Shown: positions 1 to 62,750 of the stretch, one piece after another
How the letters are laid out: every line of letters begins with the position of its first letter
Position numbering within the stretch: position 1 is the stretch's first letter
Source: Candidatus Undinarchaeales archaeon
GTDB taxonomy: Archaea > SpSt-1190 > JASMDC01
Length of the DNA stretch: 62,750 bases
Assembly (NCBI GenBank): GCA_030753015.1
Contig: JASMDC010000019.1
Location: forward strand, 1 to 62,750
Direction of reading: 5' to 3'
The notes under the pieces: generated by a model
Told to the model about the DNA's origin: nothing
Databases searched by the model: none
Seen by the model: the letters and a program-made list of their open reading frames with translations, nothing else
Translations under genes and position numbers: made by a program

Positions 1-65
1 TAATACAATAGGGGGCTGGCGTGCCGGTACTCGTCCGGAAAGTACCTTTCGGCTCTATCCCCCCC

Positions 66-110
66 CTCACGGAAGGGGACTTCCCACCGAAACAAAAAAA
101 AGAGTTAAAA
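66..110 (+). promoter_or_regulatory. Conserved promoter-like element, copy 1: palindrome GGAAGGGGACTTCC, then CCGAAAC, an A-run and GAGTTAAA (TATA-like), ending about 25 nt before the GTG at 134
   Basis: A near-identical roughly 45-nt element is seen at three loci (66-110, 15036-15080, 36125-36167). The TTAAA sits 25-29 nt upstream of the start codon in the two leaderless cases. Confidence 0.55.
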
Positions 111-133
111 AGTACCACGGACTCTATTCCTTT

Positions 134-1930
134 GTGGGAAGATGTAACTTTCGTCCCCGGCTGCTCTCGTACAGCCGTGGCCAAGGGTTCATCGTGGAGT
201 ACTTCCTCTCCTTCGCACTCTTCCTGTTCGTTTTCGTGTCAGTTCTCGTGCTGCTGGTCCAGACGCTCCTCCCCCGAGTCGACGACTCCCGTTTCTACAC
301 AAACACCATGATGGCGCGACGCGCGGCCCTCCAGCTCCTCACGGAGGAGGCAGGGTACGTTCAGTGGTGGAACAAGGACCTGAACACGCGGGTTCTGTTG
401 AACATCACCGATCATGGTGGCGAGCGCTCGAGCCATCGCTGGGTGAACATCTCTGGTCAACGCTTGAACAACTCCGGTATCGACATCAGCGTCATCGACT
501 TCAGCACCCTCCATGTGTACGAGCGCAGCTACATGTCGAACGAGCTGATCAAGTTCAATCCGGGAAACGATGACGCCTTGAACCGCGCGGACGAGATCCA
601 TTTCAAGGTGTTCTTGGGGGACCTCCGGTCGGTGGTCGTACACCTCTACTTCGACCGGCTCAAGAATGTCGTCCCGGTGGAGAAGTATATCGTGAACACA
701 GAGAAGGACACCGCGAAGCGCGGGCTTGCGGACGACCTCGATATCACCGCCAGGGCCCCGACCGGTTCGAAGACCGGCAAGGGGCGGACGTTCGACTATG
801 CCCTCTCCACCATTGACGTGCAGATCGGTCAGATGTCCCAGATCATCTCCGTGACCTGGACAGCGGAGAACGCCACCGACTACCTCACCGTAGGGAGGAC
901 CGATATGGACTTAATGCTCAATACCCATCCTTATCTCGACCTCTACTACAAGGTGACCGGGACGGACAATCCGTTCAATATGGCCTACATATTCAGGTAC
1001 GACTCGAACCTATACCAGGACACGGTAGAGCTGTACCCACTCGATGCCAACGCTACGGGCGTATGGCGGCATGTGCACATGAACCTCGAGGACGCCGCGC
1101 ACGAACTGATCGGTATCTCGAGCGGACACCCGTCCATCCACCTCACGGCCTTGTTTATCAATCTCACCGACGCCGAGCGCGACCGGTGGGAGGGTTCCAC
1201 CTTCCTGTACTTCGACGACATCACCCTCAAGCCACCGGACGACACCAAGGCCCTCACCGGAGGGGAGGGGACTGAGGACAGGATCCATGCCGTGGTCATG
1301 GAGACGCTGGAGCAGGCCCACTGGCTGGCACGGAACGAGATCCCCGAGAGCTTCGGGTTCACCACCGACGAAGGCCGCACACTCAACCATACCTCTATCG
1401 TCCGGTTCAGAGAGCTCCAGTCCATCGAGAGCTACGAGGAGCTCAAGCATGTCCTGGGCATAGACGATAAGTACCACACCCGTATCAAAATCGTCCGTCC
1501 CGTGTCCCGAAACATCATCAACGTCACGACCGACGAGACCATCTACGATTATGGTACCAACCGCACCGTGCACATCAACATCATCATGCCTCCATACGTC
1601 ACCGATAAGTGGCCCGAGGAGTGCACGTTCCCATCCTACACGTCCGAGGATCCCTGTATCCTGCTCGTCCTTCTCAGGCCGGACGGTACGTCCACGACGC
1701 TTGTCGTCCCCCATCTGGAGACTATAACCGAGAGGGTGGAGACGCGGTTCTTCACCGACAAGGACACCGTAAAGACGGGCGAGGTCGTGTTCTCACGGCT
1801 TGCATACGCCACCGACTACAACCTCACCATCACCGATCCGGCCGGTACCTATGGCATCCAGGTGTACGCGCTAGCCGCGGAACCGCGCGGGCTCCTCCAC
1901 GGGTACGGCACATTCTCACTGAGCCGGTGA
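134..1930 (+). CDS. Cell-surface glycoprotein with a type IV pilin-like (class III) signal peptide (leader MGRCNFRPRLLSYSRG | QGFIVEYFLSFALFLF...). It is rich in N-x-S/T sequons and may be a pilin-like or S-layer-like structural protein.
   Basis: There is a GTG start 25-29 nt after the TATA-like TTAAA of the conserved element, which suggests a leaderless mRNA. The N-terminus matches the RG|Q...EY pattern (a DUF361-like pilin signature) followed by a hydrophobic stretch. There are more than 10 NxS/T sequons. The product is a 598-aa ORF. Confidence 0.5.
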   Translation: MGRCNFRPRLLSYSRGQGFIVEYFLSFALFLFVFVSVLVLLVQTLLPRVDDSRFYTNTMMARRAALQLLTEEAGYVQWWNKDLNTRVLLNITDHGGERSSHRWVNISGQRLNNSGIDISVIDFSTLHVYERSYMSNELIKFNPGNDDALNRADEIHFKVFLGDLRSVVVHLYFDRLKNVVPVEKYIVNTEKDTAKRGLADDLDITARAPTGSKTGKGRTFDYALSTIDVQIGQMSQIISVTWTAENATDYLTVGRTDMDLMLNTHPYLDLYYKVTGTDNPFNMAYIFRYDSNLYQDTVELYPLDANATGVWRHVHMNLEDAAHELIGISSGHPSIHLTALFINLTDAERDRWEGSTFLYFDDITLKPPDDTKALTGGEGTEDRIHAVVMETLEQAHWLARNEIPESFGFTTDEGRTLNHTSIVRFRELQSIESYEELKHVLGIDDKYHTRIKIVRPVSRNIINVTTDETIYDYGTNRTVHINIIMPPYVTDKWPEECTFPSYTSEDPCILLVLLRPDGTSTTLVVPHLETITERVETRFFTDKDTVKTGEVVFSRLAYATDYNLTITDPAGTYGIQVYALAAEPRGLLHGYGTFSLSR

Positions 1931-1932
1931 GC

Positions 1933-3288
1933 TCACACCTTGACGCCGACCGCGTTGCGGGCCTCGTCGCTCATGATGCCCTCGAGCTTGCGCTGGAGAC
2001 GGCGCATCCCTGCCTTCCAGAAGTTCTTACCGGACAAAGTGAGATGGCGACTGGGGATCACCCGGCTGGCGAGCTCCAGGAGCGGGCCTTGCATGGTCCA
2101 CCAACGCGGATTGAGCACCCGCGTGCCGAACCGTCGCTCGAACCGGGTCAGTTCCCTGTCCACGAGGCTCCCAGGAAAGAAGGCATAGGACTGGGCCGCG
2201 ATCCACCCGGCCGTTGCATCCTTCCCATCCACGAGCCGCTCCATGTAGGAGAGTGTCTCGGCCACCGTCTGTCGGGTCTCGCCGGGATGGTTGAAGAGGA
2301 GGTAGGTGGCGTGTGGTACGCCATTCTCGTCCAGCGCGGCGTCCGCTGCAGCGTACGTGTCCAGATAGGTGGCGGGATCGGCGCACTTGGCCATGATCTC
2401 TAGCATTTCAGGGGAGGCCGCGTCCAGACCTATATCGAGTCGCAGGTCGAGCTTCGCCATGAGAGCAGCGTCCGCTTCATCTATGAGGTCGGCACGCGTC
2501 TCGGCCCAGTACTCGGTGCCGGCGCCAAGGTCCACGAGCCCACGAAGAAAGTCGCGACGCCATGAGGGGGACGCGCCGAAGCACGCATCGGAGAACCGCA
2601 GCTGGGACGGTTCCACTACCTCCACAGTCCGGGCCACGAGGCGCAACGCCTCATCAACGGGGAGCGCACGATGGTCGCCCTTTACGCCTTCCATGCAAAA
2701 GGAGCACGAGAAGGGGCATCCCCTGGACAGGTACACACCCACGGGCCATCCCCGGACGAGATAAGGGTACCCTTCCCAGTCGAGCTCCGGGGCATACTCC
2801 ATCGGTGAGGGCCTGCCTGCCACCACGCGGGTGCTCGTTCCTCGTTTGGGCATGCTCTTGACCGCGTCCACCAGGGCAGACTCGCCCTCACCTGTGACGA
2901 CAATGTCGGCCAGCCCTTCGAAGTCATCGGGGCGGGCTGTTGCATGGTATCCCCCCACGATAGTGAGCGCCGCGGGCCGAACGATCGCCGCGGCCTCCAG
3001 AACACACTTGGTCGCCCGGTAAGAGAGACTCGTCCAGCAGGAGACGGCAAGCACGTCGAACGTGCGCTCGCCCAGCATTTGCCGTACCTCCAGGGCGAAC
3101 GCAGCCTCCTCGCGGATGTCAGCGGGACGGCCGATCTCCACCTCGAGGTCAAGGACATCGCACTCAGCAGCTTTGCTCACCGCCGTGTAGAGCGCCACCA
3201 TATGGGTCTTGGTGGGAAGGACGGCGCCCCCCCAACCCTCGGAACGGAAAGATGAGGGGTAGACCAGCAGGACCCGCGGTCGCGCCAT
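1933..3288 (-). CDS. B12-binding (class B) radical SAM protein
   Basis: The N-terminal half looks like a cobalamin-binding Rossmann domain. A CPFSCSFC (CxxxCxxC-type) radical SAM cluster motif is present. The ORF is 451 aa. Confidence 0.75.
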   Translation of the reverse strand: MARPRVLLVYPSSFRSEGWGGAVLPTKTHMVALYTAVSKAAECDVLDLEVEIGRPADIREEAAFALEVRQMLGERTFDVLAVSCWTSLSYRATKCVLEAAAIVRPAALTIVGGYHATARPDDFEGLADIVVTGEGESALVDAVKSMPKRGTSTRVVAGRPSPMEYAPELDWEGYPYLVRGWPVGVYLSRGCPFSCSFCMEGVKGDHRALPVDEALRLVARTVEVVEPSQLRFSDACFGASPSWRRDFLRGLVDLGAGTEYWAETRADLIDEADAALMAKLDLRLDIGLDAASPEMLEIMAKCADPATYLDTYAAADAALDENGVPHATYLLFNHPGETRQTVAETLSYMERLVDGKDATAGWIAAQSYAFFPGSLVDRELTRFERRFGTRVLNPRWWTMQGPLLELASRVIPSRHLTLSGKNFWKAGMRRLQRKLEGIMSDEARNAVGVKV

Positions 3289-3326
3289 GATGACATGCAG
3301 GGCGCTCTAGCAATAAAAATGCGACC

Positions 3327-4916
3327 CTACTCCTCGTCGAGCCAGGAATCGATGAGCTCCTCGTCCTCGTCGGTGGCGTCCTCCTTGGGCGCGGGCTTGA
3401 GACGACGCGCCGGGGGGTGCTCGCCCGCAGGACGCGGTGGCGGCCCACCCTCCTCAGGAGGGAGCCCGTCCCTGTCCTCGGGTGTCAGAGCGGCTTCTGG
3501 ACGCGTGAGCGCCTCGGGAGCCAGCCGCTCGATGATACGGAGCGCGTCCTCACGACGGTGAGCAACGGCCTGGTGGCGGTGCCATGACACATCCTCGGAC
3601 CAATCCTTGGGCACATCAGAGCGTAGCACCTCCACTCGGGGACGATCGATAGATGGCTCCAGAGCCGCACCGATGCGTCGATTGCGTTCGATCTGCTGGA
3701 CCGAGCCGAGCTCGTTCATGGTCTCCATCTCCGCTTCGGCCTCCCCCACGGGTATCTTTTGGACAGCTTCGCTGTAGGAAGGCGGCCGCATCGAGGAGAG
3801 GTAGACGTAGCTGGCGGCGAACACGACAAGAGCGAGGGCGAGCACGCTCGTCCATTCAGGGATCACCAATCCGGGCTCACGTTCACCGATGATATGGTAG
3901 GAGACGATGTTACCGGTCGCTGCTTCGATATCGCCCTCGATGATCACCTGCTCGCTCCCCTTCACAGCCAGGACCCTGAAGCGGTACCCGGTGAAGGGAC
4001 GAACGGTGTGGGGCCTTGTTATGCGGTAGCCCTGTGTCTCCAGCAGCGCCATCTCGTTGGTCACCTCGAGACGGCTTCGGAGGATGTTCTCGATGGACAT
4101 CTTGACGCTGCCGATGTTCGTGCAGGGTTCGCCGCCGCCGCAGGGACGGACCGCCGCCTTGTCGGTGGGCCTCATGCAGGTGCCGGCAAGGCAGACTAGA
4201 CCCTCGCTGCATCCGCAATCGCTGCAGCATGAAGTGCTGTTCTCCCCCTTCTCGCAGATGCGGTCACCGCACACGGGTCCCGTGTCGTCAGGCGGTACCG
4301 ACGGGACCTGCAGGGGCTCGGGGCTCGCACTCTCTGACGGTGTGGGCGAGACGGCTGAGGGGGACAGGCTCGTCTTCGGCGGCACGGGGGTGATGATGCC
4401 ACCCCTGTTTGGTGTCGGCTCGGGGGTCGGAGTAGGGGTGGGCTCGGGCGTGGGCTCGCCCTCGCGTACCTGGAACTGGACGTTCAGACGCTGGGAGAAG
4501 CTGCCCACCTCATTAGGGATGCAGTCGAGCCGGTACATCCCGGGGATCCAGTCATAGAACGAGCGGTCCAGGGTGATGCGCACGGAAAGGCCTGCTGCTG
4601 TCGTGGGCGGCTGTTCATCGCACACGGGGGGATCGGCATGGTCCCCCGGGCACAAAGCATAGGGCTCTCCCAGCGGATCGACGAGCCCGCACCGCAGGGT
4701 CCAGTTGCTCTCTGTCTCCACCACGTGGAAGTCCAGGACCACTTTCTCCAGCAGCGTGTGCTCGGGCGCCGGTTCGTACCCACGGTCAGTGAGCTCCACG
4801 AACATCCGCACCTCGTCCACAGCACAGGCCGCTGAAGCGACGACGAACATGGAGAGCAGGAGGAGGGCCGTCGTGCCCCCTCGTCCATCACCTTTCACGG
4901 CGCTGTAGCTGGCCAT
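3327..4916 (-). CDS. Secreted Cys-rich surface protein with a PT-rich linker, a C-terminal TM anchor and an acidic cytoplasmic tail
   Basis: An internal Met start (MASYSAV...) gives a Sec-type signal peptide. Other features are an EPTPEPTPTPTPEPTP linker, the Cys module CGDRICEKGENSTSCCSDCGCSEGLVC, a TM helix WTSVLALALVVFAASYVYL and an acidic tail ending IDSWLDEE. It is paralogous to the C-terminus of the 4966..8571 product. Confidence 0.55.
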   Translation of the reverse strand: MASYSAVKGDGRGGTTALLLLSMFVVASAACAVDEVRMFVELTDRGYEPAPEHTLLEKVVLDFHVVETESNWTLRCGLVDPLGEPYALCPGDHADPPVCDEQPPTTAAGLSVRITLDRSFYDWIPGMYRLDCIPNEVGSFSQRLNVQFQVREGEPTPEPTPTPTPEPTPNRGGIITPVPPKTSLSPSAVSPTPSESASPEPLQVPSVPPDDTGPVCGDRICEKGENSTSCCSDCGCSEGLVCLAGTCMRPTDKAAVRPCGGGEPCTNIGSVKMSIENILRSRLEVTNEMALLETQGYRITRPHTVRPFTGYRFRVLAVKGSEQVIIEGDIEAATGNIVSYHIIGEREPGLVIPEWTSVLALALVVFAASYVYLSSMRPPSYSEAVQKIPVGEAEAEMETMNELGSVQQIERNRRIGAALEPSIDRPRVEVLRSDVPKDWSEDVSWHRHQAVAHRREDALRIIERLAPEALTRPEAALTPEDRDGLPPEEGGPPPRPAGEHPPARRLKPAPKEDATDEDEELIDSWLDEE

Positions 4917-4965
4917 GGTTCGCGTCCTCCTCAGGAAGGGGGACCAAAGCATAAAAATGGACCCA

Positions 4966-7900
4966 TCACTGGAACCAGTCGGGAAGGTCCTCGTCCTCGC
5001 CCCCACCGCTGCCATAGTCGCCCGAGGGCGGTGCTGCCTGCTCGGGCGGTGCCTGGACCACCACGACCTGGGGCCTGCTCTGCATGACGTACATGGCACC
5101 TATGCCGATGATGGCGATCACGGCACCGATGAGAAGGGTCTGGACGGAGATGGGACCTTCGGACTTAGTCTCCGGGACGTGCCAAGAGACCAGTGTCTTG
5201 GTCTTGGTGTCCACCACTGCAGTGATGGCGATGCGCTCGTTTCCCTTTCGTGCGGTGATGACTACATCGTACTCGCCATCTGCGGTCTGTTGGAGTTCCG
5301 GCTTGCCGATCTTCCACCCATCGTTGCGGAGCTCGATGAGCCCGGCATCGGCGAAATCGTCTAACTTGATAGTGTCCATGACCTTCTGGACATCGACCTG
5401 ACTGTCCACGCACACTCCGTCCTTGCACTCCTTCTTGCCGGTGCAGCCGCAGTCCACGCAACAGGTGTTGTAGTTCTCGCCCGAGTCGCAGGAGTCGTCG
5501 CCGCACACGGCCTTGATGTCATCAATCTCCTTGACGCACTGGTTCTGCCTGCACCTGTAGCCGGGATCGCATCCACAGTCCGTGCAGCAGCTCTTGGACG
5601 TCTCGCCCTCACTGCACTGCAGGTCGCCGCACACCGTAGGGGGTGGCTTGGCGGGCGTGGCGACCGGTGTGGACGACGGCTGCGGCTGAGCACTGGTCGT
5701 GGGGCCCAAGGTGGTGACAGGTGTGGGTCCTCCTGAGACGACAGGTGTGGGCCCACCCGGTGGCATGGTGGAGAAGTCGCGGCAGAGGTGGGCGTTGGTA
5801 TCGCAGTACTGTCCACCGATGCAGTTGGCGTTCTCGCAGCAGTCGCCGCCCGCGAACCACGCTCCAGTACAGCACTTACCGCCGGTGCGCTCCACGCACT
5901 GGTGGTTCGATACCTCCTGGCATGTCGTGCAGGCGAGGGCCACGCACGTCTTGGACGTGTCACAGCTCTTGTCGCTGTCGCACCCGGAGTCATCGCAGCA
6001 CTTGCCGCCCGCGTACCACGTTCCCTGACAGCATTTCCCATCAGCTTCTGTATAGCATGTGGTGCCGCAGGGTACCTGGCCCACGTCACAGGCCAGGCTC
6101 GAGCACTGGTTGTTGGTCTGGCAGGTCTCGCCCGCTACCGTGCAGTCACCGTCGATGCAACAGGCGGCCCCGGCGATCCACGCGTCTGTGCAGCACTTAC
6201 CGCCATCGGTGCGGGCCACACAGGTGTGGTTGGAGGTCATCTGACATGACGTGCACACGAGGTCCTCGCACTTGTTGGCCTGGCAGGACTTGGCCGGATC
6301 GGTGCAGTCGTCGTTGCTGCAACAGACCGCTCCTTCCGTCCACACACCAGCGCAGCACTTACCGGTGGCGCCGACCTTGCACTCGCCTGCGCAAAGGTTA
6401 TAGCCCGCGATACACTGGGTGGTCGAGCAGGTCCCCTCGATGCAGGCGAACAGACCATCGCAGGCCGGGCCTGTGCATCCGGCAGGCGTGCCGGTGCCCC
6501 CTCCAGCGACGCACGCGTTGGCGGAGCAGGTCTCCCCGGTGCCCGTGCAGTCACCATCGGTGCAGCACTTGTCGCTACCCGCATGCCAGGTGGTATCGCA
6601 GCACTCCCCAGGGTTCTTGTTGCACGTGGTGCCGCACAGGGTGTAGCCGGTAACGCACGCATCCGTCGAGCACACATCCGAGACGCACGCGAAGTTGCCG
6701 GTGCAAAGGTTGGTGTCGGAGCACGCAGGAGGCGTGGTACACGTGTTGCTCGTGCACACCAGGTCGCCAGTGCAGTCATCCTTGATGCAGCACTTGTCGC
6801 TACCCGCATGCCAGGTCGTGGCGCAGCACTTCCCGGGATCCTGGTTGCACGTGGTGCCGCACAGGGTGTAGTCGGTAACGCATGCATCCGTCGAGCACAC
6901 GTCCGAGACGCACGCGAAGTTGCCGGTGCAGAGGTTGGTGTCGGAGCACGCCGCGGGCGCGGCGCACGTGTTGGCCGTGCACACCTGATCACCAGTGCAG
7001 TCCGCCTTCACGCAGCACTTGTCGCTGCCCGCATGCCAGGTCGAGTCGCAGCACTCCCCGGGATCGGCGTTGCACGTGGTGCCGCAGAACGTGTAATCCG
7101 TCACGCACGTGTCCGTCGAGCATGCGTCCGAGACGCATGCGAAGTTGCCGGTGCAGAGGTCGGTATCGGAGCATTCTGGGGGCGCGGTGCACGTGTTGTC
7201 GACGCACTCCTCCTCCCCGCAGTCATCATCGATGCAGCACTTGCCGCTACCCGCATGCCAGGTAGTGTCGCAGCACTCCCCGGGATCCTGGTTGCACGTC
7301 GAGCCGCACAGGGTGTAGCCGGTAACGCATGTGTCCGTCGAGCATGCGTCCGAGACGCACGCGAAGTTGCCGGTGCAGGGCTTGGTGTCAGAGCACCCGG
7401 CATCGTCAGTGCATAAGTGGGATACAGAATCGCAGGTCTTCTTCGCTACATTCTCACTACAATCGTCGCTGACGCAACACTCCCAGGCGGCCTGCCACAC
7501 GTTGTCGCAACACTCACCAAGGAGAGGATCCCCATCTATCTCATGGCACGTTCCGCCACAAGGAGGATTCTCGTACCCGTCAGCACAATCCGTTGGTGAA
7601 CACGTACACGTCTCAGTATCACAGGAGTCCCCCACACACATGAAGTTGTCACAATCGGCCGCAGTCACACATTTCTTCACGCATTTGAACTCTGCCGTAC
7701 ATCCCTCGGTCACTTCGCAATCACCATCAATACAGCACTCGGCCCCCTCACGCCACGTGCTATCGCCCTCACAGCACATCCCACTGCCCTTGACCTTGCA
7801 TGGACCCGGCGCCGGGCATTCCACAAAACCACTAGCGTCGCAACCGCATTTGGTACCGCCGTGTGCGCATTGTGTCAGCGAGTTACACTCGGACGCGTAA

Positions 7901-8571
7901 TCGTCGAACCGACTGCAGTAGCAGTCCGCGGTGTTCGTCGGATCCTCGCCCTTGCCCGTATCGCAGCAGTTCTCGGTGGGATTCTCGCACGCAGGATAAA
8001 GAAAGTCCGCTGGCACAGCGTCAGCCCCGCACGCCTCGTCGCAGCACTGGTAGTCATCACCACACCCGGTACGGGTGTCGAAGACCGACCCGCCGCACAC
8101 GGTGTTCCCCTCGGTGCAGCAATAGCCCACAGGGTCCCCTCCGGTGCAGGCCACCGGTGCGACCACGTCCACGCATGCCTCCTTGCAGCAGTCGTAGTCA
8201 CCTCCCCCCGGCTTCTGCCCGCAGCCGGAACCGAACTGGCTATTGCCGCCAGGGCATGTGGGCGTATCCACCGTGCAACAGGTACCGCCCAGGTCTGCTA
8301 CGCAGGCATCACCTCCGCCGCCACCACCGGTGACGGGTGAGCACATCCCCGGGGTCCCGGCTGTCCACTCGCATCCGTTGGAGGCCGTGCAGTCGCCTTC
8401 AACAGTGACACTGCTGCATTGCTGGCAAGCAGCTCCGGACCAATAGCATTTGCCAGCATCGCAAGCGCTCATATCTGCGCATCCGTCGCAGTTGAACGAG
8501 TCACACACGCCCATTCCGAGCGCGAGCGTGATGAACATAACTGTAAGGATAGTAAAGGTCTCCCTTCTCAT
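4966..8571 (-). CDS. Giant (about 1200 aa) extremely Cys-rich surface protein with tandem repeat modules and a C-terminal TM anchor
   Basis: It has a Sec signal (MRRETFTILTVMFITLALGMGVC). A CCxxxW(H/Q)AGxxCCxxDDC motif recurs about 10 times, and there are about 4.5 near-identical 75-aa repeats. A PT-rich linker is followed by two CGDxxCxxGExxxCCxDCGC modules, then a TM helix and an acidic tail ending LPDWFQ. Confidence 0.7.
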   Translation of the reverse strand: MRRETFTILTVMFITLALGMGVCDSFNCDGCADMSACDAGKCYWSGAACQQCSSVTVEGDCTASNGCEWTAGTPGMCSPVTGGGGGGDACVADLGGTCCTVDTPTCPGGNSQFGSGCGQKPGGGDYDCCKEACVDVVAPVACTGGDPVGYCCTEGNTVCGGSVFDTRTGCGDDYQCCDEACGADAVPADFLYPACENPTENCCDTGKGEDPTNTADCYCSRFDDYASECNSLTQCAHGGTKCGCDASGFVECPAPGPCKVKGSGMCCEGDSTWREGAECCIDGDCEVTEGCTAEFKCVKKCVTAADCDNFMCVGDSCDTETCTCSPTDCADGYENPPCGGTCHEIDGDPLLGECCDNVWQAAWECCVSDDCSENVAKKTCDSVSHLCTDDAGCSDTKPCTGNFACVSDACSTDTCVTGYTLCGSTCNQDPGECCDTTWHAGSGKCCIDDDCGEEECVDNTCTAPPECSDTDLCTGNFACVSDACSTDTCVTDYTFCGTTCNADPGECCDSTWHAGSDKCCVKADCTGDQVCTANTCAAPAACSDTNLCTGNFACVSDVCSTDACVTDYTLCGTTCNQDPGKCCATTWHAGSDKCCIKDDCTGDLVCTSNTCTTPPACSDTNLCTGNFACVSDVCSTDACVTGYTLCGTTCNKNPGECCDTTWHAGSDKCCTDGDCTGTGETCSANACVAGGGTGTPAGCTGPACDGLFACIEGTCSTTQCIAGYNLCAGECKVGATGKCCAGVWTEGAVCCSNDDCTDPAKSCQANKCEDLVCTSCQMTSNHTCVARTDGGKCCTDAWIAGAACCIDGDCTVAGETCQTNNQCSSLACDVGQVPCGTTCYTEADGKCCQGTWYAGGKCCDDSGCDSDKSCDTSKTCVALACTTCQEVSNHQCVERTGGKCCTGAWFAGGDCCENANCIGGQYCDTNAHLCRDFSTMPPGGPTPVVSGGPTPVTTLGPTTSAQPQPSSTPVATPAKPPPTVCGDLQCSEGETSKSCCTDCGCDPGYRCRQNQCVKEIDDIKAVCGDDSCDSGENYNTCCVDCGCTGKKECKDGVCVDSQVDVQKVMDTIKLDDFADAGLIELRNDGWKIGKPELQQTADGEYDVVITARKGNERIAITAVVDTKTKTLVSWHVPETKSEGPISVQTLLIGAVIAIIGIGAMYVMQSRPQVVVVQAPPEQAAPPSGDYGSGGGEDEDLPDWFQ
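6440..7440. repeat. Intragenic tandem repeat of about 4.5 copies, 225-nt period, roughly 90% identical
   Basis: The string gcgaagttgccggtgca(g/a)aggttggtgtcggagca recurs at 6689, 6914, 7139 and 7361. This produces look-alike ORFs in other frames (6583..7416, 6237..6992). Confidence 0.8.
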
Positions 8572-8683
8572 ACTAAGAAACGGGTCTGTATGCAATAAAT
8601 ACCTTTCCCCCCAAGCGCTGCGAAACGGGGCTCACGCTTATAAGCATGGACGGCCACCGAGGTGCCCGGCTCCCTGCCCACGG

Positions 8684-9832
8684 ATGGTGACCATGGCCCC
8701 GATCCCGCCCACCTCGCCCCTGGTGCTCGTCCCGCTGCTGGCACTGGGCGCCATCACCTCCCTCACCGACATCAGGGAGGGCAAGATCAGGAACAAGCAC
8801 GTCTTCCCTTTCATCCTTCTGGGTATCCTCAGGATGCTCATCCTGGACACCCACGGTTACCTAGGCCTGCTGAACACGGGTATCGCCCTGGCCGCGGGAT
8901 TCGGGCTCTGGCACCTCAACCTCTGGAGCGCGGGCGACGCCAAGCTCTTCCTCGCCTTCGCTGCCCTCGTCCCTCTCAACGATCTGACCATGCAGTTCAA
9001 TCAGGTCTACTGGTTTCCCTCCTTCATGGTGCTGGTGAACACCTTCGTGCCGATGTTCGCGCTCATGCTCTTCCGACTGCTGTTCTTCACACCCCTGGCC
9101 ATGAAGACGATGCTCCTGCGACGCGTCCTCAAACCGGTCCAGGTGGTGAGCGTCGGGATGGCGCTCTTCGTGTTCATCTGGCTGGGCCGGGTGCTCATGG
9201 ACGCCCTCGGGCTCCCCCAGGTGTTCATCATCAACCTGCTCATCATGTTCGCCTGCATCGAGGTCATCGACCGGGTGGCACCGACGGGTGCGATGCCCGT
9301 GTACGCAGTCCTTTCGGTCGTCCGGCTCGCCGTGGACCCTGGTGTGTGGGAACCGGGCTTCATCGCCGCGTTCGGGACCCTCCTCATATCCTTCCTCCTG
9401 CTGCGCTACTTCGTCATCTACATGGGCCACCACTTCTACAGCACTCCCTGCGCTATCGACGAGCTCAAGCCCGGGATGATGCCCTCGGAAGGCATCGTCG
9501 AGAAGGACGGGAGGTACCACAAGGTGGAGCTCATCACCATCAACATCCTCTCTGCCATGCGCCTCAAGAAGCTCAAGCTGGCCTTCGAGATGCGGTCGAA
9601 GGGTCTCAACGAGGAGGAGGTCGAGCGCATCAAGAAGCTGGCAGAGGACGATAAGCTCCAGTTCGATGAGATCCTCGTCCAGCAGACCACGCCCTTCGCC
9701 CCCTTCATCTTCCTCGGCGCTCTCCTCACACTATATACCGGGGGCGATCCCGTGACCTACGTCAAGGTGGTCCATCCCGATCTCGTGCGCAGCATATTGC
9801 CAGCGGTCCTGGCACCCTACATCGGCCTCTAG
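8684..9832 (+). CDS. A24-family prepilin/preflagellin peptidase homolog (long form with a C-terminal extension), PibD/EppA-like
   Basis: A catalytic Asp motif (SLTDIREGKIRN) lies near the N-terminus, and a second Asp motif (WSAGDAKLF, GxGDxK-like) is present. The protein is polytopic. It is divergent from the giant Cys-rich surface-protein gene. Confidence 0.6.
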   Translation: MVTMAPIPPTSPLVLVPLLALGAITSLTDIREGKIRNKHVFPFILLGILRMLILDTHGYLGLLNTGIALAAGFGLWHLNLWSAGDAKLFLAFAALVPLNDLTMQFNQVYWFPSFMVLVNTFVPMFALMLFRLLFFTPLAMKTMLLRRVLKPVQVVSVGMALFVFIWLGRVLMDALGLPQVFIINLLIMFACIEVIDRVAPTGAMPVYAVLSVVRLAVDPGVWEPGFIAAFGTLLISFLLLRYFVIYMGHHFYSTPCAIDELKPGMMPSEGIVEKDGRYHKVELITINILSAMRLKKLKLAFEMRSKGLNEEEVERIKKLAEDDKLQFDEILVQQTTPFAPFIFLGALLTLYTGGDPVTYVKVVHPDLVRSILPAVLAPYIGL

Positions 9833-9835
9833 GGA

Positions 9836-10771
9836 CTACGACCGGTCCCCGGGGAGCCGCACCTGCCGTCGTACAGGCCGCAGTTCGTCGGTGCCGTAGA
9901 GTCGGGCGTACTCATTCCAGACGCCCTCGCACCGTGGCTCGAGGGTGCACTCGCTACATCGTGGCCCTTTCACCTTCCCACTACGTCGCTCGGGGAGGAA
10001 GTCCCGCGACTCGTACCCGGGCTCGCGCAGCTCGACCTCGGCGGGCAGGTGGAGCTCGATGGCGTTGGCCTCCCTGCCGGGGACAGCGCAGAATGGGACC
10101 GCCTCGTAGTATGCCGTGCGACCGGCCCCTTCCACCACGTCAATAGCCTCGGCCAGGGGACGGGCCAGCTCGCTCAGGCGCGGTACCACGGCCTCGGCGT
10201 CGTCCAGAGCGTTGCCGTCGGGGTGGACGTTGGCGAACTGCACCTGATGGACACCCGCTGCGACCAGCACGCGAGCGATGGCCGACAGCCGGTCGGCGTT
10301 GAGGCGCGTGATGACTGTGTTGGTGAGCACGCGGGCTCCGGCCTCCACAAGGTTGCGGATGCCGCCCATGGTCTGCTCAAAGCCCCCGGGCGCGCAGGTT
10401 ATCGCATCATGGAGCGCTGCAGTATCACCATGTACGGCCACCTCCACCTCATCGACGAGCTCGGCCACGCTCTTGGCGAGGTCCGGGTAGGCGAGCATGC
10501 GCCCGTTGGTCTGGAGGAGCACGCTCAGGCCAAGGTCCTTGGCCGCACGTAGTACGTCGATGATGTCGTCGCGGATGGTGGGCTCGCCCCCAGTGATGAT
10601 GGCGAGCGTGGCGCCGTTGGCAGCGGCCTCGGCAAGCTCCTTGCGCAGCTCGGCCAAGGTGCGGTCAGGCACACCGCGCTGTCGGTGATGCGCGACCACG
10701 CAGTGTCGGCAGTTGTTGTTGCATGCGTAACCGACCTTTACGGCCGCGATGCGGAGGGGGGCGCTCGCCAC
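9836..10771 (-). CDS. Radical SAM protein with a C-terminal SPASM/twitch-like Cys cluster
   Basis: It has CNNNCRHC (Cx3Cx2C) near the N-terminus, GGEPT and QTNG core motifs, and a C-terminal CSECTLEPRC. It lies 4 nt downstream of the other radical SAM gene on the same strand. Confidence 0.7.
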   Translation of the reverse strand: MASAPLRIAAVKVGYACNNNCRHCVVAHHRQRGVPDRTLAELRKELAEAAANGATLAIITGGEPTIRDDIIDVLRAAKDLGLSVLLQTNGRMLAYPDLAKSVAELVDEVEVAVHGDTAALHDAITCAPGGFEQTMGGIRNLVEAGARVLTNTVITRLNADRLSAIARVLVAAGVHQVQFANVHPDGNALDDAEAVVPRLSELARPLAEAIDVVEGAGRTAYYEAVPFCAVPGREANAIELHLPAEVELREPGYESRDFLPERRSGKVKGPRCSECTLEPRCEGVWNEYARLYGTDELRPVRRQVRLPGDRS

Positions 10772-10775
10772 CTGC

Positions 10776-12152
10776 TCACTCCTCGGGATCCGGACTGCTC
10801 CCTTGCAGGGTGTCCCCTTCCTTGCGTGCCATGCTGCGTATCCGTCGCTCTCGGGCCATGTTTCCCAGGCACATACCGACGGTGCCCTTGGTGGTCAGCT
10901 GGTGCACCGAGCACCGCCGTGCCCTCTCATACTCGAAGTTGTCCGGGTTGCACAACGCCCCGATCTCGAGGAAGATAATGCGGGGGGAGAGGTGGAACGC
11001 GCGCAGTGGCCTGCGTAGGAGGATCCCCAGTGCGAGCGAGGCGACGTTGAGCAGGAGGCCAAGGGTTCGCGGGCGCAGGGAGTGTGCGATGGCACGTGTC
11101 AGGAAGTAGGGCGTGGCCAACCAGCTCCCTCGCTCCCGCATGTCCCTGAACCGCTCGAGGGCGGGCTCGAGCCCGTCCAGTTCGAGGACCTCGTTGATCG
11201 TGGAATATTTTCCGTCGCGGTCTCGCAGCAGGAAGAACAGGTACTCGTTGGAGCACCAGCGCTGGGAGATAATGTTGAACAGCGAGTAGAGGAGCTTGTG
11301 GAACTGGAGGATCGTGCCGTTGGAGATGCGCCCGTCGGTCTGCTCGGCGAATATGTCGAGCAGCTCGTCGCCGCGTAGGCTCTTGGAGTGATCCAGCCCG
11401 GCCGAGCCCATCTCCACATAGGACTTGATGGCGATGCCCCGGACGAACGGATGCTCCACGGCATAGTCGATAATGCGGGGGATCTCGTCCTCGTTCAGTC
11501 CACGGGCGATGGTGGCCTCCAGCACCGTCGGGATGCCCAGCTCGCACAGGTTCTCGAGCGTTCTGCGCTTGATCGTGGCCATGTCACACTCGCGCATCGT
11601 CCGGTACACATCGTCGTCGAAACCGTCGAACTGGAGGTGCACCTCATGGAGCCCCGCCTCGGTGAGGGACCGAAGGTACGACATCTCGGCGATAGCCTTC
11701 CCGTTCGTGAAGAGCACGGGCACGTTGCCCGTATCACGGATGACCCGCACGATCTCGGGCAGGTCGTCGCGCACCGTGGGCTCTCCCCCAAAGAGGCTGA
11801 TGCGCTTGCCCTGCATCCCGTCCATCTTCTCCTTGATGAACTTGAGCGACGGCTCATCCCACAATCCCGCCGATGCACGGGTGAAGCAGATGGGACAGGC
11901 CATGTTGCACTTTGGCGTTATGTAGAAAATGTAGCTATCGTGGCTGTGCTCGGGAAGGTCCCAGATGAGAGTGGTGAAGAAGCGGTAGAGCTCACGGTAC
12001 TCTTGCGGATGGCGCGAGAGCACGACGGAGAAGTCGCCGTGCTCGGGGCATGTCTTCTCCATGTACACGCCCTCGTCGTCCACCCTCACTACGGCGTCCA
12101 CGGGGTCGCAGCATACGGGGCAGACGCTCTGGACCTCACGGAGCGTGTCCAC
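10776..12152 (-). CDS. Radical SAM protein with an N-terminal Zn-ribbon/rubredoxin-like Cys motif
   Basis: A TTTTTAAA box at 12176-12184 lies about 25 nt before an in-frame GTG at 12152, which I take as the likely leaderless start (the ORF track extends to 12608). The N-terminus has CPVCC...CPEH, followed by a CNMACPIC cluster. The product is about 459 aa. Confidence 0.6.
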   Translation of the reverse strand: MDTLREVQSVCPVCCDPVDAVVRVDDEGVYMEKTCPEHGDFSVVLSRHPQEYRELYRFFTTLIWDLPEHSHDSYIFYITPKCNMACPICFTRASAGLWDEPSLKFIKEKMDGMQGKRISLFGGEPTVRDDLPEIVRVIRDTGNVPVLFTNGKAIAEMSYLRSLTEAGLHEVHLQFDGFDDDVYRTMRECDMATIKRRTLENLCELGIPTVLEATIARGLNEDEIPRIIDYAVEHPFVRGIAIKSYVEMGSAGLDHSKSLRGDELLDIFAEQTDGRISNGTILQFHKLLYSLFNIISQRWCSNEYLFFLLRDRDGKYSTINEVLELDGLEPALERFRDMRERGSWLATPYFLTRAIAHSLRPRTLGLLLNVASLALGILLRRPLRAFHLSPRIIFLEIGALCNPDNFEYERARRCSVHQLTTKGTVGMCLGNMARERRIRSMARKEGDTLQGSSPDPEE

Positions 12153-12284
12153 GGGCGCCGGTGAGCCTTCGATGTTTAAAAAGAGATTGGTTAACGGGCC
12201 CGCGGGCGCCAGTTTGTACCCTGCTGACGTGGCGCACGTTCTCTTCGGGAACGTAGATAAACCTATCGAAAGCCCCCCCAAGGT

Positions 12285-13430
12285 ATGAAGGTCAATCTCG
12301 CCAGGAAGATGAACGGCATCAAGCCTTCCGATATACGCCGTCTCTTCGACCTTGCACAGGGGATGCCAGGGGTCATCAGCCTCGGCATCGGCGAGCCCGA
12401 CTTCGGAACCCCGGACCACATCCGGGAGGCCGCAAAGCGCGCCATCGACGAGGAGCGGATCTGCTACACACCGAACGCAGGTATCGCTGCCCTGCGCGAG
12501 GCACTGGCGGACAAGTACGGCCGTGAGGGCATGGTGTACGACTCGTCCAGCGAGGTCCTCATCACAGCCGGTGCGACCGAGGCGGTGTCCACCGCCATCC
12601 TCGGCCACGTCAAGACCGGAGACGAGGTCATTGTCCCCGATCCCGCTTTCCTCATCTACACTCCCCTCGTCCAGCTCGCTGGTGGGACGCCGAAGTACCT
12701 TCCCCTCCTGGCCGAGGACGGTTACCGGTTCGACGCCGACCGTCTTGCCGAGCAGGTCAACAAGAAGACCCGGATGATCGTGGTGAACTACCCGTGCAAT
12801 CCCACGGGCATGACCATGGGCACCTCCGACCTGAGGGCTATCGCCGAGATCGCCGAGGACAATGGGACGATCCTGCTATCCGACGAGGTGTACGACCGCC
12901 TCACCTTCGACGGTAAGCGCCACGTGAGCATGGGCACTATCACCGACAACGCCATCGTCATCAACTCGTTCTCCAAGACGTACGCCATGACAGGGTTCAG
13001 AGTGGGCTACGCCCTGGGCCGACGTGAGCTCATCGGCCCCATGCTGCGTGTGCACCAGTTCAACGTCGCATCGCTCACCGTCCCCTCGCAGCACGCTGCC
13101 CTGGCAGCTGCGACCGGTCCCGATGACTGTGTCGAGCACATGTGTGCCGAGTACGAAGCGCGGCGCAACCTTCTGGTGCGCGAGCTAGATAACTTGCAAG
13201 GGGTCTCCTACCTCGTCCCCGAGGGTGCCTTCTACTTCTACCTGGACGTCAGCGATACGGGAATGACAGGACTGGAGTTCTCCGAGCGCATGCTCAAGGA
13301 GGCGCTGGTAGTCGTTGTCCCAGGAAATGCCTTCGGTGACGTAGGCCACCACCACGTCCGAATTTCTTACGCTGCGTCCAGCGAACGCCTCATGGAAGCG
13401 TGCGAGCGGATGCGCCACGTGCTGGAGTGA
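12285..13430 (+). CDS. Class I/II PLP-dependent aminotransferase (aspartate/aromatic aminotransferase-like)
   Basis: It has a typical AAT fold with conserved SFSKTYAMTGFRVGY (Lys-PLP region). A TATA-like AGATAAAC lies about 25 nt upstream of the ATG. Confidence 0.85.
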   Translation: MKVNLARKMNGIKPSDIRRLFDLAQGMPGVISLGIGEPDFGTPDHIREAAKRAIDEERICYTPNAGIAALREALADKYGREGMVYDSSSEVLITAGATEAVSTAILGHVKTGDEVIVPDPAFLIYTPLVQLAGGTPKYLPLLAEDGYRFDADRLAEQVNKKTRMIVVNYPCNPTGMTMGTSDLRAIAEIAEDNGTILLSDEVYDRLTFDGKRHVSMGTITDNAIVINSFSKTYAMTGFRVGYALGRRELIGPMLRVHQFNVASLTVPSQHAALAAATGPDDCVEHMCAEYEARRNLLVRELDNLQGVSYLVPEGAFYFYLDVSDTGMTGLEFSERMLKEALVVVVPGNAFGDVGHHHVRISYAASSERLMEACERMRHVLE

Positions 13431-13444
13431 GCGAGCGGCTGCCA

Positions 13445-14900
13445 AAAGTTGGTGAACTACCCCTCTCCAAGTAGAGATGCTATGAAAATTATTGAACCAC
13501 CGTGTTGCCTTACCTCAGCAAAAGAGGTGACGCAAGATGAAGCACGGACACCAAACAGCACAGAACCTACAGATCGAGTACGAACAACTAACAACCCAGG
13601 AGCTGCACAAGAGATACAGGTACTTCATTGCCAAGGACGTGCACAAGAGGAGCACCACATACAATGTGCGGGACAGGATGGGCACCATCCTGGACCATGG
13701 TGAGACGGCCACGGACTACCAGGACCTCCATGACCGGCTCGAGCCATATCTTGACTCGGCGCTGATCGTGATGGAGGCGAGCACGAGCTACTACAAGCTC
13801 TACCAGGCATTCCTGGAGAACGGCTACGACGTTGTCGTCGCGAACACCATCAAGATACGGTCGCTTTTCCCCAAGGATGACAATATCGACGCTAGGAGGC
13901 TGTCGGACATGCTGCGCTTGGGATCGGTCCCGATCTCGTTCATCCCCGGTCCTGAGACCCAGCACCTGCGGAAGCTGGTCCGGACCAGACACTCCCTGAT
14001 GCAGGAGAAGGTCCGATGGAACAACCGCATCCAGGCACTTATCGACCTAGAGGGACTTAGGATGCCGCCCTTCAATGCCTTCACCAAGACCTGGACCCGG
14101 GCACTCGTCACGTACCTTGAAAGACCGAATGCCAGCTACGAGCTCAAACACACGTTCACGCACTATACCCGGGTGGAGCGACACCTCGAAGAGATCTCAA
14201 AGGAGATGCTCAGGTACACCGTCGAGCACTGGCGAGAAGAGTACGAGTTCCTCCAAACGATCCCCGGGATGGGGCGCATCACTGGATGCTACGTGATCGC
14301 CGATGTCCTGCCCATCGAACGGTTCGCAGTGAAGAAGGGACAGAAGAGTCTGAGACGGTACGTTGGTGTCGTCCCTGCGTTCAGCTCGTCGGGCGATTCC
14401 GTTTCTCAGGGCAGGATCCCAAAAGGGTCGAGCCGGAAGCTGCTTCGCTGGGCACTCGTTGAGGCAGCTAATGCAATAACAAGGACGAAAACCAAACTTG
14501 CTCAGTTCTACAAGATGAAGAAGAAGCAGAAGAAGTGTTCCGGAAAGGCCAAGATCGCCTTGGCTCACAAACTCTCAGATATCATCTATCACGTTCTTAC
14601 GACCAAGAAGCCATACGTGGCATCATGAACTGGAGGTATGAATGAAAGACCGATGAAGGCATGGAGGTGGTAAGGCACGCTGCCCTTGAAGCCCGTGTGT
14701 ATAATACACTCAGTAGAGAGTGGGCAGCCAATGACTCCACATAGTGGGCCAACACGTTAGGAGCGTGCCAGTACCCTGATCGGAGAATGTCGTCAAAGGG
14801 CCTTACCACCAAAATGTCTAAATAGGAGGACGCATATAAATGTAACGAGGGACGCAACACGGGACCGGATGGGGAGAAAAAACAAATCTGATTCCCTCTC
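13445..14900 (+). mobile_element. IS110-family insertion sequence (boundaries approximate)
   Basis: GC content drops relative to the flanks. The element carries a DEDD-type transposase gene plus long noncoding ends, as is usual for IS110. I could not identify TIRs. Confidence 0.5.
13537..14628 (+). CDS. IS110-family transposase
   Basis: It has an N-terminal DEDD region (YFIAKDVHKRST resembles VGIDVHK) and a C-terminal domain typical of the IS110/IS1111 family. Codon usage is lower-GC than the surroundings. Confidence 0.75.
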   Translation: MKHGHQTAQNLQIEYEQLTTQELHKRYRYFIAKDVHKRSTTYNVRDRMGTILDHGETATDYQDLHDRLEPYLDSALIVMEASTSYYKLYQAFLENGYDVVVANTIKIRSLFPKDDNIDARRLSDMLRLGSVPISFIPGPETQHLRKLVRTRHSLMQEKVRWNNRIQALIDLEGLRMPPFNAFTKTWTRALVTYLERPNASYELKHTFTHYTRVERHLEEISKEMLRYTVEHWREEYEFLQTIPGMGRITGCYVIADVLPIERFAVKKGQKSLRRYVGVVPAFSSSGDSVSQGRIPKGSSRKLLRWALVEAANAITRTKTKLAQFYKMKKKQKKCSGKAKIALAHKLSDIIYHVLTTKKPYVAS

Positions 14901-14949
14901 TGGCCTAAATAATTTTCATAGGAGGGGCTTCCCGCTTCGACGCTGTTCC

Positions 14950-15035
14950 CAGCTTCACGGGCGCATCGGGTGGTCCCCACCCTGATCGATCCTGAATGTT
15001 GATCGCAGCGTTCAGGTCACGGTCGATGATAAGAC
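14950..15035 (-). pseudogene. Remnant of the 3' end of an IS200/IS605-family tnpB (OrfB)
   Basis: The minus-strand translation is ...LIIDRDLNAAINIQDRSGWGPP. DRDLNAAINI is the hallmark C-terminal TnpB motif. There is no upstream Zn-finger or RuvC part. Confidence 0.35.
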
Positions 15036-15080
15036 CTCTCGGAAGAGGACGTCCCGCCGAAACAAAAAAAGAGTTAAAGA
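15036..15080 (+). promoter_or_regulatory. Conserved promoter-like element, copy 2 (CGGAAGAGGACGTCCCGCCGAAACAAAAAAAGAGTTAAAG)
   Basis: The TTAAA at 15075-15079 is 24-28 nt before the ATG at 15103. Confidence 0.55.
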
Positions 15081-15102
15081 TTAGCGCCTTCGGTAGAAGG
15101 TA

Positions 15103-16158
15103 ATGGTGGCACGTGCCAGCGACGCCAAGGCGATCCTCGGCCGGCTGCGGCCCCCTGTGGAGGAGGAGCTCAGGACCGTCATCGGCCTCCGCCCCGAGGT
15201 CTCTAGCCTCTACCGCCTCATGCAGTACCACATGCGCTGGCTGGACTACGACAAGGATACGGGCGAGTTCACGGTGTCCACCGCCTCTGGTGGGAAGCGC
15301 TTCAGGCCGATCATGTGCCTGCTCACCACGTCGGCGCTTGGGGGCGACATGGACACGGCCATCCCCGCGGGTGCCTCACTCGAGCTCATCCATAACTTCT
15401 CGCTCATCTTCGACGATATCCAGGACAACGATGAGCTACGCCGGTTCCGACCGAGCATCTGGGCAGTGATCGGGAAGCCCCGTGCCCTCAACATCGGGGC
15501 TGGGATGCACAGCCTGGTGAACGTAGCCTCCCTGCGCCTCCGTGACAAGGGCGTGCCGGCCGACACAATACTGGACATCATGGACGTGCTCTCCCAGTCA
15601 ATCATCGAGCTCTTCGAGGGCCAGGAGATGGACCTGAGCTTCGAGGAACGGGATGATGTGGCTGTCGAGGAGTACATCACCATGGTGGGCAAGAAGACGG
15701 CTGCCTTGGTGGAGGCCTCGTGCGCTACCGGGGCCATACTCGCCACAAATGACAAGGGGAAGGTCGACCTGCTGGCCACCTTCGGCCGTTCCATCGGCAT
15801 CGCGTTCCAGATCCAGGACGACGTGCTCGGCATCTGGAAGGATCCCAAGAAGATGGGTACTCCCCTTGGGAGCGACATCCGCAACCACAAGAAGTCCTTG
15901 CCGATTATCTATGCGCTCAACAACGCTTCGAAGAAGGACCGCAAGCTCGTCCTCGTGGCCTACCACAAGGAGCAGATGAGCGACGAGGACGTCAAGGCCG
16001 TAATGGACGTGCTGGAGCGCTGCAGCGCCCGCGAGTACGCCGAGAGCGTGGCCGAGGAGTACGCGAAGAAGGGAATGGCCGCGCTGGACACGGCAGGGCT
16101 CTCCGATGACGCCGAGCTGCGCACCATCGCCCGGTTCCTCATCCACCGCGAGTTCTGA
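15103..16158 (+). CDS. idsA: Trans-polyprenyl diphosphate synthase (geranylgeranyl diphosphate synthase-like)
   Basis: There are two DDxxD motifs (FDDIQDND; IQDDVLGIWKD) within a polyprenyl synthetase fold. Confidence 0.85.
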   Translation: MVARASDAKAILGRLRPPVEEELRTVIGLRPEVSSLYRLMQYHMRWLDYDKDTGEFTVSTASGGKRFRPIMCLLTTSALGGDMDTAIPAGASLELIHNFSLIFDDIQDNDELRRFRPSIWAVIGKPRALNIGAGMHSLVNVASLRLRDKGVPADTILDIMDVLSQSIIELFEGQEMDLSFEERDDVAVEEYITMVGKKTAALVEASCATGAILATNDKGKVDLLATFGRSIGIAFQIQDDVLGIWKDPKKMGTPLGSDIRNHKKSLPIIYALNNASKKDRKLVLVAYHKEQMSDEDVKAVMDVLERCSAREYAESVAEEYAKKGMAALDTAGLSDDAELRTIARFLIHREF

Positions 16159-16201
16159 GCCCACCCAAATCCTTATCAAGCACGCTTTCCTAGCTTCGTC
16201 C

Positions 16202-16807
16202 ATGCCACGGGTCAAGGCGGTGCTCTTCGACATGGACGGGACACTGGTCGATTCGTCCGACGCCTGGTTCGCCCTCTTCAACCGCGCCAGGGAGCGCTTC
16301 GGGAAGGCGCCCGTGTCCCGCGAGGTGTTCGACCGCGATGTGTGGGGCTGTCCGTTCGAGGAGGAGCTCTGGATGTTCTTCCCCGACGTGGACGGGAAGG
16401 AGGTGCTAGAGTTCTACGAGGGGCATTATCTCGATGCTGCGGACCATCTTCGCCTCATCGAGGGTGTGGAGGAGGTGCTCGCAGCGCTCGCGGACCGGGA
16501 CATCCCGGCGGCCGTGGTCACGAACACCCATCGGCCGCTCGCCCTGAAGGTGCTCGGTCGGCTCGGGATTGCGCGATGGTTCAAGGACGTTGTAGGTGGC
16601 GACGAGGTCGAGCACGGGAAGCCCGCTCCGGACATGGTGCTGCTCGGTTGCGAACGCGTGGGCGTGGGGCCCGACGAGGCCCTGTTCGTGGGCGATACCG
16701 AAGCGGACGTGCAGGCCGGACAGGCCGCAGGGGTGATAACCCTGTGTCTCGGACCCCATGGCGAGAACAGGATCTCCTGCCCTAGGGACGCGCTGGATCA
16801 TCTATAA
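16202..16807 (+). CDS. HAD-superfamily hydrolase (phosphoglycolate/sugar phosphatase-like)
   Basis: Motif I is FDMDGTL, with GKPAPD and VGDTEADVQAG also present. The start is moved to the Met preceding motif I. A TATA-like TTATCAAG lies about 27 nt upstream. Confidence 0.75.
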   Translation: MPRVKAVLFDMDGTLVDSSDAWFALFNRARERFGKAPVSREVFDRDVWGCPFEEELWMFFPDVDGKEVLEFYEGHYLDAADHLRLIEGVEEVLAALADRDIPAAVVTNTHRPLALKVLGRLGIARWFKDVVGGDEVEHGKPAPDMVLLGCERVGVGPDEALFVGDTEADVQAGQAAGVITLCLGPHGENRISCPRDALDHL

Positions 16808-16893
16808 GCATGAATAAGGATTATCGCCCCTTTGAGAAATGGGACCCGTCCGGGACAAACGTTCTTCCTCATTATGGGTGGGCCCGTAGTGCT

Positions 16894-17634
16894 CTAAACT
16901 CCCTCGATCTCCGCATCGATGCGCTGCATGTCCTTGATGAGGTCGCGGCGCACCTGGCGAGCGTACCGGTTGTGACGGTGGATGTCCAGCATCAGCTCGT
17001 GGGAGTCGTTCCTGACGATCGCAACGAGCTTGAGGAACATGTCATGGGTCGGGGTCTTGAGCTCGACGCACTCCACGTCGATGTCCTCCAACGACTTGCC
17101 CAGGAAGTGGACGAGAGTGAGTGAGTGGGCCATCTGGCGGTCGTGCTCCGCGGGCTCCACCACCATGGGAACTATACCGAAGGCACGCAGGAAGTCGATG
17201 AACCGCTCGAGCTCGCCAGGCCGGGTGCGGACCGGGCAGATGGCCATGAGCCGTCCCTCGAGCGAGGTAGAGGCGCTGTCGGGGCCGAAGAGGGGATGGG
17301 TGCCGATGCACGAGCAGTGTTCGGGCACGAACCGTTCCATGGCCGCTATGGGCCCCTCCTTCACCGAGCACACTTCGATGATGATGGCGCCCTCTGTGAA
17401 GTGCGGTGCCAGCGCGGTCAGGCTCCCCTCGAACTTGGAGATGGGAACGGCGAACACCACGGCGTCACAGGCCGCGCACTCCTCCGCAGTTGCCCACTTC
17501 ACCCCCTGTTCCCGGGCCTTCGCGCTGCGGTCCTCGATATCGTACACCAGGATGTCCAGTATGCCCCGAAGATAATGGGCGACTAGTTGGCCGAAACGGC
17601 CGAATCCGATGATGCCCAGGTGCTGGGGCCTCAC
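16894..17634 (-). CDS. tyrA: Prephenate dehydrogenase
   Basis: It has an IIGFGRFGQ NAD-binding motif and the PDH fold. A GTG start is chosen just before the Rossmann motif. Confidence 0.7.
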   Translation of the reverse strand: MRPQHLGIIGFGRFGQLVAHYLRGILDILVYDIEDRSAKAREQGVKWATAEECAACDAVVFAVPISKFEGSLTALAPHFTEGAIIIEVCSVKEGPIAAMERFVPEHCSCIGTHPLFGPDSASTSLEGRLMAICPVRTRPGELERFIDFLRAFGIVPMVVEPAEHDRQMAHSLTLVHFLGKSLEDIDVECVELKTPTHDMFLKLVAIVRNDSHELMLDIHRHNRYARQVRRDLIKDMQRIDAEIEGV

Positions 17635-17888
17635 TGGCAGACACCACGCCGGGTCGACGCAGTCGACGGGTCCAGCTCCTCCACGAACTCCCAGAAGGTC
17701 ACACAGGGGCAGAGCTCTGAGGTGAAGAGGGAGCACTCCTCCAGGCAGGCCGCCCGGGCCTCGGTGCCATCGATATCACGCACGGCGATCACTCGCCGGC
17801 CGTCGTCGCACGTTGTCTTGAGCACCGTGGGGCATGTGGGTGAGCCTAGGACAAGGGAGAAAAGGTCGTCGAGCACGTCGATGATCAT
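17631..17888 (-). CDS. Small Cys-containing hypothetical protein (85 aa) overlapping the tyrA start
   Basis: A TTATTAAG box lies 25 nt upstream of the ATG at 17888, suggesting a leaderless start. There are 4-nt overlaps with tyrA. Confidence 0.35.
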   Translation of the reverse strand: MIIDVLDDLFSLVLGSPTCPTVLKTTCDDGRRVIAVRDIDGTEARAACLEECSLFTSELCPCVTFWEFVEELDPSTASTRRGVCQ

Positions 17889-17969
17889 CTCAACTGGATA
17901 GTGTGCGTTCTCGCTTAATAAGCGTTTGTCCCGCGTCCGGGACCGCTACAAGGCGCTATGATCGTGCTA

Positions 17970-18884
17970 TCAGGCCCCGTGAACCTTCTCCAGGTCCTTG
18001 AAAAGGTCGCTGACCTCGTCGTATACAATGTCGGGGCGCTGCTCGGGAGCCCACTCGGAGACTATCTCCTTGTAGAAGTCCTCGTGGCGGCCCTTGTAGT
18101 CGGGGAAGTTGGTGAGGACGAAGATCTTCGTGGTGTCCTTGTCTCCCACGAGCATGTCGGTTGAGGGCGTGTCACCGACCATGGCGACCTTCTCGACACC
18201 GTCGCCGAGCTTGGCCTTGGCGTGCTCGAAGAAGTAATTTCCGGGCTTGAGGATGACCTCCTCGTTGTACTCGGTCGAGGTGGCCTTGAGCATGTCGCGG
18301 ATCCCGTTGGCGATGAGACCGCTGCTGGCTGTGTAGGCGTCGTTGACGCGGTACGCCGTGTCCTCGCCGCACACGAGCAGATCGGCGCCGTAATCGATGA
18401 CGGCGTTGGCCCCTGCCTCGATGTCCCGGCTGGACCACTCGCGCTTGTAGCCGGTGAGCACGGCATCGACCTTGGGGAGAGTGGCACGCTGGTCGCTGTC
18501 GGGGTGAATGTCCTCGGTCGTAAGGACGTTGTAGCCCGCATCGCGCATCTTCTCCATGATCATGTCGTCCTTCTCGTAGATCGCGAATACGGTCTTGTAA
18601 CCCTTCTCACTTAGGTAGTTCAGCGTGGCCTCGGCACCGGTGTAAACCTTGCTCTCGGGCACATCGAACTGTTGAGCATAATCTGAAGCCATCTTGGATG
18701 TATTGTTGGAAGCAATGGCGAAAGGTACGTTCTTGTCCTGGAGGTACTGGAGGCCTTCTTTGACGCCACCGAAGATCTCGGTCCGTTCATCGACGAGCTC
18801 GGTGAGAACTCCGTCCTTGTCGATAAGATATCCATCGACACCCTTCAACAGGGCCAGTCTCTCACTTTCAGGAATCTCATACAC
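17970..18884 (-). CDS. HAD-IIA family hydrolase (NagD/p-nitrophenylphosphatase-like)
   Basis: It has YLIDKDGVL and MVGDTPSTDM motifs. The start is ambiguous: a GTG at 18884 or 18902 lies downstream of CTATATAAAC/TTAATAAC boxes. The ORF-track start at 18980 would overlap the neighbouring gene. Confidence 0.65.
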   Translation of the reverse strand: MYEIPESERLALLKGVDGYLIDKDGVLTELVDERTEIFGGVKEGLQYLQDKNVPFAIASNNTSKMASDYAQQFDVPESKVYTGAEATLNYLSEKGYKTVFAIYEKDDMIMEKMRDAGYNVLTTEDIHPDSDQRATLPKVDAVLTGYKREWSSRDIEAGANAVIDYGADLLVCGEDTAYRVNDAYTASSGLIANGIRDMLKATSTEYNEEVILKPGNYFFEHAKAKLGDGVEKVAMVGDTPSTDMLVGDKDTTKIFVLTNFPDYKGRHEDFYKEIVSEWAPEQRPDIVYDEVSDLFKDLEKVHGA

Positions 18885-18948
18885 GATAGTGTACCCCCGC
18901 ACTCTATTACATGTTATTAATGTCGTTTGATGTTTATATAGTTTACTA

Positions 18949-19683
18949 CTATTCAGGGGTAACATTGGTGCTCGAGGCACTAACCACCGCCGATTTCAGG
19001 CACTGCGCCCTGTAGTAGGAGTGCTCGCTCATCTCCTCGCATAGCGCGGGATCCTTTCGGGAAGTCGCCACGTTGAAGAGGCACACGTCACGGGGCCCAA
19101 TGTCCGTGATGGCACGGCACACCGCGGGATCGCTCGCCCCCGCGACGAGGTTGGTGATGCACAGGTCACGTTTTGCCGCACGCTCGATAGAAGAGCACAT
19201 GGACAGGTCCCTGGTGACGAAGGCCCTGCACTCCACACGGTCGTCCTGGTTCTCCATCTTATCGCATGTCGTGAGATCGCCGGTCCGGTTGGCGACACGC
19301 CTGATGCATGCGGTGCGCTCGTGGAGGATGTCCAGCCCCAGACATTCTGAAATGTCCCCCTCGCCGAGCAAGGGAGCCGCTGTGGCCGAGGCTTCGGTAC
19401 CGTTCCCTTCATCGAAGGCCCAGTCATCGTCAGGGAGCGGGGCATCGGATCCTGGGGCCTCCCCCCCGCCAGGGAAGAAGAACCAGGTGGCCAGGAATCC
19501 CACGGCGATGATCCAGACCATCACCACCATAGCGGCCTTCAGGGACGTATCGGATGAGCCACCACCCAGAGCCACCTCGATCTCGGCGGGATCGTATCCC
19601 TGGGATGTGAGGTTCTCGCGAAGGTTGTCATCGGTATATCCCTGCTCGCGCCAGTACCGGACATAATCCTCCAGTTGACCCAT
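18949..19683 (-). CDS. Hypothetical membrane protein with an extracytoplasmic Cys-rich domain
   Basis: A single TM (AAMVVMVWIIAVGFLATWFFF) is followed by a domain containing about 12 Cys. Confidence 0.45.
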   Translation of the reverse strand: MGQLEDYVRYWREQGYTDDNLRENLTSQGYDPAEIEVALGGGSSDTSLKAAMVVMVWIIAVGFLATWFFFPGGGEAPGSDAPLPDDDWAFDEGNGTEASATAAPLLGEGDISECLGLDILHERTACIRRVANRTGDLTTCDKMENQDDRVECRAFVTRDLSMCSSIERAAKRDLCITNLVAGASDPAVCRAITDIGPRDVCLFNVATSRKDPALCEEMSEHSYYRAQCLKSAVVSASSTNVTPE

Positions 19684-19716
19684 CCGAATGGTAGATAGCG
19701 CCCAAAATAGATAAGA

Positions 19717-21276
19717 TTACTCTTCACGGCCGAGGCGCTCGATGGCCGCCGTCACAAGTGCTGCACTGTCCCGGACGTCACGCACGTCACCGGTCTCGGG
19801 GATGCTGTGCATGTTCTCGATGGGGATGGAGAGCACGGCCGTGTCCACATCGGCATCGAAGTAGGGCAGGCCGTCGGTGGTCCTGATATCGAACCGGTAC
19901 GAGTAGGGCGATACCTGGGTGGCCATACCGAGCTCCTCACCAGCGGCGAACAGGGCATCGGTCGCCTCGTGCGCAACGGATTTAGGAGCCTTCGTGATGA
20001 CGGGCCCGCCGCCCATCTCAACACGGTCGAGATACGTCACGTCCACAGCGATAGCATAGTCGGGGTGGATCTTCTCGGCGATGTGACCTGCACCGACCTG
20101 TCCGATCTCCTCCATGGAGGCGCCAACGATGTACACCGTCGGGCCGTCGTTGCCGCGTTCCCCGAGGGTGCGGGCCACGTCCATGAGCACCGCCACGCCG
20201 GCCCGGTCATCCAGGGCCTTGGTTGTGATGCGGGTCCCGTCGAGCTGCGGCTCATAGTCATGGTTCCAGTGGGGCACCTCGTCGATGTGTGCGTCCACGA
20301 GCACCGATGGACCGGTGCCGTGCTTCACGCCAACGAAGTTGTTGTGCTCGTCGATGTAGCACTCGTCGAGGTACGAGGTGAGGTTCTCCACGAGGTACTC
20401 GGCCACGGGGCGTTCGCGCCGGCTGGGCGCGTACATGCTCGTGAGCTCGATCAGGTCCTGAGTGACCTGGTCAGTGGGCTGTGGGGGGAGCATCTCCGGC
20501 CAAGTGGCCGTAGGGGTCCGTCCGAGCTGCTCGAGCGCGCCCTTCACGACCTCGGCGGTGGCCCGGACATCGCGCACATCACCAACCTCAGGGACACGGT
20601 GCATGTTGGCGATGGGGATGCACACTACTGCCGTGTCCATGCCCAGCTCCCTGTAGGGGAGGGCGTCGGTTGTCTCCACATCGAAATCGTAATCGTAGGG
20701 AGATACCTGTGTTGGGATGCTGTACTCCTTGCCAGCAGCGAATAGGGCGTCAGTGGCCTTGTGCGGTACGGTGTCTGGTGCCTTCGTGATGACGGGTCCG
20801 TCGCCACGTCGCACACCGTGCATGTAGGTGACGTCAACGGAGAAGGCGTAGTCTGCCAGCACCTCGGCCGCGACCTCACCAGCGCCGATCTGGCCAATCT
20901 CCTCCTTGGTGGCCCCCACAAGGTACACCGTGGGACCGTCCTTGCCCTGCTCGTTAAGATAACGGGCGAGGTCCAGGAGCACCGCCACGCCGGTCCGGTC
21001 GTCCAGGCCCTTCGCACGGATGGTGGTCCCGTCCAGCTGAGGCTCATACTCACGATACTCCGGATTCCGTCGGGATATCTCGTCGATGTGGGCGTCCACG
21101 ATCACCGTGGGCCCCGTACCGTACTTCACACCGACGACGTTGTCGTTCTCGTCGATGTAGACATCGTCGAGTAGGGGTTCGAAACGATCGAATAGGTACT
21201 CGGCCATCTCCTCCTCATGACCGCTTGGTGCATACATCCCCGTAAGTTCGAGGAGATCTTCGACGATCTCGTCCAT
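19717..21276 (-). CDS. Tandem-duplicated M42-like (TET/FrvX-type) metallopeptidase, two fused catalytic units
   Basis: Each half of roughly 260 aa starts with an FrvX-like N-terminus. Each half carries the HxDE, DDRxG, EEIG, VDVT and MH metal-ligand motifs. Halves are about 50% identical. Only about 25 aa separate HIDE and DDR, whereas TET peptidases have a dimerization domain of about 110 aa there. Confidence 0.65.
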   Translation of the reverse strand: MDEIVEDLLELTGMYAPSGHEEEMAEYLFDRFEPLLDDVYIDENDNVVGVKYGTGPTVIVDAHIDEISRRNPEYREYEPQLDGTTIRAKGLDDRTGVAVLLDLARYLNEQGKDGPTVYLVGATKEEIGQIGAGEVAAEVLADYAFSVDVTYMHGVRRGDGPVITKAPDTVPHKATDALFAAGKEYSIPTQVSPYDYDFDVETTDALPYRELGMDTAVVCIPIANMHRVPEVGDVRDVRATAEVVKGALEQLGRTPTATWPEMLPPQPTDQVTQDLIELTSMYAPSRRERPVAEYLVENLTSYLDECYIDEHNNFVGVKHGTGPSVLVDAHIDEVPHWNHDYEPQLDGTRITTKALDDRAGVAVLMDVARTLGERGNDGPTVYIVGASMEEIGQVGAGHIAEKIHPDYAIAVDVTYLDRVEMGGGPVITKAPKSVAHEATDALFAAGEELGMATQVSPYSYRFDIRTTDGLPYFDADVDTAVLSIPIENMHSIPETGDVRDVRDSAALVTAAIERLGREE

Positions 21277-21659
21277 TCCTATGTACCCCTGGCAGCGGTT
21301 AGCAGGGTCCGGTGCTTAAAAACATTTCGCTTACGGCCGGAAGTAGGAGAGTATAATGCAGGCGCTCATGTCGTTCGGGGGGGACGATAATATCCGGAAA
21401 CGTGAATCGTCCACTCAATCTTTATAACCCATGAAGGGGAATATAATGACATGCTCGACCAGGGCATGCCCGCGTTCGATGGGCGGCTCTCCCACTATCA
21501 GGAGACAGGGGAGTGCCCAACCTCGTTGAACGCCCGTAACGAGGATTCTGACGACCTCTCCGGACTGCTCTGGGAGGACCTTTTCGCCATGCCATAGTGC
21601 CGCATGAGCCATTAAAATTTAAGCAATGACTCAGTTCTCTGTTGGTAGCAGGTAGACCC

Positions 21660-24600
21660 ATGGCCACAAAGCCACCGATCGCCGGCCCTCGTCGCGCCCA
21701 GCGACTACGCCAGCGGGACGAGCATATCAGCTCTGCCCAGGACCACGAGGACGCCGAACGGTGGTTCGAGGCCGCGCGGGATTGGCTACATGCCGGTCTC
21801 CCCCTCCGGGCAGCAGCTGCGTTCGCGAGAGCTGAGCTGTGGAGCGATGCCGCAGAGGCCTATGAGGAGGGCGAAGAGTGGGCCGACGCCGCCCGGGCCT
21901 GGTCGAAGGCTGGAGAGGCGATGGAGGCCGACGGCCTGTGGTACGAGGCATCACAAGCCCTCGACCGCGAGAGCGTCTGCCGCGAACATGTCCGAGAAGA
22001 GACCGAGATCCGTCGCAAGCTCCATAAGGCAACCTCTCTAGAGGCGAAGGGCGAACCGGCCGAGGCCGCCAAGGCCTTCGAGGAGGCCGGAGAGCTCGTG
22101 CGCGCCGCGGAGAACTGGGAGGAGGCCGGACGCGAGCCTGAAGCAGCACGATGCCTTGAGCGGGCCGGTGATAACGCCCGGGCCGCGGTTCTCTATGAGC
22201 ATGCCGGGATGTGGCGTGAGGCCGCCGAGTGTCATCTCAGGGACGAGCGCTGGACCTCCGCTGCCGAGGTCTTCGAGAGGGCAAAGGACCACCCTGCCGC
22301 CGCGACCTACTTCGAGCGCAGCGGGAACCTAGAGCAAGCCGCTGAGAACCGGGAACGTGGAGGTGACTGGGACAGTGCCGCCGCCCTCTGGGAGCAGGTC
22401 GGGGAGCGTACCCGGGAGGTCAAGGCCCTTGAGAAAGCCGGCCGTTGGGCAAAGGCAGCCAGCATCCATGAGGAGCTCGGTGACCAGCGGAAGGCATCTG
22501 CTGCTTGGCGCAAGGGCATGCGCCCCGACCGGAGCGGCAGGAGCCGGGGTCTGGCCATGGAGGAGGCGGAGCGCTGGGCGGACGCCGCCGAGGCCTGGGC
22601 CGAGATCGGCGAGGCGGAGCGGGCCGCCCAGGATTGGGAGAAGGCCGAACGGTGGGAACGGGCCGCGGAGGCGTGGCTCGTCGCCCGGTCGTACGCCCGG
22701 GCAGCTCGGGCTTTCGAGAAGGACCGGGACTGGTTCAATGCCGCCCTCAACTTCGGTGAGGCGGAGGCCTGGGACGACGCAGGAAGGAACTGGGAGAAGG
22801 TTGATGAATGGAGCCGGGCCGCACGTGCATGGTCGAACGCCGGTGACCGGGCCGCTGCCGCACGCTGCTGGGGTCGGGCTGGTGAGTGGGAACGGGCCGC
22901 AGGTCACTACGAGGCCGCTGGCGACCACGCCTCTTCCGGTGAAGCCTGGCGTCGCGCGTCCCGATGGGCCGATGCCGCACGCGAACTGGAGGCAGCCCAG
23001 CAATGGAAGGACGCCGCCGAGGCCTATCGGAAAGCGGAACGTTGGTGGAAGGCCGCTATGCTGTTCGAGCGGGTCCGCGAATGGCCTACTGCCGCCGAGT
23101 GCTTCGAGCAGGCCCGGGACCTTCCCAAGGCCGCACTGTACTACGAGCGGGCCGAACGATGGGCGGACGCGGGCCGCTGCCAGCTGGCCGTGAAGCGTTA
23201 CCCGGAGGCGGCCGCCGCGCTCGAGCGTGCTGGCGACATAGAGAAAGCGGCTGCTGCCTGGGAAAAGGCCAACGACTTCGCCAAGGCCGGTCGAGCATGG
23301 GAGCGCCTCAAGCGATGGCGCCGGGCCGCCGCCGCGTTCCAGCGCGCGGGGATGCTCGCTGATTCCGCCTCTTCATGGGAGCGCGCCGAGGAGTTCGACA
23401 AGGCGGCGAAGCTGTACGAGGGGAACGAGGACTGGCCCGCCGCCGCGCGCATGCTCAAGGCGGCCGGGAAACCAGCGGCTGCTGTGTTCGAGAAGGCTAA
23501 GGACCTAGAAGCAGCGGCCAGCTGCTATGAGGATGAGGAGAACACCCTCCGGGCCGCGGAGCTGTGGCAAGAGCTAGGGAACCTCCAACGCGCAGGCACC
23601 CTGTTCCTTGAGTCTGGACGGCCCGAGGACGCCGCCGTCGCCTTCGAGGAGAAGCTCCTGTGGAGTGATGCGGGTGACGCGTGGCGCTCCGCAGGACGGC
23701 TCGAGGAGGCCGCACGGGCTTACCAGAAGGCCGAGCGTCAGGATGACGCTGCGACCTGCCTGGAAGAGGCAGGCAAGTACACCAAGGCCGGGCGGCTCCG
23801 AGAGGAACTGAAGGCCTACGTCACCGCCGCAGAGGACTTCGAACGGGATGCTAAGTGGGACCGCGCAGCTGCCGACTGGGAGCGCGCCGGACGATGGGAG
23901 GAGGCAGGGCTGGCCTGGGAACGGGCCAAGGATTCCGGCCGAGCTGCCGAAGCGTTCTCCCGGGCCGGCGATCCCGCAAGGGCTGCGTCCCTGTTCGCCA
24001 ATGCAGCCCTCCACGAGCAGGCCGCCAAGGCCTATGAGAAGGCAGGCGACTGGGAGCATGCGGCCCTCTCCTGGGAGCATGTGGGCGAACATGCCAAGGC
24101 CGCCCAAGCCCTGGAGCGAGCGACCGCCTGGGACCGTGCAGCCCGTCGCTGGGAGGCCGCTGGTGAGCCCGCTCGTGCTGCTGCTGCTGCCGAACGGGCC
24201 GGGCTCTTCGACGACGCGGCCCGCCTTTGGGAAGAGGCCGAGGAACTGGAGCGAGCAGCCGAAGCTAGCCAGCGCACCGACGATGCGGCTCGCACCGCTC
24301 GCCTCTGGGATGCGGTCGGGAAGGGCGAGCACGCAGCACGTTTCCACCTCGCTGCGGGCGATCCCGAGAAAGCGGCTCCGTTGCTAGAGCTTGCAGGGCG
24401 TATCGAGGAGGCCGCAGCCGCTTACGAGGACGCCCGCGACATCGCCAAGGCGGCACGGCTCTACGAGTCCGCCGGGGACGTCACCAAGGCAGCCAGCCTC
24501 TACGAGCGACTGGGCGAGCACGCCAAGGCCGCCAAGCTCCATGCGAGCCAGGCCAACGCCCCTGAAGCTGCCCGTCTCTACGAGTCCATAGGCGAGTTCG

Positions 24601-25565
24601 GGGACGCTGCCAAGTACTTCGAGGCCAGCGGTGACTTCTCCCGGGCAGGGGATAGCTACGAGAAGGGTGGTAAGTTCACCGACGCGGCCATGAACTTCGC
24701 TCGCTCCGGGGATATGGCCCGAGCAGGAGCGAGCTTCGCTGCCGCGGACGACTTCGCCCGTGCTGCAGAGGCATTCACCGAGAACGGCGACCACGTCCTG
24801 GCGGCCGAGCAATGGGAGAAGGCCGAGGAACCTGCCAAAGCGGCCGAGGCCTACGAGCGGGCCGAGGCGTTCGACAAGGCCGCCGAGGCCTATGAACATG
24901 CTAACGAACTGGAGAAGGCCGCGCGTCTATTCACCCTGGTCCGCTCCTTTGAGCACGCGGCAGAGCTCTTCACCAAGCTCGGTCAGCATCGGGAGGCAGG
25001 CGTGTGTCTCGAGCGGGCGGAGCATTGGAGCGATGCGGCGGAGTCCATGGAACTGGCCGAGGACTGGGAGCAGGCCTTGGAGGACCACAAGCGGGCCGGT
25101 CATTGGGAGCGGGCCGCCAGTGTATGCTTCAAACAGAACCGGCTCATGGACGGCGTGGACCTCTTGCTCAAGGCCGGGAAGAACGAGGGCGCCGCCCGCC
25201 ACCTCTTCGAGAAGGCCTCACATACCATCATGGACCTGGACGACACCTGCACGCTCCTGGAACGCGCACAACGGATACACCGCACCGGCTCCATCGACGG
25301 CGCCCACCGCATCATCGCTGGCGCACTCAAGGGCCGGCTCGAGGACCTCCATAAAGGCACGTCCATGATGACCGATGACGCTGAGTTCGCCTTCCACGCT
25401 TCCAAGCGCTTCCTCCAGTTCGCGCGAGAAGAGGAGCGCAAGCTCGCTGCGAAAGCGCCTCGCAAGGTCCAGCACGCTGTGCGCATCTGCCCGGAATGCG
25501 GTGAGGAGATACGGCTCGCTAAGGTGCCGAAGTTCTGTCCTTTCTGCTCCAAACCGCTCGCGTGA
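21660..25565 (+). CDS. Giant alpha-helical repeat protein, with about 95 copies of a 13-residue AAxx(Y/W/F)ExAG(D/E)(W/F)xx repeat and a C-terminal CxxC...CxxC zinc ribbon
   Basis: The 13-residue periodicity is visible along nearly the entire 1300 aa. The C-terminus reads CPECGEEIRLAKVPKFCPFCSKPL. An ATTAAAATTT box lies upstream. Confidence 0.7.
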   Translation: MATKPPIAGPRRAQRLRQRDEHISSAQDHEDAERWFEAARDWLHAGLPLRAAAAFARAELWSDAAEAYEEGEEWADAARAWSKAGEAMEADGLWYEASQALDRESVCREHVREETEIRRKLHKATSLEAKGEPAEAAKAFEEAGELVRAAENWEEAGREPEAARCLERAGDNARAAVLYEHAGMWREAAECHLRDERWTSAAEVFERAKDHPAAATYFERSGNLEQAAENRERGGDWDSAAALWEQVGERTREVKALEKAGRWAKAASIHEELGDQRKASAAWRKGMRPDRSGRSRGLAMEEAERWADAAEAWAEIGEAERAAQDWEKAERWERAAEAWLVARSYARAARAFEKDRDWFNAALNFGEAEAWDDAGRNWEKVDEWSRAARAWSNAGDRAAAARCWGRAGEWERAAGHYEAAGDHASSGEAWRRASRWADAARELEAAQQWKDAAEAYRKAERWWKAAMLFERVREWPTAAECFEQARDLPKAALYYERAERWADAGRCQLAVKRYPEAAAALERAGDIEKAAAAWEKANDFAKAGRAWERLKRWRRAAAAFQRAGMLADSASSWERAEEFDKAAKLYEGNEDWPAAARMLKAAGKPAAAVFEKAKDLEAAASCYEDEENTLRAAELWQELGNLQRAGTLFLESGRPEDAAVAFEEKLLWSDAGDAWRSAGRLEEAARAYQKAERQDDAATCLEEAGKYTKAGRLREELKAYVTAAEDFERDAKWDRAAADWERAGRWEEAGLAWERAKDSGRAAEAFSRAGDPARAASLFANAALHEQAAKAYEKAGDWEHAALSWEHVGEHAKAAQALERATAWDRAARRWEAAGEPARAAAAAERAGLFDDAARLWEEAEELERAAEASQRTDDAARTARLWDAVGKGEHAARFHLAAGDPEKAAPLLELAGRIEEAAAAYEDARDIAKAARLYESAGDVTKAASLYERLGEHAKAAKLHASQANAPEAARLYESIGEFGDAAKYFEASGDFSRAGDSYEKGGKFTDAAMNFARSGDMARAGASFAAADDFARAAEAFTENGDHVLAAEQWEKAEEPAKAAEAYERAEAFDKAAEAYEHANELEKAARLFTLVRSFEHAAELFTKLGQHREAGVCLERAEHWSDAAESMELAEDWEQALEDHKRAGHWERAASVCFKQNRLMDGVDLLLKAGKNEGAARHLFEKASHTIMDLDDTCTLLERAQRIHRTGSIDGAHRIIAGALKGRLEDLHKGTSMMTDDAEFAFHASKRFLQFAREEERKLAAKAPRKVQHAVRICPECGEEIRLAKVPKFCPFCSKPLA

Positions 25566-25571
25566 GCAGCA

Positions 25572-26201
25572 TTACTGACCCGGCTGAAGGTTCATCGCTC
25601 CGCAGCGCTTGCAGCACCGGTATTCCGTGGGGCCTCGGTACACGATGGTGAAATCGGTGAGCTCCCGCTCGCAGTGACCACATTTCAGAGCACTCGAATC
25701 CTCGAGCTGCTGTGCGTACACGATGATGCCGCTCTTGCCGGGGGGCATGGACGCCGTACCAGCGTGGGGTTCTGTCAGCTCCTTCCGCGGCTCTCGTCGC
25801 CCCTCGTCCCGTGTCCTACGACGGGGCTGCCGTGACCGCGATCGGTCGACCTCGGTGGGTGTCGGAGCGGGAGCGCGCTCGGGGCCATCCTTGGGTGCCG
25901 GATCAGTCTTCCTTCCCTTTCGTCGCCGACGCCGCTTCGGATGCTCACCGGCCCGCTCGAAGTACACCTTTCGTCCCTCGAGATCGACCTCGGCCACCTT
26001 CCAGCTGGCGGTGAGCCAGGCGTTTGCCGGGGACCGGGGCCCTGTTGCCTCGTTGGTCCACCACTCGGCCTGCTCCAGAGCACGTGCTGGGAGGTCTACG
26101 CCGAGGATGCGTCGTTCGATGGTGGAGAACTTCAAGCACAGTTTCCGGCGGCCTTCCTTGGCCAGGAAATCAGTCAGCGGCTGGTATTTGTTGCCAGTCA
26201 A
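25572..26201 (-). CDS. Hypothetical protein with a conserved N-terminal domain (KYQPLTDFL...WW...AWLTASWKV), a basic linker and a C-terminal zinc ribbon
   Basis: It is a 209-aa ORF with a CGHCERE...CCKRCG motif. It is convergent with the giant repeat protein. Confidence 0.45.
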   Translation of the reverse strand: MTGNKYQPLTDFLAKEGRRKLCLKFSTIERRILGVDLPARALEQAEWWTNEATGPRSPANAWLTASWKVAEVDLEGRKVYFERAGEHPKRRRRRKGRKTDPAPKDGPERAPAPTPTEVDRSRSRQPRRRTRDEGRREPRKELTEPHAGTASMPPGKSGIIVYAQQLEDSSALKCGHCERELTDFTIVYRGPTEYRCCKRCGAMNLQPGQ

Positions 26202-26252
26202 CGGGAAGTTGATAGAGGGACATATTTATCAAGTCTTCCCCCGGGCGGCGTC

Positions 26253-27170
26253 CTATCGACCCTCGAACTCGCGGCGCGAGGTCGCGATCGCACCTGCAGC
26301 GGACGCGAGCACCATCACTCCCCCCAGACCCTGGAGCGGTACGACCGCCTGGGCAAAGAAGAGGGCGGCCCACAACGTCGTGAGCACGGAATCGAGCAGG
26401 AGAACGATACCCTCCTCCGTGGGATCGACCTCGTCCGTGTCCACCATGGTCAGGAGGGTGTAGGGTCCCGTGGTGGCCACCAGTGCGAACAGGACACCGA
26501 TGATAACCACGCGCCCAGTGGGCCAGGCGAGCCCGACGACCTCGATCGGGAGCGATGAGGACGAGAGCGCCAGGGCGAGCACGGCCAGGGACGGTAGGCT
26601 GAGCAGGAACACGGCCAGCTGGGCCCGGAGAGGGGGGTAGTCCCGGCGGGAGAGGGTGCGCTTGCCCCTGAGATAGAGCGCGTACAGGAGGCCGGAAGCA
26701 GCAGCAAGTATGACGCCGGAGCGGGTGGAGGGATCGCCGGCGGGCTCGCCGGCGACCAGCACGACACCCACCATCGCCACGAGGACCAAGCCCAGTCGGG
26801 ATGGCTTGAACTCCTCCTCACCGGCGGCCATGGCCATGATCATTGTCCAGAGTGGCTGTGTGTAGAGGAGGGCGACGGCGACGAGGGCCGAGGCACCCAG
26901 GGCGAGGCAGGAGAGGAAGTCCAGGAGGAACACAGTGAACAGGGTGCCCAGGCCCAGGAACAGCGGTAGGTCCTCGCGGCGGACCAGCGGTCCCTCGAGA
27001 CCACGAAGTGCGGGAAGGAGCAGCATCACCGAGAAGCTCGAACGGAACGCCACCTGCATCAGCGAGGAGACGCCCTCTGCTTCCAGCAACTTGGCGAACA
27101 CGAAGATGAACGAGAAACCTAAGGCCGCGGCCAGCACAAGAACATGACTCCGGGAGATGTGGTGCCTCAC
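26253..27170 (-). CDS. DMT-superfamily (EamA-like) transporter
   Basis: It has about 10 TM helices in two internally repeated halves. Confidence 0.6.
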   Translation of the reverse strand: MRHHISRSHVLVLAAALGFSFIFVFAKLLEAEGVSSLMQVAFRSSFSVMLLLPALRGLEGPLVRREDLPLFLGLGTLFTVFLLDFLSCLALGASALVAVALLYTQPLWTMIMAMAAGEEEFKPSRLGLVLVAMVGVVLVAGEPAGDPSTRSGVILAAASGLLYALYLRGKRTLSRRDYPPLRAQLAVFLLSLPSLAVLALALSSSSLPIEVVGLAWPTGRVVIIGVLFALVATTGPYTLLTMVDTDEVDPTEEGIVLLLDSVLTTLWAALFFAQAVVPLQGLGGVMVLASAAGAIATSRREFEGR

Positions 27171-27289
27171 GTCCTTCCACCCCCTGCTTCCAGTACTACG
27201 TTAACGCCTTCTGTCACCGTGCGATCGATTGGCGGCGTCGGAGACAGCTTTTTATACTTTTCCGTCCGCTGAATTTCTCGGGGTACGAC

Positions 27290-28348
27290 ATGGACGTCGA
27301 ATATGTAGATACCATTATCCTTCTTGAGGACGAGCGCCCGGAGGACTACCTTGGGGTCTTTGCCAACTACGGTGGCGAGGTCACCCGTGAGTTCCACCTG
27401 ATCAACGCGGTAGCTGTCAGAATGCCCGAGGACCAGCTCTACAAGCTGGAGGGCTACGACTTCATACGCAAGGTCGAGATGGACGGTGAGGTCCACGCGC
27501 TGAAGACCGAGACGGCCAATGCCTATGCGGGCTTCGGCTCCGGCCAGTGGGACATGGACAACATCAACGCCCCGCAGGCCTGGGAGGCCGGATTCACCGG
27601 CAAGGACGTCAAGGTCGCCGTCATCGACACCGGTATCAACTACAAGCACTCAGATCTCGCTCCCAACTACAAGGGCGGGTACGACTTCGTCAACGACGAC
27701 GACGATCCCCTGGACGATAACGGTCACGGCACCCACTGTGCCGGATCCATCGCCGCCAACGGCAAGATCAAGGGCGTCGCCTACGAGGCCGACCTCTACG
27801 GCGTGAAGGTGCTCAACTCCTGGGGCTCCGGGTCCTACTCGGGCGTCATCGCGGGCATCGAATGGGCCGTGGACAATGGTATGGATATCGCCTCTATGAG
27901 CCTCGGCGGTTCCTCCGGGACTGACGCCCTCCTTGAGGCGTGCGACGCCGCTCGTGCCAACGGCACCATCATCGTGGCCGCAGCGGGCAACTCCGGCGGC
28001 TCCGTCGGGTACCCTGCTGCGTACGATTCGGCCATCACCGTGGGTGCGGTGGACAAGCGCAACAAGCTTGCGTCCTTCTCATCCCGCGGTCCTGAGCTTG
28101 ACGTCGTGGCCCCCGGTGTCAATGTTTACTCGACCTACAAGAACGGCTACAAGAAGCTCTCGGGCACCTCCATGGCAACTCCCCACGTGGCCGGCTTCGT
28201 GGCCCTGCTCAAGCAGCAGGACATGTCCCGCGGGTTCGACGACATCCGCACCATCCTCCATGAGAACTCGACGGACATGGGCGAGCCTGGCTTCAATGAG
28301 GAGTATGGCTACGGCCTCATCGACGCCATCAAGGCCCTGGGGATCTAA
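27290..28348 (+). CDS. Subtilisin-like serine protease (S8) with an N-terminal I9 inhibitor/propeptide and no signal peptide
   Basis: The catalytic triad motifs are VIDTGI (Asp), HGTHCAGSIAA (His) and GTSMATPHVAG (Ser). Confidence 0.85.
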   Translation: MDVEYVDTIILLEDERPEDYLGVFANYGGEVTREFHLINAVAVRMPEDQLYKLEGYDFIRKVEMDGEVHALKTETANAYAGFGSGQWDMDNINAPQAWEAGFTGKDVKVAVIDTGINYKHSDLAPNYKGGYDFVNDDDDPLDDNGHGTHCAGSIAANGKIKGVAYEADLYGVKVLNSWGSGSYSGVIAGIEWAVDNGMDIASMSLGGSSGTDALLEACDAARANGTIIVAAAGNSGGSVGYPAAYDSAITVGAVDKRNKLASFSSRGPELDVVAPGVNVYSTYKNGYKKLSGTSMATPHVAGFVALLKQQDMSRGFDDIRTILHENSTDMGEPGFNEEYGYGLIDAIKALGI

Positions 28349-28363
28349 TAGGACGTCCCTCCC

Positions 28364-28933
28364 ATGTGGGAGGTCGAGCTGAAGGCGTGGGCAGACCCTG
28401 ATCTTGAGAGCAGACTGGAGGCGATCGGCGCCACACTGCTCAGGCGTGAGGTCATCGAGGATCTCTACTTCCAGCACCCGGGCCGATCATTCGCCGAGAC
28501 CGACGAGGAGCTGCGGGTGCGGACCGTGGACGGTAGGGCTGGTTTCATCACCTACAAGGGCCCGAGCACCGACGCGACCCGCCAGACCAAGGAGGAACTT
28601 GAGACCCCCGTCCCGGATCCGAATGCCGTGAAGGCGGTGCTGCGGCGGCTCGGATTCGTCGATGCTATCTACAAGTGCAAACGCTGCTCCCACTGGCGTC
28701 TCGATGACGCCATCCTCACAGTGGGCGAGGTGGAGGGCCTGGGCCTCTTCGTGGAGGTCGAGATCCCCACCGAGCGGGAGGAGGACGTGGCGACCAACCG
28801 CGCGCGCCTGCCCGACTTCCTCGACCGGATCGGCATCCCCCGGGAAAAGGTCGAGATCCGGTACTTCACCGAGATGCTCGTAGAGAAGGGGCTGGGGCGT
28901 CCGCCAAATCTTAAAAATAGGAAACACCCTTAA
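28364..28933 (+). CDS. CYTH-domain protein (class IV adenylyl cyclase / triphosphate tunnel metalloenzyme family)
   Basis: It has the EVELKAW N-terminal signature and paired acidic/basic beta-strand pattern typical of CYTH. Confidence 0.65.
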   Translation: MWEVELKAWADPDLESRLEAIGATLLRREVIEDLYFQHPGRSFAETDEELRVRTVDGRAGFITYKGPSTDATRQTKEELETPVPDPNAVKAVLRRLGFVDAIYKCKRCSHWRLDDAILTVGEVEGLGLFVEVEIPTEREEDVATNRARLPDFLDRIGIPREKVEIRYFTEMLVEKGLGRPPNLKNRKHP

Positions 28934-28938
28934 CGGCG

Positions 28939-29907
28939 TTGATGGCCGGACCCGTCGACGAGCTCCTCCCCGTGGCTGCAGGTGGGCTCGGCATCGCCGT
29001 CCTCAGCGTCCTGGGGACGCATACCATGAAGGGCCGGTTCGGCACCGACCGGCGTGGGTGTGGCATAGAGGGCGCGGTGTTCGGCATCTGGACCAACCTG
29101 CTCCTCAGTGCGTTCAAGGTCTGGGCCGGACTCGTCAGCGGCAGCTTCGCTGTGCTCGCCGATGCGATACACTCGCTCTCGGACGTCCTCACCAGCGCTG
29201 TCGTGGTCGCCGGGATCCACGTCAGCGGCAGGGAGCCCGACCGCGACCATCCGCTCGGTCACGGGGACGCCGAGCCCATCGCCGGGCTCATCGTGTCCAT
29301 CCTGCTCGTGGTCGTCGGTGTGGAGTTCGCCCGAACGGCTGTCGAGCGTCTGCTCAAGCCCGATATCCCGCAGGTCACGGTCGTGGCCATCGCCGCCACG
29401 CTTGTGGCCCTCGCCTACAAGTGGTGGGTCACCTTGTGGGTGAAGGATGTCGTGGAGAAGGTGCACAGCCCTGCACTCAAGGCCGACGCCGAGCACCATG
29501 CCAGCGATGTTCTCTCCTCGGTTGTCGTGCTCGTGGGTGTCACCGGTTCGTACATCGGTTATCCGCGCCTGGACTGGGCGGCCGGCCTGATCGTGTCCGC
29601 GTGGGTGTGCTGGGTGGGATTCTCCGTGGGCCGTTCCAACATCCGGATGCTCATGGGCACGGTGGAGGACCCGACGGTGCGCCAGCGCATCAAGGACCTC
29701 GCCCTGGCGGAGGATGACGTGAAGAACGTGCACAGGGTCCTCATCCATTACACGGGTTTAGAGTTCTCAGTGACCCTTCACCTGCGGTTCAAGCGGGACA
29801 TGCTCCTCAGCGAGGCCCACGAGATCGCCCGTCGCATCGAGGATACCATCCTTGACGATTGCGCCGAGTGCAAGTACGTGACCGTCCACATGGACCCTGC
29901 CCGCTAA
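28939..29907 (+). CDS. Cation diffusion facilitator (CDF) family divalent metal efflux transporter
   Basis: It has six TM helices with HSLSD and HxxD metal-binding motifs and a C-terminal cytoplasmic domain. Confidence 0.8.
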   Translation: MMAGPVDELLPVAAGGLGIAVLSVLGTHTMKGRFGTDRRGCGIEGAVFGIWTNLLLSAFKVWAGLVSGSFAVLADAIHSLSDVLTSAVVVAGIHVSGREPDRDHPLGHGDAEPIAGLIVSILLVVVGVEFARTAVERLLKPDIPQVTVVAIAATLVALAYKWWVTLWVKDVVEKVHSPALKADAEHHASDVLSSVVVLVGVTGSYIGYPRLDWAAGLIVSAWVCWVGFSVGRSNIRMLMGTVEDPTVRQRIKDLALAEDDVKNVHRVLIHYTGLEFSVTLHLRFKRDMLLSEAHEIARRIEDTILDDCAECKYVTVHMDPAR

Positions 29908-29911
29908 GGGG

Positions 29912-30277
29912 CTAGAGAAGGGCCTTGATCTTTTCCGTGGCCCGGTTCATCTCGACCAGGATGAGCCCGAGCGCGAAGGTGGGGCCAGTCATCGCAACTA
30001 GGATGGCCATGGGACCCGCGCCCATGGCTACGATGTTCCCATCCTTGGCCTCGACGATGATCCGGGCATGTTTACCGCGATGAAGTTCGTGGACCACTAT
30101 CTCCGAGGAACCGACCATGGTGGCGGCGACCGCAGCGAATGTCTCGGCCTGGACCGATGGGGGGATGTCGCTGGCCATGAGCAGGCCATCACGGGAGACC
30201 ACCGCTGATGCCTCCACGCCGCCATGGTGGCGCAGTTCGTGGAGTACCTCTTCCAACCGCTCGCGTATGGACGACAT
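29912..30277 (-). CDS. Roadblock/LC7 (MglB-like) domain protein
   Basis: It has GVEASAVVSRDGLLMAS...IVAMGAGP. The start is set at Met13 (ATG at 30277). Confidence 0.6.
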   Translation of the reverse strand: MSSIRERLEEVLHELRHHGGVEASAVVSRDGLLMASDIPPSVQAETFAAVAATMVGSSEIVVHELHRGKHARIIVEAKDGNIVAMGAGPMAILVAMTGPTFALGLILVEMNRATEKIKALL

Positions 30278-30287
30278 GGCCGCACCC

Positions 30288-31220
30288 TCACGCTGCCGGG
30301 ATCCGCGCTTCAAGGACGTTGACGACCAAGAATAGTATGTAGACTATCACCAACGCCATGCTCTCCCGCCGCGTCAGGCGATGCTCAGTGTGGAAGTAAC
30401 AGATGGCAAGGACATAGGCGAGGAGGGTGAGCGGGATGTTGAACTCGAGGATGCCGTGCTCGACGGTCAGATCCCTTATCGCCGCACCCGATCCCAGGGA
30501 TAGGAGCGGATCGGTGATGTTAGAGCCGATGAGGTTGCCCACGGAGAGAGCGGTAGCGCCACGGCGAAGCGCCATCACGGACACTGTAAGCTCGGGGAGC
30601 GATGTGCCAACCGATACGAGGGTGAGGCCGATGAGCGTCTCCGACACGCTGAAGTACTGGGCGATTGCCATGGCGCTCTTCACGAAGAGGTTGGCACCGA
30701 TGGGAACGGCCACGAGCCCGGGGACCAGCCACCACGTGGAAGCGAGTTCCTCGTCCTCCTCCTCCTTATCGGGTGTCCTCCCCCACAGGAAGAGGCCAAG
30801 AAGGTAGCCCACGTAAATTAGCACGAGGACGATCCCTTCCATCCGGCTCACCACACGGTCCGCCATTGTGACCGCCAGGATGAGCATGGCGAGGATCATG
30901 AAGGGACCATCGCGATGCACAGCTGTCCGCTCCACGTCCATCTCCCGCACAAGGCCAACGACGCCCAGGATGAGGGTGATCTGGACGAAGCAGGAGCCTA
31001 CAATGTTACCGATCGCGATCCCGGACGCCCCGTTCCACGCCGCGAACATTGAGGTGGCGATCTCGGGGATGGATGTGCCCACGGACGTGATGGTGAGCCC
31101 GACGAACATCTGGGGTAGAGAGAAGCGGCGCGCCAAAGCCTTGGCCCCGTCAACGATCCAGTCGCTCCCCTTGATGAGGATCGCCACTCCGATGATGAAG
31201 TACGCTACGTTCTCGAGCAT
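30288..31220 (-). CDS. Ca2+/cation antiporter (CaCA family, YrbG-like Na+/Ca2+ exchanger)
   Basis: It has two alpha-repeat GTSxPE motifs (GTSIPEIATS; GTSLPELTVS). Confidence 0.85.
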   Translation of the reverse strand: MLENVAYFIIGVAILIKGSDWIVDGAKALARRFSLPQMFVGLTITSVGTSIPEIATSMFAAWNGASGIAIGNIVGSCFVQITLILGVVGLVREMDVERTAVHRDGPFMILAMLILAVTMADRVVSRMEGIVLVLIYVGYLLGLFLWGRTPDKEEEDEELASTWWLVPGLVAVPIGANLFVKSAMAIAQYFSVSETLIGLTLVSVGTSLPELTVSVMALRRGATALSVGNLIGSNITDPLLSLGSGAAIRDLTVEHGILEFNIPLTLLAYVLAICYFHTEHRLTRRESMALVIVYILFLVVNVLEARIPAA

Positions 31221-31235
31221 GGCCTTCCCGTCCGG

Positions 31236-32219
31236 TCACTCCTGGTCGAAGCCGACCTCTGAGTTGTCCTTCTGTCGCGCGTGCAATAAAAAGGTTTTCA
31301 CGCCCTCCAGCGTGGGGAAGGCCGTGATAGCGCCGCGTCTGGTGGTCACCAGTGCGCCCACTGCGCACGCGAACCGCCCGGCCTCTACCAGTGATGAGCC
31401 ACGCGCGAGCGAGGACATCAGACCTGCAGCAAAACCGTCCCCGGCACCAGTGGCGTCCTTTGGCTCCACCTCGAAGGCCGGGATGAACGTCGTCCGCTGT
31501 TCCTCGCAGAGCAACGCCCCCTTCGAGCCCAGGGTCACCACCGCCTTCTTGGGCCCGCGTCGGGTGATGAGGCGCGCAGCCATGGCCGGATCGTCCTGGC
31601 CTGAGAGCATCTGGGCCTCCTCATCGCTCGCTAGTATAAAGTCTACGTACGGGAGGAACTTCTCGTACACCTTCAATGCCTCGAGCTTTGTCCATGCGTC
31701 CGAGCGGTAGTTCACCGCGAACGAGACAGTGAGCCCGTGCTTTCTGGCAATCCTCACGGCACGGTACACGGCCCGCATGGGCTTCTTCGCCGAGAGGGTG
31801 AATCCTGAGAAGTGGAGGAATCGCGCGTTTGCGATATAGGGCTCGGAAATGTCCTTCTCGTTGAGCTCCACGTCCGCTCCGCGGTAGAAAAGGTAATCGG
31901 GCTCGGCCGTGACGAAGGCGAGCGATGTGCGCTCCTTGCACATGGTCACCTGCGAGACATCCACCCCTTCCCTCTCCAGTGTGTGCTTGAGGAATTGGCC
32001 GAAAGGATCGGCGCCCACCTTGGCGATGACCCCTGCCTTACATCCGAGGCGCTGCACGCCCACAGCGAAGTTGCCCGGAGCACCACCGAAGCACTTCTTG
32101 AAACCACTTACTCGGTCGAGGCCCGAGGCCTCGTCCACGACCATGTCGATGAGGATATCGCCGATGGCAAGGAAGTCCACGGACGGTGGCATCAGACCCC
32201 ACCCCCCGTGGTACGGCAC
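31236..32219 (-). CDS. PfkB-family carbohydrate kinase (ribokinase-like)
   Basis: It has an N-terminal GG motif region and a C-terminal DATGAGDGFAAG anion-hole motif. Confidence 0.8.
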   Translation of the reverse strand: MPYHGGWGLMPPSVDFLAIGDILIDMVVDEASGLDRVSGFKKCFGGAPGNFAVGVQRLGCKAGVIAKVGADPFGQFLKHTLEREGVDVSQVTMCKERTSLAFVTAEPDYLFYRGADVELNEKDISEPYIANARFLHFSGFTLSAKKPMRAVYRAVRIARKHGLTVSFAVNYRSDAWTKLEALKVYEKFLPYVDFILASDEEAQMLSGQDDPAMAARLITRRGPKKAVVTLGSKGALLCEEQRTTFIPAFEVEPKDATGAGDGFAAGLMSSLARGSSLVEAGRFACAVGALVTTRRGAITAFPTLEGVKTFLLHARQKDNSEVGFDQE

Positions 32220-32319
32220 CCGGGGGTGGAGAAGGATAGATGGAGAACCATCGAAGGAGTGTTTCCGCCGTTTGATTTATCAAGGTATGGTCTTCCCACA
32301 AGAGCACAAGGTGCCGAAC

Positions 32320-33009
32320 ATGGATCCCTCCGACGCGAGCAGTCCCGCCGGCCAGCGACTTGCCGAACCCCCCTACCTCCAGGTGGCCCTGGATTTGGTG
32401 GACGACAAAGTGCTTCGACGTGTTGTCGAGGCTATTCCCGCCGACAAACGGATCATCCTGGAGGCGGGCACGCCCCTGATCAAGCGCTTCGGCGTTGGCG
32501 TGATGCGCGATATCAGTGCCATCCGGCCCGATGCTTTCATCATCGCAGACCTCAAGACCCTCGACGTGGGCAAGCTCGAGGTTGCCATCGCTGCTGAGCA
32601 GGGAGCTCACGCCGCGGCGGTATCCGCCCTTGCGCCGGTCGAGACCGTGGAGGCCTTCATCGACGAGTGCAAAGAGCGCGGACTCCGCTCGTATGTGGAC
32701 ATGATGAACGTGTCCGATCCGGCCGCTCTTGTGAGCGGGCTCTCTGTAAAGCCCGACGTCGTGCTCCTTCACAGGGGCATCGACGCCGAGCTCGGAGGGA
32801 CCACTGTAACGGGATGGGGAGCCATCCCCGCGATAAAGCGCGCAGGCGGCGAGGGTATGCTCGTGGCCGTGGCCGGGGGCATCACCCCCGAGACCGCGCC
32901 CGACGCTCTCGCAGCTGGTGCCGACGTCCTCGTCATCGGACGGGCCATAACGGCCGCAGATGACGTCAACGATGCCGCGCAGGGATTCCTGCGCATTCTA
33001 GGAGTGTGA
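32320..33009 (+). CDS. 3-hexulose-6-phosphate synthase-like (OMP decarboxylase/KGPDC superfamily)
   Basis: It has the PYLQVALDL N-terminal signature and a (beta/alpha)8 fold. The start is trimmed to ATG 32320 (or in-frame GTG 32311), about 25 nt after a TATA-like ATTTATCA. Confidence 0.65.
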   Translation: MDPSDASSPAGQRLAEPPYLQVALDLVDDKVLRRVVEAIPADKRIILEAGTPLIKRFGVGVMRDISAIRPDAFIIADLKTLDVGKLEVAIAAEQGAHAAAVSALAPVETVEAFIDECKERGLRSYVDMMNVSDPAALVSGLSVKPDVVLLHRGIDAELGGTTVTGWGAIPAIKRAGGEGMLVAVAGGITPETAPDALAAGADVLVIGRAITAADDVNDAAQGFLRILGV

Positions 33010-33015
33010 GATGAG

Positions 33016-34014
33016 ATGACCGCAAAGAAGAAGACCGATGATCTTGATGAGGAGATACTCGAACGCCTCGAAGGAGGAGGAGGAGGAGGGGGAATCGTGA
33101 CCAGCAACAGCGGACCCGGTGCTGGTGTGCTCGCTCTCGCGGGCCTGCTCCCGCTCCTTGCCATGGGGGCGGTGTTCGTGTTCCTGTTCTGCATCGCCCG
33201 GATCCCCGCTGGCCACGTGGGCGTGGCCTACAGCGTGTTCGGGGGAGTGCTGCCTGTCGAGTACGAGATGGGTTGGCACCTCAAGTGGCCCTGGATCGAC
33301 ATCACCCTCTACTCCATCCAGACCCAGGACTACACCATGTCCATCCTGCAGGGCGAGGGCAAGCGTACGGGCGACGACCGCATCACTGCCCTCACCTCCG
33401 AGGGGCTGAACGTGGACCTGGACCTCACCGTGCTGTACAAGATCGAGCCCGACAAGGCCGACGTGATCCACACCACCCTGGGCGCGACGTATGACGAGAA
33501 GGTCATCCGCACCAATATCCGCTCGACCATCCGCAAGGTCGCCGCCACTCACACCGCCAAGGAGATCTACTCCGATATGCGCAAGCAGGTGGAGCAGGAG
33601 ATCAGTGACGATATCACGGCCATCCTTGCGCCCTACAACATCCTGGTGACGGACCTGCTGCTGCGCAACGTGGAGCTCCCGCCCCAGCTCAAGTCCTCCA
33701 TCGAGGAGAAGCAGGTCGCTGAGCAGCGTGCGCTGAGGATGGAGTACGTGCTGAACGAGGAGACCAAGAAGGCCAAGCAGCGGATGATCGAGGCAGAAGG
33801 TATCGCCAACGCCACGGTGATCAAGGCCGCCGGTGAGGCACTGGCCATCCAGCGCATCCAGGAGCAGTTCGGTACCACGGACCCGAAGTCGGTGCTCGGG
33901 TACTACTACATCAAGACCCTGGACCGCACCGACCTCCAGACGGTCATCGTGCCCACGGACTCGGGCGTACCGATCTTCCTGCCGGCCGGGGCCGTAGGGA
34001 AGGGTGCGGCCTGA
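33016..34014 (+). CDS. SPFH/band-7 (stomatin/prohibitin-like) membrane protein
   Basis: An N-terminal TM is followed by an SPFH domain and a coiled-coil C-terminus. Confidence 0.85.
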   Translation: MTAKKKTDDLDEEILERLEGGGGGGGIVTSNSGPGAGVLALAGLLPLLAMGAVFVFLFCIARIPAGHVGVAYSVFGGVLPVEYEMGWHLKWPWIDITLYSIQTQDYTMSILQGEGKRTGDDRITALTSEGLNVDLDLTVLYKIEPDKADVIHTTLGATYDEKVIRTNIRSTIRKVAATHTAKEIYSDMRKQVEQEISDDITAILAPYNILVTDLLLRNVELPPQLKSSIEEKQVAEQRALRMEYVLNEETKKAKQRMIEAEGIANATVIKAAGEALAIQRIQEQFGTTDPKSVLGYYYIKTLDRTDLQTVIVPTDSGVPIFLPAGAVGKGAA

Positions 34015-34039
34015 GCGTCGTAGATCCCCTGTGGTAACG

Positions 34040-34828
34040 ATGATGAGACGCGCTCTGGCCGTCCTTGCGGTCCTCGCTCTCTTAGCGGGGTGCACCGGTC
34101 CCGGTAGCGGGGGCGCTGCCACCCCTCCTGCCACCGGCCCCCCCCAGCAGCTCCTGCCCGACGGGACGATTTGCTCCTCGTCCTCGGAGTGTGCCGGGGG
34201 CAACTGCCGTTACGGCGTTTGCTGCCTGGCCGGCGAGCGCTGCTGCACCACGGGCGAGCACTGCCCGCCCTCCCAGGAGTGCGGTACCGGGTCCTACTGT
34301 GTCCCGGGAAGTGCCATGGCTGACATCCCCATCGGACCCACCGACATACCAGCAGATCCCGGTGCGCTGAAGGTCCAGGAGGGTGATGAGGTGATGGTGG
34401 ACTACGTGGGCTGGACCACCGACGACCGAGTGGTGTTCGACGCGTCCATCGAGGAGGAAGCGCGGAAATCCGGGCTCCCGCCCAGGGACCGGTACGAGCC
34501 GCTCGCAGTCAAGGTCGGCGCGGGCCAGGTGATCCAGGGATTCGATCGCGGGCTCGTGGGGATGGCCAAGGACGAGACTAAGAAGATCATCATCCCGCCC
34601 GAGGAGGGATACGGGCCCAAGGATCCTGGCCTGTTCAGGCCCATCCCGGTCGACTCACTGCGCGCCCAGGGCTTCGAGCCCGAGGAGGGGGGCCAGCTCA
34701 TCACTGCGGGCGGTGCGTTCCCCATCCTCAACGTCAGTAACGGCATGGCGTGGGTGGACATGAACCACATGCTCGCCGGTCGCGAGATCGCGTTCAGGGT
34801 GACGATCAGGACCATCGACAGGACATGA
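34040..34828 (+). CDS. FKBP-type peptidyl-prolyl cis-trans isomerase lipoprotein with a Cys-rich segment
   Basis: It has a lipobox (LLAGC), a Cys-rich stretch of 12 Cys, and an FKBP domain (GDEVMVDYVGWTTDDRVVFDAS...IQGFDRGLVGM) with an IF-like insertion. Confidence 0.75.
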   Translation: MMRRALAVLAVLALLAGCTGPGSGGAATPPATGPPQQLLPDGTICSSSSECAGGNCRYGVCCLAGERCCTTGEHCPPSQECGTGSYCVPGSAMADIPIGPTDIPADPGALKVQEGDEVMVDYVGWTTDDRVVFDASIEEEARKSGLPPRDRYEPLAVKVGAGQVIQGFDRGLVGMAKDETKKIIIPPEEGYGPKDPGLFRPIPVDSLRAQGFEPEEGGQLITAGGAFPILNVSNGMAWVDMNHMLAGREIAFRVTIRTIDRT

Positions 34829-34883
34829 TCGTGCGCCCACCCCACCCAAAGGTTTAACTAGCGAGAGAGTCCGAGCCCCGCCT

Positions 34884-35243
34884 ATGCTCGTGTACGCATC
34901 ATACATCGCCCTTGGACTGACCGCTGGTGTGCTCAGCGGCCTCCTGGGGGTCGGGGGAGGTATCCTTCTCGTCCCCGTCATGGTGTACGCGTTCGGCCTC
35001 TCCCAGCACGAAGCCCAGGGCACGACCCTCGCTCTGATGGTGCCCCCGATCGGGCTTCTGGGCGCCTACAAGTACTACATCGAGGATAACGTGGATGTAA
35101 CCATGGCAGCCTTCATCTGCATCGGGTTCTTCTTCGGCGGGTACCTCGGTGCTGTTTTCGCAAACGACATCGAGCCCGCCATGCTCAGGCGCGTGTTCGG
35201 TGTGGCGCTGATGGTGACCTCGCTGAAGATGGTCTTCAGCTGA
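34884..35243 (+). CDS. TauE/SafE (DUF81) family small membrane protein
   Basis: It has four TM helices with Gly-rich motifs (LLGVGGGILLVP). Confidence 0.55.
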   Translation: MLVYASYIALGLTAGVLSGLLGVGGGILLVPVMVYAFGLSQHEAQGTTLALMVPPIGLLGAYKYYIEDNVDVTMAAFICIGFFFGGYLGAVFANDIEPAMLRRVFGVALMVTSLKMVFS

Positions 35244-35302
35244 CCGAGGGGCCGCTGTATCCAAACCCCATATAAAGCTATACGTGCACAAGGTAGTTCG
35301 CC

Positions 35303-35842
35303 ATGAGCGGAGGGCTGGAGCAGTTCCATATCTGGTTCGCTGTGTGCCTTGCCAGTTTTACCGCCTACTCCTACATCCGCGTGGTCGAGAGCTGGGGGAA
35401 GGTCAGCCCCCAGAAGCGCATCATGGAGCCCTCCACTGCCTTCGCCGGTCTCCTGGGATATATCAACATGATCGCCAACGATCTCATGTACGGTGATTTC
35501 GGTCTCGGCGCCATGATCGGCCTGATCGCGGCTTGCCTGGGCATCATCCTCATCGTCATGGCCGTGTTCCATGTCCCGCCGAAGCGCGGTGATGTCGGTC
35601 CGGAGCACAAGAAGATCAGCTTCCCCACTTCGGGGGTCTACGCGTACCTGCGTCATCCGCTATACGACGGTCTCGTCCTTTCCTTTATCGGGTTCCCCTT
35701 GGCCGCGGGTGCAGTGTACTCTCTCTTCGCCGCTGTGCTGTGGGCCCTGTTCGTGGTATTCTGGGGCATGCTTGAGGACCAGATGCTCGCCGATGAGCAC
35801 GGCTCCAAGTTCATCGATTACCAGGCACGCACGTTCTTCTAG
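35303..35842 (+). CDS. Isoprenylcysteine carboxyl methyltransferase / phospholipid methyltransferase family membrane protein
   Basis: It has the RHPLY motif and a C-terminal EDxxLxxxxGxxxxxY signature. Confidence 0.7.
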   Translation: MSGGLEQFHIWFAVCLASFTAYSYIRVVESWGKVSPQKRIMEPSTAFAGLLGYINMIANDLMYGDFGLGAMIGLIAACLGIILIVMAVFHVPPKRGDVGPEHKKISFPTSGVYAYLRHPLYDGLVLSFIGFPLAAGAVYSLFAAVLWALFVVFWGMLEDQMLADEHGSKFIDYQARTFF

Positions 35843-36124
35843 GACGCGATCACTGTCGACATTATTCAGTGATCGTTCTTGACATCCACCCCCAATAAAT
35901 AGTAGGTCGTTCATCATTATATATGCCCCGGGGGTGGCGTGCCAGTATTCCACATTTTACTGAAATATTAATAAGAATTTAATACTATTTTAGTACTAGA
36001 TTTGGGGTCGCCTGTTTATTGTATGCATGTTCGCCCACCTTCACCGGTACGCGATCCGTCCCATGGTTGAAAACGCATGGGATTTCTCGAACACGTTCAA
36101 TATTACTAAGGATTCATCCCTTCC

Positions 36125-36167
36125 CTCTCGGAAGGGGACTTCCCGCCGAAATAAAAAAGAGTTAAAA
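36125..36167 (+). promoter_or_regulatory. Conserved promoter-like element, copy 3 (CTCGGAAGGGGACTTCCCGCCGAAATAAAAAAGAGTTAAAAC)
   Basis: The TTAAA at 36162-36166 is about 32 nt upstream of the alaS ATG at 36198. Confidence 0.55.
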
Positions 36168-36197
36168 CCTTGTCGGCTGTCCCCGTTCAGGATCGTC

Positions 36198-38759
36198 ATG
36201 CTCTCTGACAAGGAGATCAAGAAACAGTACAGACCGAAGTTCTGGGCCGAGCCCGAGAAATTCTACGCCAGCGAGGCCCTGCGCGAGGAGGGCTATTCCC
36301 GCGGCATCTGTACCAAGTGCGGCAAGCCCTTCTGGGCCACGGACGCTGACCGGCCGGTATGCGGTGATCCCGCCTGCAGTCCCGGGGAGAGCTTCGCATT
36401 CATCGGGAACACTCCTGCGGGCCGCTCCATGGACTACATCGAGATCTGGACGCGCTTTGCCAAGATGTTCGAGGGCTTTGGCTACACGCCCATCGCCCGC
36501 TATCCCGCTGTGGCCCGATGGAACCCCACCATGGAGTACACCAACGCCTCCATCGCCGCATTCCAGCCCTTCGTCATCGCCGGGGAGATGGACCCCCCGG
36601 CCAATCCCCTGGTCATCCCCCAGTTCTGCCTCCGCTTCTCCGACATCGACAACGTGGGCATCACCATGTCCCACAACACCGGGTTCGTGATGATCGGCCA
36701 GCACATGTTCGTCCCGCCCGAACAGTGGGACCAGAACGCCGTGTTCCGCCACATCCAGACCTGGCTCAAGGACGGGCTCAAGCTCCCCAACGAAGAGGTC
36801 GTGTTCGCCGAGGACGCCTGGGCGGGCGGCGGTAACTTCGGTTGCTGCATGGAGTTCTTCTCTCGCGGCTGCGAGCTTGGGAACCAGGTGTACATGCTCA
36901 ACGAGCAGACGCCTGCCGGTGTCCGCGAGCTCAAGCTAAAGGTGTTGGACATGGGCATGGGCATGGAGCGCAACGCTTGGTTCTCCCAGGGCTGCAACAC
37001 CATGTACGACGCCCAGTTCCCATCGGTCATGAAGAAGCTCCTGAAGCGGACCGGTGTGGAGTACGACGACGGCCTGCTGCGTCGGTACGTGCCGTATGCT
37101 GGCCTGCTGAACCTGGACGAGGTGGACGACATCCAAGCCGCCTGGCGCACCGTGGCCGAGAAGGTCGGCTCCGACGTCGATGAGCTGCGCAACAATATCA
37201 TCCCGCTCTCGGGTGTGTACTCCATCGCCGAGCATACACGCTCGCTACTGGTCACGCTCAGCGACGGGGCGCTGCCATCCAACGTGGGCGGCGGTTACAA
37301 CCTGCGTATTCTCGCTCGACGGGCGTTGGGATTCATCATCCAGCAGGGCTGGGACCTGCACCTCTCCGAGGTGTGCGCCTGGCACGCCGACTACCTCAAG
37401 CCCATCTTCCCCGAGCTTTCCGAGAACCTCGATGAGGTGGAGAAGATACTCGAAGTGGAGCGGACAAAGTACGAGGCGATGCGTCGCAAGACCACATCGC
37501 AGGTCGCCCGCATCGTCAAGGAGGATGTCACCACCGAGCGGCTGCTGGAGCTGTACGACTCCAACGGTATCCCGCCCGACCTGGTGGCCGCAGAAGCCAA
37601 GAAGCTGGACAGGACCATCGTTGTTCCCGAGGACTTCTACACTCGTGTGGCCGAGCTCCACGAGACCCGCGAGCAGGTCCACGCCACCAAGAAGGAGGAG
37701 GTCCCGGGTCTGGACGGTCTTCCCGACACGCGTGCCGACTACTTCGGCGACTGGAAGGAGCTGGACTTCACTGCAAAGGTGCTGCGTGTCAAGGACGCCT
37801 TCGTCGTCCTGGACACAACCCGGTTCTATCCTACCTCGGGCGGACAGATACACGACATCGGCACCATCGGCGGTGAAGAGGTCGTCGGCGTGCAGAAGCA
37901 GGGCGGTCTCATCGTCCACGTCATGAAGGCCTCGCCGTCCTTCTCGGAGGGCGACTCCGTCGAAGGCCACGTGGACGAGGCGAGGCGTCGACAGCTGGCG
38001 CAGCACCACACCGCGGCCCACATCATCAACGCTGCCGCACGCCGTGTTCTCGGGCGACATATCAACCAGGCCGGTGCCAAGAAGACCCTGGAGCGCGCTC
38101 ATCTGGACGTCACCCACTTCCAGGCCATCACAGACGAAGAGCTCGTGCGCATCGAGGAGGAGGCCAACAGCATCGTGGGCGAGGATATCGTCGTCAAGAA
38201 AGGCTTCTACGCCCGCGACCAGGCAGAGAAGAAGTACGGCATGGCCATCTACCAGGGCGGTGCGGTACCCGGTAAGAGCGTGCGTGTCGTCGAGGTGCCC
38301 AGTGTGGATATCGAGGCCTGTGGCGGGACACACCTCAACTCCACCAGCGAAGTGGGCCCCATCCACATCCTCAAGACCAAGAAGATCCAGGACGGGGTCG
38401 TGCGCATCCTGTTCACCGCTGGCGGTGCCGCCAGTCACACGGCCTCTCAGGAGGAGACAATGCTGGCCGAGACCGCAGAGATACTTGACGTCGATGGCGA
38501 CCAGGTACCGGCTCGCGCGGACGAACTGTTCCGCAAGTGGAAGAAGGTACGCAAATCCATGAAGAAGCGCAGGCCAGTGGCAGAGGAGCAGTTCATGCTC
38601 ACCGCAGATGACCGCTTCGACGGTGACGCTCTGGCACGGACTGCCGAGATCTTCCGGGTCCAGCCCGAGTACGTGGTCAAGACCGCCAAGCGGTTCCTCG
38701 ATGAGCTGACGTCCATGCGCGACAAGGTCGAGATAGCTCCTCCGGACGAAGAAGAGTGA
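36198..38759 (+). CDS. alaS: Alanine--tRNA ligase (archaeal type)
   Basis: It has an archaeal N-terminal module (GICTKCGKPFWATDADRPVCGDPACSPGESFAFIGN), a class II core, HxxxH editing motifs and a C-Ala domain. The start is trimmed to the first ATG after the promoter element. Confidence 0.95.
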   Translation: MLSDKEIKKQYRPKFWAEPEKFYASEALREEGYSRGICTKCGKPFWATDADRPVCGDPACSPGESFAFIGNTPAGRSMDYIEIWTRFAKMFEGFGYTPIARYPAVARWNPTMEYTNASIAAFQPFVIAGEMDPPANPLVIPQFCLRFSDIDNVGITMSHNTGFVMIGQHMFVPPEQWDQNAVFRHIQTWLKDGLKLPNEEVVFAEDAWAGGGNFGCCMEFFSRGCELGNQVYMLNEQTPAGVRELKLKVLDMGMGMERNAWFSQGCNTMYDAQFPSVMKKLLKRTGVEYDDGLLRRYVPYAGLLNLDEVDDIQAAWRTVAEKVGSDVDELRNNIIPLSGVYSIAEHTRSLLVTLSDGALPSNVGGGYNLRILARRALGFIIQQGWDLHLSEVCAWHADYLKPIFPELSENLDEVEKILEVERTKYEAMRRKTTSQVARIVKEDVTTERLLELYDSNGIPPDLVAAEAKKLDRTIVVPEDFYTRVAELHETREQVHATKKEEVPGLDGLPDTRADYFGDWKELDFTAKVLRVKDAFVVLDTTRFYPTSGGQIHDIGTIGGEEVVGVQKQGGLIVHVMKASPSFSEGDSVEGHVDEARRRQLAQHHTAAHIINAAARRVLGRHINQAGAKKTLERAHLDVTHFQAITDEELVRIEEEANSIVGEDIVVKKGFYARDQAEKKYGMAIYQGGAVPGKSVRVVEVPSVDIEACGGTHLNSTSEVGPIHILKTKKIQDGVVRILFTAGGAASHTASQEETMLAETAEILDVDGDQVPARADELFRKWKKVRKSMKKRRPVAEEQFMLTADDRFDGDALARTAEIFRVQPEYVVKTAKRFLDELTSMRDKVEIAPPDEEE

Positions 38760-38766
38760 GCTGACC

Positions 38767-39705
38767 ATGACAAGCGACGTCGCCATCGAGACGAAGGAGC
38801 TCACCAAGCGATACGGCACGCTCACGGCCCTTGACGGGCTCTCGCTCTCGGTGAAGGAGGGCGAAGTGTACGGGATCCTCGGCCCCAACGGTGCGGGGAA
38901 GTCGACACTCATCCGCATAACCTGTGGCCTGCTCAATCCCTCAGGTGGGACGGTGCTCGTGCGGGGCATCGACGTACGCGAGCGTCCCGAGGAAGTGAAG
39001 GCCCTCATCGGCTACCTCCCGGAAGAGACATCGCTCTACGAGCACATGACCGTTCTCGAGTATCTAACGTTCTTTGCTGACCTCTACGGCCTGGGACGGG
39101 AGGAGGGAGGCAAGCGGGCCCACAAGCTCGTCGAGCGTCTTGACCTGGGCGACAAGCGAACGGAGCGCATCGGCACCCTGTCCAAGGGGCTCAAGCGCCG
39201 AGTCGCCATAGCCCGTGCACTGATCCACGACCCGTCCATCCTCATACTGGACGAACCCACCAGCGGTCTCGATCCTGTGGCGTCCCTCGATATCAGGGAG
39301 CTCATCGCATCCCTTGCCACAGAGGAGGGGAAGACCGTGCTCCTGTCGACCCACCTTGTATGGATGGCGGAACAGCTGTGCCATCGCATCGGGATCCTCA
39401 GCAAGGGCAAACTACTTCTCTCCGGGACCACTGACGAGGTATGCGGCAGGCTCGATGCCCGCCAGACCTCCGTGGAGGTCGTCGTGGAGTCCCATCCCGG
39501 TACAAAGATGCCCCATGCCACCGACGCCAAGGTCGAGCGAAAGGGCAGGGTGTGCGTCCTCACCTTCCCTGGCGTGGAGCTCGCGGTCAAGGCCCTTGAG
39601 AAGCTTCGGCTCTCACATCCGGTGGTCTCGATCACCACGGCCCAGCGCTCTCTGGAGGACGTGTTCCTCGAACGCTTCTCGCGGAGCGAGGAGGGCCGGG
39701 ACTGA
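38767..39705 (+). CDS. ABC transporter ATP-binding protein (ABC-2 type)
   Basis: It has Walker A (GPNGAGKST), the LSKGLKRRV signature and Walker B (ILILDEPTSGLD). Confidence 0.9.
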   Translation: MTSDVAIETKELTKRYGTLTALDGLSLSVKEGEVYGILGPNGAGKSTLIRITCGLLNPSGGTVLVRGIDVRERPEEVKALIGYLPEETSLYEHMTVLEYLTFFADLYGLGREEGGKRAHKLVERLDLGDKRTERIGTLSKGLKRRVAIARALIHDPSILILDEPTSGLDPVASLDIRELIASLATEEGKTVLLSTHLVWMAEQLCHRIGILSKGKLLLSGTTDEVCGRLDARQTSVEVVVESHPGTKMPHATDAKVERKGRVCVLTFPGVELAVKALEKLRLSHPVVSITTAQRSLEDVFLERFSRSEEGRD

Positions 39706-39707
39706 CC

Positions 39708-40787
39708 ATGCACCGGACCATCGTGCTCGCTTGGCGATGGCTGCGCGAGCTGGTGCTCCGTCCGTCGTTCGCTTTCATGTTCACGTTCATGGTGGCCGCG
39801 GTCATCATCGTGCTCGCTTTCCTCGGCCCGTTCTCCCCCTTCCTGGACGCGAGAGTCTACTCCAAGGCTACCGACGTTTCGCTATCGATCGTGCTGGTGG
39901 GAGATGAGGCTGCGCTCCGCGACTCCCTCCTTGCCCGCGCCTTGAGCACTCGCAAGGAAGTGCGGTCCGTGAGCTATGCAACCACCCTGGACGAGGCCTT
40001 GGCGTCCCCCGACCGGATGGACGCCATCGTGGTCATCCCACCGGGCGTGGGAGGGACCATCCGCCTCCTGGTCGCCCAGGAGGGATTGCGTGGACCGCTC
40101 GCCGTGTCCATGGTGCAGACGGTACTGGCCGAGAGCGATCCCCCGCAACGCCGACGGGCCCTGGCCGAGGAGCGGAAGCTGGTTGTTGGGAGCCTCCAGG
40201 TGGCGGACGACTACGGTTCGTGGGATGATCCGCCGCTCCTGATCGACGCCGTGCAGCTCTTCCTCGTCCCTTTCCTCGTGCTCTTCCCCGCCTTTGCTGT
40301 CGCTATGTTCACCACGAACCTCGTTCGCGAGGAGTTCACGACACGGACCATGGACTCCCTTCTCATGGCCTGCCCACGACCACGCATCCTGGCCGGTGGT
40401 CTGGCGGCACCTACGGTGCTCCTCACTGCGGTCGCATCGGGGACTGTCCTCCTTCTGAGCAGACGTTTGTTCCCCGTGCTCGGCGTGGCCCCGCTCGTGG
40501 CCATCTCCGGTGTCACCTCGCTCTTTCTGTGCGGTGTCGGTGCCGCTGCTGCGGTGCGCACACGGGGCGCCGAGACCTCCCAGTCTGCCGTATGGGTGGC
40601 CACCGCCCTGGTCGGTGCGACGGTGATGCTCCCCCGCCCGCTCTCCCCGCCGAGGCTGGCGGTCGCGCTGGGTACTGGGCCCGTGCCCTTCTGGGAGGTA
40701 GGGACGTGCATCGTCGGCCTCATCATGGTCGCGACGCTCGCCTGGGGTATGTTCGAGCGGTCGTTCGCAGGATTGGCGGAAGGATAG
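39708..40787 (+). CDS. ABC-2 family transporter permease
   Basis: It is a polytopic membrane protein translationally coupled (3-nt gap) to the ABC ATPase. Confidence 0.65.
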   Translation: MHRTIVLAWRWLRELVLRPSFAFMFTFMVAAVIIVLAFLGPFSPFLDARVYSKATDVSLSIVLVGDEAALRDSLLARALSTRKEVRSVSYATTLDEALASPDRMDAIVVIPPGVGGTIRLLVAQEGLRGPLAVSMVQTVLAESDPPQRRRALAEERKLVVGSLQVADDYGSWDDPPLLIDAVQLFLVPFLVLFPAFAVAMFTTNLVREEFTTRTMDSLLMACPRPRILAGGLAAPTVLLTAVASGTVLLLSRRLFPVLGVAPLVAISGVTSLFLCGVGAAAAVRTRGAETSQSAVWVATALVGATVMLPRPLSPPRLAVALGTGPVPFWEVGTCIVGLIMVATLAWGMFERSFAGLAEG

Positions 40788-40799
40788 TCCGATCCCGTA

Positions 40800-41582
40800 T
40801 CAAGGATGCGGACCTGTCCTTGCGGCCGAGCGGGGCGTCTGTGCCAGGCGCTGTGAACGTCGGTGGAGAGAAAGGTACTCCCCCAAAAGCTCGCTCACGA
40901 CATCCCGGGAACCCAGACCAATGGCGAGCCCCATTCCCAGGGAGAGGCCAAGGCCTAGGGAGCACAGGGCGACGATGAGCGGTAGTGCGAGCACTAAAGT
41001 GACGATGCTCCGCTCGACACCCATGACCAGCAGCGGCAGTGCCAGGACCACGGCGACGTACACGATCAGGATATTGGTCAGCACACCGACTATCTTCGCC
41101 TGGGGCAGTTCGATGGTGCCCAGCCGACGCGCCACGTACTCGCCGACGACAACGCCGAGGAGCACGATGAGGGCGGATTGGACGATACGTGGTGAGTACT
41201 CGACCAGGACCATGCGCATCAGCGCGTCGACCGTCGGCACCCCGAAAGTGCCCACGGCCACGGTGATGAAGATCAGGTAGACGTACCAGCGGATGGCGAT
41301 GGACACGATCTCGGCGAGCCCGAGGCCCTGGAACTCCACCCTGACATCTGCTCGTTCGAGCATGTGCTCCAGCTGGATGAGCCGGAAGATCCGCACCGCA
41401 ACAGCAGAGATCGCCCGCCCGAGCACGTACCCCGCAGCGACCACGAGGGCCGCTACGAAGAACCGGGGCACGAAGAAGTGGGCCTTTCCATAGGCCTGGG
41501 TAACGCTCTCCTGGAAGATGTCACCCACAACACCGGTGGTGTTCAGCACCCCTGCCATCGCCGTGTGGGGGTTGTGCATCAT
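40800..41582 (-). CDS. Hypothetical polytopic membrane protein
   Basis: It is a 260-aa ORF with 5-6 hydrophobic helices. Confidence 0.4.
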   Translation of the reverse strand: MMHNPHTAMAGVLNTTGVVGDIFQESVTQAYGKAHFFVPRFFVAALVVAAGYVLGRAISAVAVRIFRLIQLEHMLERADVRVEFQGLGLAEIVSIAIRWYVYLIFITVAVGTFGVPTVDALMRMVLVEYSPRIVQSALIVLLGVVVGEYVARRLGTIELPQAKIVGVLTNILIVYVAVVLALPLLVMGVERSIVTLVLALPLIVALCSLGLGLSLGMGLAIGLGSRDVVSELLGEYLSLHRRSQRLAQTPRSAARTGPHP

Positions 41583-41613
41583 TTAAATATCGTTCGCGTA
41601 TCAATGTAAAGCG

Positions 41614-41799
41614 ATGGAGTGGCTGGAACGGGGCACGCTCGAGGGCCTGGCATTGGCAGCCTTGGTGCTCGTTATCACCTTCCATGGCTACTTCGTGTTC
41701 TTCTGGGGGACCGTGGGTCTGGTGAACGTCGTCGTTTTCGTCGTGGTGGCGGGATTGCTGGCCCAGGAGCTCGTCCCCTGGATCGAGGAGGATGACTGA
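41614..41799 (+). CDS. Small hypothetical membrane protein (61 aa)
   Basis: It has two hydrophobic helices and overlaps the next ORF by 8 nt. Confidence 0.3.
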   Translation: MEWLERGTLEGLALAALVLVITFHGYFVFFWGTVGLVNVVVFVVVAGLLAQELVPWIEEDD

Positions 41800-42139
41800 G
41801 ATGCTCCGCACCGAACTCGAGAGCTCGCTCGCCCACTACTTGGCCGCGGACGGCTGGCAGGCCCGTGAGGCCGTGCCCTTTGGCGTCCCGTCGGTGCTGC
41901 GTCTCCTGGCCGCCCAGCGTAAGGGGAAGATGGCGCTGTTCCACTCACTGGAGGCGGGGAAGCAGAAGAAGCTCAAGCTCGACGCCGATCAGCTCGCCGA
42001 CCTCAAGGGCTGGTCCGAGCGCAACGACCTCAGAACGTACATCGCTGTGCTCTTCGGGGACCGCTGGGTCATCAAGAACGTTGGCAGACTCCGCTCCACC
42101 TGGATCGAGCGCCTGAGTATAAGCGACGACGGCCTCTGA
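41792..42139 (+). CDS. Hypothetical protein (115 aa)
   Basis: The ORF has GC3-rich codon usage and no recognisable motif. Confidence 0.4.
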   Translation: MTEMLRTELESSLAHYLAADGWQAREAVPFGVPSVLRLLAAQRKGKMALFHSLEAGKQKKLKLDADQLADLKGWSERNDLRTYIAVLFGDRWVIKNVGRLRSTWIERLSISDDGL

Positions 42140-42189
42140 CACCCTGCTGAGAGGGAGGGTTTTTAATATTTCCCGGCCATCATCGTCCC

Positions 42190-43824
42190 ATGCGGTCGCT
42201 GGGTGCCCTGTTGCTCGTCTTCCTTCTCCTCGCCATGGTGGAGGCCGCCGAGCCCGTTGTGAAGTACAGCGGGGCTTCCTTCGATGACAGCCTTTATACG
42301 GGAGAGACGAGCGTGATGCAGGTAAAGGTCACCTCCACTTACGACACCGGTAACGCGCCCAATGTTAACGTCATCCTGGACGCCGCCGAGTCCGGTGGCA
42401 AGCTCAAGCTCTACCGCATCACGTCGCGCGCTTTCACCAAGCGCACCATCCCCTGCTCGGACGCCGCGTACAACCGTCACGAGAACATGAACGTTGCGCT
42501 CACAAAGGGCGTCAACATGTTCCTCTACGCCATCCAGCCATGCGAGAACGTGTTGCCGGGCACCTATGCCCTGGAGTTCAAGGTGGACGGTACAGCCGTC
42601 GTGGAAGAGATAACGGCCAAGGTGCAGTCCCCTATACGGATCTCGGTATCGGCCGGCACCGTCAGGTTGGGCGCTGCTAAGACAATGACCGTCACTATCA
42701 TCAATCGCGGGAACGAGCTTCTGGAGAACGTAGCGATCGAGTTCGCAAGCCCGTTGCCCGGTAAGATCACCATCAAACCCACACGTATCCGGCTGGACGA
42801 GAACCTGCCCCTCAAGGCATCGACGAAGTTCGAGGTGACGGTGAACTCCACACTGGACACCCCTGCCATCGAGTATCCTCTGAACGTGTACGCGTCCTAC
42901 CGGACATTCGAGACCGTGACCACGGTGCGCGAGCCCATCCCGGACAAGGTCATCAAGGTGATCCAGGGTGACAATCCCAAGCTTGACCTGGCCGTACGGG
43001 ACCCGGCCGACATCAACGTGGAGGAGCCCAAGTTCGCCTCCGTTCTTGGTAAGGAGTTCTCCGTGGCGTTCCCCCTCAAGAACATCGGGAAGGGGCAAGC
43101 AGAGAAGTGCACTGTGGAGCTCACCATGCCCCACGGTGTGTTCGTACCCACCAACGTCTCCCGTCCGTACGAGTTCCGTGAGCTTGTCACCGAGGACATG
43201 CTCGTCATCGACATGGGGACACTGGAAGGGGGCGACGAGGGAGATGTCCAGGTCATCTTCCTACCCCTCCTGGTCGAGACCACTCCTCAGGGCACCACTG
43301 AGGTCGACGTCCTGGCCCGGTGCCTGAACATGGCAGAAAAGGAGATGAAGAGCAGGGGTATGACCCTGAAGGTCGGCCTCAAGTTCCCGGAGCCCGAGTT
43401 CGATCTGGGTGCGGACGTACCCGACACAGTGGTCGAGCCTGAGAGCTTCATCACCGCCAAGGTGGCCCTGAAGACACTGGAGTCCCAGAAGTGCACTCTC
43501 CGTGTGAAGTGGCCCATCTACCTCCATTACATGGACACGCTGGGCAGGTTCCAGTGGAGCGCCAATCCCGAGGTGAACGGGACCTACGAGAAGACGCTGC
43601 GGCTCAAGAGCTCCGCGGAGCACCGTTCGACCTCGGACCACGACATCCAAGTCACCGCCACCTGCAAGAACAGCCTTAATGTGACCGCGTCCCAGGAACG
43701 ACGGATCGCTCTACACTACGTCTCGCCCGGTGGACAGCAGGACCTGATCGTTTACGGTATCGTGGGGCTGGGCGCCGTACTGGTCGTGCTTATCGTGCTC
43801 TTCCAGCTAACCAAGAATAGCTAG
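42190..43824 (+). CDS. Secreted cell-surface protein with a C-terminal TM anchor
   Basis: It has a Sec signal (MRSLGALLLVFLLLAMVEA), Ig/CARDB-like beta-rich repeats, and a C-terminal TM (LIVYGIVGLGAVLVVLIVLF). A TATA-like TTTTTAATATTT lies about 21 nt before the ATG. The 3' end overlaps convergently with the prepilin peptidase gene. Confidence 0.55.
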   Translation: MRSLGALLLVFLLLAMVEAAEPVVKYSGASFDDSLYTGETSVMQVKVTSTYDTGNAPNVNVILDAAESGGKLKLYRITSRAFTKRTIPCSDAAYNRHENMNVALTKGVNMFLYAIQPCENVLPGTYALEFKVDGTAVVEEITAKVQSPIRISVSAGTVRLGAAKTMTVTIINRGNELLENVAIEFASPLPGKITIKPTRIRLDENLPLKASTKFEVTVNSTLDTPAIEYPLNVYASYRTFETVTTVREPIPDKVIKVIQGDNPKLDLAVRDPADINVEEPKFASVLGKEFSVAFPLKNIGKGQAEKCTVELTMPHGVFVPTNVSRPYEFRELVTEDMLVIDMGTLEGGDEGDVQVIFLPLLVETTPQGTTEVDVLARCLNMAEKEMKSRGMTLKVGLKFPEPEFDLGADVPDTVVEPESFITAKVALKTLESQKCTLRVKWPIYLHYMDTLGRFQWSANPEVNGTYEKTLRLKSSAEHRSTSDHDIQVTATCKNSLNVTASQERRIALHYVSPGGQQDLIVYGIVGLGAVLVVLIVLFQLTKNS

Positions 43825-44457
43825 GCGAAAGGGATCCCCGAGCAGCAGGTTCGCTAATACCGAAACGAGGAGGAACGGCGCCATCGGGATCCGCAGTTCC
43901 TGTCCCTCGAGCCTGAAGAGCATGAGCAGCGCCGTGGCAGCTGCGAAGAGCACCGGGACCAGAGCTGTCGTGACATCGCCGTGCAGGAGGAGGAATAGCG
44001 TCGCGCCGATGAGCATGCCCAGGGGCGCGTCTCGTCTGCGGAAGGCCGGTCGGTTTCCTTCGCGCACGACCTGCCAGACGTACCACGCCAGGCCGACGAC
44101 CTGGGCGAGTAGGACGGCGAGCACCAGCACTGCTACGGGGAAGGGGAGGATGGCAGGAAGACGGATCACTACACCGTCGTGGACGAAGCCCTGGACCCTA
44201 AGGGGCGAGAGTAGGCAGAGGGCGCACACCAGCTTCACATCAGCGCCCCCGATGCACCGGGCCCGGTACCACAGGAACACGAGACCGAGCATCAGGAGGT
44301 TTACGGAGAACTGGTCGGGATCATGTCCGATGATTAGATAGGCCACCGCGCCTATCGCTAGGAGCGCATCGGTGATGAGCGGGCGGACCTCGCCCGTGCG
44401 CAGGTCGTCGAGGGAGGCCGCGGCCAGGCCGGCCACGAGCGCGTACAGGCGCCACAC
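43807..44457 (-). CDS. A24-family prepilin peptidase (FlaK/PibD/EppA-like), short form, the last gene of the class III signal-peptide operon
   Basis: The first catalytic Asp motif is SLDDLRTGEVRP and the second is IGGADVKLV (GGxDxK). It has 5-6 TM helices. The GTG start is 1 nt after the upstream gene's stop. Confidence 0.75.
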   Translation of the reverse strand: MWRLYALVAGLAAASLDDLRTGEVRPLITDALLAIGAVAYLIIGHDPDQFSVNLLMLGLVFLWYRARCIGGADVKLVCALCLLSPLRVQGFVHDGVVIRLPAILPFPVAVLVLAVLLAQVVGLAWYVWQVVREGNRPAFRRRDAPLGMLIGATLFLLLHGDVTTALVPVLFAAATALLMLFRLEGQELRIPMAPFLLVSVLANLLLGDPFRLAILG

Positions 44458-44458
44458 G

Positions 44459-46708
44459 CTACTTCCACACCTCGAGGTTGAGCACGCCCGCGCCCCTACC
44501 GCCCCGGGGCGCTACGACTCGGTTGACTGACACCACACCGTACTTTGCCTGAGTGGACGGGATGCAGCCGAAGTCCGGGTTCTGACAGTTCGCCATCCCC
44601 TCGGGCTGCTCGCCCACCTCTTGAGCAGGATCTGGATCGGTCATGAAGGGCTCGGCTTGGTATTGTGGATCGTAGCAGAATGTCTCACAGCTCCCCTTAT
44701 CCTCGATACCGCGGACCACGCACACGGCCGGATCGACCTCCGGGTCCCACTCACCGCCGACATCCTCCCCCTCACAGAACGCCGGGTTCATCCCCACGGA
44801 CGTAACTGTGCACCGGCCACCCGGCCCTTCGCCGGGATCGTTCCACGCCCACGCGGTCGTAAGGTGCTCACATGCTTGGAGGGAATCGGCGGCGAGCAAA
44901 CACTCGTCGTTCACCCAGGAACCTCCGACGTCGGGATCGAGGCAGTCAACATCGTTCTCGATCTTCACGGCCACGCATCGCGGATCGGGCAGGTCCTCGG
45001 TCCATTCCGTGTTGCCCGCGGCCTCGCAGGTCTGCTCGTCAGAGATGAGCCAGATAAAACAGGCCGGATCGTTCCAGACGCCGTTGATACCCTCACACGT
45101 TGCCTGGTCAGGCGCTTCTGCGGGAAGTGTCCTGCAGTACTCGGTAGGGAGCCATTCGGCCTCAGCCAACGCGCCCTCGCACGTTGTCTGGTCGGGAACG
45201 GTCGGGAGGAGGCAATCGCCCCGCTCATCATCCCAGAACGTAAGGTACTGCCCGGGATCATCGCCCCAGAACGTGGCCTCCCCATCGAAGGTGGAAGTCG
45301 CCTCCAAGGCTACACCATACGTGCGAGTGGGCACGTCTCCGGTAAAAGTATCACTGTGCTGTATAGCGAACCGGCAGTTGTTGGTTTGCGTGAAGGTGCC
45401 CACGATAGTGGCGCCAGCGAAAGTCTCATCCCCCTGTCTGAAGGTGGTGTACGTGATGGTGGCGGTCACACCGCTAGCGTCCGACACGATCGTGATGGTC
45501 GGTTCCTCACCGGGATCGCATACATTCGGCGAATAGCAGATCGATGTTCCGGCCTGGCACGCGACCACGAGATCATGCTTGAACACAGGACGCCATGAAG
45601 GGGATCCGGGGGTCGCGGGATCCGTGTCGGCGTCGCCATCTGAAGCGACATAATAATCAATGAAGCTGACAAGGCTCCCGTCACACGCCGCCCCGACATG
45701 GACACGGAACCTCGACTCCACGATACCACAGTCGACCGTGTAGACCTCTGACGCACCGTCCATGGTCTGCTGGATAGTCCCCGCGGGGTGCTGTCCGGCC
45801 CCTACAGGGAACCCGCGGTTGGACGTCAGGTACGCATCGGCCGCTGCCCCGAGCGTACCGGAGGATATGTCGCTCTCATCGGGGATGATATCGAAGACGA
45901 CGGTCCCACTATCGTAGCTGTCCGGACAGTTCCCCGCTTTGCAGGCAACGATCGCCACTTGGAGATAGTCCCCGTTAGCATCGACTTTCAACTGGGTGAG
46001 ACCAACATCCCCTGGTGTGTAATCATCTGCCGTCGTCAAATGGAGACACATACCTCCGGGATTCTCCCGGTTGCATGTACCGGTCGAATGACCGGCCTCA
46101 TTGATCTGGAAGACCGCTGCGTTCCTGAGGATGATTCTTGTCAGTTCATTGTCTCCGTATAAGAAACTGCCGTCCATCTCGCGATACCCTGCGGATAAGA
46201 TGCGGCAGTTATTGGCATTTTCCGTCACCGGATCAGTGACAACGCACCGGGGTACTGACGGATCCTCGAACCACTGAGTGTCGACGGGTAACGTGATATC
46301 CCGGTCCACGCCCATGTCCTCGTCCTTGCATACATACATGCTCAGACGCCAGCCATAACCTAGGGAGCCTTCCGTGGTCATCAGAGGTGAGAAGAAGGTT
46401 GGCCCCACCAAGAAGGGATCTAATCCAGTTAGGGCCTCGTCGTCGATAACGTTCAGCCGGTCGATGCCCATCCCCTCGTCATAGTACGAGACACCGTACT
46501 GATAGCTGTTCGGTGAGGAGTCCACCATGGCGGTCATGAAGTCATCGGAGACCATCTTGAGGTCGTACACAGTCTCCCACTCGACCCGATCTTTATTCAC
46601 CTCGGTCTGTATCCGCTCCATGGCGGTGAAGAGAAGAACGAATATCCCTAGTGCGATGAGGATGTCGATGGAGAAGGTCTGCCCTCGTCGACGTCGTCCT
46701 AGCCTCAC
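44459..46708 (-). CDS. Giant class III signal-peptide (pilin-like N-terminus) protein, about 750 aa
   Basis: The GTG start at 46708 overlaps the upstream stop (GTGA). The N-terminus is MRLGRRRRG|QTFSIDILIALGIFVLLF. The protein has a large Cys-containing extracellular domain. Confidence 0.6.
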   Translation of the reverse strand: MRLGRRRRGQTFSIDILIALGIFVLLFTAMERIQTEVNKDRVEWETVYDLKMVSDDFMTAMVDSSPNSYQYGVSYYDEGMGIDRLNVIDDEALTGLDPFLVGPTFFSPLMTTEGSLGYGWRLSMYVCKDEDMGVDRDITLPVDTQWFEDPSVPRCVVTDPVTENANNCRILSAGYREMDGSFLYGDNELTRIILRNAAVFQINEAGHSTGTCNRENPGGMCLHLTTADDYTPGDVGLTQLKVDANGDYLQVAIVACKAGNCPDSYDSGTVVFDIIPDESDISSGTLGAAADAYLTSNRGFPVGAGQHPAGTIQQTMDGASEVYTVDCGIVESRFRVHVGAACDGSLVSFIDYYVASDGDADTDPATPGSPSWRPVFKHDLVVACQAGTSICYSPNVCDPGEEPTITIVSDASGVTATITYTTFRQGDETFAGATIVGTFTQTNNCRFAIQHSDTFTGDVPTRTYGVALEATSTFDGEATFWGDDPGQYLTFWDDERGDCLLPTVPDQTTCEGALAEAEWLPTEYCRTLPAEAPDQATCEGINGVWNDPACFIWLISDEQTCEAAGNTEWTEDLPDPRCVAVKIENDVDCLDPDVGGSWVNDECLLAADSLQACEHLTTAWAWNDPGEGPGGRCTVTSVGMNPAFCEGEDVGGEWDPEVDPAVCVVRGIEDKGSCETFCYDPQYQAEPFMTDPDPAQEVGEQPEGMANCQNPDFGCIPSTQAKYGVVSVNRVVAPRGGRGAGVLNLEVWK

Positions 46709-47181
46709 GGTCCGCACCTCCAGTCCTGAGTATCGATGCACAGGTACATAGTCTTCCCATCGCACTCCATCCTGATAGAGCGCTCGTACACGATGGGATT
46801 CGATGACGGGCTGAACTGGAGCGGGGCATAGGCCTCGTAAGGACCGAAGTACTGCATCTTCGTGTCGTAGACCACGTGTACATAGAACCGCACCGGCCCG
46901 ATCTCCGCCTCCCTGAGGGAATAGGTGAACATGGACGCGTCGCAGGTAATCGTCTTGTTGAGGCGACCTACGGCGAAGTACGGATTCATGGCGGCGGCCA
47001 CCCGCTCAGCCTCGTCGACAGTTCGCTGCTTGAGGGTCTCCTCACGACGATCGTTCCGATGGCCCATGAACTGAGACGCTAGTGCGCTGATGACCACCAT
47101 GTAGATCGCCAGAATGGTCATGAGCTCCAGCGCCAGCTGGCCTCGGTCCGACCGGAGGTGATTTCCCCTACTCATCCTCAT
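46705..47181 (-). CDS. Pilin-like class III signal-peptide protein (about 158 aa)
   Basis: The N-terminus is MRMSRGNHLRSDRG|QLALELMTILAIYMVVISALA (Gln+1, Glu+5). The start lies 2-8 nt after the upstream stop. Confidence 0.55.
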   Translation of the reverse strand: MRMSRGNHLRSDRGQLALELMTILAIYMVVISALASQFMGHRNDRREETLKQRTVDEAERVAAAMNPYFAVGRLNKTITCDASMFTYSLREAEIGPVRFYVHVVYDTKMQYFGPYEAYAPLQFSPSSNPIVYERSIRMECDGKTMYLCIDTQDWRCGP

Positions 47182-47710
47182 CCTCCTTGGGGACGCCCCC
47201 TTCGGCGAACAGGCGCACGCGTCCGTGCCGGCACTGTATCTTGAGCTTGACCGAACCGCAGATGAGGTTACCACAGGTGACCTCAAGCCTGTAGCGCTCT
47301 TCAGGCTCGTCTTTCCACTCACCGATGGAGAATGTGCCGAAGTGTCGCCCGTTCACGTAAGCGGATCCTGTCGGTGGTGCCTGATCGAACTGGGAACGCG
47401 GGACCTCCACCTCGATACCCTGCACCGCACCGCTAGCGAATTCCTCTTCACGGTGACGGACGTTGATATGACGTGACCATGTGAAGACCTGGAGGTGCTC
47501 GGTGTTGTGCGATCCACCGTCACAAGCGTGTTCCAGTGCTAAAGCGAGCTTCTTTGCTATGATCTCCGCACGCTTCGCGGAGTTACGGTCGGCGAGCCGC
47601 TGATTCTCCATCTGGGCCGTGAACAGGAGCATCGCGAAAAGCATGAGCACTGCGGACATGAGCGCCAGTGTTTCTAGTGGCACCTGTCCCCGTTGTGCCC
47701 GAACCATCAT
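47168..47710 (-). CDS. Pilin-like class III signal-peptide protein (180 aa)
   Basis: The N-terminus is MMVRAQRG|QVPLETLALMSAVLMLFAMLLF (Gln+1, Glu+5). There is an ATGA overlap with the upstream gene. Confidence 0.6.
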   Translation of the reverse strand: MMVRAQRGQVPLETLALMSAVLMLFAMLLFTAQMENQRLADRNSAKRAEIIAKKLALALEHACDGGSHNTEHLQVFTWSRHINVRHREEEFASGAVQGIEVEVPRSQFDQAPPTGSAYVNGRHFGTFSIGEWKDEPEERYRLEVTCGNLICGSVKLKIQCRHGRVRLFAEGGVPKEDEDE

Positions 47711-50601
47711 GTCGCACCCCCCATGACCTTGTCCACGACGACCATACCTTCGCCCGCCTGCCCGGACGTTTCGGGAAGGATCTGACAGCTCACTCCGATG
47801 GTCCCAATCCCTTTGAACACGATGTCGAAGGGTTCGGTCCGAGTCGTGAAGGTGACAGGTACCACTGAATCGGCCAATGGATCGTAAGCAGCGAACCGCT
47901 TGAACCCCTGCTCGCGCCGCACTTCGACCAGCGAGTCCTGGCCCACATCGAGGTCAAGAATCTCGAAGATCTCCTCACCGATGTAGAACTCGATCTCGGA
48001 TGCCGTACCCCACTCGGTCTGTGGGAACTGGACGCCTTTCACGTCGTCGGGATTGATCGTGGCCTTGAAACGCGCCGTCCAGACATTCGTGATTCCGCCA
48101 TTTTCACATGTTACGTCGGTGAGCCTGGTGAGGATGTAGCAGAAACCTGCGCCACCATTGGCATCCTGGTCCCAGAAACCATCGGCCTTGGTGCACAGTC
48201 GCTCGCTGTTCAGTGAGGCGTAAACGCAGCGTAGAGGTAGAGGATCGTCCTGCCAGACCCCGTTGGCCGTGCAGGCCCAATTGGATCGGTCGCCCGTGAG
48301 CACGTCGGCGGGCGTCTTGCATGTGCCGTCATCGGACACGACGGTGAGCGCTTGATTGTCCTTGTTGACGAAGGTCGCTCGCCGGAGTTCCCGGGGACTG
48401 TTGAGCTGTTCGGCACCGAGCATAACCTGGCGCAGGACGGTGGTCACAGCAAGGATTGCGGTCTCGTCGTCGGCCAGATGGAACCGGAACGTCCCCAACC
48501 GCGGGAACACTACCTCGACCGTCTCGTCAGGATCGAGGTCAAGTGATACCTTCGGGCCCCACATGACGGCCTCGTCTTCCTCGATGACACACAGGTCCTG
48601 AGTGACCCTGAGGTTATCGATACAGCCCAGCTCGTCGTGCCAGTGATAGCCCCCGCCGTGAAGCCAAGTCCCACCGGCCGGTTCACACGCCACCTGTGCG
48701 AAATCGCAGCTATCGGTGAAGCTCGACCATGTCCCGGCGGCGTCATCGCACGTCGTTGGGGTGAGCACGCACCCGAGCAGTTCCTCCCACTTACCACCAA
48801 GGTCCTTGCAGGATTCCTCGATGAAGTTGCATGAGCCCGGGCCCACTTCGCACTCCTCCGGTGAGGCCACGTCGGCTAGGGTACAGGACTCGATAGGGAC
48901 GCCCAAGTCGGCCCGAGGTTCGTTCCACTCGCCATTGATGGTACAGAGGCTCTCTGCCGTGTCGACACCGTTCGAGCATCCTAGCTCCTCGGACACTATG
49001 GATACGGACACCGTGTCGGGATTCCTGAAGACGACAACTCCTTCCAGAGGGATAGATACCATGCCAGGATCGATCATCAGCGGATGGACCTCGACCTCGC
49101 GAGTGTCCACGAACACCTCAAGGATGTCATCGGGTACTACGTCGGGATCGCCCGCGATACGGAACCGGTGAACTCCCGAGCGGGTGAAGGTCACCGTGTC
49201 GCTGTCAAGACCGCACGTGAGCACATTCTCGTTCCACACGCCCCCCGCAGTCTGGCAGTCCTCGACGGTGAGAAAGGCAGCAAGGGTGGGGTTCTTGAGA
49301 ATGTAGATACGGTCGTATTTGGGAACCCAGCCCCCGTCATCGCGCTCGCATGCTTCACGGGAGACGGCTCGTTCGGCGATATGACAACCTGCACCGGCGA
49401 CCATATCGCCTCCATTGTCCGTGCAGAGATCGACCACATCACAGATGAATGTGCCAACGTCCCACGAACCAACTGTACCAATGAGTGCATTGCAGGCATC
49501 CTCGGTGCCGATGTCAGCGAAGAACACGCACAGGTCCACGCCATCGGCCCCTGCGCCAGGTCTGAACCGTCCTGCCCGGTCCCGAGTGAGCGCGGGATCA
49601 CCCGCCCTGCAACGGTCCTGGCTCACTGAACGAGAGGGCATGTTGCACACAGTCCCCTCGTCACCGAGGTCCACGATCTCCCCGCCCGCAGCCTCGCACG
49701 GAACTCGGACGTCGCACAGGGGCTCATCGCCTTCGATCCACTCCCCTCCCTCGGCATTGCACGACTCCTGCGTGGCGAGCCCGTCGTAGAACTCGCACAG
49801 GTTGCCAGCATCGTCCGCTTGCTGATACGTCCCCTGCAGTCCGCACATGATCTCGGTGTCGCCGTAGTCGCTGGAGCACCACCCGTTCGCGGACACGAGC
49901 CTGATGCCACAGGATCCGCTCCCCTCGTGCCAAGCACCACCCGCATCATGACATGCCACCGGTGTCATGTCGCAGCCACCAAGGTCATTGTTCCAGACAC
50001 CGCCCGCATTCCCGCAGCCGGTCATGGCGAGCTCGCAGGTCGTGTCGCCCTCGTTCCAGATACCGCTCGCAGCACGACACTCGTCCTCTGCGAGGGTGCA
50101 GACGTCGGGACCTCCAACCCAGGTACCGCCCGCGATCCGGCATGCACGCTCGGCGAGCTCGCAGATGCTGTCTGCACCATCCCACGTACCCCCGGCGCCA
50201 TCCTCGCATGCAGTCTCGGCGTCCAGGTCGGGGAAGCTGTCATGGTTCTCGATGATAATGCGGTCGTTCACGGTAAGATCCGTGATCCGTGCAGGCCATA
50301 ACCCTTCACGTAGCAACTGGACGTTCCGTATCCTTGATGTCGCGTGCACACGCGTGTAAGGCGCGGCAGGGACCTTCACCAAGGCCATGTCGGGGGTCGC
50401 TGGCTCGCACACGGTCTCGATCGCCGTGGCGAGCTCGAACCCCATGGCCCCCAGATGCTTCTCGTCAGCAAGTTGTTCGAACGATATGTACTTCAGCTGC
50501 GCTTGGTAGAGCACGTAGCCGAACATCATGAATATGGCCGTGGCAAGGACCATGAACTCGAGGGCCACCTGACCACGGAAGCGCCTTCTCACGGACAGCA
50601 C
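47707..50601 (-). CDS. Giant class III signal-peptide protein (964 aa) with Cys/Trp/Gly repeats
   Basis: The N-terminus is MLSVRRRFRG|QVALEFMVLATAIFMMF (Gln+1, Glu+5). It has repeated CxxxxGGxWxxGxxxCxLA units of about 22 aa and is an acidic, Cys-rich extracellular protein. Confidence 0.65.
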   Translation of the reverse strand: MLSVRRRFRGQVALEFMVLATAIFMMFGYVLYQAQLKYISFEQLADEKHLGAMGFELATAIETVCEPATPDMALVKVPAAPYTRVHATSRIRNVQLLREGLWPARITDLTVNDRIIIENHDSFPDLDAETACEDGAGGTWDGADSICELAERACRIAGGTWVGGPDVCTLAEDECRAASGIWNEGDTTCELAMTGCGNAGGVWNNDLGGCDMTPVACHDAGGAWHEGSGSCGIRLVSANGWCSSDYGDTEIMCGLQGTYQQADDAGNLCEFYDGLATQESCNAEGGEWIEGDEPLCDVRVPCEAAGGEIVDLGDEGTVCNMPSRSVSQDRCRAGDPALTRDRAGRFRPGAGADGVDLCVFFADIGTEDACNALIGTVGSWDVGTFICDVVDLCTDNGGDMVAGAGCHIAERAVSREACERDDGGWVPKYDRIYILKNPTLAAFLTVEDCQTAGGVWNENVLTCGLDSDTVTFTRSGVHRFRIAGDPDVVPDDILEVFVDTREVEVHPLMIDPGMVSIPLEGVVVFRNPDTVSVSIVSEELGCSNGVDTAESLCTINGEWNEPRADLGVPIESCTLADVASPEECEVGPGSCNFIEESCKDLGGKWEELLGCVLTPTTCDDAAGTWSSFTDSCDFAQVACEPAGGTWLHGGGYHWHDELGCIDNLRVTQDLCVIEEDEAVMWGPKVSLDLDPDETVEVVFPRLGTFRFHLADDETAILAVTTVLRQVMLGAEQLNSPRELRRATFVNKDNQALTVVSDDGTCKTPADVLTGDRSNWACTANGVWQDDPLPLRCVYASLNSERLCTKADGFWDQDANGGAGFCYILTRLTDVTCENGGITNVWTARFKATINPDDVKGVQFPQTEWGTASEIEFYIGEEIFEILDLDVGQDSLVEVRREQGFKRFAAYDPLADSVVPVTFTTRTEPFDIVFKGIGTIGVSCQILPETSGQAGEGMVVVDKVMGGAT

Positions 50602-52301
50602 CTCTTACCGTTGCACGTGCGCATGGCATGCCTGATGAGCGGGTACACGCGCAGTACACGCAGGAAACATTCGTCGTCGACGGGACACCTTGTGAGTGTG
50701 TGATACCCGGCGTCGGTGTACGCATCGTCCGTGGCCCACTTATGCATGATTGTCGTGAAATTGTGGATGCCGCGCTGGTCCGGAAGGTCCTCAGCCAGTA
50801 TCTCCGCGAGAGATATTGTACTGCCGTCAGCCAGGTTGACCTGGTGGTAGTCCGTGGGGTAGAAATCGTTTGCTTCCATACGGCAGGCGATATTGTAGAA
50901 GGCCCATACGTCGAAATCAGCGAGATGATAATCGCATACGGTATCGCCCGATGACAGGTACTCATCTCCCACTCCCAGATGGACGGGGAGCTTCGTCACC
51001 ATGCTACCGTCCTCGCCAAGGAGCTCTATCTCTCCGTCGTACATGGTCGTGGGAAGCAGGCTGCTCAATCCGTTCTCCACGATTGTCTGGAACCTGCACC
51101 GGGAGCGCATAACGACGCCCTCTGCTGCTCCGAACGTATCAGGATCGTTGCCGTCTATCGCCAGTGAGTAAGCGCATGGATAGCATGTATCCACGGGATA
51201 CAGGTCGTCGTAATCGGTCTCACCGTGCGAGCACGCGCCGCATGGCGTGGCTTCCGCCTCCTCTGGCTCCTGAACCCCGCTGTAGAGACCGTACCAACTC
51301 TGTGGGTAGGTAAGGCCCGTGTCCTCGTCCACAGCAAAGAAACCCTCGATGAACTCATCATTTTCCGGATCAGTGTACCGCGAGCAGGTGTTGCTGATAT
51401 GGATTCCGAACGCCCGACGAAGGATGTCCCGCGGGTCCGGCGGTTCCGCACCTTCTTCGCCGCCTTCACCACCGCCTCCGCCGTCAATTTCACAGAACTC
51501 CTCGAAGGCGTGGCCCCGGGGGATACCGTAGGGCCCGAGGGTTAAATGGTCGCTGAGAATGCACATCCCAAGCTCTACCGCAGCGCAGAGCGACCGGGCA
51601 GGACCGCAGGCCTTCCCCGCCTCGCGTGCGTACGTTGCAAGTTTTGACATGTTCACCGCATAGTCGACGTTGACGTCCGGCAGCTCCATCTCGCAGCATC
51701 CTATGTTGTACCCCACTGGGGGTGCGTATGAGTTGTACTGTCCGATATCAATCTCTTCCAGGGTGAGCACTGGTTCGGGATCCCCCTCGACCTCAGGTGC
51801 AGGTTCGTCAGGATCGGCGGCGGGGGCGTTATCAGAGGGCTCGAACCGCAACCGTAGCCGGGGCATGCTCCTGAGCCGAGCGGCCACCTCACCCTTCCAG
51901 TCGTCGTCACCCGGACCATCGATCAACGGTGGGTATTGCTCGCGAGCAGCATCGACGATGGACTGGAAGTCATTGGGACAGTTCGTCCCGAGGTTCATGG
52001 TATCGTAACGATTGTTGAGCATGAGTGGCAGGTCCACGACGCTGTGGCCGAATAGCTCCCCGGGAACCCCGCTCCATGCACCAATAGCAGCGAATCCTCC
52101 ATCCACGACCCCTATCTCGAGAGCTGTCTTGTGATAACGAAGGAGATTGATAGCAGCGCGTTCCTCGAGGTCGATTGTGGCCCGTGCCGAGCGTGCCTGG
52201 TTGATCGTGGCCACTTCCAGCACTCCGTACGCGATGACGATGAAGATCGCCAGAGAGATGAATCCCTGCCGCTCGCGTCGGTCTACTCCCGCCATACGCA
52301 C
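50589..52301 (-). CDS. Class III signal-peptide protein (570 aa)
   Basis: The N-terminus is MRMAGVDRRERQG|FISLAIFIVIAYGVL. It overlaps the upstream gene by 18 nt. Confidence 0.6.
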   Translation of the reverse strand: MRMAGVDRRERQGFISLAIFIVIAYGVLEVATINQARSARATIDLEERAAINLLRYHKTALEIGVVDGGFAAIGAWSGVPGELFGHSVVDLPLMLNNRYDTMNLGTNCPNDFQSIVDAAREQYPPLIDGPGDDDWKGEVAARLRSMPRLRLRFEPSDNAPAADPDEPAPEVEGDPEPVLTLEEIDIGQYNSYAPPVGYNIGCCEMELPDVNVDYAVNMSKLATYAREAGKACGPARSLCAAVELGMCILSDHLTLGPYGIPRGHAFEEFCEIDGGGGGEGGEEGAEPPDPRDILRRAFGIHISNTCSRYTDPENDEFIEGFFAVDEDTGLTYPQSWYGLYSGVQEPEEAEATPCGACSHGETDYDDLYPVDTCYPCAYSLAIDGNDPDTFGAAEGVVMRSRCRFQTIVENGLSSLLPTTMYDGEIELLGEDGSMVTKLPVHLGVGDEYLSSGDTVCDYHLADFDVWAFYNIACRMEANDFYPTDYHQVNLADGSTISLAEILAEDLPDQRGIHNFTTIMHKWATDDAYTDAGYHTLTRCPVDDECFLRVLRVYPLIRHAMRTCNGKRCCP

Positions 52302-53536
52302 ACCTTCACCGTGACTACCTGCGGACAGGCCAGGGGCTGGACAAGCGGGGGATCTAGGTCATCACCGCAACTGTTCCGGCCCAGGTTGAGCCCACACAGG
52401 GTCACCTCGCGCTCCACGCAATACACGGTCCGCGGAGGTGGATCCGTGGGGATGTGACAGGGGCAGAAGAATCCAAAGGGATTGTCGCAGTCGTTACTGG
52501 GATCGTCATCGTACCGACTGTTGTCGAAGCATCGTCGGAACTTAATGAATCGGGCCGGATCGTCATCGGCCACTATATCCGGTAAGTCGGGCACGACAGA
52601 TATAATCCTATTCGCTGCTCCCGCGATGCCCTCTGCTCCTTCCAGCGCCTCCCTTACAGTGCGCGCTGCATAGGTCCGGGGTGTAGGCGGATTCGCCTCG
52701 GGAGGATCCTTCTCGGGGGGGAAAACCTTGGGGAAAAGCTTCGGAATCAACCGATCAAGCTCGCGGTCCTCGGCCATCTGGTCGGCCGTCGCCAGTTCAG
52801 GATTAGTCGCGAAGAAGTTGATACCATAAGTGCTCACGTACCTGACCGTGGGATCCTCGGCGTCCTCGTTGATCCTCTGGGCGAACCGACCGAGGCCTGG
52901 CGGGTCCATGCGCCATTCACCATCATCTACTACAGTGCAATCCTCTGCGGTCGTCACATCCGCTCGTACACACTCACCGACACCACCGTCCCAGGTCCCA
53001 CCGGCCGTCGTGCAGTCCGGATCATTGTCGATAGTGGTCACAACGCACCGTGGATTAGGATCCTCTACCTCCACGATTTCCCGTTTTGCGTATTCGGTAA
53101 GATAGATACGGTACGCGCCTGCGAGCTCGTTATCGATATCCCCCGCGTCGATAGCTACACGATTGGCCTCGTACCACGCAGCATAGCTCATTCCACCCGC
53201 TCCGTCGTCCACCGCTCCCGGTAATAATCCCAAAAGCCACGGGTCCTCGTACTGTATGAAGAACCGGTACACGGGGTACATCCCGGCGATGGTCTCCAGA
53301 CCCATGCTTCCGCAGCTGCGCTCGGGCGGGAACGCGAAGGGGCAGCTCTGGACATGCTCGGCCGACTGGCTGCACGCGTTGATGATGTCATGGGCCAGAC
53401 GCTGGGCATTGAGCGCCTCTGCGTTGGGATAAGGGAAGTGGTGGACGGCCACCGATGAGAGGATGAGCACCGACAGCGTCATGGTGAGGAGGGCGTCCAT
53501 GGTGAAGATGAAGCCCGCCCGCTCACGTCGCTCCAT
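52283..53536 (-). CDS. Class III signal-peptide protein (about 418 aa)
   Basis: An internal Met start 2 nt after the upstream stop gives MERRERAG|FIFTMDALLTMTLSVLIL. Confidence 0.6.
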   Translation of the reverse strand: MERRERAGFIFTMDALLTMTLSVLILSSVAVHHFPYPNAEALNAQRLAHDIINACSQSAEHVQSCPFAFPPERSCGSMGLETIAGMYPVYRFFIQYEDPWLLGLLPGAVDDGAGGMSYAAWYEANRVAIDAGDIDNELAGAYRIYLTEYAKREIVEVEDPNPRCVVTTIDNDPDCTTAGGTWDGGVGECVRADVTTAEDCTVVDDGEWRMDPPGLGRFAQRINEDAEDPTVRYVSTYGINFFATNPELATADQMAEDRELDRLIPKLFPKVFPPEKDPPEANPPTPRTYAARTVREALEGAEGIAGAANRIISVVPDLPDIVADDDPARFIKFRRCFDNSRYDDDPSNDCDNPFGFFCPCHIPTDPPPRTVYCVEREVTLCGLNLGRNSCGDDLDPPLVQPLACPQVVTVKVCVWRE

Positions 53537-53538
53537 GT

Positions 53539-56500
53539 TCACTCTTCCTCCTCTCCTTCCTCTTCGGGGAGAGGTACGATCAAAGCGCTGTCCAGTTCCT
53601 CCAGTGTGGGCACCGGGTCCACCGGTACGAGGCAGGAGGTGAACCCGATGGAGTTGAAGAAGTTGTTGCACAGCGAAGTGGATATGGGCTCGCGGACGGT
53701 GCAGTACTGTACCATGTTCTCCCGCATGGAGATCGCCAGGTCCGCCAGCGGTGCAAAGCTGTTCTCTTCGCCCTCGTACGAGCACTCGAGCTCTGCCGGC
53801 GTCATAGGTGGGTAGAGAGCACGAAGGAGGTAGTTATCCTGATCGAGACCACACTGGGCGAGGTTCTCTGTGATCTCGCACTGGTCGTCCTCATCAGGTG
53901 CCGGGTAGGTGATAAGGTCGTCGAAGAACACGTCCAGGTCGCGTCCGAGACAGACGTTCTCCTCGCAGTCGCCGTGGCCGGGCAGGGTAGCGAACGTGGC
54001 GCACTCCTTAACGTCGTCGCATTCGCTCCCGGCCCGTTTCCCGAGGGCGCACCAGTGCGTGTGGACGCCACCGACGGGATCGGGTTCTTCGGGATTCAGG
54101 CAATAGTAGGGCGTGGGGAATGATCCGTCGTTGATGGCGGTCGCGTACTGGTCGGCCAGCCATTCACAGCAGTCCACGTCGCTGTTACAGCAGGGGAGGG
54201 GCGCTGGTTGGACCAAGTGCGCAGCGCAGATCGCGGCTTCGTCACAGTCAGCAGCTGGAAGGAACAGGGCATGAGTACATCCCTGTTCACAATTATCCGC
54301 GAGATCGTCAAGGTCCTGGCACTGTGTGAATTCGCACGTGTCACCAGGGCAATCAGGATCGAAGCAGTCTGTCGCCACACAGTTGGCGTTCGGATCGTCC
54401 AGGTCGTCTGTGAGACTGAACACGCGGCAGAACTTGCAGTGGTCCGTCTCCATGTCCGGGCAGCACATCCCCAGGTCGAGGTCGATGCACATCCCGGATC
54501 CCTCGCACAGATGCGTCCGGTTCCCCTCGTCCCCCCACCGCTCAGCAAGTTCCTGCTGGAACGGACTGTCGTCTATTGCGTCTGGTGCCCAGGGATCGTT
54601 CATCGGATCGGGCGCCAGGGCGTTCATCTCGTCAGAATAAGGAGCGCGAATGACATAGGGTATATCCATCTCTAGGCACGTGTAAACACGGGGAAGTTCG
54701 TCCTCATCGGTTCCAAGTATCGTCCGCGTCACCACATCCAGGCTCTCAAGGGATTCCGGAGCGCAACATTGGCCGTCCTCGCCCGGAAGCCCGGCATCGA
54801 TCTCCTCGGCAATGAGCGTAGCCTTGAGATTTGCGTAGTACGACTCTTTCTGAGCCCGGTAAGTCGAGTTCAGTATGTCCCCCCCGGCGTTAGCTAGGGT
54901 TTGGAGGGTAACATCCTCGAACTCCTGGGGATGGACGCATGAATACCACTGTCCGCCCATGCAGTAGTGGTCGCGGTAGTCACTGTCAGCGTTCCAACCG
55001 ACACCGAACACGTCCTCAAGGTTCTGGGTGAGCGCCGGATCCGGGAGGCACATGGGCAGCGGATCGCCGAACCACTCCACACCGTAGGCGAATCCAGTGC
55101 AGGTATCCTCGGTCACGATGAGGGGGACCACGCAGTGTAGAAAGCCCGCGTCCCACTGGCCGTTGTAGGGTGCGCTCTCGCAGGTCTCCCGGTCCCACTC
55201 CGCCTCCTCGTCTTCGGCCACGATACAACGGGGATCGGGATCCGCGCACGTGAACTGGAGCAGGCGGAGATGGTCGGGATCGGTATAGGCGTCCAGAGTG
55301 CTGTTCCATGAGCAGCGGGAGAAGTCCTTGCACCCCACATCGTACCTCTCGCATGTCGCAGTATGAGCACCTGCATCGTAATTGCATCGCTGGACGCGCC
55401 ACTGGCTGTTCCCTTCCGCGTCAACGTGGCACCGGTCGCAGTTCTTGCTAAAGGTGTCCGTGTCAGCCGCGTCAAGCATTACGCGACAATCATCGAGGTC
55501 GTCGGGATCATTGTCAGGATCGTTACAGGCATAATGCCATTGAGCGTCCTCCAAACACTCCTCCGTGACCTCTATTTCTCCGGGGGGTGGGAGGGGTTCG
55601 TCCGAGCACACCACGGCACCGTTGCCCATATCAACATCACACCGGGCGTCTCTGGCCACGCCGCTTGTAGAGCAGTACTTGCACGTGATACCGTCCGGGT
55701 TCGGATCATCACCATCGGGCTCGATACACGCATCCTCGATGGGCGGTGCGCCGGGAGGCGGCCCGAGGGTCAGCGGATCGCCGGACTCGACATAGTAGCA
55801 CTGGATCGGTAGCACATCTTCGGTCGGCAGGGGATCGCAGGTTATGGGATCGAGGAGATCTCCGTACACGGCGGGCATCACGCACCGACGCGTCTCGCCG
55901 ATAGCGAATCGGGCGTTGTCGACATCGTTGATGCAGCGCGAGCACTGTACGGTCCCGCCCTCCTGTGAACCGCACTGGAACGTCCTCTCCCCATCGGCGA
56001 GGACGGGGAGGCAGTCGTCCTCCTCATTGGATTCGTCACACTCCGCCAGACCATCCACTCGAGAACAGCCCGAGGTCACGATACTGCCGTCACTCTCGCA
56101 GAATTTACAATCGATGTCATCGAGGTTCTCTGCATCACATGCGGCTTCCAGCGGAGCGTTCCCCGAGTAGCACGAGTCGGTGGACTGCTGGCACTTGTGC
56201 AGGTTGCCGTTGCACCGTACCTGCTGCGCCACGACCCCTTCGTCGACAAGACACTTGTCACAGTACACAATATTGTTCTCAGCGTCCACCTGACAGGGAT
56301 TCTCGTTGGGATTGCAGTCCTTCTGCAGTTCCCCGACCGCCAAGAAGGCCCTGCCGGTGACATCCGATATCAGACATGTATCAGCCATCAGCTTGCCAGT
56401 CAGGTCGCAGTAGAAGCACAGCCTCTTGTCCTCGTCCCCGCCGCTGCAGGCCACCGCTGCGGTAACGGGACCGGTGTAGTACGGGACCTCCGTCTCGATG

Positions 56501-56901
56501 CACCCACTGCCTCCGGCCAATTTGTCCATCACGTCACACCTGCGCTGCTGGACAGCGCCGGTATCCAGGCATGCCTCCTCGCAGTAGGCGCTCCCCGTGC
56601 CCGAGTCCCGCTTGCACGATTCTGCGAAACCGCAGTCGGTCGCCACGGGCGGTGAACAGGTGCAGGTGCCATCGCCCTCGTTGATGACGCAATCCCATTC
56701 ATTGAGGACGGCGTCAAGTGTACATCCAGCGCAGCTGAAGGGAGGACCTGTGTCGTAGTCGCAGGTGACAGGATTACTATCGACCAGCTGGATAGTGTTC
56801 CCCGGTCCAAGAACGCATGCAGCGCTGACCGGTGTGAAGAGAATCAGAAATAGTAGAAGGAGGGTGATGACTGGCGAATCTCGCACGCCATCACCCTTCA
56901 T
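53539..56901 (-). CDS. Giant (about 1120 aa) Sec-secreted, highly acidic, Cys-rich protein embedded in the class III operon
   Basis: It has a Sec signal (MKGDGVRDSPVITLLLLFLILFTPVSAA) and well over 100 Cys. It has no TM. The C-terminus is PLPEEEGEEEE. Confidence 0.6.
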   Translation of the reverse strand: MKGDGVRDSPVITLLLLFLILFTPVSAACVLGPGNTIQLVDSNPVTCDYDTGPPFSCAGCTLDAVLNEWDCVINEGDGTCTCSPPVATDCGFAESCKRDSGTGSAYCEEACLDTGAVQQRRCDVMDKLAGGSGCIETEVPYYTGPVTAAVACSGGDEDKRLCFYCDLTGKLMADTCLISDVTGRAFLAVGELQKDCNPNENPCQVDAENNIVYCDKCLVDEGVVAQQVRCNGNLHKCQQSTDSCYSGNAPLEAACDAENLDDIDCKFCESDGSIVTSGCSRVDGLAECDESNEEDDCLPVLADGERTFQCGSQEGGTVQCSRCINDVDNARFAIGETRRCVMPAVYGDLLDPITCDPLPTEDVLPIQCYYVESGDPLTLGPPPGAPPIEDACIEPDGDDPNPDGITCKYCSTSGVARDARCDVDMGNGAVVCSDEPLPPPGEIEVTEECLEDAQWHYACNDPDNDPDDLDDCRVMLDAADTDTFSKNCDRCHVDAEGNSQWRVQRCNYDAGAHTATCERYDVGCKDFSRCSWNSTLDAYTDPDHLRLLQFTCADPDPRCIVAEDEEAEWDRETCESAPYNGQWDAGFLHCVVPLIVTEDTCTGFAYGVEWFGDPLPMCLPDPALTQNLEDVFGVGWNADSDYRDHYCMGGQWYSCVHPQEFEDVTLQTLANAGGDILNSTYRAQKESYYANLKATLIAEEIDAGLPGEDGQCCAPESLESLDVVTRTILGTDEDELPRVYTCLEMDIPYVIRAPYSDEMNALAPDPMNDPWAPDAIDDSPFQQELAERWGDEGNRTHLCEGSGMCIDLDLGMCCPDMETDHCKFCRVFSLTDDLDDPNANCVATDCFDPDCPGDTCEFTQCQDLDDLADNCEQGCTHALFLPAADCDEAAICAAHLVQPAPLPCCNSDVDCCEWLADQYATAINDGSFPTPYYCLNPEEPDPVGGVHTHWCALGKRAGSECDDVKECATFATLPGHGDCEENVCLGRDLDVFFDDLITYPAPDEDDQCEITENLAQCGLDQDNYLLRALYPPMTPAELECSYEGEENSFAPLADLAISMRENMVQYCTVREPISTSLCNNFFNSIGFTSCLVPVDPVPTLEELDSALIVPLPEEEGEEEE

Positions 56902-56914
56902 ACCTGCGGCCCGT

Positions 56915-57505
56915 TTAACACGACGGCATACGCTGAGCGGCAGCGTTACCCATGATGATGTTCGGCCTGCCTCCCGTGTAGTCGAAGGAGATATACAACG
57001 TGGTACACTGGGGACCCATAGTGCCGCCGGCGTCAAAAGCGTGGCACTCTCCGTCCTGGAGGTTAGTGTAGTCGTCGGCAATGTTATCCGGCTCCGTCTG
57101 GGTCTGGATCTGGAATCCCAGAGTCTCGGCACCATCGGTAGCTATCTTACCGGCCATGCCGTTGGGCGGGTCACCGCCACCCTGGTCGAACAGGTCATCG
57201 TCGCATGATGTAGGCATAGGGATCGTGAAGCATGTGAAATCCCTGCCCAGGCCCTTGCCGCGTGCCACACATTGTCTTATGGCCCTATCGATGTCGTCCG
57301 CGCACCCGAAGGCCGGGTCCACTGCGTACTGCTCGGACTGGGGCAGCGAACGGAGACAGAGCCACCGCTTCATCTGGAACGCGACGAAGGCCGCGATCGC
57401 CAGACCCGCCGTGGCGATGATTAGATATTCGAGCGGGATGGCACCGCGCTCATCGCTGGCCATCCTCCTGAGAAGCATCTTCTTGCTCAGCTTGTACTTT
57501 CTCAT
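56915..57505 (-). CDS. Pilin-like class III signal-peptide protein (196 aa), the first gene of the operon
   Basis: A CAGATAAAAAG box about 25 nt upstream suggests a leaderless ATG. The N-terminus is ...RRMASDERG|AIPLEYLIIATAGLAIAAFVAF (Glu+5). The C-terminal domain has paired Cys. Confidence 0.65.
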   Translation of the reverse strand: MRKYKLSKKMLLRRMASDERGAIPLEYLIIATAGLAIAAFVAFQMKRWLCLRSLPQSEQYAVDPAFGCADDIDRAIRQCVARGKGLGRDFTCFTIPMPTSCDDDLFDQGGGDPPNGMAGKIATDGAETLGFQIQTQTEPDNIADDYTNLQDGECHAFDAGGTMGPQCTTLYISFDYTGGRPNIIMGNAAAQRMPSC

Positions 57506-57720
57506 ACTATTATGGAGACACGTATGCTTTTTATCTGTTACGCAAGGCGCCGCGCACCGACCAATCGAAGGTAGGAGAGCATACGCTGATGTGAAGGTCC
57601 GTGCCCAGCGCAGGATAGAGCCCCGGTGATGCGCTCAAGGGTCCTTGTCCTGACTGGGCGAGGGGGGATAGTCCCCCGACTGGTCGGGAGGGGCGTTCGC
57701 CGACGGATCGGTCCGGACGC

Positions 57721-58113
57721 TCAGCTCTGGACGATGCTCTGCAGGGCTTCCATCATGTCCAGAGGCGAAACGTAACCCAGCACGTCTCCGGATGCGGAGT
57801 CGCAGACGACGACGGCCGAGGGCCGCACGCGGCGGATGTCATGGTCCACGTTCTTGATGTCGGTCTCAGGATTGACCTTGACGACGTTCTCGTCCATGAT
57901 GTCCTTGGCGCAGGCGACGGTCGGGTCCTTTGCCTCGACTACAGTCTTGGCGACGATGATGTCCATCGTGATGGCACCCACGATCTCTTTCCCGGCCCTC
58001 ACGAGGGCGGTACCGTAGTAGCCCTGGAGCAGCCGCTTGGCCACCTGCTGCACGGTCTCGTCGGGTCCGACGATGATATATTCGTCATCCACCTTAAGGT
58101 CAGATACTAACAT
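57721..58113 (-). CDS. CBS-domain pair protein
   Basis: It has two CBS motifs (130 aa). Confidence 0.8.
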   Translation of the reverse strand: MLVSDLKVDDEYIIVGPDETVQQVAKRLLQGYYGTALVRAGKEIVGAITMDIIVAKTVVEAKDPTVACAKDIMDENVVKVNPETDIKNVDHDIRRVRPSAVVVCDSASGDVLGYVSPLDMMEALQSIVQS

Positions 58114-58183
58114 AGCGCATCACTTACCTGCCGCAGATACACACTGAGTTTTAAAAAAGTTTAGCATGAGGCGCGGCCTCGCC

Positions 58184-58645
58184 TCAGATCGTCTGATGTC
58201 GTCGCACCTCATAGAGGATGATGGCCGCCAGCCCTATCTCGGACAGCCCCTTGATCTCCGGAAGGTGGACGGACACGCCGGTCTCCACCTGTCCCTTGAG
58301 GCCGGGCGGATTGACGCCGCTGAACACCAGCATGACCTCGCCCTCGCCCTTGAGCTCGCCGCCAATGGCCTCGGTATCGATCTCGGTGCTCTCCTTCGTG
58401 TGCTCGATGAGATAGGCCTTGTCGGGACCGAAGAGGTTAACTGCCTCGAAGAGATCGTCGACGGCCATCACCGTGCGCCCCTCCGTCCATGCCAGATGCT
58501 GGACCTCCTTCACCCCGCGTGTCTTTGCGTCGGTCATGGGGCGTGAGAGGACGAGGATGTCCACGTTGAAGGCGAAGACCGTCTTAGCGAACTCCTCCAG
58601 CTTGCGGGCGTTGGCCACGTCATGGTAGACGACAATGAGGGTCAA
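58184..58645 (-). CDS. Hypothetical protein, possibly a SPOUT-like alpha/beta knot fold
   Basis: The 153-aa ORF has C-terminal MLVFSGVNPPGLKG...IGLAAIILYEV, reminiscent of SPOUT methyltransferase cores. This is a weak call. Confidence 0.3.
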   Translation of the reverse strand: MTLIVVYHDVANARKLEEFAKTVFAFNVDILVLSRPMTDAKTRGVKEVQHLAWTEGRTVMAVDDLFEAVNLFGPDKAYLIEHTKESTEIDTEAIGGELKGEGEVMLVFSGVNPPGLKGQVETGVSVHLPEIKGLSEIGLAAIILYEVRRHQTI

Positions 58646-58696
58646 TGCCCTGCGATGTGCTGCCCAATGTATAAATCTTCATCAGTGCACGGCGGG

Positions 58697-59599
58697 ATGT
58701 GTATGGCAGGGGACGCGGGGAGGGGCTCGATCAAGCTCATTGCTGCGGGCGAGACCGCCCTGCGCGCCGTGAACGGGCTCAGGGGCTCTGGTCGCGTGGT
58801 GGCCGTGTTCCGCCGGGCCGTGCACCTTGAGCTACCCCCTGCGGGTATGGCCGCGGTGTGCGTGCGCGATGTGGCCCCCGCCCCGCTCAACCTCGTGGCG
58901 GAGCTCTCACAAACAATGGACCTCGGTACTCTCTTTGCTCGGGACGATAGTGTGCGTCGGGAAGGGACATCGCTTGTGGTCGGTGAGCTGGCGTTCGATC
59001 TTGTGAGCGCTCCCGTATGGCATCCCCCTCCCCCGCCTGTCGCTATCGACTGGTCGGGCCTGTCGGACCGCGCGCACATCTGTGCAGCGACGGCCGCGGG
59101 CGTGCGGGAAGGGCTCGGCCCACTGGCGGCGGCAACGCTGGACGGGGAGAGGCCTGACGAGCTGGGTGCGCTCGCCCGGACGGCCCATGGACCTGTCCTG
59201 CTCCTTAGGGAAGGGGTGCAGATCAAGGATATCACGCTCGTATGTCGGGGTGCCCGCCAACTGGTAGGCCTCGGACCGGGCCTCACACCATCGGGTGACG
59301 ACGTGCTGGTGGGGATGCTGGCGGTGCTCTCACTGGCTGGTGAGACGTGGGTGGGTGAGGCCGTGGCGCCGGCGGTGCGTGATACGCCCGATTTCTCCCA
59401 GGCCGTGCTGCTGGAAGCGTGCAGGGGCGGGTTCGCAGCGGACGTGGACGCGCTGGCACGTGCGCTCCTCGCGGGCAACGCTGATGCCGTCGATGCCGCG
59501 TCGCGAGAGCTTCTTGATCACGGGGCCACTTCAGGCTCCGACATCTGTGCAGGTGTCGCCCTCGGGGCCTCGCTCGTGACCGACCTGCATAACACATAA
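58697..59599 (+). CDS. DUF2877-like protein (YlbF/AllH-like component)
   Basis: It has a GLGPGLTPSGDDVLVGML motif. A TGTATAAATC box lies about 25 nt before the ATG. It lies next to FdrA and DUF1116-like genes. Confidence 0.45.
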   Translation: MCMAGDAGRGSIKLIAAGETALRAVNGLRGSGRVVAVFRRAVHLELPPAGMAAVCVRDVAPAPLNLVAELSQTMDLGTLFARDDSVRREGTSLVVGELAFDLVSAPVWHPPPPPVAIDWSGLSDRAHICAATAAGVREGLGPLAAATLDGERPDELGALARTAHGPVLLLREGVQIKDITLVCRGARQLVGLGPGLTPSGDDVLVGMLAVLSLAGETWVGEAVAPAVRDTPDFSQAVLLEACRGGFAADVDALARALLAGNADAVDAASRELLDHGATSGSDICAGVALGASLVTDLHNT

Positions 59600-59628
59600 A
59601 TCATTTCGGCAGCTTCCCCTGACGTTCC

Positions 59629-61215
59629 GTGATCACCATGGTCGTGCGCGCTATCATCCAGAAGAACGCCTACCGTGACTCCGTATTCCTCATGAACCTC
59701 TCCCGCCGTCTTGGAGAGATGGACGGTGTCGGTAAGGCACACGCCCTCATGGGCACACCGACGAACATCAGACTGCTGAAGGAGGACGGCCTCCTCGTGC
59801 CCGAGCTGGAGGGCGCAGGGCCCAACGACCTCCTCGTTGTTGTCGAGGCGGCGAGCGACGACGTTGCGGACGCTGCCGTGAAGGCCGCGACCAGTACAGC
59901 CACAGCGCTTCGAGATGCAGGTGAACGGGCGTTCCCGTCCACCGCTGCCGCCCTGGAAGGATCGCCGGGCGCGAACCTCGCGCTCATCTCCATCCCCGGC
60001 CCCTTCGTACGCCGCGAGGCCATGCGTGTCCTGGACGAAGGGCTGAACGTGTTCCTCTTCTCAGACAATGTCTCCCTGGAGGACGAGGTCGCTCTAAAGC
60101 AACGGGCGAAGGAGAAGGGGCTCATCGTCATTGGCCCCGGTGCTGGGACCGCGATCGTCGGTGGGACCGCGATCGCCTTCGCCAACAGTATCCGGCCCGG
60201 ACCCGTGGGGATCGTAGGTGCGTCCGGCACCGGTATACAGGAGATCACCGTCCAGCTTCATCGCAGGGGCGGTGGCATCACCCACGCCATCGGGACGGGA
60301 GGCAGGGACCTCTACCGCGACGTAGGGGGTATCTCCTTCCTGACCGGTATGGACGCCCTTATCGCGGACAAGGACACCAAGGTGCTCGTGCTCGTGTCCA
60401 AGCCCGCCCATCCTGAAGTGGAGGCACTGGTGCTCGAACGGGCGAGGGCCGCCAAGGCGGCCGGAAAGCCGGTCATTGTCCATTTCATCGGCGGGGATCC
60501 CGTCGCCGTGGAGGCTGCCGGGCTCGTACCAGCGGCCACTCTGGAGGACGCTGCGGCCGCCGCCCTGGCCCTCCTCCATGGTAAGGAGCACTCACCGATC
60601 ATCTTCTCCGCTCCGCGGGATGAGGTCATGGCCATGGCTCGACAGGCCCAAGATGGCCTCATCGATGGCCAGACCGATATACGTGGCCTCTTCTCCGGCG
60701 GGACGTTGTGCGGCGAGGCGCTCCTGGTGCTGGGACCGGTCCTCGGTCCGGTCCGCTCTAACGCCACCAAGAACCCTGCGCTCAAGCTGGCCGATCCCAA
60801 TGTCAGCGAGGGCAACACCTGCGTGGACCTGGGCGAGGAGGAGTTCACCCAGGGACGCCCCCATCCCATGATCGACCATACGCTCCGCTGCCAACGCCTG
60901 GTGCAGGAGGCCCGCGATCCGGCCACTGCGGTCATACTCCTCGATGTGGTACTGGGGTACGGTTCCTCGGAGGATCCCGCCGGCTCCCTCATCCCCGCGA
61001 TCCAGGAAGCGAAAGCGATCGCCGCTGCAGAGGGCAGGTCGCTGGTCGTCGTAGCCTCGGTATGTGGTACCGACCTCGATCCCCAGGACCTGGCCAGCCA
61101 GGAGGCCGCCCTCCGGGAGGCGGGGGTCGTAGTACTTCCATCCAACGCACAGGCTGCGCGCATGGCGGCACTTATCGCCACTCGCGGAGATGCTGAGAAG
61201 ATAATCTTCGGGTGA
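59629..61215 (+). CDS. fdrA: FdrA-family protein (CoA-ligase-like, succinyl-CoA synthetase alpha/beta fold)
   Basis: The N-terminus AIIQKNAYRDSVFLMNLSRRLGEMDGVGKAHALMGTPTNIRLL is highly similar to bacterial FdrA (IKKGCFQDSVSLM...MGTPAN). It has CoA-binding and ligase-CoA domains. Confidence 0.8.
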   Translation: MITMVVRAIIQKNAYRDSVFLMNLSRRLGEMDGVGKAHALMGTPTNIRLLKEDGLLVPELEGAGPNDLLVVVEAASDDVADAAVKAATSTATALRDAGERAFPSTAAALEGSPGANLALISIPGPFVRREAMRVLDEGLNVFLFSDNVSLEDEVALKQRAKEKGLIVIGPGAGTAIVGGTAIAFANSIRPGPVGIVGASGTGIQEITVQLHRRGGGITHAIGTGGRDLYRDVGGISFLTGMDALIADKDTKVLVLVSKPAHPEVEALVLERARAAKAAGKPVIVHFIGGDPVAVEAAGLVPAATLEDAAAAALALLHGKEHSPIIFSAPRDEVMAMARQAQDGLIDGQTDIRGLFSGGTLCGEALLVLGPVLGPVRSNATKNPALKLADPNVSEGNTCVDLGEEEFTQGRPHPMIDHTLRCQRLVQEARDPATAVILLDVVLGYGSSEDPAGSLIPAIQEAKAIAAAEGRSLVVVASVCGTDLDPQDLASQEAALREAGVVVLPSNAQAARMAALIATRGDAEKIIFG

Positions 61216-62621
61216 TGCTCATGGACCTTCTGAACAATGACCTATCTGTGCTCAACATCGGCCTCAAGGGGTTCGCTTCGGACCTGAACGCTCAAGGGAC
61301 CGCGGTCTCCCACGTGGACTGGCGCCCCCCTGCCGGGGGCGATCCTGCCCTCATGGACGCGCTCGATGCGCTCAGGGGCGAACGGCTCGATAAAGCGAAC
61401 CGCACGGCCGTGGAACACCTCATGGCGGCACGACCCACGCTCGTCGGGGTTGGGATCGCTCGCGACATCATCCCCGGGATGACGGACACAAGCATCCTTC
61501 ACGCGGGACCCCCGATCACCTGGGATCGCATGTGCGGCCCGACCCGCGGCGCCATAATGGGAGCGCTCGTGTACGAGGGGCTTGCCCAGGACTATGATGA
61601 GGCTGCAAGTATCGGTGCTTCGGAGGAGATCACCTTCGATCCCTGTCACCATCACAGTACTGTCGGACCCATGACCGGTGTAGTGTCGCCCTCCATGCCC
61701 GTGTGGATCGTGGAGAACCATGCCGAGGGCACGGGGAACCGGGCGTTCTGTACCCTCAACGAAGGTCTGGGAAAAGTGCTCCGGTTCGGCGCCTACGGCG
61801 ATGATATCATCGCTCACCTCAAGTGGATGGAAGAGGTGCTGGGCCCCGGACTGACGGCTACCATGGAGCTGGCGGGACCCCTCGACCTGGGCACCATCAT
61901 CTCCCAGGCGCTCCAGATGGGCGACGAGTGCCACAATCGCAACAAGGCCGCGACATCTCTGCTGGTCCGCGCGCTCGCACCGTCCCTTGCGGAGACGGAC
62001 CTGCCCAAGTCCGACATTGTGCGCATCTTGCGGTTCATCGACTCGAACGACCATTTCTTCCTCAATATCTCCATGCCGGCGTGCAAGTGCGCCACGGACG
62101 CGGCCCATGGTATCAAGAGATCGTCCATGGTAACGTCTATGTCGAGGAACGGTACGGACTTCGGCGTGCGTGTGTCCGGATGCGATGACGCCTGGTTCGT
62201 GGCCCCTGCCCCCGAGGTCAAGGGACTGTACTTCCCCGGCTACTCGGCCAAGGACGCCAACCCGGACCTGGGTGACTCCACCATCACGGAGAGCGCCGGT
62301 ATCGGAGGATTCGCCATGGCCGCTGCCCCCGCCATCGTCCAGTTCGTGGGCGGGGTCGCCGAGGACTCGTTGAGGTACACCCGGGAGATGCTCACCATCA
62401 CCCTGGCCCAGAACCCTGACCACGCCATCCCGTCGCTGGATTTCGCCGGGAGCCCCACGGGCATCGACGTGTGCAAGGTCGTGGAGTCGGGTGTGGCGCC
62501 CTTTATCAATACGGGCATCGCCCACAAGGAGCCGGGTATCGGCCAGGTGGGTGCTGGCATCGTCCGGGCCCCCATGGAGTGCTTCCATCAGGCCCTCAGA
62601 CATCTCGCAGGACGCGCGTAG
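61212..62621 (+). CDS. DUF1116-like protein (YlbE/AllG-like), translationally coupled to fdrA
   Basis: It has an ATGA overlap with fdrA. The 469-aa assignment rests mainly on conserved synteny. Confidence 0.45.
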   Translation: MMLMDLLNNDLSVLNIGLKGFASDLNAQGTAVSHVDWRPPAGGDPALMDALDALRGERLDKANRTAVEHLMAARPTLVGVGIARDIIPGMTDTSILHAGPPITWDRMCGPTRGAIMGALVYEGLAQDYDEAASIGASEEITFDPCHHHSTVGPMTGVVSPSMPVWIVENHAEGTGNRAFCTLNEGLGKVLRFGAYGDDIIAHLKWMEEVLGPGLTATMELAGPLDLGTIISQALQMGDECHNRNKAATSLLVRALAPSLAETDLPKSDIVRILRFIDSNDHFFLNISMPACKCATDAAHGIKRSSMVTSMSRNGTDFGVRVSGCDDAWFVAPAPEVKGLYFPGYSAKDANPDLGDSTITESAGIGGFAMAAAPAIVQFVGGVAEDSLRYTREMLTITLAQNPDHAIPSLDFAGSPTGIDVCKVVESGVAPFINTGIAHKEPGIGQVGAGIVRAPMECFHQALRHLAGRA

Positions 62622-62637
62622 GCCATGGGCACGCTCC

Positions 62638-62750
62638 GGGACCTGCGCGCGCTGGTGGCACTCGAGCATCTGCACAACCGCGGCGAGCGTTCGTTGGCGT
62701 CCTTGTTTGCCGTCCTCCTGGTGCTTGCTGCGCTCGCTGCTCTCCCGATG
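62638..62750 (+). CDS. 5' end of a downstream ORF that is truncated by the window end
   Basis: ATG at 62638 opens an ORF running off the window. The product is hydrophobic. Confidence 0.2.

Follow-up and report, generated by a model that had tools for sequence, protein, structure and literature searches.

The window analysed here is the whole stretch of 62,750 nt from a Candidatus Undinarchaeales archaeon, and its GC content is about 62%. A conserved repeat occurs three times in it, always on the plus strand, at positions 66-110, 15036-15080 and 36125-36167 (copies 1 to 3). A search with the 23-mer core CGGAAGGGGACTTCCCRCCGAAA and up to 3 mismatches matched exactly these three copies and nothing in 100 dinucleotide-preserving shuffles, which confirms the number and arrangement of copies given in a first-pass annotation of this DNA. 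In the repeat search of the window the three copies are grouped as family D16. Families D1-D15 of the same search are the repeats within two large ORFs: one of about 1300 aa at 21642-25565 on the plus strand, consisting of Ala/Glu/Trp-rich repeats with a period of 39 nt (13 aa), and a Cys-rich one of about 1200 aa at 4966-8595 on the minus strand, containing four 225-nt tandem repeats and further 160-nt repeats. Downstream of the copies lie the gene for a 598-aa protein without any Pfam match (copy 1, start codon GTG 134), a polyprenyl synthase gene of the GGPP type (copy 2, PF00348, ATG 15103) and alaS (copy 3, ATG 36198), three genes that are functionally unrelated. From the end of the hexamer TTAAA(A/G) to the start codon the distance is 23 nt for copies 1 and 2 and 30 nt for copy 3. 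The first-pass annotation had described a 45-nt unit of palindrome plus TATA box, and had proposed that the palindrome is a transcription-factor site defining a small regulon, or that the whole is a strong consensus promoter that is reused.

When the copies in front of unrelated genes are aligned, the similarity stops exactly at …GAG^TTAAA (^ marks a junction here and below). The repeat proper ends at 104, 15073 and 36161 and the hexamer lies outside of it. The conserved block comprises about 39 nt and reads …CGGAAGGGGACTTCCCRCCGAAAYA6-8GAG. To the left the similarity extends beyond 45 nt: copy 3 is part of a block of about 315 nt (35848-36161), copy 2 is joined to a block of about 130 nt at 14925-15035, and copy 1 runs past the edge of the window into a tnpB gene, as seen in an overlapping contig (L021). 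Of the 45-nt unit the palindrome block is thus real, but TTAAA(A/G) is host DNA and the repeat is longer towards the left. As argued below, the conserved terminus is very likely the left end (LE) of a transposon whose opposite terminus is the right end (RE). We aligned seven LE junctions, four of which are located before different, unrelated genes and one of which is from contig L001. Homology begins exactly at T(T/A)TAA^CTC when read on the strand that encodes tnpB (the minus strand of the window); the A-run varies from 5 to 9 and the tip is GAG, GAGAG or GAC.

Scanning genome contigs with GGAAGNGGACNTCCCNCCGAAA we obtained 6 single matches, of which only those in L004 (Undinarchaeota) and L001 are homologous. 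The 12 matches of GGACNTCCCNCCGAAANAAAAA in metagenome contigs are all due to chance and lack GAGTTAAA, and the motif scan of viral contigs gave no matches. L001 (JASLPY010000216.1) is a 2.8-kb contig from the MAG bin of a Kiritimatiellia bacterium. The same LE, with its LE-proximal block, is present at 1640-1860; TTAAAG comes next, and this LE copy sits upstream of a lysine-rich ORF. L001 is most likely a mis-binned Undinarchaeales contig.

For copy 1 the following features were assigned:

1-104, minus strand: LE portion of a full-length element, very likely of the IS200/IS605 family and TnpB-only, from the L021 sequence; the conserved LE terminus is at 66-104
105-110, plus strand: TTAAAA, very probably the host TATA box of the 598-aa gene, and transposon target, from the empty sites in L023, L032 and L034

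A protein of the Candidatus Undinarchaeales MAG GCA_030750015.1 matches the 598-aa protein with 100% identity. The corresponding contig of this assembly, JASMIZ010000055.1 (L021), overlaps with the window such that window position 1 is L021 position 5148, and over the 11,930 nt of overlap there are 10 mismatches; we treat both as the same genome. Some of these 10 mismatches are concentrated at the very start of the 598-aa ORF, in its first codons (window 134-150 against L021 5281-5297, GTGGGAAGATGTAAC vs GTGGGAAGAGGTAGC), where a relative's contig (L034) carries the version of the window. They point to strain-level variants or to another assembly of one and the same population. In L021 an intact tnpB gene of 379 aa lies at about 3952-5091, immediately left of the point that corresponds to window position 1; it is on the minus strand and diverges from copy 1. 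Its product matches the Pfam families OrfB_IS605 (9e-30), Cas12f1-like_TNB (4e-25) and HTH_OrfB_IS605 (9e-14), scores 355 bits with the NCBIfam model guided_TnpB (cutoff 100) and aligns over residues 3-354 with the ISDra2 TnpB structures 8BF8, 8EXA and 8H1J (E = 1e-60). Past the tnpB stop codon L021 reads gtgaactacccctagctgacgcaaggggcttcccgc…, and this block recurs at window 14925-15035, twice in L007 and once in L004. A gene for the Y1 transposase (TnpA, PF01797) was not among the genes called in the loci that we fetched. To the left of the full-length element, L021 1-3950 contains small genes (RHH-like, NTP_transf_2/Polbeta and several hypotheticals) in a place where relatives carry a DUF2341 gene (compare L023 7531-9954). 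Possibly this stretch is a small island, mobile or toxin-antitoxin-like, that adjoins the right end of the transposon.

At copy 2 the arrangement is nested:

13452-13476, minus strand: first half of the RE terminus of a gene-less miniature (gtgaactacccctctccaagtagag), by comparison with the uninterrupted RE in L007, L004 and L021
13477-14924, plus strand: nested IS110-family element of about 1.45 kb with its transposase gene at 13537-14628, from Pfam, NCBIfam and the junctions
14925-15035, minus strand: rest of the RE including a TnpB-coding remnant, from tblastn with the L021 TnpB
15036-15073, minus strand: LE terminus of the miniature (copy 2), from the core matches, the alignment and the comparison of the filled site with the empty sites in L029 and L030
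15074-15079, plus strand: TTAAAG, very probably the host TATA box of the polyprenyl synthase gene, and transposon target, from the empty site in L029 and L030

A tblastn search with the TnpB of L021 gave a match at window 15036-14917 with 82.5% identity over 40 aa (E = 6e-15). The same block of about 105-130 nt, found in the window, twice in L007 and in L004, codes on the minus strand for residues ~339-379 of TnpB (E values of 1e-14 to 1e-17 in tblastn), and its terminus is the RE terminus of the full-length element. An uninterrupted RE is present at L007 8505-8640 and 9778-9871, at L004 3437-3577 and in L021 from 3946. A stretch at 14921-14941 had earlier been listed as a degenerate partial copy of the repeat. 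The similarity is real, but the stretch lies in the RE of the same transposon, which is split here by the IS110-family insertion. The inserted transposase is recognised by Pfam (DEDD_Tnp_IS110 and Transposase_20) and by the NCBIfam model transpos_IS110 (196 bits, cutoff 140). Reading the junctions against the uninterrupted RE, we located the insertion point in the putative RE terminal hairpin CCCCTCT-ccaagt-AGAGGGG, with the dinucleotide AG repeated at both junctions. The IS110-family element itself has short subterminal inverted repeats (ATGAAAATTATT / AATAATTTTCAT), and the same insertion is present in L031 (ENA ERZ27245248). We rejected the idea that the IS110-family element targets the palindrome, since its insertion point is within the RE hairpin of the TnpB element; a single insertion was seen. 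An independent structured RNA or MITE as the identity of the ~105-nt block and an integron-like cassette array as that of the locus were dropped, because the block proved in tblastn to be the 3' end of tnpB. Without the IS110-family element, copy 2 consists of RE and LE only, about 175 nt with no intact gene.

For copy 3 and the neighboring PEMT-like gene we noted:

35848-36161, minus strand: LE half of a non-autonomous derivative of about 660 nt (copy 3), by comparison with its complete form in L004 and L007
36162-36167, plus strand: TTAAAA, presumed TATA box of alaS and transposon target, from its geometry and the LE alignment
35270-35277, plus strand: ATATAAAG, very probably the TATA box native to the PEMT-like gene, with no insertion beside it and 25 nt before ATG 35303; the site is filled in L007

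L007 is a contig of a relative with about 90% nucleotide identity (its AlaRS is 95% identical) and, apart from the region of the PEMT-like gene, is collinear with the window. In the Undinarchaeota MAG contig L004 the complete 660-nt derivative lies between the PEMT-like gene and alaS (3437-4103); in L007 it lies upstream of the PEMT-like gene (8505-9171) and ends in the 45-nt element. Its layout is RE, a remnant of the tnpB 3' end, an AT-rich block of about 280 nt and LE. The different locations of this derivative in the two contigs, alaS in L004 but the PEMT-like gene in L007, demonstrate that it is mobile. The window retains only the right ~315 nt of the block, to the right of AGGACGC, and judging from the sequence the RE half of copy 3 appears to have been lost by deletion between AGGACGC direct repeats. 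Lacking the RE, copy 3 is probably immobile. The alaS site of L007 holds a different, more decayed derivative. We found no empty alaS site, because the insertion is common to the window, L004 and L007, and in a distant relative identified by its AlaRS (L008, 66% identity, low GC) the upstream region is too different to inform on this point. Within the remnant upstream of alaS, at window 35849-36000, there are an 8-bp inverted repeat (GATCACTG-n11-CAGTGATC), 60 nt of very high AT content by the standard of this genome and, at about 35917, a good TATA-like box (TTATATAT); these features might represent an internal promoter or a small RNA. A motif of the same remnant, GGGGGTGGCGTGCCAGTA, recurs near copy 1 (window 11-32), and the full-length element of L021 contains nothing that corresponds to the remnant block.

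Empty sites were available from relatives for two of the copies: L029 and L030 (90% protein identity) for the polyprenyl synthase, and L023 (90%), L034 (86%) and L032 (77%) for the 598-aa gene. An exact-protein look-up with the polyprenyl synthase of the window found nothing. At the polyprenyl synthase gene the empty site reads ggccaaaagttg^ttaaag^atatacgccttcggtacaaggtaATG, with the boundary after ccaaaagttg, and the filled site of the window reads tgccaaaagttg (GTGAACTACCCC…RE…LE…CAAAAAAAGAG) ttaaag^attagcgccttcggtagaaggtaATG, with the element in brackets, or in its core ccaaaagttg(GTGAAC…AAAGAG)ttaaag. At the PEMT-like gene it is the window that is empty (ccaaaccccat^ataaagctatacg; longer reading ccaaaccccat^ATAAAGctatacg…ATG) and L007 that is filled (ccaaaccccat(gtgaac…660 nt…gagagt)taaagatatgcg; longer reading …TAAAGatatgcg…ATG), and the distance from box to ATG is 25 nt in both. 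At these two sites the filled and the empty alleles differ by the inserted element alone, without target-site duplication, except for a possible difference of 1 nt at the PEMT-like site. The empty site of the 598-aa gene in L023, L032 and L034 is cactcgataccg^TTAAAAagtaccacgg…tttGTG (…gataccg^TTAAAA), and the filled site in the window is …AAAAAAAAGAG^TTAAAAagtaccacgg…tttGTG. The match of copy 1 with its empty site is limited to the LE junction. In L021 its RE is flanked by other DNA than that of the empty site, so that a later rearrangement must be assumed there. As the empty sites carry TTAAA(A/G) and no duplication is seen, the hexamer is host sequence that predates the insertion, and the element ends at …GAG.

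The same TTAAA(A/G) box is located 23 nt before the same start codon in the repeat-free relatives, that is in L023, L032 and L034 for the 598-aa gene and in L029 and L030 for the polyprenyl synthase gene. From comparing these orthologous upstream regions it is clear that the TATA box alone is kept. About 20 other genes of the window also have an AT-rich, TATA-like box, ending about 18-38 nt, mostly 20-26 nt, before the start codon, from which leaderless or near-leaderless promoters look like the norm in this genome. Judged by conservation and spacing, the genes downstream very probably use TTAAA(A/G) as their TATA box, in a leaderless or near-leaderless geometry. On this point the first-pass annotation holds. 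The typical spacing of 20-26 nt between TATA-like box and start codon suggests that transcripts are mostly leaderless in this Undinarchaeales genome.

On the tnpB strand the hexamer reads as TTTAA, which directly precedes the LE in all seven aligned junctions (once as TTATA-A). The empty PEMT-like site of the window, ATAAAG (TTTAT on the tnpB strand), is one base off. In the 62.7-kb window, with both strands counted, there are only 18 occurrences of TTTAA. Of these, 15 are in the 8% of the sequence that is non-coding, and most of the non-coding occurrences lie 22-43 nt upstream of start codons. Of the sites with TTAAA on the sense strand of the gene at the distance of a TATA box, three are occupied. 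The near-fixed distance of the copies to the start codons follows from this distribution, because the target TTTAA is almost confined to the TATA boxes of promoters. The first-pass annotation had named a dispersed repeat unrelated to gene starts as the finding that would refute its reading. In spirit this is what we found: the repeat is mobile, and its link to gene starts exists only because the target is the TATA box.

LE and RE have CGGGAAG(T)CCCCT in common, in both cases with a short predicted hairpin after it, and their tips are not inverted repeats of each other. The LE hairpin (CCCCTTCC-GAGA-GGGAAGGG) lies about 31 nt from the tip, and the RE hairpin (CCCCTCT-ACTTGG-AGAGGGG) 8 nt from the tip. 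The palindrome GGAAG-GGGA-CTTCC overlaps with the LE hairpin region, and its pairing has been lost without compensation in copy 2, in the PEMT copy of L007 and in the alaS copy of L007. Predicted folding of the hairpins is no better than in shuffled controls (z from -0.1 to -1.75), and with about 7 copies there are too few sequences for covariation to distinguish between the two overlapping hairpins. In IS608 and ISDra2 hairpins at the ends are recognised by the Y1 transposase (TnpA) on single-stranded DNA, and it is by analogy with these elements that we assign the putative hairpins here. The LE hairpin of ISDra2 and IS608 is located roughly 16-19 nt from the tip, unlike the ~31 nt of the present element. 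Every derivative that we compared with the full-length element has retained the 3' end of tnpB together with the RE. By analogy with known TnpB elements this region is a candidate for an omega-RNA. Rfam searches gave nothing at the gathering threshold for the window and L007 and nothing at E <= 1 for the full-length element. A tRNA-linked att site was ruled out, as there are no tRNA genes in the window.

Taken together, we are highly confident that the conserved block is the left end of an IS200/IS605-family, TnpB-only (IS1341-like) element, represented here by one full-length element and by two gene-less or decayed miniatures (PATE/MITE-like). Insertion directly 3' of TTTAA, with the target abutting the LE and without target-site duplication, is a hallmark of the IS200/IS605 family; the element also has putative subterminal hairpins, and its tips are not inverted repeats of each other. 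It shares the full-length TnpB, the insertion 3' of a fixed pentanucleotide at the LE without duplication, and the conserved tnpB 3' end and RE expected for an omega-RNA with ISDra2 and with the elements of Sulfolobus islandicus, and it would also resemble them in its putative hairpin-forming ends in place of terminal inverted repeats. For the S. islandicus elements, which encode SisTnpB1, TTTAA has been reported as the TAM and LE-flanking motif (doi 10.1101/2023.03.06.531077). The flanking motif is thus the same as in S. islandicus. Unlike these elements, the present one resides in a DPANN host (Undinarchaeales), no tnpA was seen in the loci examined, and all insertions characterised here are at promoter TATA boxes and in one orientation. 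Gene-less IS200/IS605 derivatives that keep both ends, the palindrome-associated transposable elements (PATEs), have been described in Haloquadratum (PMC3119063) and in Geobacillus (PMC10055086). Like these, copy 2 and the 660-nt derivative keep both ends and the putative omega-RNA region and have no intact transposition gene, and the 660-nt form is found at different sites in relatives. Unlike PATEs, copy 3 is without its RE, and the derivatives are few and seen only at promoters. In the literature searched we found no paper on IS605-type elements that target archaeal TATA boxes, and nothing specific on IS elements of Undinarchaeota beyond a census paper.

On the tnpB strand each copy has the form TTTAA^CTCTTTTTTT(G/A)TTTCGGYGGGAAGTCCCCTTCCGAGAGGG…(tnpB or deletion)…CGGGAAGCCCCTCTACTTGGAGAGGGGTAGTTCAC^. 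The LE hairpin region, including the palindrome, may be what a Y1 transposase recognises on single-stranded DNA, in analogy to the relatives discussed above, and TTTAA is the expected TAM of the element's RNA-guided TnpB nuclease. Insertions would then be placed exactly at the upstream border of TATA boxes and with the LE towards the gene, because in a genome of 62% GC TTTAA is found almost only there, about 23 nt upstream of starts. The host TTAAA(A/G) is expected to remain in place as TATA box after insertion, and the A-rich, purine-rich tip of the LE (AAAAAAGAG) would take the position of the BRE, which probably keeps essential genes such as alaS expressed. As native promoters tend to be purine-rich at the BRE position, promoter function is plausibly kept after insertion. 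The only orientation seen is that with the LE towards the gene. Insertion in the opposite orientation would part the TATA box from the start site and is likely selected against. More tentatively, we consider a transposon that homes to TATA boxes and has adapted to the streamlined genome of its archaeal host: TTTAA, its target and TAM, would be the TATA box itself, its LE tip would act as a surrogate BRE making insertions harmless or even beneficial at essential leaderless promoters (alaS, GGPP synthase), and the substrates of TnpB and its omega-RNA would be promoter regions. Such an adaptation is possible, though we would not expect it to hold.

Compatible with the transposon reading, and to be regarded as a speculative addition that is probably not correct, is the proposal that the LE has been shaped as a portable BRE or activating sequence, or as an outward promoter, so that insertion maintains or raises transcription and copies are retained for this reason. 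The tip of the LE at the TATA box is a purine-rich A-tract (AAAAAAGAG) in a position where native promoters tend to be purine-rich and AAAG-like, insertions are found at essential genes (alaS, GGPP synthase), the one at alaS being common to three lineages at about 90% identity, and decayed copies keep the LE tip after having lost all else. Retention of the tip could, however, be a simple constraint, as its deletion would risk damage to the TATA box. The variation of A-run and tip described above argues against a precise BRE, and the sample is small. Putative mobile promoters are reportedly known from the work of Matus-Garcia et al. 2012 on 'promoter propagation in prokaryotes'. The likeness to them lies in a near-identical sequence directly before unrelated genes that is spread by a mobile element. 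Here, unlike there, the TATA box is host-derived and pre-existing, the mobile part merely abuts it, and any promoter activity of that part is hypothetical.

The regulatory readings of the first-pass annotation fare far worse. According to them the palindrome is the operator of a TrmB- or Lrp-type regulator and forms, together with BRE and TATA box, a small regulon or a strong promoter reused by three genes. Three copies in the same orientation directly before genes at near-constant distance, and an inverted repeat upstream of a TATA-like box, do fit this description. In the relatives of about 90% identity, however, the orthologous promoters have the TATA box and neither palindrome nor CCGAAA nor A-run, which speaks equally against a transcription-factor site and against a reused consensus promoter. 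The block is physically the end of a tnpB element, it is present before the PEMT-like gene in one lineage and missing in another, its palindrome arms degrade without compensation in the three copies mentioned above, and the genes concerned have no function in common. We consider an operator highly improbable. Least credible of all is a minus-strand signal unrelated to transposition, for instance a small RNA gene, or a terminator of the archaeal oligo-T type (TTTTAACTCTTTTTTTTGTTT) together with a hairpin. A T8 run does lie beside the hairpin on the minus strand, but before and not after it; no minus-strand gene ends at copies 2 or 3, Rfam finds nothing, and presence/absence polymorphism with exact boundaries fits insertion rather than a conserved terminator.

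With the transposon reading, the IS200/IS605 (TnpB) family gains an Undinarchaeales element with PATE-like derivatives, of which the consistent location at TATA boxes is only mildly notable. For a compact TnpB of 379 aa from Undinarchaeales, a DPANN lineage, the boundaries of LE and RE are now defined, and there is an expected TAM as well as a putative omega-RNA region. For annotation the lesson is that a strikingly conserved palindrome beside a TATA box, even when its spacing to the start codon is constant, can be the end of a transposon beside its target, and not a regulon. The empty and filled alleles constitute a natural matched set of promoters for asking how much the BRE region matters. 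For the organism the finding means that an IS200/IS605 element targeting TTTAA in a GC-rich archaeon with leaderless genes would be channelled almost exclusively to TATA boxes, those of essential genes included.

What the first reader, a model, noticed from the sequence alone, without database searches (positions are those of the whole stretch)
134..1930. Highly expressed-looking class III (Gln+1) signal-peptide protein with dense N-glycosylation sequons as the first gene after the conserved promoter
The GTG start sits exactly where a leaderless TSS is expected, 25-29 nt after the TTAAA. The N-terminus MGRCNFRPRLLSYSRG|QGFIVEYFLSFALFLFVFVSVLVLL fits the RG|Q...EY pilin pattern. The mature 580-aa part carries at least 10 N-x-S/T sequons and no other TM. 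It is a candidate major structural subunit, pilin-like or S-layer-like. If so it could be serviced by the peptidases encoded in this window and might be the filament that the giant class III proteins decorate.
Basis: partly seen in the sequence, partly recalled or inferred. Interest (0 to 1): 0.6.

Follow-up and report, generated by a model that had tools for sequence, protein, structure and literature searches.

The report
Orphan pilin-signal surface glycoprotein, Undinarchaeota
This gene encodes a lineage-restricted, probably N-glycosylated surface protein of a tiny marine DPANN archaeon; it starts with a pilin-type export signal and carries a sugar-binding-like domain, so it looks like a large adhesin or minor pilin, an ordinary kind of protein, and not the main filament subunit.

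Summary
Window 134-1930(+) is a real 598-aa gene. It starts at an invariant GTG 29 nt after an invariant TTAAAAAG box. It encodes an Arg-rich 16-aa leader ending in RG|Q, a single 29-residue hydrophobic helix, and about 550 aa predicted to lie outside the cell. Between orthologs the helix codons change almost only synonymously, so the N-terminus is translated.

All four orthologs carry 10-12 N-x-S/T sequons against about 4 expected.

Five other RG|Q/A proteins and two A24 prepilin peptidases lie in the window, one of them syntenic. The class III reading is therefore plausible, although the curated class III HMMs do not match.

The idea of a major filament or S-layer subunit is not supported. 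The protein is far too large, and small class III proteins elsewhere in the window fit that role better.

Best reading: a large pilin-like glycan-binding adhesin or minor pilin, a new member of a known kind.

The parts
57..104 (+). Repeated upstream element (5-bp hairpin GGAAG-GGGA-CTTCC plus an A-run). It is copy 1 of 3 in the window and abuts the TATA-like box.
   Evidence: 3 matches against 0 expected. The other copies are at 15027-15072 and 36116-36161, each directly upstream of a + strand gene. The element is absent upstream of the orthologs.
105..112 (+). TATA-like box TTAAAAAG, 29 nt (first T) upstream of the start codon.
   Evidence: Invariant in the window and in L001, L005, L008 and L010. 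A function as promoter is inferred from the position only.
134..1930 (+). Coding sequence, 598 aa, GTG start; an orphan surface protein.
134..181 (+). Leader, codons 1-16 (MGRCNFRPRLLSYSRG). It is Arg-rich, variable between orthologs, and ends in an invariant SRG.
   Evidence: mostly non-synonymous changes (for example 5 non-synonymous against 1 synonymous), but the charge is retained.
182..271 (+). Predicted mature N-terminus, QGFIVEY plus a hydrophobic helix (residues 17-46). It is the only hydrophobic segment.
   Evidence: KD19 up to 3.05. (6-10 synonymous against 0-1 non-synonymous changes). (helix, pLDDT 79-83).
515..1234 (+). Central beta-rich domain (residues about 128-367). Its last about 110 residues model as a CBM-like jelly-roll and it ends in FLYFDDITL.
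1454..1927 (+). C-terminal beta-rich domain (residues about 441-598) with two conserved Cys (497, 508). It is the most conserved part of the protein.
   Evidence: near-invariant. (strands, low confidence). (the P0005 fragment is 63% identical over the last 70 aa).
8684..9832 (+). Prepilin-type peptidase (Peptidase_A24 + Arc_PepC), about 382 aa; a candidate processing enzyme.
   Evidence: the A24 match, 26.0 bits, is just below the Pfam cut-off of 26.5; the Arc_PepC match passes its cut-off. (TDIREG and AGDAKL motifs). It is syntenic in L011, a 379-aa gene with Arc_PepC.
43807..44457 (-). Second, small Peptidase_A24 (216 aa), adjacent to the cluster of class III-type genes.
44459..57505 (-). 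Cluster of genes whose products begin with RG|Q/A or R(A/Q)G|F plus a hydrophobic helix. It is the context showing that this signal type is used in this genome.
   Evidence: Weak Pfam Class_IIIsignal hit for the 964-aa protein (E 0.011).

Best explanation
The gene encodes a lineage-specific cell-surface glycoprotein of an Undinarchaeota (DPANN) archaeon.

Proposed mechanism:
- It is made from a leaderless or near-leaderless mRNA starting at GTG134.
- It inserts N-in/C-out through its Arg-rich leader and single hydrophobic helix.
- An A24 prepilin-type peptidase probably cleaves it after Gly16 (RG|Q). This leaves a pilin-like hydrophobic N-terminal helix that holds the protein in the membrane or lets it join a type IV pilus-like fibre as a minor, adhesin-type subunit.
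- The about 550 extracellular residues are N-glycosylated at about 10 sites.
- They contain a carbohydrate-binding-module-like beta-jelly-roll domain and a C-terminal beta domain, so the protein most likely binds glycans on a host cell or a surface.

Shown: the start codon, translation of the helix, a single hydrophobic segment, conserved sequon excess, orphan status, and peptidases nearby.

Inferred: cleavage, glycosylation, the CBM-like fold and its ligand binding, and any incorporation into a fibre.
For: Start and N-terminus:
- GTG134 is the only start codon upstream of the helix and is invariant.
- Helix codons show 6-10 synonymous against 0-1 non-synonymous differences per ortholog pair. 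The leader varies but keeps its Arg residues and the SRG|QGF motif.

Signal type:
- A six-frame scan for [KR]G[QAS] followed by a hydrophobic 20-mer gives 6 hits. All lie at N-termini of long ORFs, and five are clustered beside an A24 peptidase.
- A second peptidase (A24 + Arc_PepC) lies 6.7 kb downstream and is syntenic in a relative.
- +1 Gln with a nearby acidic residue is the EppA-substrate pattern (PMC4371748).

Glycosylation:
- All four orthologs carry 10-12 sequons against about 4 expected (P <= 0.003).
- Asn inside sequons is invariant in 9 of 10 cases, against 8 of 19 outside (Fisher 0.016).

Fold:
- Residues 128-365 align to the non-catalytic N-terminal domain of a GH123 surface protein.

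Context:
- Orthologs sit beside a secreted DUF2341 protein. DUF2341 proteins in archaeal type IV pilus loci have been proposed as tip adhesins, and other non-major class III proteins as minor pilins (PMC4858521).
- Undinarchaeales were reported to encode pili and ConA/LamG adhesion-type proteins (PMC7414124).
Against: - Pfam Class_IIIsignal and NCBIfam models give no hit to the N-terminus, even at E <= 10.
- +2 Gly and +3 Phe, and an acidic residue at +6 instead of +5, depart from the usual pattern.
- A second possible cut (QG|F) makes the site ambiguous.
- No pilus assembly ATPase or platform protein was seen in the window.
- The gene is 42 kb from the class III cluster.
- No oligosaccharyltransferase was seen in the window.
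Confidence: 0.5

Rival explanations
1. It is an uncleaved signal-anchor (type II) membrane protein. The Arg-rich N-terminus and long helix simply tether a glycosylated ectodomain to the membrane, and the RG|Q resemblance to prepilin sites does not lead to processing.
For: - The 29-residue hydrophobic segment is long enough for a stable transmembrane anchor.
- The curated class III HMMs do not match.
- +2 Gly, +3 Phe and +6 Glu are atypical.
- The gene is not inside the class III cluster.
Against: - SRG|QGF is invariant while the rest of the leader drifts.
- The same RG|Q motif heads five other proteins in the window and occurs nowhere else in six frames.
- An A24 peptidase is a conserved neighbour.
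- An acidic residue buried near the start of the helix is a pilin feature (PMC4371748).
Confidence: 0.27
2. The protein is the major structural subunit of a filament or an S-layer-like lattice, highly expressed, onto which the giant class III proteins are mounted.
For: - It has a strong-looking TATA box with an invariant spacer.
- It has heavy, conserved sequon content, as in many archaeal S-layer and filament proteins.
- It has a pilin-like N-terminus.
- It has an acidic ectodomain (80 D+E against 53 K+R).
Against: - A mature size of 582 aa with at least two beta domains is far from major pilins. Those listed are small, and the window itself has 196-, 180- and about 150-aa class III proteins.
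- The family is confined to one narrow clade and has no relatives in other Undinarchaeota-level diversity. That is unusual for an essential envelope protein, though such proteins do evolve fast.
- It has a GTG start.
- There are no expression data.
Confidence: 0.1
3. It is a secreted or surface-tethered glycan-processing enzyme or substrate-capture protein. This would be analogous to bindosome sugar-binding proteins, which also carry class III signals, and would make it something other than an adhesin.
For: - The only remote relative of the central domain sits in a GH123 glycoside hydrolase.
- The best fold matches are CBMs attached to glycanases.
- Class III signals are known on Sulfolobus substrate-binding proteins.
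Against: - No catalytic or solute-binding family is detected in the protein.
- The region aligned to P0006 is its non-catalytic N-terminal part.
- No transporter genes are adjacent.
Confidence: 0.1
4. The true start is the downstream ATG (Met59/60), giving a soluble protein without the hydrophobic segment.
For: One gene caller chose that start in P0003.
Against: - The upstream 58 codons are intact in that locus too.
- They evolve under strong purifying selection in this frame.
- The TATA box sits 29 nt before GTG134.
Confidence: 0.02

Closest known systems
EppA-type class III (prepilin-like) signal peptides of euryarchaeal Epd pilins (Methanococcus maripaludis EpdA-E; Pfam Class_IIIsignal/DUF361)
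   Same: - A short basic leader ending in [KR]G.
- Gln at +1.
- An acidic residue early in a long hydrophobic helix.
- N-glycosylation sequons in the mature part.
- A prepilin peptidase encoded nearby.
   Different: - The acidic residue is at +6, and +2/+3 are Gly-Phe.
- The Pfam and NCBIfam models do not match.
- The mature protein is about 582 aa, where Epd pilins are small.
- The organism is a DPANN archaeon.
Large class III / DUF2341 'adhesin or minor pilin' proteins predicted in archaeal type IV pilus loci (Makarova et al. 2016, PMC4858521)
   Same: - A large secreted protein with a pilin-type N-terminus.
- In relatives it lies next to a DUF2341 protein, among other surface proteins and a peptidase.
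- A WWN...R motif at the start of the ectodomain resembles the WWHSDW..R start of the neighbour's DUF2341 region (a lead only).
   Different: - There is no DUF2341 Pfam hit in this protein.
- hhalign finds no relation to the neighbour.
- It is not located in a locus with an assembly ATPase or platform gene.
Beta-jelly-roll carbohydrate-binding modules (CBM11, CBM30, CBM8, CBM44, CBM4)
- The terminal strand motif FLYFDDITL resembles that of CBMs (own knowledge).
- The sequence relative P0006 carries the domain in front of a GH123 module.
   Different: - Sequence identity is 9-18%.
- The model confidence is low.
- No CBM Pfam family matches.
- Ligand binding is untested.
Sulfolobus bindosome sugar-binding proteins (class III signal on large non-pilin proteins)
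   Same: They set a precedent that large functional ectodomains are exported and anchored through a prepilin-type signal processed by PibD.
   Different: No solute-binding-protein domain and no adjacent ABC transporter are present here.
ConA/LamG-type putative adhesion proteins of Undinarchaeales (arCOG07813; Dombrowski et al. 2020, PMC7414124)
   Same: - The same phylum.
- The same proposed role, attachment through beta-sandwich lectin-like domains.
   Different: No detectable sequence relation to LamG or DUF2341 models was found. Membership of that arCOG was not testable here.

Membership tests
Archaeal class III (type IV prepilin-like) signal peptide proteins | Short positively charged leader ending in Gly/Ala at -1 with Lys/Arg at -2 | tested here: met
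   The leader is MGRCNFRPRLLSYSRG, with four Arg and R-G at -2/-1. SRG is invariant in 4 orthologs.
Archaeal class III (type IV prepilin-like) signal peptide proteins | Hydrophobic stretch of about 20 residues or more immediately after the cleavage site, and no other membrane segment | tested here: met
   KD19 exceeds 1.6 only for windows starting at residues 16-32. The maximum elsewhere is 1.27.
Archaeal class III (type IV prepilin-like) signal peptide proteins | Match to the curated models (Pfam PF04021 Class_IIIsignal/DUF361; NCBIfam archaeal pilin or flagellin N-terminal models) | tested here: not met
   There was no hit at E <= 10 for the 60-aa N-terminus or for the full protein. Only the 964-aa window protein gave a weak PF04021 hit (E 0.011).
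Archaeal class III (type IV prepilin-like) signal peptide proteins | FlaFind-positive | not testable with these tools
   FlaFind is not available. From memory its motif prefers aliphatic or small residues at +2 to +4, and Gly-Phe here may fail it.
Archaeal class III (type IV prepilin-like) signal peptide proteins | Cognate A24 prepilin peptidase encoded by the organism | tested here: met
   There are two. The first is 8684-9832(+), with A24 + Arc_PepC and the TDIREG / AGDAKL motifs. The second is 43807-44457(-), with A24. The first is syntenic in L011.
Archaeal class III (type IV prepilin-like) signal peptide proteins | Actual cleavage after Gly-1 | not testable with these tools
   This needs N-terminal proteomics or an in vitro peptidase assay.
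EppA-substrate subclass (Gln+1 pilins) | Gln at +1 and Glu at +5 | tested here: inconclusive
   Gln+1 is present and invariant, but Glu is at +6 (QGFIVE). Four other window proteins have Q/A-x-x-L-E with Glu at +5, and one has Asp at +6.
Major type IV pilin / archaellin-like filament subunit | Small mature protein (roughly 70-300 aa) with one globular domain on the N-terminal helix | tested here: not met
   The mature length is 582 aa with at least two beta-rich regions and a helical linker.
Major type IV pilin / archaellin-like filament subunit | Encoded with, or served by, an assembly ATPase (PilB/FlaI) and a platform protein (PilC/FlaJ/TadC) | tested here: inconclusive
   Pfam found none in any window ORF scanned. 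The rest of the genome was not available.
N-glycosylated archaeal surface protein | Excess of N-x-S/T sequons on the extracellular part, maintained in relatives | tested here: met
   There are 10, 11, 12 and 11 sequons against 3.6-4.6 expected, P 0.0034 to < 0.0002. Sites turn over but the number is kept. Sequon Asn is invariant in 9 of 10 cases, against 8 of 19 for other Asn.
N-glycosylated archaeal surface protein | Oligosaccharyltransferase AglB present and glycans attached | not testable with these tools
   No STT3/AglB hit was found among the window ORFs scanned. The genome outside the window was not searched. Glycoproteomics is needed.
Carbohydrate-binding module (beta-jelly-roll CBM) | Beta-sandwich jelly-roll fold | tested here: inconclusive
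Carbohydrate-binding module (beta-jelly-roll CBM) | Sequence membership in a CAZy/Pfam CBM family; demonstrated glycan binding | tested here: not met
   There is no Pfam hit at E <= 10 and no PDB sequence hit at E <= 10. Binding was not testable.
DUF2341 (PF10102) adhesin-type proteins | Match to PF10102 | tested here: not met
   There is no hit. hhalign against the DUF2341 neighbour gives probability 1.3%.

The most novel reading that the evidence does not exclude
The protein could be the principal host-recognition lectin of this Undinarchaeota lineage. In that reading it is a heavily glycosylated, pilin-anchored glycan-binding protein displayed on, or polymerised with, the type IV pilus-like apparatus, and it evolved de novo or beyond recognition within one genus-level clade. 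Its rapid turnover would then reflect an arms race with the host surface. The opposite sequon bias of the other large surface proteins, which are strongly depleted, would point to selective and functionally partitioned N-glycosylation in a DPANN cell envelope.
Probability: 0.12. Interest if true: 0.6.

Novelty: new member of a known kind. Interest (0 to 1): 0.3.

Why it matters
DPANN archaea live attached to other cells, and their surface proteins are the likely determinants of partner choice. Almost none of these proteins has been characterised.

This gene gives a concrete and cheap-to-test candidate: a clade-restricted ectodomain with a lectin-like module, a conserved glycosylation pattern, and a pilin-type anchor next to its probable peptidase.

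It also extends the RG|Q (EppA-like) signal type to Undinarchaeota, and shows that the curated class III HMMs miss these proteins. Beyond that it is an ordinary example of a known category, large class III-signal surface proteins. It is not a new mechanism.

Tried and rejected
1. Family assignment by HMM. Pfam and NCBIfam gave nothing on the full protein or on the 60-aa N-terminus. PDB sequence profiles gave nothing at E <= 10.

2. Deepening the alignment. The word-indexed search found only 4 close orthologs. A profile with P0006 added found only one fragment. A search with the P0006 domain alone found nothing. The exhaustive representative search found only 3 clusters. The scan of GTDB genomes found one species representative, a Candidatus Undinarchaeota archaeon.

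3. Structure. The full-length AlphaFold2 model is unusable (pLDDT 34.8). The domain model is only partly usable. The afdb50 library was unavailable.

4. Paralogy with the neighbouring DUF2341 protein was rejected (hhalign probability 1.3%).

5. The downstream ATG start was rejected.

6. A Tat or lipoprotein signal was rejected by inspection. There is no twin-Arg motif, the Cys at residue 4 (which would be needed for a lipobox) is not conserved, and the h-region is too long for a cleavable Sec signal.

7. A link to the convergent B12-radical SAM gene (1933-3288) was considered. Synteny is conserved, but nothing suggests a functional tie.

8. Rfam and tRNA scans of the window found nothing.
Full report
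**What is there**

Window 134-1930(+) is an uninterrupted 598-codon ORF that starts with GTG. TTAAAAAG lies at 105-112, so the GTG is 29 nt from the first T of the box. No Shine-Dalgarno-like sequence lies in between.

The product begins MGRCNFRPRLLSYSRG-QGFIVEYFLSFALFLFVFVSVLVLLVQTLL. This is the only hydrophobic segment. Kyte-Doolittle 19-mers exceed 1.6 only for windows starting at residues 16-32, and the maximum elsewhere is 1.27.

The protein has exactly 10 N-x-S/T sequons, against 4.2 +/- 1.9 in composition-preserving shuffles (P = 0.005). The part after the helix is acidic (80 D+E against 53 K+R). It has two Cys residues (497, 508), conserved in all orthologs.

**Is the start real?**

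Four orthologous loci were recovered, at 78-90% protein identity. In all of them TTAAAAAG, the 21-nt spacer (one variable site) and the GTG are identical. Sequence further upstream is unrelated or much less conserved.

- Codons 17-58 (helix and following residues) differ between loci almost only at synonymous third positions: 7:0, 6:1, 9:0 and 10:0 synonymous:non-synonymous.
- Leader codons 1-16 change mostly non-synonymously (for example 1:5) but keep their arginines and the invariant SRG|QGF.
- No other ATG, GTG or TTG lies in frame between GTG134 and the helix.
- In locus L008 a gene caller had chosen Met59, but the full N-terminal coding region is intact there too.

**Is it a class III (prepilin-like) signal?**

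I scanned all six frames for [KR]G[QAS] followed by a strongly hydrophobic 20-mer. The scan gave six hits. Each lies within about 30 residues of the start of a long ORF.

Five of the hits head genes in a minus-strand cluster at 44459-57505. That cluster ends at a Peptidase_A24 gene (43807-44457). Four of them read RG|(Q/A)xxLE with Glu at +5. One (QTFSID) has Asp at +6, like the target (QGFIVE).

Two further genes in the cluster begin RERAG|F and RERQG|F. A cut after the second Gly of the target (QG|FIVEY) therefore cannot be excluded.

A second and larger peptidase gene (Peptidase_A24 plus Arc_PepC, with TDIREG and AGDAKL motifs) lies at about 8684-9832, 6.7 kb downstream of the target. The same gene order is kept in a relative: target, B12-radical SAM, two surface proteins, peptidase, two radical SAM genes, aminotransferase.

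Gln at +1 with an acidic residue early in the helix is the pattern described for substrates of the EppA peptidase in methanogens (PMC4371748).

Against membership, Pfam Class_IIIsignal (DUF361) and NCBIfam gave no hit to the target's N-terminus, even at E <= 10. Only the 964-aa protein of the cluster gave a weak match (E 0.011). FlaFind could not be run.

My reading is that the signal works like a class III signal (probability about 0.65-0.7). Formal family membership is not shown.

**What is the mature protein?**

It is an orphan.

- The word-indexed search of 5.8 billion clusters found four proteins of 78-100% identity. One is named 'Candidatus Undinarchaeales archaeon' by NCBI.
- The GTDB scan found one species representative, Candidatus Undinarchaeota.
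- The exhaustive HMMER search of 1.84 billion representatives found only three entries: the family itself, a 179-aa apparent chimera whose last 70 residues are 63% identical to the C-terminus (P0005), and one weak hit (P0006, E 2.6e-4).

P0006 is a 1023-aa protein with GH123 catalytic-domain hits and a near-threshold Loki-CTERM sorting signal. Its non-catalytic N-terminal region aligns to target residues 128-365 at 22% identity. It shares motifs such as YLD(L/F)(Y/W)YK(V/I)xGxD and a terminal (Y/L)(F/I)D(D/E)(I/V) strand.

AlphaFold2 failed on the full protein (pLDDT 34.8; only the helix was confident). On residues 74-372, with P0006 added to the alignment, it reached pLDDT 54-79 for residues about 258-369 only.

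I therefore call the central domain CBM-like with modest confidence. The C-terminal 160 residues are beta-rich and are the most conserved part, but their fold is unassigned.

**Glycosylation**

All four orthologs carry 10-12 sequons where 3.6-4.6 are expected (P from 0.0034 to < 0.0002). Eight sites are shared by all four. Others are lost in one lineage and replaced elsewhere, so the number is maintained.

Asn residues inside sequons are invariant in 9 of 10 cases, against 8 of 19 for other Asn (Fisher P = 0.016). This is the signature expected of a protein whose glycans matter. The enzyme AglB and the glycans themselves were not observable here.

**Context and role**

In relatives the gene is transcribed divergently from a Sec-signal DUF2341 protein, or sits near a roughly 2000-aa Peptidase_C25 + DUF2341 protein. 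It is followed by other large surface proteins.

DUF2341 proteins in archaeal type IV pilus loci have been proposed as PilY-like tip adhesins. Class III proteins that are not major pilins have been proposed as minor pilins (PMC4858521). Undinarchaeota were reported to encode pili, and Undinarchaeales to encode lectin-fold adhesion-type proteins (PMC7414124).

The target fits this category: a large pilin-anchored, lectin-like surface glycoprotein.

It does not fit a major filament subunit. It is 582 aa after cleavage, and the window encodes 196-, 180- and about 150-aa class III proteins next to a peptidase. No assembly ATPase or platform gene was detected in the window.

'Highly expressed' cannot be judged. 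The invariant TATA-to-start spacer suggests a constrained promoter or initiation region. The GTG start on a leaderless message is not what one expects for maximal translation (own knowledge).

**The 'conserved promoter'**

The roughly 50 nt upstream of the TATA box (57-104; hairpin GGAAG-GGGA-CTTCC plus an A-run) recur at 15027-15072 and 36116-36161. Each copy ends in TTAAA(A/G) directly upstream of a + strand gene: polyprenyl synthetase, and alanyl-tRNA synthetase whose likely start is ATG36198.

This element is absent upstream of the orthologs, and from the roughly 100 kb of related loci fetched up to that point. The target's core promoter is therefore ancestral, and the repeat is an addition in this genome.

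**Verdict**

The class III and glycoprotein parts of the interpretation are plausible and partly supported. The 'major structural subunit' part is not.

The protein is a new, clade-restricted member of a known kind: large prepilin-signal surface proteins, adhesins or minor pilins. Interest is modest. It would rise only if the protein proves to be the host-recognition lectin of these symbionts.

Noticed in passing
window 57-109, 15027-15078, 36116-36167 (+): A roughly 50-nt repeat, CGGAAGRGGACKTCCCRCCGAAAYAAAAAA(A)GAG-TTAAA, made of a 5-bp hairpin, an A-run and a TATA-like box. It occurs three times, always directly upstream of a + strand gene: the target, polyprenyl synthetase, and AlaRS. It gives 3 matches against 0 expected by shuffling. 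It is absent from the orthologous upstream regions and from the 10 related loci fetched at that point. It may be a mobile promoter module or a genome-specific regulatory element.
   Followed up: partly
window 44459-46765(-), 47707-50601(-), 4966-8595(-), 53539-57135(-): The other large surface or class III proteins are strongly depleted in N-x-S/T sequons. Observed counts are 0, 0, 1 and 3 against 3.6, 3.6, 6.9 and 5.2 expected from composition (Poisson P about 3e-5 combined). This is the opposite of the target. It suggests selective avoidance or use of N-glycosylation among envelope proteins.
   Followed up: partly
window 43807-57505 (-): A cluster of eight or more genes encodes proteins with prepilin-like N-termini: RG|Q/A..LE in the 196-, 964-, 180-, about 150- and about 742-aa proteins, and R(A/Q)G|F in the 500- and 570-aa proteins. 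It also holds a 1198-aa Sec-type protein and ends at a 216-aa Peptidase_A24. Pfam found no assembly ATPase or platform protein, and none of the large proteins has any Pfam domain.
   Followed up: partly
window 8684-9832 (+): A large prepilin peptidase homologue (A24 + Arc_PepC, about 382 aa) is transcribed divergently from the Cys-rich giant gene. Its position is conserved in a relative (L011 18045-19184).
   Followed up: partly
window 4966-8595 (-) and 3327-5099 (-): A 1209-aa extremely Cys-rich surface protein contains four 225-nt tandem repeats (6541-7437) and shorter 159-162-nt repeats, and has a C-terminal membrane anchor. Its roughly 530-590-aa neighbour has a Pro/Thr-rich linker and shares a C-terminal module (CGD..C..GE....CC.DCGC). 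Neither has a Pfam hit.
   Followed up: no
window 13537-14628 (+): An IS110-family transposase gene lies just upstream of copy 2 of the repeated promoter-like element. The relative's locus L011 goes from radical SAM genes straight to the aminotransferase, but was not read far enough to see whether the IS is absent there.
   Followed up: no
window 21642-25565 (+): A 1307-aa protein is built from many degenerate 39-nt-periodic (13-aa) helical repeats. Its Pfam hits are to eukaryote-typical repeat families: SNAP, clathrin/VPS region, and the IFT140/172 TPR.
   Followed up: no
window 19717-21276 (-): The M42/M28-type aminopeptidase ORF contains an internal duplication. Three repeat pairs lie about 792-801 nt apart at 72-78% identity. 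This suggests a tandem two-domain fusion or two fused gene copies.
   Followed up: no
P0005 (179 aa, from the representative library): An apparent chimera. The N-terminal roughly 100 aa look like an esterase/lipase fragment (HGGGF). The last 70 aa are 63% identical to the target's C-terminus. It hints at a more divergent orthologue on a misassembled or frameshifted contig.
   Followed up: no
window 113-133 (+): The 21-nt spacer between the TATA-like box and the GTG is more conserved between genomes (one variable site) than the leader-coding codons that follow it. This suggests a constrained initiator or regulator-binding site.
   Followed up: no

Follow-up and report, generated by a model that had tools for sequence, protein, structure and literature searches.

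Granulin/epithelin proteins (PF00396) are built from tandem extracellular modules of about 50-57 aa, each a stack of beta-hairpins pinned by disulfides, and the VSPs of Giardia are type I proteins that combine a Cys-rich (>10%), repetitive ectodomain with one C-terminal transmembrane (TM) helix and a cytoplasmic tail that is short and conserved. In the Undinarchaeales, which have been inferred to be host-dependent, large, secreted LamG/Concanavalin-type proteins (arCOG07813) have been put forward as adhesins with a role in cell-cell contact (Dombrowski et al., 2020; PMC7414124). Here we analyse a Cys-rich protein of 1201 aa from the same lineage, encoded in a 62,750-nt stretch of DNA (the window; contig JASMDC010000019.1) and assembled largely from a module that we term CC-W-CC.

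The protein resembles granulins in its small tandem extracellular modules, its adjacent CC pairs and a disulfide-pinned beta-hairpin stack predicted by an AlphaFold2 model, but granulins have 12 Cys and four CC pairs, whereas the CC-W-CC module has 10 Cys, with CC pairs at two places, and one invariant Trp, and the protein is archaeal and membrane-anchored. It has the type I layout of the Giardia VSPs and of other protist Cys-rich surface proteins, yet it has no sequence relation to the VSPs (Pfam returned nothing), whose motif is CXXC rather than CC-W-CC, and instead of evidence for a switching gene family we see a handful of module-bearing genes, each architecturally distinct. Unlike the arCOG07813 adhesins, it contains modules only and no LamG domain. 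Faint echoes of the 20-30-aa disulfide hairpin of knottins (Foldseek E 2-9) and of the Dumpy DPY module (E = 0.2) are not significant and cover less than 40% of the unit. The juxtamembrane domain, predicted to adopt a cystatin/PepSY-like fold, is best compared with PepSY, cystatin-like and M4-propeptide (FTP) domains. We propose, with a probability of roughly 0.6, that the protein is a disulfide-cross-linked stalk of ten modules that presents a fast-evolving head to a partner cell or substrate, and that its repeat array is old and fixed.

Anatomy of the protein and its module

The gene lies on the minus strand at 4966..8571 (3606 nt; ATG at 8571, stop codon at 4966..4968), and its product is identical to MDP7493199.1 from Candidatus Undinarchaeales archaeon. 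A mechanically called ORF of 1209 aa opens with a TTG at 8595, a start that we disfavour because it falls within a TATA-like element (Table 1) and because every database gene call uses the ATG at 8571. The only hydrophobic segments found by hydropathy are residues 4-26 and 1138-1165. QSRP comes after the TM helix and gives the cytoplasmic face a basic residue. With a signal peptide and one C-terminal TM helix, the product is thus predicted to be a type I membrane-anchored secreted protein, exported by Sec and anchored C-terminally at the surface of a tiny marine DPANN archaeon.

Table 1. Features of the locus, by position in the window
Feature	Position	Strand	Remark
TATA-like element AGGTATTTATTG	8593..8604	-	about 22 nt upstream of ATG; putative, from sequence
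Sec-type signal peptide MRRETFTILTVMFITLALGMGV	8506..8571	-	predicted from hydropathy and sequence
N-terminal Cys-rich head, residues 23-235, 15.4% Cys	7867..8505	-	
Modules 1 and 2, divergent CC-W-CC pair, residues 236-392	7396..7866	-	
Tandem unit 1, 74 aa, 14 Cys	7174..7395	-	
Tandem unit 2, 75 aa	6949..7173	-	
Tandem unit 3, 75 aa	6724..6948	-	unit modelled with AlphaFold2
Tandem unit 4, 75 aa, with GGGTGTPAG linker (residues 692-698)	6478..6723	-	
Diverged fifth long unit, 73 aa	6259..6477	-	43% identical to unit 3
Three short modules, 53-55 aa, 10 Cys each	5773..6258	-	DNA period 159-162 nt
Pro/Thr/Ser-rich linker	5632..5772	-	
Two copies of 35-aa motif CGDxxCxxGExxxxCCxDCGC...C	5404..5631	-	
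Juxtamembrane alpha+beta domain, cystatin/PepSY-like fold	5152..5403	-	
Single C-terminal TM helix	5080..5151	-	predicted from hydropathy
Cytoplasmic tail, terminal EDEDLPDWFQ	4969..5079	-	terminus conserved across all orthologues
Downstream gene, 529 aa, 49-nt gap	3327..4916	-	BLASTP E = 1e-14 to the Cys-rich protein; synteny

The ectodomain of about 910 aa consists almost wholly of CC-W-CC modules, ten in total. A previous annotation made from the letters of the window (the sequence-only reading) had taken the product for an extracellular, modular, hyper-Cys-rich surface protein, and this agrees with the anatomy found here, as does the recurring motif that it had pointed out, CC-x3-W-x-AG-x2-CC-x3-DC, which occurs 10 times. 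Its figure of more than 15% Cys applies to the mature ectodomain (17.5%) and not to the protein as a whole (176 of 1201 residues, 14.7%).

The module can be written as a 48-aa signature, C-x2-G-x3-C-x3-C-x5-G-x-CC-x3-W-x2-GG-x-CC-x-D-x-DC-x5-C-x4-C, whose 10 Cys and one Trp are invariant over 46 modules from nine proteins. The long form, which corresponds to the 225-nt repeat unit, adds to these 48 aa a hairpin insert of 22 aa with four Cys. A confident AlphaFold2 model of unit 3 (pLDDT 88.9) consists of four beta-hairpins. Cys were counted in four family members, and each total is an even number (176, 184 and 176 in the full-length orthologues and 186 in the distant P0014).

Profile and structure searches suggest that the module is without an earlier description. 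The 1209-aa ORF matched no family at E<=1 in Pfam (granulin, EGF, furin-like, VSP, GCC2_GCC3 and TNFR included) or in NCBIfam, and no Pfam model covered the module region of the distant module-bearing proteins. Against PDB sequences, profile and phmmer searches with two profiles and the whole protein gave nothing significant (best E 0.2-0.5), and Foldseek with the unit model gave a best E of 2.2 against solved structures, a search in which small disulfide-rich domains match poorly. In a word-indexed homology search the full protein retrieved itself and one orthologue only, the alignment of the 48-aa module retrieved nothing, and an alignment of four modules retrieved only an unrelated C-x2-C...NH-x-C repeat protein (P0118). 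A scan of viral contigs yielded no relative, and literature searches on Cys-rich DPANN surface proteins turned up nothing relevant.

The module is rare: of 1.84 billion cluster representatives, only about 10 stand for clusters that contain it. Few module-bearing genes are known, each with a different architecture: in other large secreted proteins the module stands beside LamG/DUF2341, BNR, WD40, PQQ, NHL or FGE-sulfatase domains, and in P0016 and P0037/P0114 it is fused to LamG/DUF2341 domains. One of these proteins is encoded in the MAG to which the window belongs, and another shares its contig with orthologue O. It is quite possible, though somewhat less likely than not, that CC-W-CC constitutes a new disulfide-rich fold and domain family, largely restricted to Undinarchaeales-like DPANN, which serves as a rigid spacer displaying diverse heads from a common anchor cassette.

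The anchor cassette and neighbouring genes

The 529-aa product of the downstream gene shares with the 1201-aa protein a cassette composed of the linker, the CGD motif, the cystatin-like domain and the TM helix, and both tandem genes are syntenic; Pfam and NCBIfam scans of this neighbour returned nothing. The 35-aa CGD motif is widespread among archaeal surface proteins. The cassette is also joined to many unrelated ectodomains (PQQ, NHL, LamG) and therefore looks like a general display device.

Archaeal S-layer glycoproteins typically carry a C-terminal TM anchor after a Pro/Thr-rich linker, and S-layer proteins are typically Cys-poor. The linker and anchor of the 1201-aa protein, the adjacency and synteny of two genes with a common cassette, and the strong conservation of the stalk part would suit a structural component of the envelope, an S-layer or stalk in which both products form a wall layer. 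We consider this account rather unlikely, since the Cys content of the ectodomain departs from that of S-layer proteins, the cassette occurs on unrelated ectodomains, the family is extremely narrow with a fast-evolving head, and N-glycosylation sequons are nearly lacking.

Two other modes of export or anchoring were rejected. Class III (prepilin-type) substrates have a short basic N-terminus that is cleaved at [KR]-[GA] right before the hydrophobic stretch. The 1201-aa protein begins with MRRE-TFTIL..., with Glu at -1 and no G/A (judged by eye against the published consensus), and since this N-terminus is not of class III, a functional link to the adjacent divergent A24 prepilin peptidase was rejected. 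A lipobox is present in orthologue T only (IGAC) and is not conserved in the window protein W (MGVC) or in O (ALDC). In contrast to the MRRE-TFTIL... start of the 1201-aa protein, the 964-aa ORF at 47707..50601 has RG-QVALEF. The proposal of a Cys/Trp module family common to this protein and the 1201-aa protein found no support: its repeat is a 21-aa loop with two Cys in a protein of 4.8% Cys, and comparison with the 48-aa, 10-Cys module gave a best BLASTP E of 0.28 and an hhalign probability of 17% over 9 columns.

The tandem array and the state of its cysteines

Tandem Repeats Finder places the array at 6541..7396 (period 225, 3.8 copies, 84% matches, score 1160), and a repeat search finds four copies spaced by 225, 225 and 222 nt, which correspond to four units of 74, 75, 75 and 75 aa (residues 393-691; 6478..7395 with the linker, coding on the minus strand). 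The sequence-only reading was thus right about the array and its period, but the units are not near-identical: instead of the claimed identity of about 90%, their DNA is 77-86% identical in pairwise comparison and 76-88% identical to a reference copy, and no two units share an exact tract longer than the maximum of 32 nt. A 37-mer said to recur does so with 1, 5 and 5 mismatches, and only its first 17 nt are the same throughout the four copies.

In orthologues at 79% and 71% identity the units match those of the window position for position. Lineage T, which lies at a synonymous divergence (dS) of about 0.4, has kept a set of exactly four units that are orthologous by position, and the units are under purifying selection (dN/dS 0.18-0.29). 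Divergence between units (dS 0.27-0.81) equals or exceeds that between orthologues (about 0.40), which speaks against the suggestion that this genome has seen a recent expansion. All independent assemblies compared (six loci) agree in the array: five loci from other assemblies carry the same four units and zero nucleotide differences in the repeats; one exact variant is carried by 17 contigs, and nine of nine full-length variants in the 90% cluster are 1201 aa long. L011, a further identical copy from another scan, at first seemed to be 60 aa short, but this was a matter of reporting and it lacks no unit. The agreement of the assemblies speaks against recent expansion, size variation and artefact alike, and we conclude that in this population the array is old, conserved and fixed in number.

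Orthologue O has five full units and a partial one, and its units O3 and O4 match at 97.8% DNA identity, with an exact tract of 195 nt in common; in lineages T and O, units of one lineage have become alike in their middle segment, in a mosaic pattern that resembles gene conversion; and in the truncated orthologue L006, which genome and metagenome scans added together with L011, (GTGS)n repeats have expanded the GGGTGTPAG linker to 90 aa or more. These three observations would fit the size variation that the sequence-only reading had thought plausible, a contingency adhesin in which repeats slip or recombine often and protein length differs among the cells of one population. Given the divergence of the window units, the shortness of their exact tracts, the constant length of the sampled variants and the retention of four units in lineage T, such an adhesin is improbable, and for this population the reading as a repeat-variation locus is refuted. 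The comparison of orthologues shows that the array does change over evolutionary time, through infrequent duplication of units and gene conversion over short stretches.

It is still less probable that the cysteines act as ligands, not in disulfides, in a metal-binding or redox thiol protein of the metallothionein-like or zinc-ribbon-like kind. The very high Cys content, the CC pairs, the C-x2-C elements of some modules and the radical SAM genes that flank the locus in all lineages could be read in this way, but the signal peptide and single C-terminal anchor would place the Cys outside the cell, Cys counts are even in the orthologues and the 10-Cys pattern is invariant, the unit model is a beta-hairpin stack, and His makes up just 1.0% of residues, the single recurrent one sitting in a C-x2-C-x5-6-H-x-C variant of the module. 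With 24-183 bits, the radical SAM proteins beside the locus stay far under all cut-offs of the peptide-maturase families (268-725), and their best matches are lipid/cofactor enzyme-like (Tes, TrsS, B12-rSAM). On these scores and the architecture we rejected maturation of the Cys-rich protein by these enzymes, and its length of 1201 aa and its signal peptide likewise led us to reject a radical-SAM-modified peptide (SCIFF, ranthipeptide or sactipeptide), for which one expects a short precursor encoded beside a SPASM-type maturase.

Finally, a collapsed or expanded repeat, which the short-read metagenome sources might have produced and which the sequence-only reading had named as its own refutation, can be set aside, since the same 3606-nt gene was recovered from many independent assemblies (NCBI, ENA, JGI and Logan), with an intact reading frame, dN/dS below 1 and exact tracts below assembler k-mer length, although the 195-nt tract could have led to an underestimate of copy number in orthologue O.

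A proposed stalk with a variable head

The most likely role of the protein is that of a disulfide-stiffened stalk presenting its N-terminal head for cell-cell contact. Each module would fold as a beta-hairpin stack with five predicted disulfides (seven in the long form), and ten such modules in series would make a stiff stalk, the reach of which would be set by the number of units. Towards the membrane the modules are followed by the Pro/Thr linker, the two CGD-type motifs and the cystatin/PepSY-like domain, after which come the TM helix and an acidic tail of short length. The stalk would keep the fast-evolving N-terminal 370 aa clear of the cell and able to touch a partner cell or substrate. 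No part of the protein evolves faster than the N-terminal 392 aa (dN 0.2-0.7; modules 1-2, 0.27-0.73 between orthologues), and all amino-acid polymorphisms in the population fall at residues 32-236. Because omega stays below 1, the elevated dN of the head could reflect relaxed constraint instead of diversifying selection.

DPANN archaea, Undinarchaeota among them, probably live in attachment to other cells. The locus offers an unusually recognisable candidate surface structure with a searchable module signature, a conserved anchor cassette and a fast-evolving tip, which lend themselves to the design of antibodies or probes, to lineage tracing in metagenomes and to host-binding tests. About 88 disulfides are predicted in this one protein of an archaeon with a very small genome, which raises the question of how oxidative folding occurs in this organism. 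If the module does serve as a spacer, the heads displayed would include LamG, BNR and beta-propeller domains as well as the variable head of the 1201-aa protein, and the family would amount to a display toolkit specific to this lineage and used to attach to hosts; it would also exemplify how an ultra-small archaeon can employ disulfide chemistry extensively outside the cell.

Tandem units and the module that they contain

The tandem repeats that the sequence-only reading had placed in the gene for the Cys-rich surface protein (W) are real: Tandem Repeats Finder returned a single array at 6541..7396 (period 225, 3.8 copies, 84% matches, score 1160), whose coding strand is the minus strand, and a repeat search recovered four in-register copies spaced by 225/225/222 nt, with 88/78/76% identity to the reference copy. 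The identity of about 90% first assigned to the units was too high, as pairwise values are 77-86% for DNA and 73-80% for protein, with 32 nt the longest exact tract common to two W units; the 37-mer said to recur was found again, albeit with 1, 5 and 5 mismatches, and the Cys content, put at more than 15%, is 14.7% for the whole protein, rising to 17.5% in the mature ectodomain. The ORF opens at a TTG inside the TATA-like AGGTATTTATTG, about 22 nt upstream of the ATG at 8571 that is the start in all database gene calls. The CC-x3-W-x-AG-x2-CC-x3-DC core occurs ten times in W and nowhere else in the window.

Features of the window discussed in the text
Feature	Position	Strand	Remarks
ORF of W from TTG	4966..8595	-	1209 aa
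W from ATG	4966..8571	-	1201 aa
Two divergent modules upstream of array	7396..7866	-
Four tandem units	within 6478..7395	-	74/75/75/75 aa, residues 393-691
GGGTGTPAG linker	6478..6504 (also inside 6478..7395)	-	9 aa; 7 aa when counted as residues 692-698
Diverged fifth unit	6259..6477	-
Three shorter modules	5773..6258	-	53-55 aa
CGD motifs of W	5404..5631	-	two copies
Cassette of W	4969..5403	-
Downstream gene	3327..4916	-	same strand, 49-nt gap, syntenic in all lineages
CGD motif of downstream gene	4209..4271	-	one copy
A24 prepilin peptidase gene	8684..9832		upstream, divergent
Radical SAM genes	1933..3288; 9836..10771; 10776..12608	-
IS110-family transposase gene	13537..14628	+
TPR-like repeat protein gene	21642..25565	+	1307 aa
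964-aa ORF	47707..50601	-	class III-like N-terminus RG-QVALEF, 4.8% Cys
Three large ORFs in the same run	50589..52301; 52283..53785; 53539..57135	-

Across 46 aligned modules, drawn from nine proteins, the consensus is C-x2-G-x3-C-x3-C-x5-G-x-CC-x3-W-x2-GG-x-CC-x-D-x-DC-x5-C-x4-C, and neither the ten Cys nor the Trp varies. The 75-aa unit has a 22-aa segment, C-x5-C-x5-C-x4-C-x4-, in front of this module, and the two overlap at one Cys, the last of the segment and the first of the module; because the segment's pattern (C TGNFAC VSDVC STDAC) resembles the module's C-terminal hairpin (DC TGDLVC TSNTC), the segment likely arose by internal duplication. The relative P0018 has the long form too, repeating every 74 aa, and in P0017 the first of the four modules is of this type, indicating that it is old. 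An AlphaFold2 model of unit 3, computed from an alignment of the 20 modules of W and its orthologue O, consists of four successive beta-hairpins (pLDDT 88.9). The even Cys counts in all four family members counted (176, 184 and 176 in the three full-length orthologues, 186 in the distant P0014), together with the extracellular location, argue for a predicted five disulfides per module and seven per long unit.

Membrane anchor and neighbouring genes

W has only two hydrophobic segments, a Sec-type signal with RR in its n-region (residues 4-26) and residues 1138-1165. The modules are followed by a Pro/Thr/Ser linker, two CGD motifs, a TM helix and a 37-aa tail ending in EDEDLPDWFQ that is kept in all orthologues. 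The 35-aa CGD motif, CGDxxCxxGExxxxCCxDCGC...C or more fully CG[DN]xxCxxGExxxxCCxDCGCxxGxxCxxxxC (8 Cys), belongs to a C-terminal cassette that the downstream gene has entirely in common with W (BLASTP E=1e-14), on a different, Cys-poor ectodomain. Both cassettes comprise a Pro/Thr linker, CGD motif, cystatin/PepSY-like domain and TM helix, and both cytoplasmic tails close with an acidic Trp-containing motif (EDEDLPDWFQ and DEDEELIDSWLDEE), a similarity that would fit a cytoplasmic partner common to the two proteins. About 80 of the 94 matches from our exhaustive search cover the CGD region only, suggesting that this motif, which lacks a Pfam model, is widespread in surface proteins, presumably archaeal (entries of the library had no taxonomic labels); it is usually paired and close to a membrane anchor, in proteins with no other relationship to one another. 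N-x-S/T sequons are nearly absent from W, the orthologues P0002 and P0108, and P0014 (1, 0, 1 and 0, each protein exceeding 1200 aa), compared to an estimated seven or so expected from composition.

The divergent upstream gene encodes an archaeal A24 prepilin peptidase; W was rejected as its substrate because the N-terminus is not of class III type. Radical SAM genes (B12-binding, HxsC/SPASM-like, and Tes/TrsS-like with zinc ribbon, all three below family cut-offs) flank the surface-protein pair in three of three lineages, and two of them are called as one 771-aa fusion in locus L003. The IS110-family transposase is present in the W-lineage loci L002 and L003 and absent from the orthologous locus L001, and L002, L003 and L005 have an IS605 OrfB/TnpB gene past the opposite end of the syntenic block. 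Elsewhere, the TPR-like repeats of the 1307-aa protein match the eukaryote-typical Pfam families SNAP, Clathrin and IF140/IFT172 TPR (E 1e-18 to 1e-7).

A module family shared with the 964-aa protein, as had been proposed, found no support: BLASTP gave E=0.28 and profile-profile comparison 17% probability over nine columns. The nine 21-aa loops of the 964-aa protein read C-x4-GG-x-W-x6-C, and the likeness is that of a Trp beside Gly between two Cys. This ORF heads a run of four large same-strand ORFs, of which the 964-aa and 1198-aa ORFs were scanned against Pfam and NCBIfam with no hit.

Relatives, selection and proposed role

W matched nothing in Pfam or NCBIfam, and PDB sequence searches reached E=0.2 at best. 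phmmer, run exhaustively against 1.84 billion representatives, yielded 94 hits, of which only about ten clusters lie over the module region.

Relatives carrying the module
Protein	Length (aa)	Modules	Other domains	Remarks
P0013	591		none	fragment of orthologue T
P0014	1290	15	none detected	14.4% Cys
P0016	2432	7	LamG, DUF2341
P0017	1602	4	WD40
P0018 / P0110	2208	5	BNR
P0019 / P0111	522 / 733	4	FGE-sulfatase
P0037 / P0114	1389 / 1399	1	LamG, PQQ
P0041 / P0117	839 / 842	1	NHL
P0099	92	1		fragment

The small number of clusters and the varied partners, among them carbohydrate-binding and beta-propeller domains, mark the CC-W-CC module as a rare, lineage-restricted, mobile extracellular domain. P0016 and O lie on one 87,991-bp contig, P0114 has accessions in the two MAGs that also contain the window protein, and several other relatives have one ENA study in common. 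The most module-rich relative, P0014 (L009 8001..11873), ends in a Cys-poor domain (GTCADYS...H...D) that looks like a transglutaminase-type Cys-His-Asp core, with no Pfam hit; it adjoins a 1413-aa LamG/NHL protein and has a phage-integrase gene some 3.4 kb upstream.

In comparisons of the orthologues, constraint is strongest in the tandem units and short modules (dN/dS 0.17-0.29), and the N-terminal 392 aa evolve fastest (dN 0.20-0.73, omega 0.36-0.76, dS saturated in two comparisons); all amino-acid polymorphisms among population variants fall at residues 32-236. Undinarchaeota are inferred to be host-dependent, and LamG proteins of Undinarchaeales have been proposed as adhesins (Dombrowski et al., PMC7414124). 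W is most likely a stalk: serial hairpin-stack modules would form a membrane-anchored, disulfide-stiffened rod, with the 75-aa units as conserved spacers, that holds a variable N-terminal head out from the cell surface in an ultra-small, host-dependent archaeon and may serve in adhesion or host contact. The localisation signals, conserved modules, pattern of selection, constant copy number and partner domains are observed; the disulfides, the rod and the contact role are inferred. That W is instead an envelope or S-layer component is unlikely, though it is the strongest competitor.

Age and copy number of the array

Two syntenic, full-length orthologues, O (P0002/L001, 1240 aa, 71% identity to W) and T (P0108/L007, 1202 aa, 79%), carry five units plus one partial and four units, respectively. 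Units correspond by position (W1~T1 86%, W3~T3 88%, W4~T4 92%, W1~O1 85% and W4~O5 79% in amino acids), and inter-unit dS in the window (0.27-0.81) equals or exceeds orthologue dS over the same region (~0.40), so that the four-unit array predates the split of the W, O and T lineages, contrary to the recent expansion first envisaged. In O, units O3 and O4 are 97.8% identical and have an exact tract of 195 nt in common, a sign that this lineage recently underwent a duplication. Segment-wise comparison revealed a mosaic: the last third of the units keeps strict positional orthology, homogenisation within lineages affects the middle third (T1/T3 99%, O3/O4 100%, O5 96%), W2 clusters with T1-T3, and the other three W units with O1, O2 and T4. 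This mosaicism and a one-codon indel (TTTW vs TTW) that follows lineage, not unit position, are signatures of gene conversion on an evolutionary time scale. At the GGGTGTPAG position, the orthologue L006 (Candidatus Undinarchaeota archaeon SRP077602_co2_57, 1..270) carries a run of (GTGS)n/(GT)n of 90 aa or more, within which the contig ends; the length-hypervariable spot of the gene is this simple-sequence linker, not the 225-nt units.

The sequence of W is exactly that of MDP7493199.1, which is annotated as hypothetical and comes from an archaeon of the DPANN lineage Candidatus Undinarchaeales, and an archaeal AlaRS elsewhere in the window scores above its NCBIfam cut-off. The 90% cluster of W has 11 members, the nine full-length ones all of 1201 aa, and one exact variant is present on 17 contigs. 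At four loci of other assemblies the gene departs from the window version at 6 nt, all at gene nt 323-705 and none in the repeats, and a JGI contig again has four units. The variation in repeat number or size once thought plausible is therefore absent from the sampled populations. A contingency adhesin, to which the O3/O4 duplication would lend itself, is improbable given units only 77-86% identical and nine variants of one length; a thiol or metal protein is more doubtful still, and an assembly artefact can be dismissed, as independent assemblies, the JGI contig among them, carry the same array. The repeat dynamics are ordinary, the array being old, constrained and fixed; what is unusual is the Cys-rich module family itself, an undescribed one within the known kind of Cys-rich modular surface proteins.

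What the first reader, a model, noticed from the sequence alone, without database searches (positions are those of the whole stretch)
21660..26201. 1300-aa protein made of about 95 perfect-period 13-residue Ala/Glu/Trp repeats capped by a zinc ribbon, convergent with another zinc-ribbon protein
The unit AAxx(Y/W/F)ExAG(D/E)(W/F/H)xx repeats with strict 13-residue periodicity from residue about 60 to about 1230. Examples are AAKAFEEAGELVR, AAENWEEAGREPE and AARLYESAGDVTK. Two units would form a 26-residue helical hairpin, suggesting a very long alpha-solenoid. It is neither TPR (34), HEAT, Sel1 nor pentapeptide. The C-terminus is a CxxC-x17-CxxC ribbon. The convergent neighbour (25572..26201) also ends in a zinc ribbon. 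I could not place its conserved N-terminal domain (KYQPLTDFL...AWLTASWKV).
Basis: seen in the sequence. Interest (0 to 1): 0.6.

Follow-up and report, generated by a model that had tools for sequence, protein, structure and literature searches.

The report
Giant 13-residue mini-TPR solenoid protein
An uncultivated archaeon encodes a conserved 1301-residue protein built almost entirely from about 86-89 copies of a 13-residue helix-plus-turn unit, a shortened relative of the common TPR repeat and the longest such array found here; its cellular role is still unknown.

Summary
The ORF at 21660..25565 (+) encodes 1301 aa. Its sequence autocorrelation peaks only at 13 and its multiples (z = 20-23) and is negative at 34.

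I count 86-89 units, not about 95. They lie in four blocks of 6, 13, 24 and 45 units, separated by three register breaks.

The gene is genuine. Three lineages keep exactly 1301 aa with no indel, and dN/dS is 0.06-0.08. The units share only about 43% nucleotide identity, so the array is old.

With an alignment, AlphaFold2 gives pLDDT 97-98 over the modelled repeat region (aa 820-1196). Each unit there is a 10-residue helix (W-x-x-A-A-x-x-W/F/Y-E-x) plus a 3-residue A-G-D turn.

The same 13-mer occurs in about 2300 protein clusters, mostly bacterial kinases, UvrD-like helicases and PQQ propellers, usually in runs of 9-11 units.

The zinc ribbon is CPEC-x12-CPFC, not x17. The convergent neighbour is DUF7662, a basic linker and a zinc ribbon; nothing links it to the big gene.

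The most likely role is a passive protein-binding scaffold. This is inferred, not shown.

The parts
21660..25565 (+). Gene for the 1301-aa 13-mer repeat protein (ATG start; an in-frame TTG lies at 21642)
   Evidence: ORF. The exact protein was found on contigs in 33 blocks of the assembly collection. Three lineages are all 1301 aa with no indels; dN/dS 0.056-0.081.
21612..21622 (+). TTAAAATTTAA, a TATA-box-like element about 40 nt upstream of the ATG (inferred archaeal promoter)
   Evidence: Sequence read. It lies in a stretch almost identical to L010 (2 differences nearby). Promoter function is inferred, not tested.
21732..21965 (+). Repeat block 0: 6 units (aa 31-108 counted from the TTG), the first and last degenerate
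   Evidence: PSSM scans; translation.
21966..22025 (+). 20-aa non-repeat insert; first register break
   Evidence: Negative PSSM scores.
22026..22532 (+). Repeat block A: 13 units in one register
22533..22544 (+). 4-aa insert inside the basic stretch KGMRPDRSGRSRG; second register break
22545..23474 (+). Repeat block B: 24 units. The last unit is 11 aa, giving the third register break (-2 aa).
23475..25229 (+). Repeat block C: 45 consecutive 13-residue units without any indel
   Evidence: The AlphaFold2 model of its last 29 units has pLDDT 97-98, with helices starting every 13 residues.
25230..25466 (+). C-terminal non-repeat helical region, modelled as four longer helices at low confidence
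   Evidence: pLDDT 55-75; the alignment in this region is not homologous. No homolog found.
25488..25547 (+). Zinc-ribbon-like motif CPECGEEIRLAKVPKFCPFC (CxxC-x12-CxxC)
   Evidence: Pfam DZR scores only 14.5 bits against a cut-off of 27.3.
21451..21597 (+). Conserved 48-aa acidic small ORF, 62 nt upstream on the same strand, with invariant C-terminal tail DDLSGLLWEDLFAMP. It is only a possible partner of the big protein.
   Evidence: Called as a gene in every lineage. Length is conserved. The last 15 codons differ between window and L010 by 4 synonymous changes only. No Pfam match.
25572..26201 (-). Convergent neighbour gene, 209 aa, TTG start: DUF7662 (25950-26186), basic Pro/Arg-rich linker (25692-25949) and CGHC-x19-CKRC ribbon (25602-25682). 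Probably not part of the same system.

Best explanation
The gene encodes a real, cytoplasmic, strongly conserved 1301-residue protein. About 88% of it is one TPR-like alpha-alpha solenoid built from a 13-residue unit with consensus A-A-[ER]-[AL]-[WFY]-E-[RK]-A-G-[DE]-[WLF]-x-[RKD].

Each unit is one 10-residue helix (positions 11-13 and 1-7) followed by a 3-residue A-G-D turn. The buried face of the helix is W11-A1-A2-W5. Two units form a 26-residue antiparallel hairpin. This resembles a TPR in which both helices carry the B-helix signature (A-x3-aromatic-x2-A) and roughly 8 residues per repeat are missing.

Three register breaks divide the array into arms of 6, 13, 24 and 45 helices. A short helical region and a CPEC-x12-CPFC zinc ribbon cap the C-terminus.

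Shown here: the period, the reality of the gene, the helix-turn geometry, and the TPR-like affinity.

Inferred: it works as a passive, very long protein-protein interaction scaffold or spacer, as TPR arrays generally do. The zinc ribbon would act as a docking module. The protein is not an enzyme, and it does not work together with the convergent DUF7662 gene.
For: Period and blocks.

Coding and selection: three lineages of identical length; dS 0.21-0.52 and dN/dS 0.056-0.081. In window versus L010, the core columns change least (A2 1/81, W5 0/81, A8 2/81, W11 2/81) and columns 9, 12 and 13 change most (9-11/81).

The array is old: units share on average 29% aa and 43% nt identity, and TRF finds almost no DNA repeat.

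Fold: the AlphaFold2 model of aa 820-1307 has mean pLDDT 87.4, with 97-98 in the repeats. 26 helices of 9-11 residues start every 13 residues.

Generic binding module: the same 13-mer is fused to Ser/Thr kinases, UvrD-like helicases, PQQ propellers and a J domain.

Cytoplasmic: no uncharged stretch of 15 or more residues.

No catalytic or defence domain.

Housekeeping surroundings.
Against: No binding partner or phenotype is known, so the scaffold role rests on analogy with TPR proteins.

Only aa 820-1307 was modelled with confidence. The full-length single-sequence model failed (pLDDT 50). No coordinates were available, so the superhelix geometry and the effect of the register breaks are unknown.

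Global structural matches are poor (Foldseek TMq 0.1-0.38), so the overall shape may differ from known TPR superhelices.

The hhalign link to TPR is weak (probability 18%, E = 1.3e-3).

The C-terminal region has no homologs and was modelled poorly.

Orthologs were found only at >=94% identity, so long-range conservation is untested.
Confidence: 0.6

Rival explanations
1. It is a peptide receptor or adaptor. The solenoid binds the invariant acidic C-terminal tail (…DDLSGLLWEDLFAMP-COOH) of the 48-aa protein encoded 62 nt upstream, as HOP or PEX5 TPR domains bind C-terminal peptides. It may recruit many copies of that protein, or act as a co-chaperone-like platform.
Confidence: 0.15
2. It is an archaeal relative of eukaryotic coat, IFT or SNAP alpha-solenoids (protocoatomer-type) and acts in membrane shaping or trafficking-like assemblies.
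Confidence: 0.07
3. It is the sensor arm of a defence or stress system and works with the neighbouring DUF7662 zinc-ribbon protein. That protein's basic linker would bind nucleic acid, or would bind the acidic solenoid.
For: DUF7662 occurs fused to an HNH endonuclease and to a DUF4268 protein. It also occurs in a Thermococcus plasmid island with an NYN domain, a type I restriction endonuclease and RNase J. 13-mer arrays are attached to UvrD-like helicases, one of which JGI names as carrying a YoeB-like toxin part. The neighbour's linker is strongly basic and the solenoid has net charge about -54.
Against: PADLOC gives no hit for either protein. The genes are convergent. The surroundings are housekeeping genes. 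The big protein has no NTPase or nuclease domain. Co-occurrence is seen only in near-identical genomes.
Confidence: 0.07
4. It is an ordinary 34-36-residue TPR, Sel1 or HEAT protein read in the wrong register, or a spurious ORF created by GC-rich repetitive DNA.
For: JGI pipelines label relatives 'tetratricopeptide (TPR) repeat protein'. High GC content produces many long overlapping ORFs in this region.
Against: Autocorrelation at lags 34 and 36 is negative (z = -6.9 and -1.3), against z = 20-23 at lags 13 and 26. Model helices start exactly every 13 residues. dN/dS is 0.056-0.081 with no indel across 3906 nt in three lineages.
Confidence: 0.02

Closest known systems
Canonical tetratricopeptide repeat (TPR, 34 aa; e.g. 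consensus CTPR, HOP TPR1, OGT)
   Different: The period is 13 per helix and 26 per hairpin instead of 34. The two helices of a hairpin do not differ in sequence. There is no Pro32 position. No TPR_1/2-type Pfam model reaches its cut-off in this protein. Global superposition is poor (TMq 0.10-0.38).
Alpha/gamma-SNAP (Pfam PF14938)
   Different: SNAP is a protein of about 290 aa with nine helices plus a globular C-terminal bundle. Here the model matches in 8 partial stretches along a 1100-residue array. There is no SNAP C-terminal domain.
TPR regions of IFT-A proteins (IFT144/WDR19, IFT140, IFT122; Pfam TPR_IF140-IFT172)
   Different: In the IFT proteins the 13-mers are few and interrupted, and they follow WD40 propellers. 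The window protein has no propeller and has 45 uninterrupted units.
Unnamed 13-mer arrays in bacterial Ser/Thr kinases, UvrD-like helicases, PQQ-propeller proteins and the J-domain protein P0001
   Same: They share the same unit and period, with autocorrelation peaks at 13/26/39. They were found by phmmer and by a 3-unit profile: 2306 clusters at E <= 1e-3. Some PQQ members also end in a CxxC-x10-12-CxxC ribbon.
   Different: Their typical uninterrupted run is 9-11 units, and most of them carry an identifiable catalytic or other functional domain. The window protein has 86-89 units and no other recognisable domain. Among 273 retrieved proteins, only P0001 (61 units, longest run 52) and P0128 (50 units) come near it.
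Clathrin heavy-chain / VPS repeat (Pfam PF00637)
   Same: Short helices in a zigzag; the Pfam score of 48.1 bits is above the cut-off.

Membership tests
Canonical TPR (Pfam TPR_1/TPR_2 type) | 34-residue repeat period | tested here: not met
   Autocorrelation z = -6.9 and -6.1 at lag 34; the peaks are at 13 and its multiples.
Canonical TPR (Pfam TPR_1/TPR_2 type) | Antiparallel helix A / helix B hairpins stacked into a superhelix | tested here: met
Canonical TPR (Pfam TPR_1/TPR_2 type) | Signature residues W4 L7 G8 Y11 A20 F24 A27 P32, and a Pfam TPR model above its gathering score | tested here: not met
   Only the A20/F24/A27-like and G-x-aromatic parts are present (hhalign probability 18%). 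The best TPR model, TPR_16, scores 15.8 bits against a cut-off of 32.7.
TPR-like superfamily (Pfam TPR clan; clan membership of SNAP, Clathrin and the IFT TPR model is recalled from memory) | Significant match to at least one model of the clan, plus an alpha-alpha hairpin solenoid fold | tested here: met
   SNAP 66.9 bits (cut-off 25), Clathrin 48.1 (29.6) and TPR_IF140-IFT172 30.7 (26.8). Fold evidence.
SNAP (soluble NSF attachment protein) | One roughly full-length match to the 282-position profile, including the C-terminal globular bundle | tested here: not met
   There are 8 partial stretches. The best covers profile positions 29-181 only.
SNAP (soluble NSF attachment protein) | Acts with NSF and SNAREs | not testable with these tools
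   There is no functional assay and no whole-genome inventory.
Clathrin/VPS heavy-chain repeat | Repeat of about 145 residues covering the whole profile | tested here: not met
   Best stretch covers profile positions 75-125 of 143. Lag 145 gives z = -3.2.
Zinc ribbon (C-terminus of the big protein) | Two CxxC knuckles about 10-20 residues apart on short beta hairpins; binds zinc | tested here: inconclusive
   The CPEC-x12-CPFC motif is present. Pfam DZR scores 14.5 bits against 27.3. Model pLDDT there is 43-61. Metal binding cannot be tested here.
DUF7662 (neighbour protein) | Pfam PF24698 match above the gathering score | tested here: met
   39.5 bits against a cut-off of 26; aa 6-84 match profile positions 1-71 of 72.
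Known anti-phage defence systems (PADLOC) | Match to any PADLOC-DB model | tested here: not met
   No hit at E <= 1 for either protein.

The most novel reading that the evidence does not exclude
The 13-residue helix-plus-turn unit may be a distinct repeat class that has not yet been named (a 'half-TPR' with a 26-residue hairpin, apparently the shortest alpha-solenoid hairpin). This archaeal protein would be its extreme natural form: a continuous superhelical rod or spring of about 1100 residues. It could act as a cellular ruler or scaffold, or as a multivalent receptor for the acidic tail of the 48-aa protein encoded upstream. It may share ancestry with the alpha-solenoids of IFT and coat proteins.
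Probability: 0.2. Interest if true: 0.65.

Novelty: new variant of a known kind. Interest (0 to 1): 0.42.

Why it matters
**Repeat-protein structure and design.** This is a natural array of 45 identical-length, 13-residue helix-turn units, under strong purifying selection and already diverged at the DNA level. It is close to a naturally occurring 'designed' repeat protein. It extends the TPR-like superfamily to a 26-residue hairpin.

**Annotation.** About 2300 protein clusters carry this unit. In the cases I saw, pipelines label them 'TPR', 'SNAP' or 'Clathrin'. A dedicated 13-mer model would stop SNAP and Clathrin labels being spread to prokaryotic proteins.

**Biology.** The source genomes are labelled Undinarchaeota, a DPANN group with small genomes by my own knowledge. 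Such an organism spends 3.9 kb on a protein with no catalytic domain, which suggests an important structural or partner-binding role. That role cannot be named yet.

Tried and rejected
**Structure**
- Single-sequence AlphaFold2 of aa 108-1307 failed: pLDDT 50, with units fused into long helices.
- The afdb50 fold library was not available.
- Model coordinates are not exposed, so superhelix pitch and handedness could not be measured.

**Profile libraries**
- NCBIfam gave only sub-threshold zinc-finger hits.
- PADLOC gave nothing.
- Rfam found nothing in the window.
- Pfam found nothing for the 48-aa ORF.

**Homolog searches**
- The C-terminal 140 aa found no homolog by word-based search.
- The full-length protein is absent from the 15-billion-protein collection. 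The lack of close hits is therefore not evidence that orthologs are rare.
- The GTDB scan uses exact 8-mer peptides. It found only one ortholog, at 94% identity, so it cannot see diverged orthologs.
- The neighbour's homolog search returned only three near-identical clusters.

**Literature**
- Searches for a 13- or 26-residue helical repeat and for DUF7662 found nothing relevant.

**Ideas rejected**
- A/B alternation of units: odd and even units have the same profile.
- A transmembrane or secreted protein: no hydrophobic stretch.
- Recent repeat expansion: TRF is nearly empty and nucleotide identity between units is 43%.
- A truncated neighbour gene: the '58 aa' version in some assemblies is only a start-codon choice, because the DNA is identical.

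No terminator-like or sigma-70-like sites lie between the convergent genes. That scan does not cover archaeal signals.
Full report
**Numbering.** Amino-acid positions count from the in-frame TTG at 21642 unless stated otherwise. Subtract 6 for the ATG start at 21660.

**1. Observation**

The window has an ORF at 21642/21660..25565 (+) and a convergent ORF at 25572..26201 (-). The amino-acid identity autocorrelation of the large protein, compared with 200 shuffles, peaks at lag 13 (z = 20.3) and lag 26 (z = 23.3). Every further multiple up to 117 gives z >= 14.5. Lags 34 and 36 are at or below expectation (z = -6.9 and -1.3) (repeated, which also shows nothing at lag 145).

Written in rows of 13, the register holds within blocks. 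A position-specific scan places the units as follows:

| Block | aa | Units | Note |
|---|---|---|---|
| 0 | 31-108 | 6 | the outer two are degenerate |
| A | 129-297 | 13 | |
| B | 302-611 | 24 | the last unit has 11 aa |
| C | 612-1196 | 45 | no indel at all |

That gives 86-89 units and three register breaks: +20 aa, +4 aa and -2 aa. The period is strict only inside blocks.

The unit consensus is A-A-[ER]-[AL]-[WFY]-E-[RK]-A-G-[DE]-[WLF]-x-[RKD]. Odd and even units have the same profile, so the true unit is 13 residues, not 26.

The C-terminal motif is CPEC-x12-CPFC, not x17.

**2. The gene is real and the array is old**

- The exact 1301-aa product (ATG at 21660) is encoded on contigs in 33 blocks of the public assembly collection, always in the same housekeeping neighbourhood.
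- Three lineages were recovered: the window, L018 (96.2% aa identity) and L010 = L015 (93.9%). All are exactly 1301 aa with no indel. dS is 0.21-0.52 and dN/dS is 0.056-0.081.
- In the window versus L010 comparison, substitutions avoid the core columns (A2 1/81, W5 0/81, A8 2/81, W11 2/81). They concentrate in columns 9, 12 and 13 (9-11/81).
- Units share on average only 29% aa and 43% nt identity, and Tandem Repeats Finder finds almost nothing. This is an old array held by selection on the protein, not a recent expansion or an artefact of GC-rich DNA.
- The source genomes are labelled Candidatus Undinarchaeota / Undinarchaeales.

**3. Structure**

A single-sequence AlphaFold2 run on aa 108-1307 failed (pLDDT 50).

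I then aligned aa 820-1307 with three other blocks of the same protein and 58 homologs. I checked that 56 of these 58 rows align fully in the query's 13-residue phase (the other two mostly so) and that coverage is about 60 sequences throughout. With this alignment the model has mean pLDDT 87.4 and 97-98 over the repeats. It contains 26 helices of 9-11 residues that start exactly every 13 residues.

Mapping onto the unit:
- The helix is W11-x-x-A1-A2-x-x-W5-E6-x7.
- The turn is A8-G9-D10.
- The buried stripe is therefore W-A-A-W. This fits the substitution pattern in section 2.

The C-terminal 110 residues (four longer helices and the ribbon) are modelled at low confidence. The alignment is not homologous there, so I make no claim about them.

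**4. What it resembles**

*Pfam.* SNAP scores 66.9 bits (cut-off 25; 8 partial stretches). Clathrin scores 48.1 (cut-off 29.6; only profile positions 75-125 of 143). TPR_IF140-IFT172 scores 30.7 (cut-off 26.8). The classical TPR models stay below their cut-offs.

*PDB sequences.* The best hits are the IFT-A subunits IFT144/WDR19 and IFT122, then SNAPs. The printed IFT144 alignment shows local 13-mers (AAEMYERAGQFER AASIYIQTKNFAA AAPLM...).

*Foldseek against the PDB.* It finds TPR proteins (CTR9, IFT-A, LGN, OGT) at E of 1e-8 to 1e-6. TMq is only 0.10-0.38 and rmsd 15-40 A, so the hairpins match locally but the overall shape does not.

*hhalign.* A 3-unit profile against consensus TPR puts G9/W11/A1/W5 on G15/Y17/A20/Y24. 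The link is weak (E = 1.3e-3, probability 18%).

Taken together, the protein belongs to the TPR-like superfamily. Its hairpin is shortened to 26 residues and both helices look like the TPR B helix. It fails the defining tests for canonical TPR (period, Pfam cut-offs), for SNAP (full-length match) and for the clathrin heavy-chain repeat.

**5. The wider 13-mer family**

- phmmer found 134 proteins, the best at 33% identity. They are bacterial Ser/Thr kinases, UvrD-like helicases (JGI names one as carrying a YoeB-like toxin part), PQQ beta-propeller proteins and a J-domain protein (P0001).
- Nearly all of these proteins have autocorrelation peaks at 13, 26 and 39 and none at 34. JGI labels them 'TPR'.
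- A 39-position profile of three units, searched against 1.84 billion representative proteins, finds 2306 proteins at E <= 1e-3, 883 at <= 1e-10 and 84 at <= 1e-30. The family is real but small.
- The best-scoring members are again helicases and kinases.
- Typical uninterrupted runs are 9-11 units. Among the 273 proteins retrieved, the largest arrays are P0001 (61 units, longest run 52) and P0128 (50 units). The window protein, with 86-89 units, is the largest seen.
- Twelve relatives, ten of them PQQ-propeller proteins by precomputed Pfam, carry terminal CxxC...CxxC ribbons. Several of these sit at the very C-terminus. The combination of solenoid and ribbon is therefore recurrent.

**6. Neighbours**

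*The convergent 209-aa gene.* It uses a TTG start. Some assemblies call only its last 58 codons, but the DNA is identical. It consists of DUF7662 (Pfam, E = 4.8e-10), a basic Pro/Arg-rich linker that varies between lineages and carries an in-frame indel, and a CGHC-x19-CKRC ribbon.

On plasmids, DUF7662 is fused to an HNH endonuclease and to a DUF4268 protein. It also occurs in a Thermococcus island with an NYN domain, a type I restriction enzyme and RNase J. This hints at a nucleic-acid-related role for that domain.

Nothing ties this gene to the solenoid:
- The genes are convergent.
- Synteny is known only among >=94%-identical genomes.
- 4 of 48 ORFs in the window carry a CxxC pair.
- PADLOC is silent for both proteins.

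*The 48-aa small ORF.* This is more intriguing. It lies at 21451..21597, 62 nt upstream on the same strand. It is called as a gene in every lineage and is always 48 aa. Its termini are invariant (ML.Q..P.FDGRLSHYQ ... DDLSGLLWEDLFAMP). Between window and L010, its last 15 codons differ by four synonymous changes only. It has no Pfam match. An acidic C-terminal tail next to a TPR-like protein suggests a ligand, but this is untested.

**7. Mechanism**

Shown: a conserved, cytoplasmic, non-enzymatic protein consisting of about 1100 residues of stacked 10-residue helices. It has no uncharged stretch of 15 or more residues.

Inferred: it acts as a long scaffold or spacer that binds partners along its surface, as TPR arrays do. 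The C-terminal zinc ribbon would be a docking point. The three register breaks may act as hinges between arms of 6, 13, 24 and 45 helices.

I give about 0.9 to the structural part and about 0.45 to the functional part. The rivals are:

| Rival | Probability |
|---|---|
| Receptor for the 48-aa protein's tail | 0.15 |
| Coat/IFT/SNAP-like role | 0.07 |
| Defence or sensor pair with the DUF7662 gene | 0.07 |
| Mis-phased canonical TPR, or spurious ORF (refuted) | 0.02 |

**8. Novelty and score**

The fold class is known, and relatives are already labelled TPR by automatic pipelines. What is new is:
- the recognition of a strict 13-residue single-helix unit (26-residue hairpin);
- its census of about 2300 clusters;
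- this record-length array, which has no other recognisable domain, in an archaeon.

My literature searches found no description of such a unit, but the library is incomplete. I rate it a new variant of a known kind, with interest 0.42. It is a striking object for repeat-protein structure and for annotation, but it has no established function.

Noticed in passing
window 21451-21597 (+): Conserved 48-aa acidic small ORF directly upstream of the big gene. Its N-terminus and its C-terminal tail (DDLSGLLWEDLFAMP) are invariant, the middle is variable, and it has no Pfam match. It may be a peptide ligand of the solenoid.
   Followed up: partly
window 25572-26201 (-); L007 13913-14089: The DUF7662 neighbour starts at TTG. 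Many assemblies therefore call only its last 58 codons (cluster member P0123, on 14 contigs), although the DNA is identical. This is an annotation artefact, not a truncation.
   Followed up: yes
window 4966-8571 (-), 44459-46621 (-), 47707-50553 (-), 50589-52295 (-), 53539-57135 (-): Five large, very acidic ORFs (568-1201 aa; D+E 14-19%, K+R 5-7%) have no Pfam match at all. They may be surface or secreted proteins of this archaeon.
   Followed up: partly
window 19717-21276 (-): The 519-aa M42/M28-type peptidase appears to be an internal tandem duplication. The Pfam list gives Peptidase_M42 twice, and both halves start with similar sequences (…LTGMYAPSGHEE… and …LTSMYAPSRRER…).
   Followed up: no
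window 13537-14628 (+): An IS110-family transposase (DEDD_Tnp_IS110 plus Transposase_20) lies about 7 kb upstream of the big gene, inside otherwise housekeeping context.
   Followed up: partly
proteins P0002, P0003, P0009, P0021, P0127-P0132; locus L011 (Pannus brasiliensis): A recurrent bacterial architecture joins a UvrD-like SF1 helicase to a C-terminal 13-mer array. JGI names one member (P0003) as also carrying a Txe/YoeB toxin part. It is not in PADLOC as far as tested and could be a defence-type system.
   Followed up: no
proteins P0059, P0071, P0083, P0099, P0104, P0107 and others: These bacterial proteins combine a zinc ribbon, a PQQ beta-propeller, a 13-mer alpha-solenoid and often a C-terminal zinc ribbon. 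The propeller-plus-solenoid layout recalls eukaryotic coat and IFT proteins.
   Followed up: no
window 22001-24000: Local composition anomaly: GC 0.69, GC skew +0.13 and AT skew +0.19, against about 0.62 and near zero elsewhere. It is probably explained by the Ala/Glu/Arg/Trp codon content of the repeat array.
   Followed up: partly
big protein, databases: The full-length 1301-aa protein is absent from the 15-billion-protein collection, although the gene-position index lists it on many contigs. Homology searches in that collection cannot return its orthologs.
   Followed up: partly
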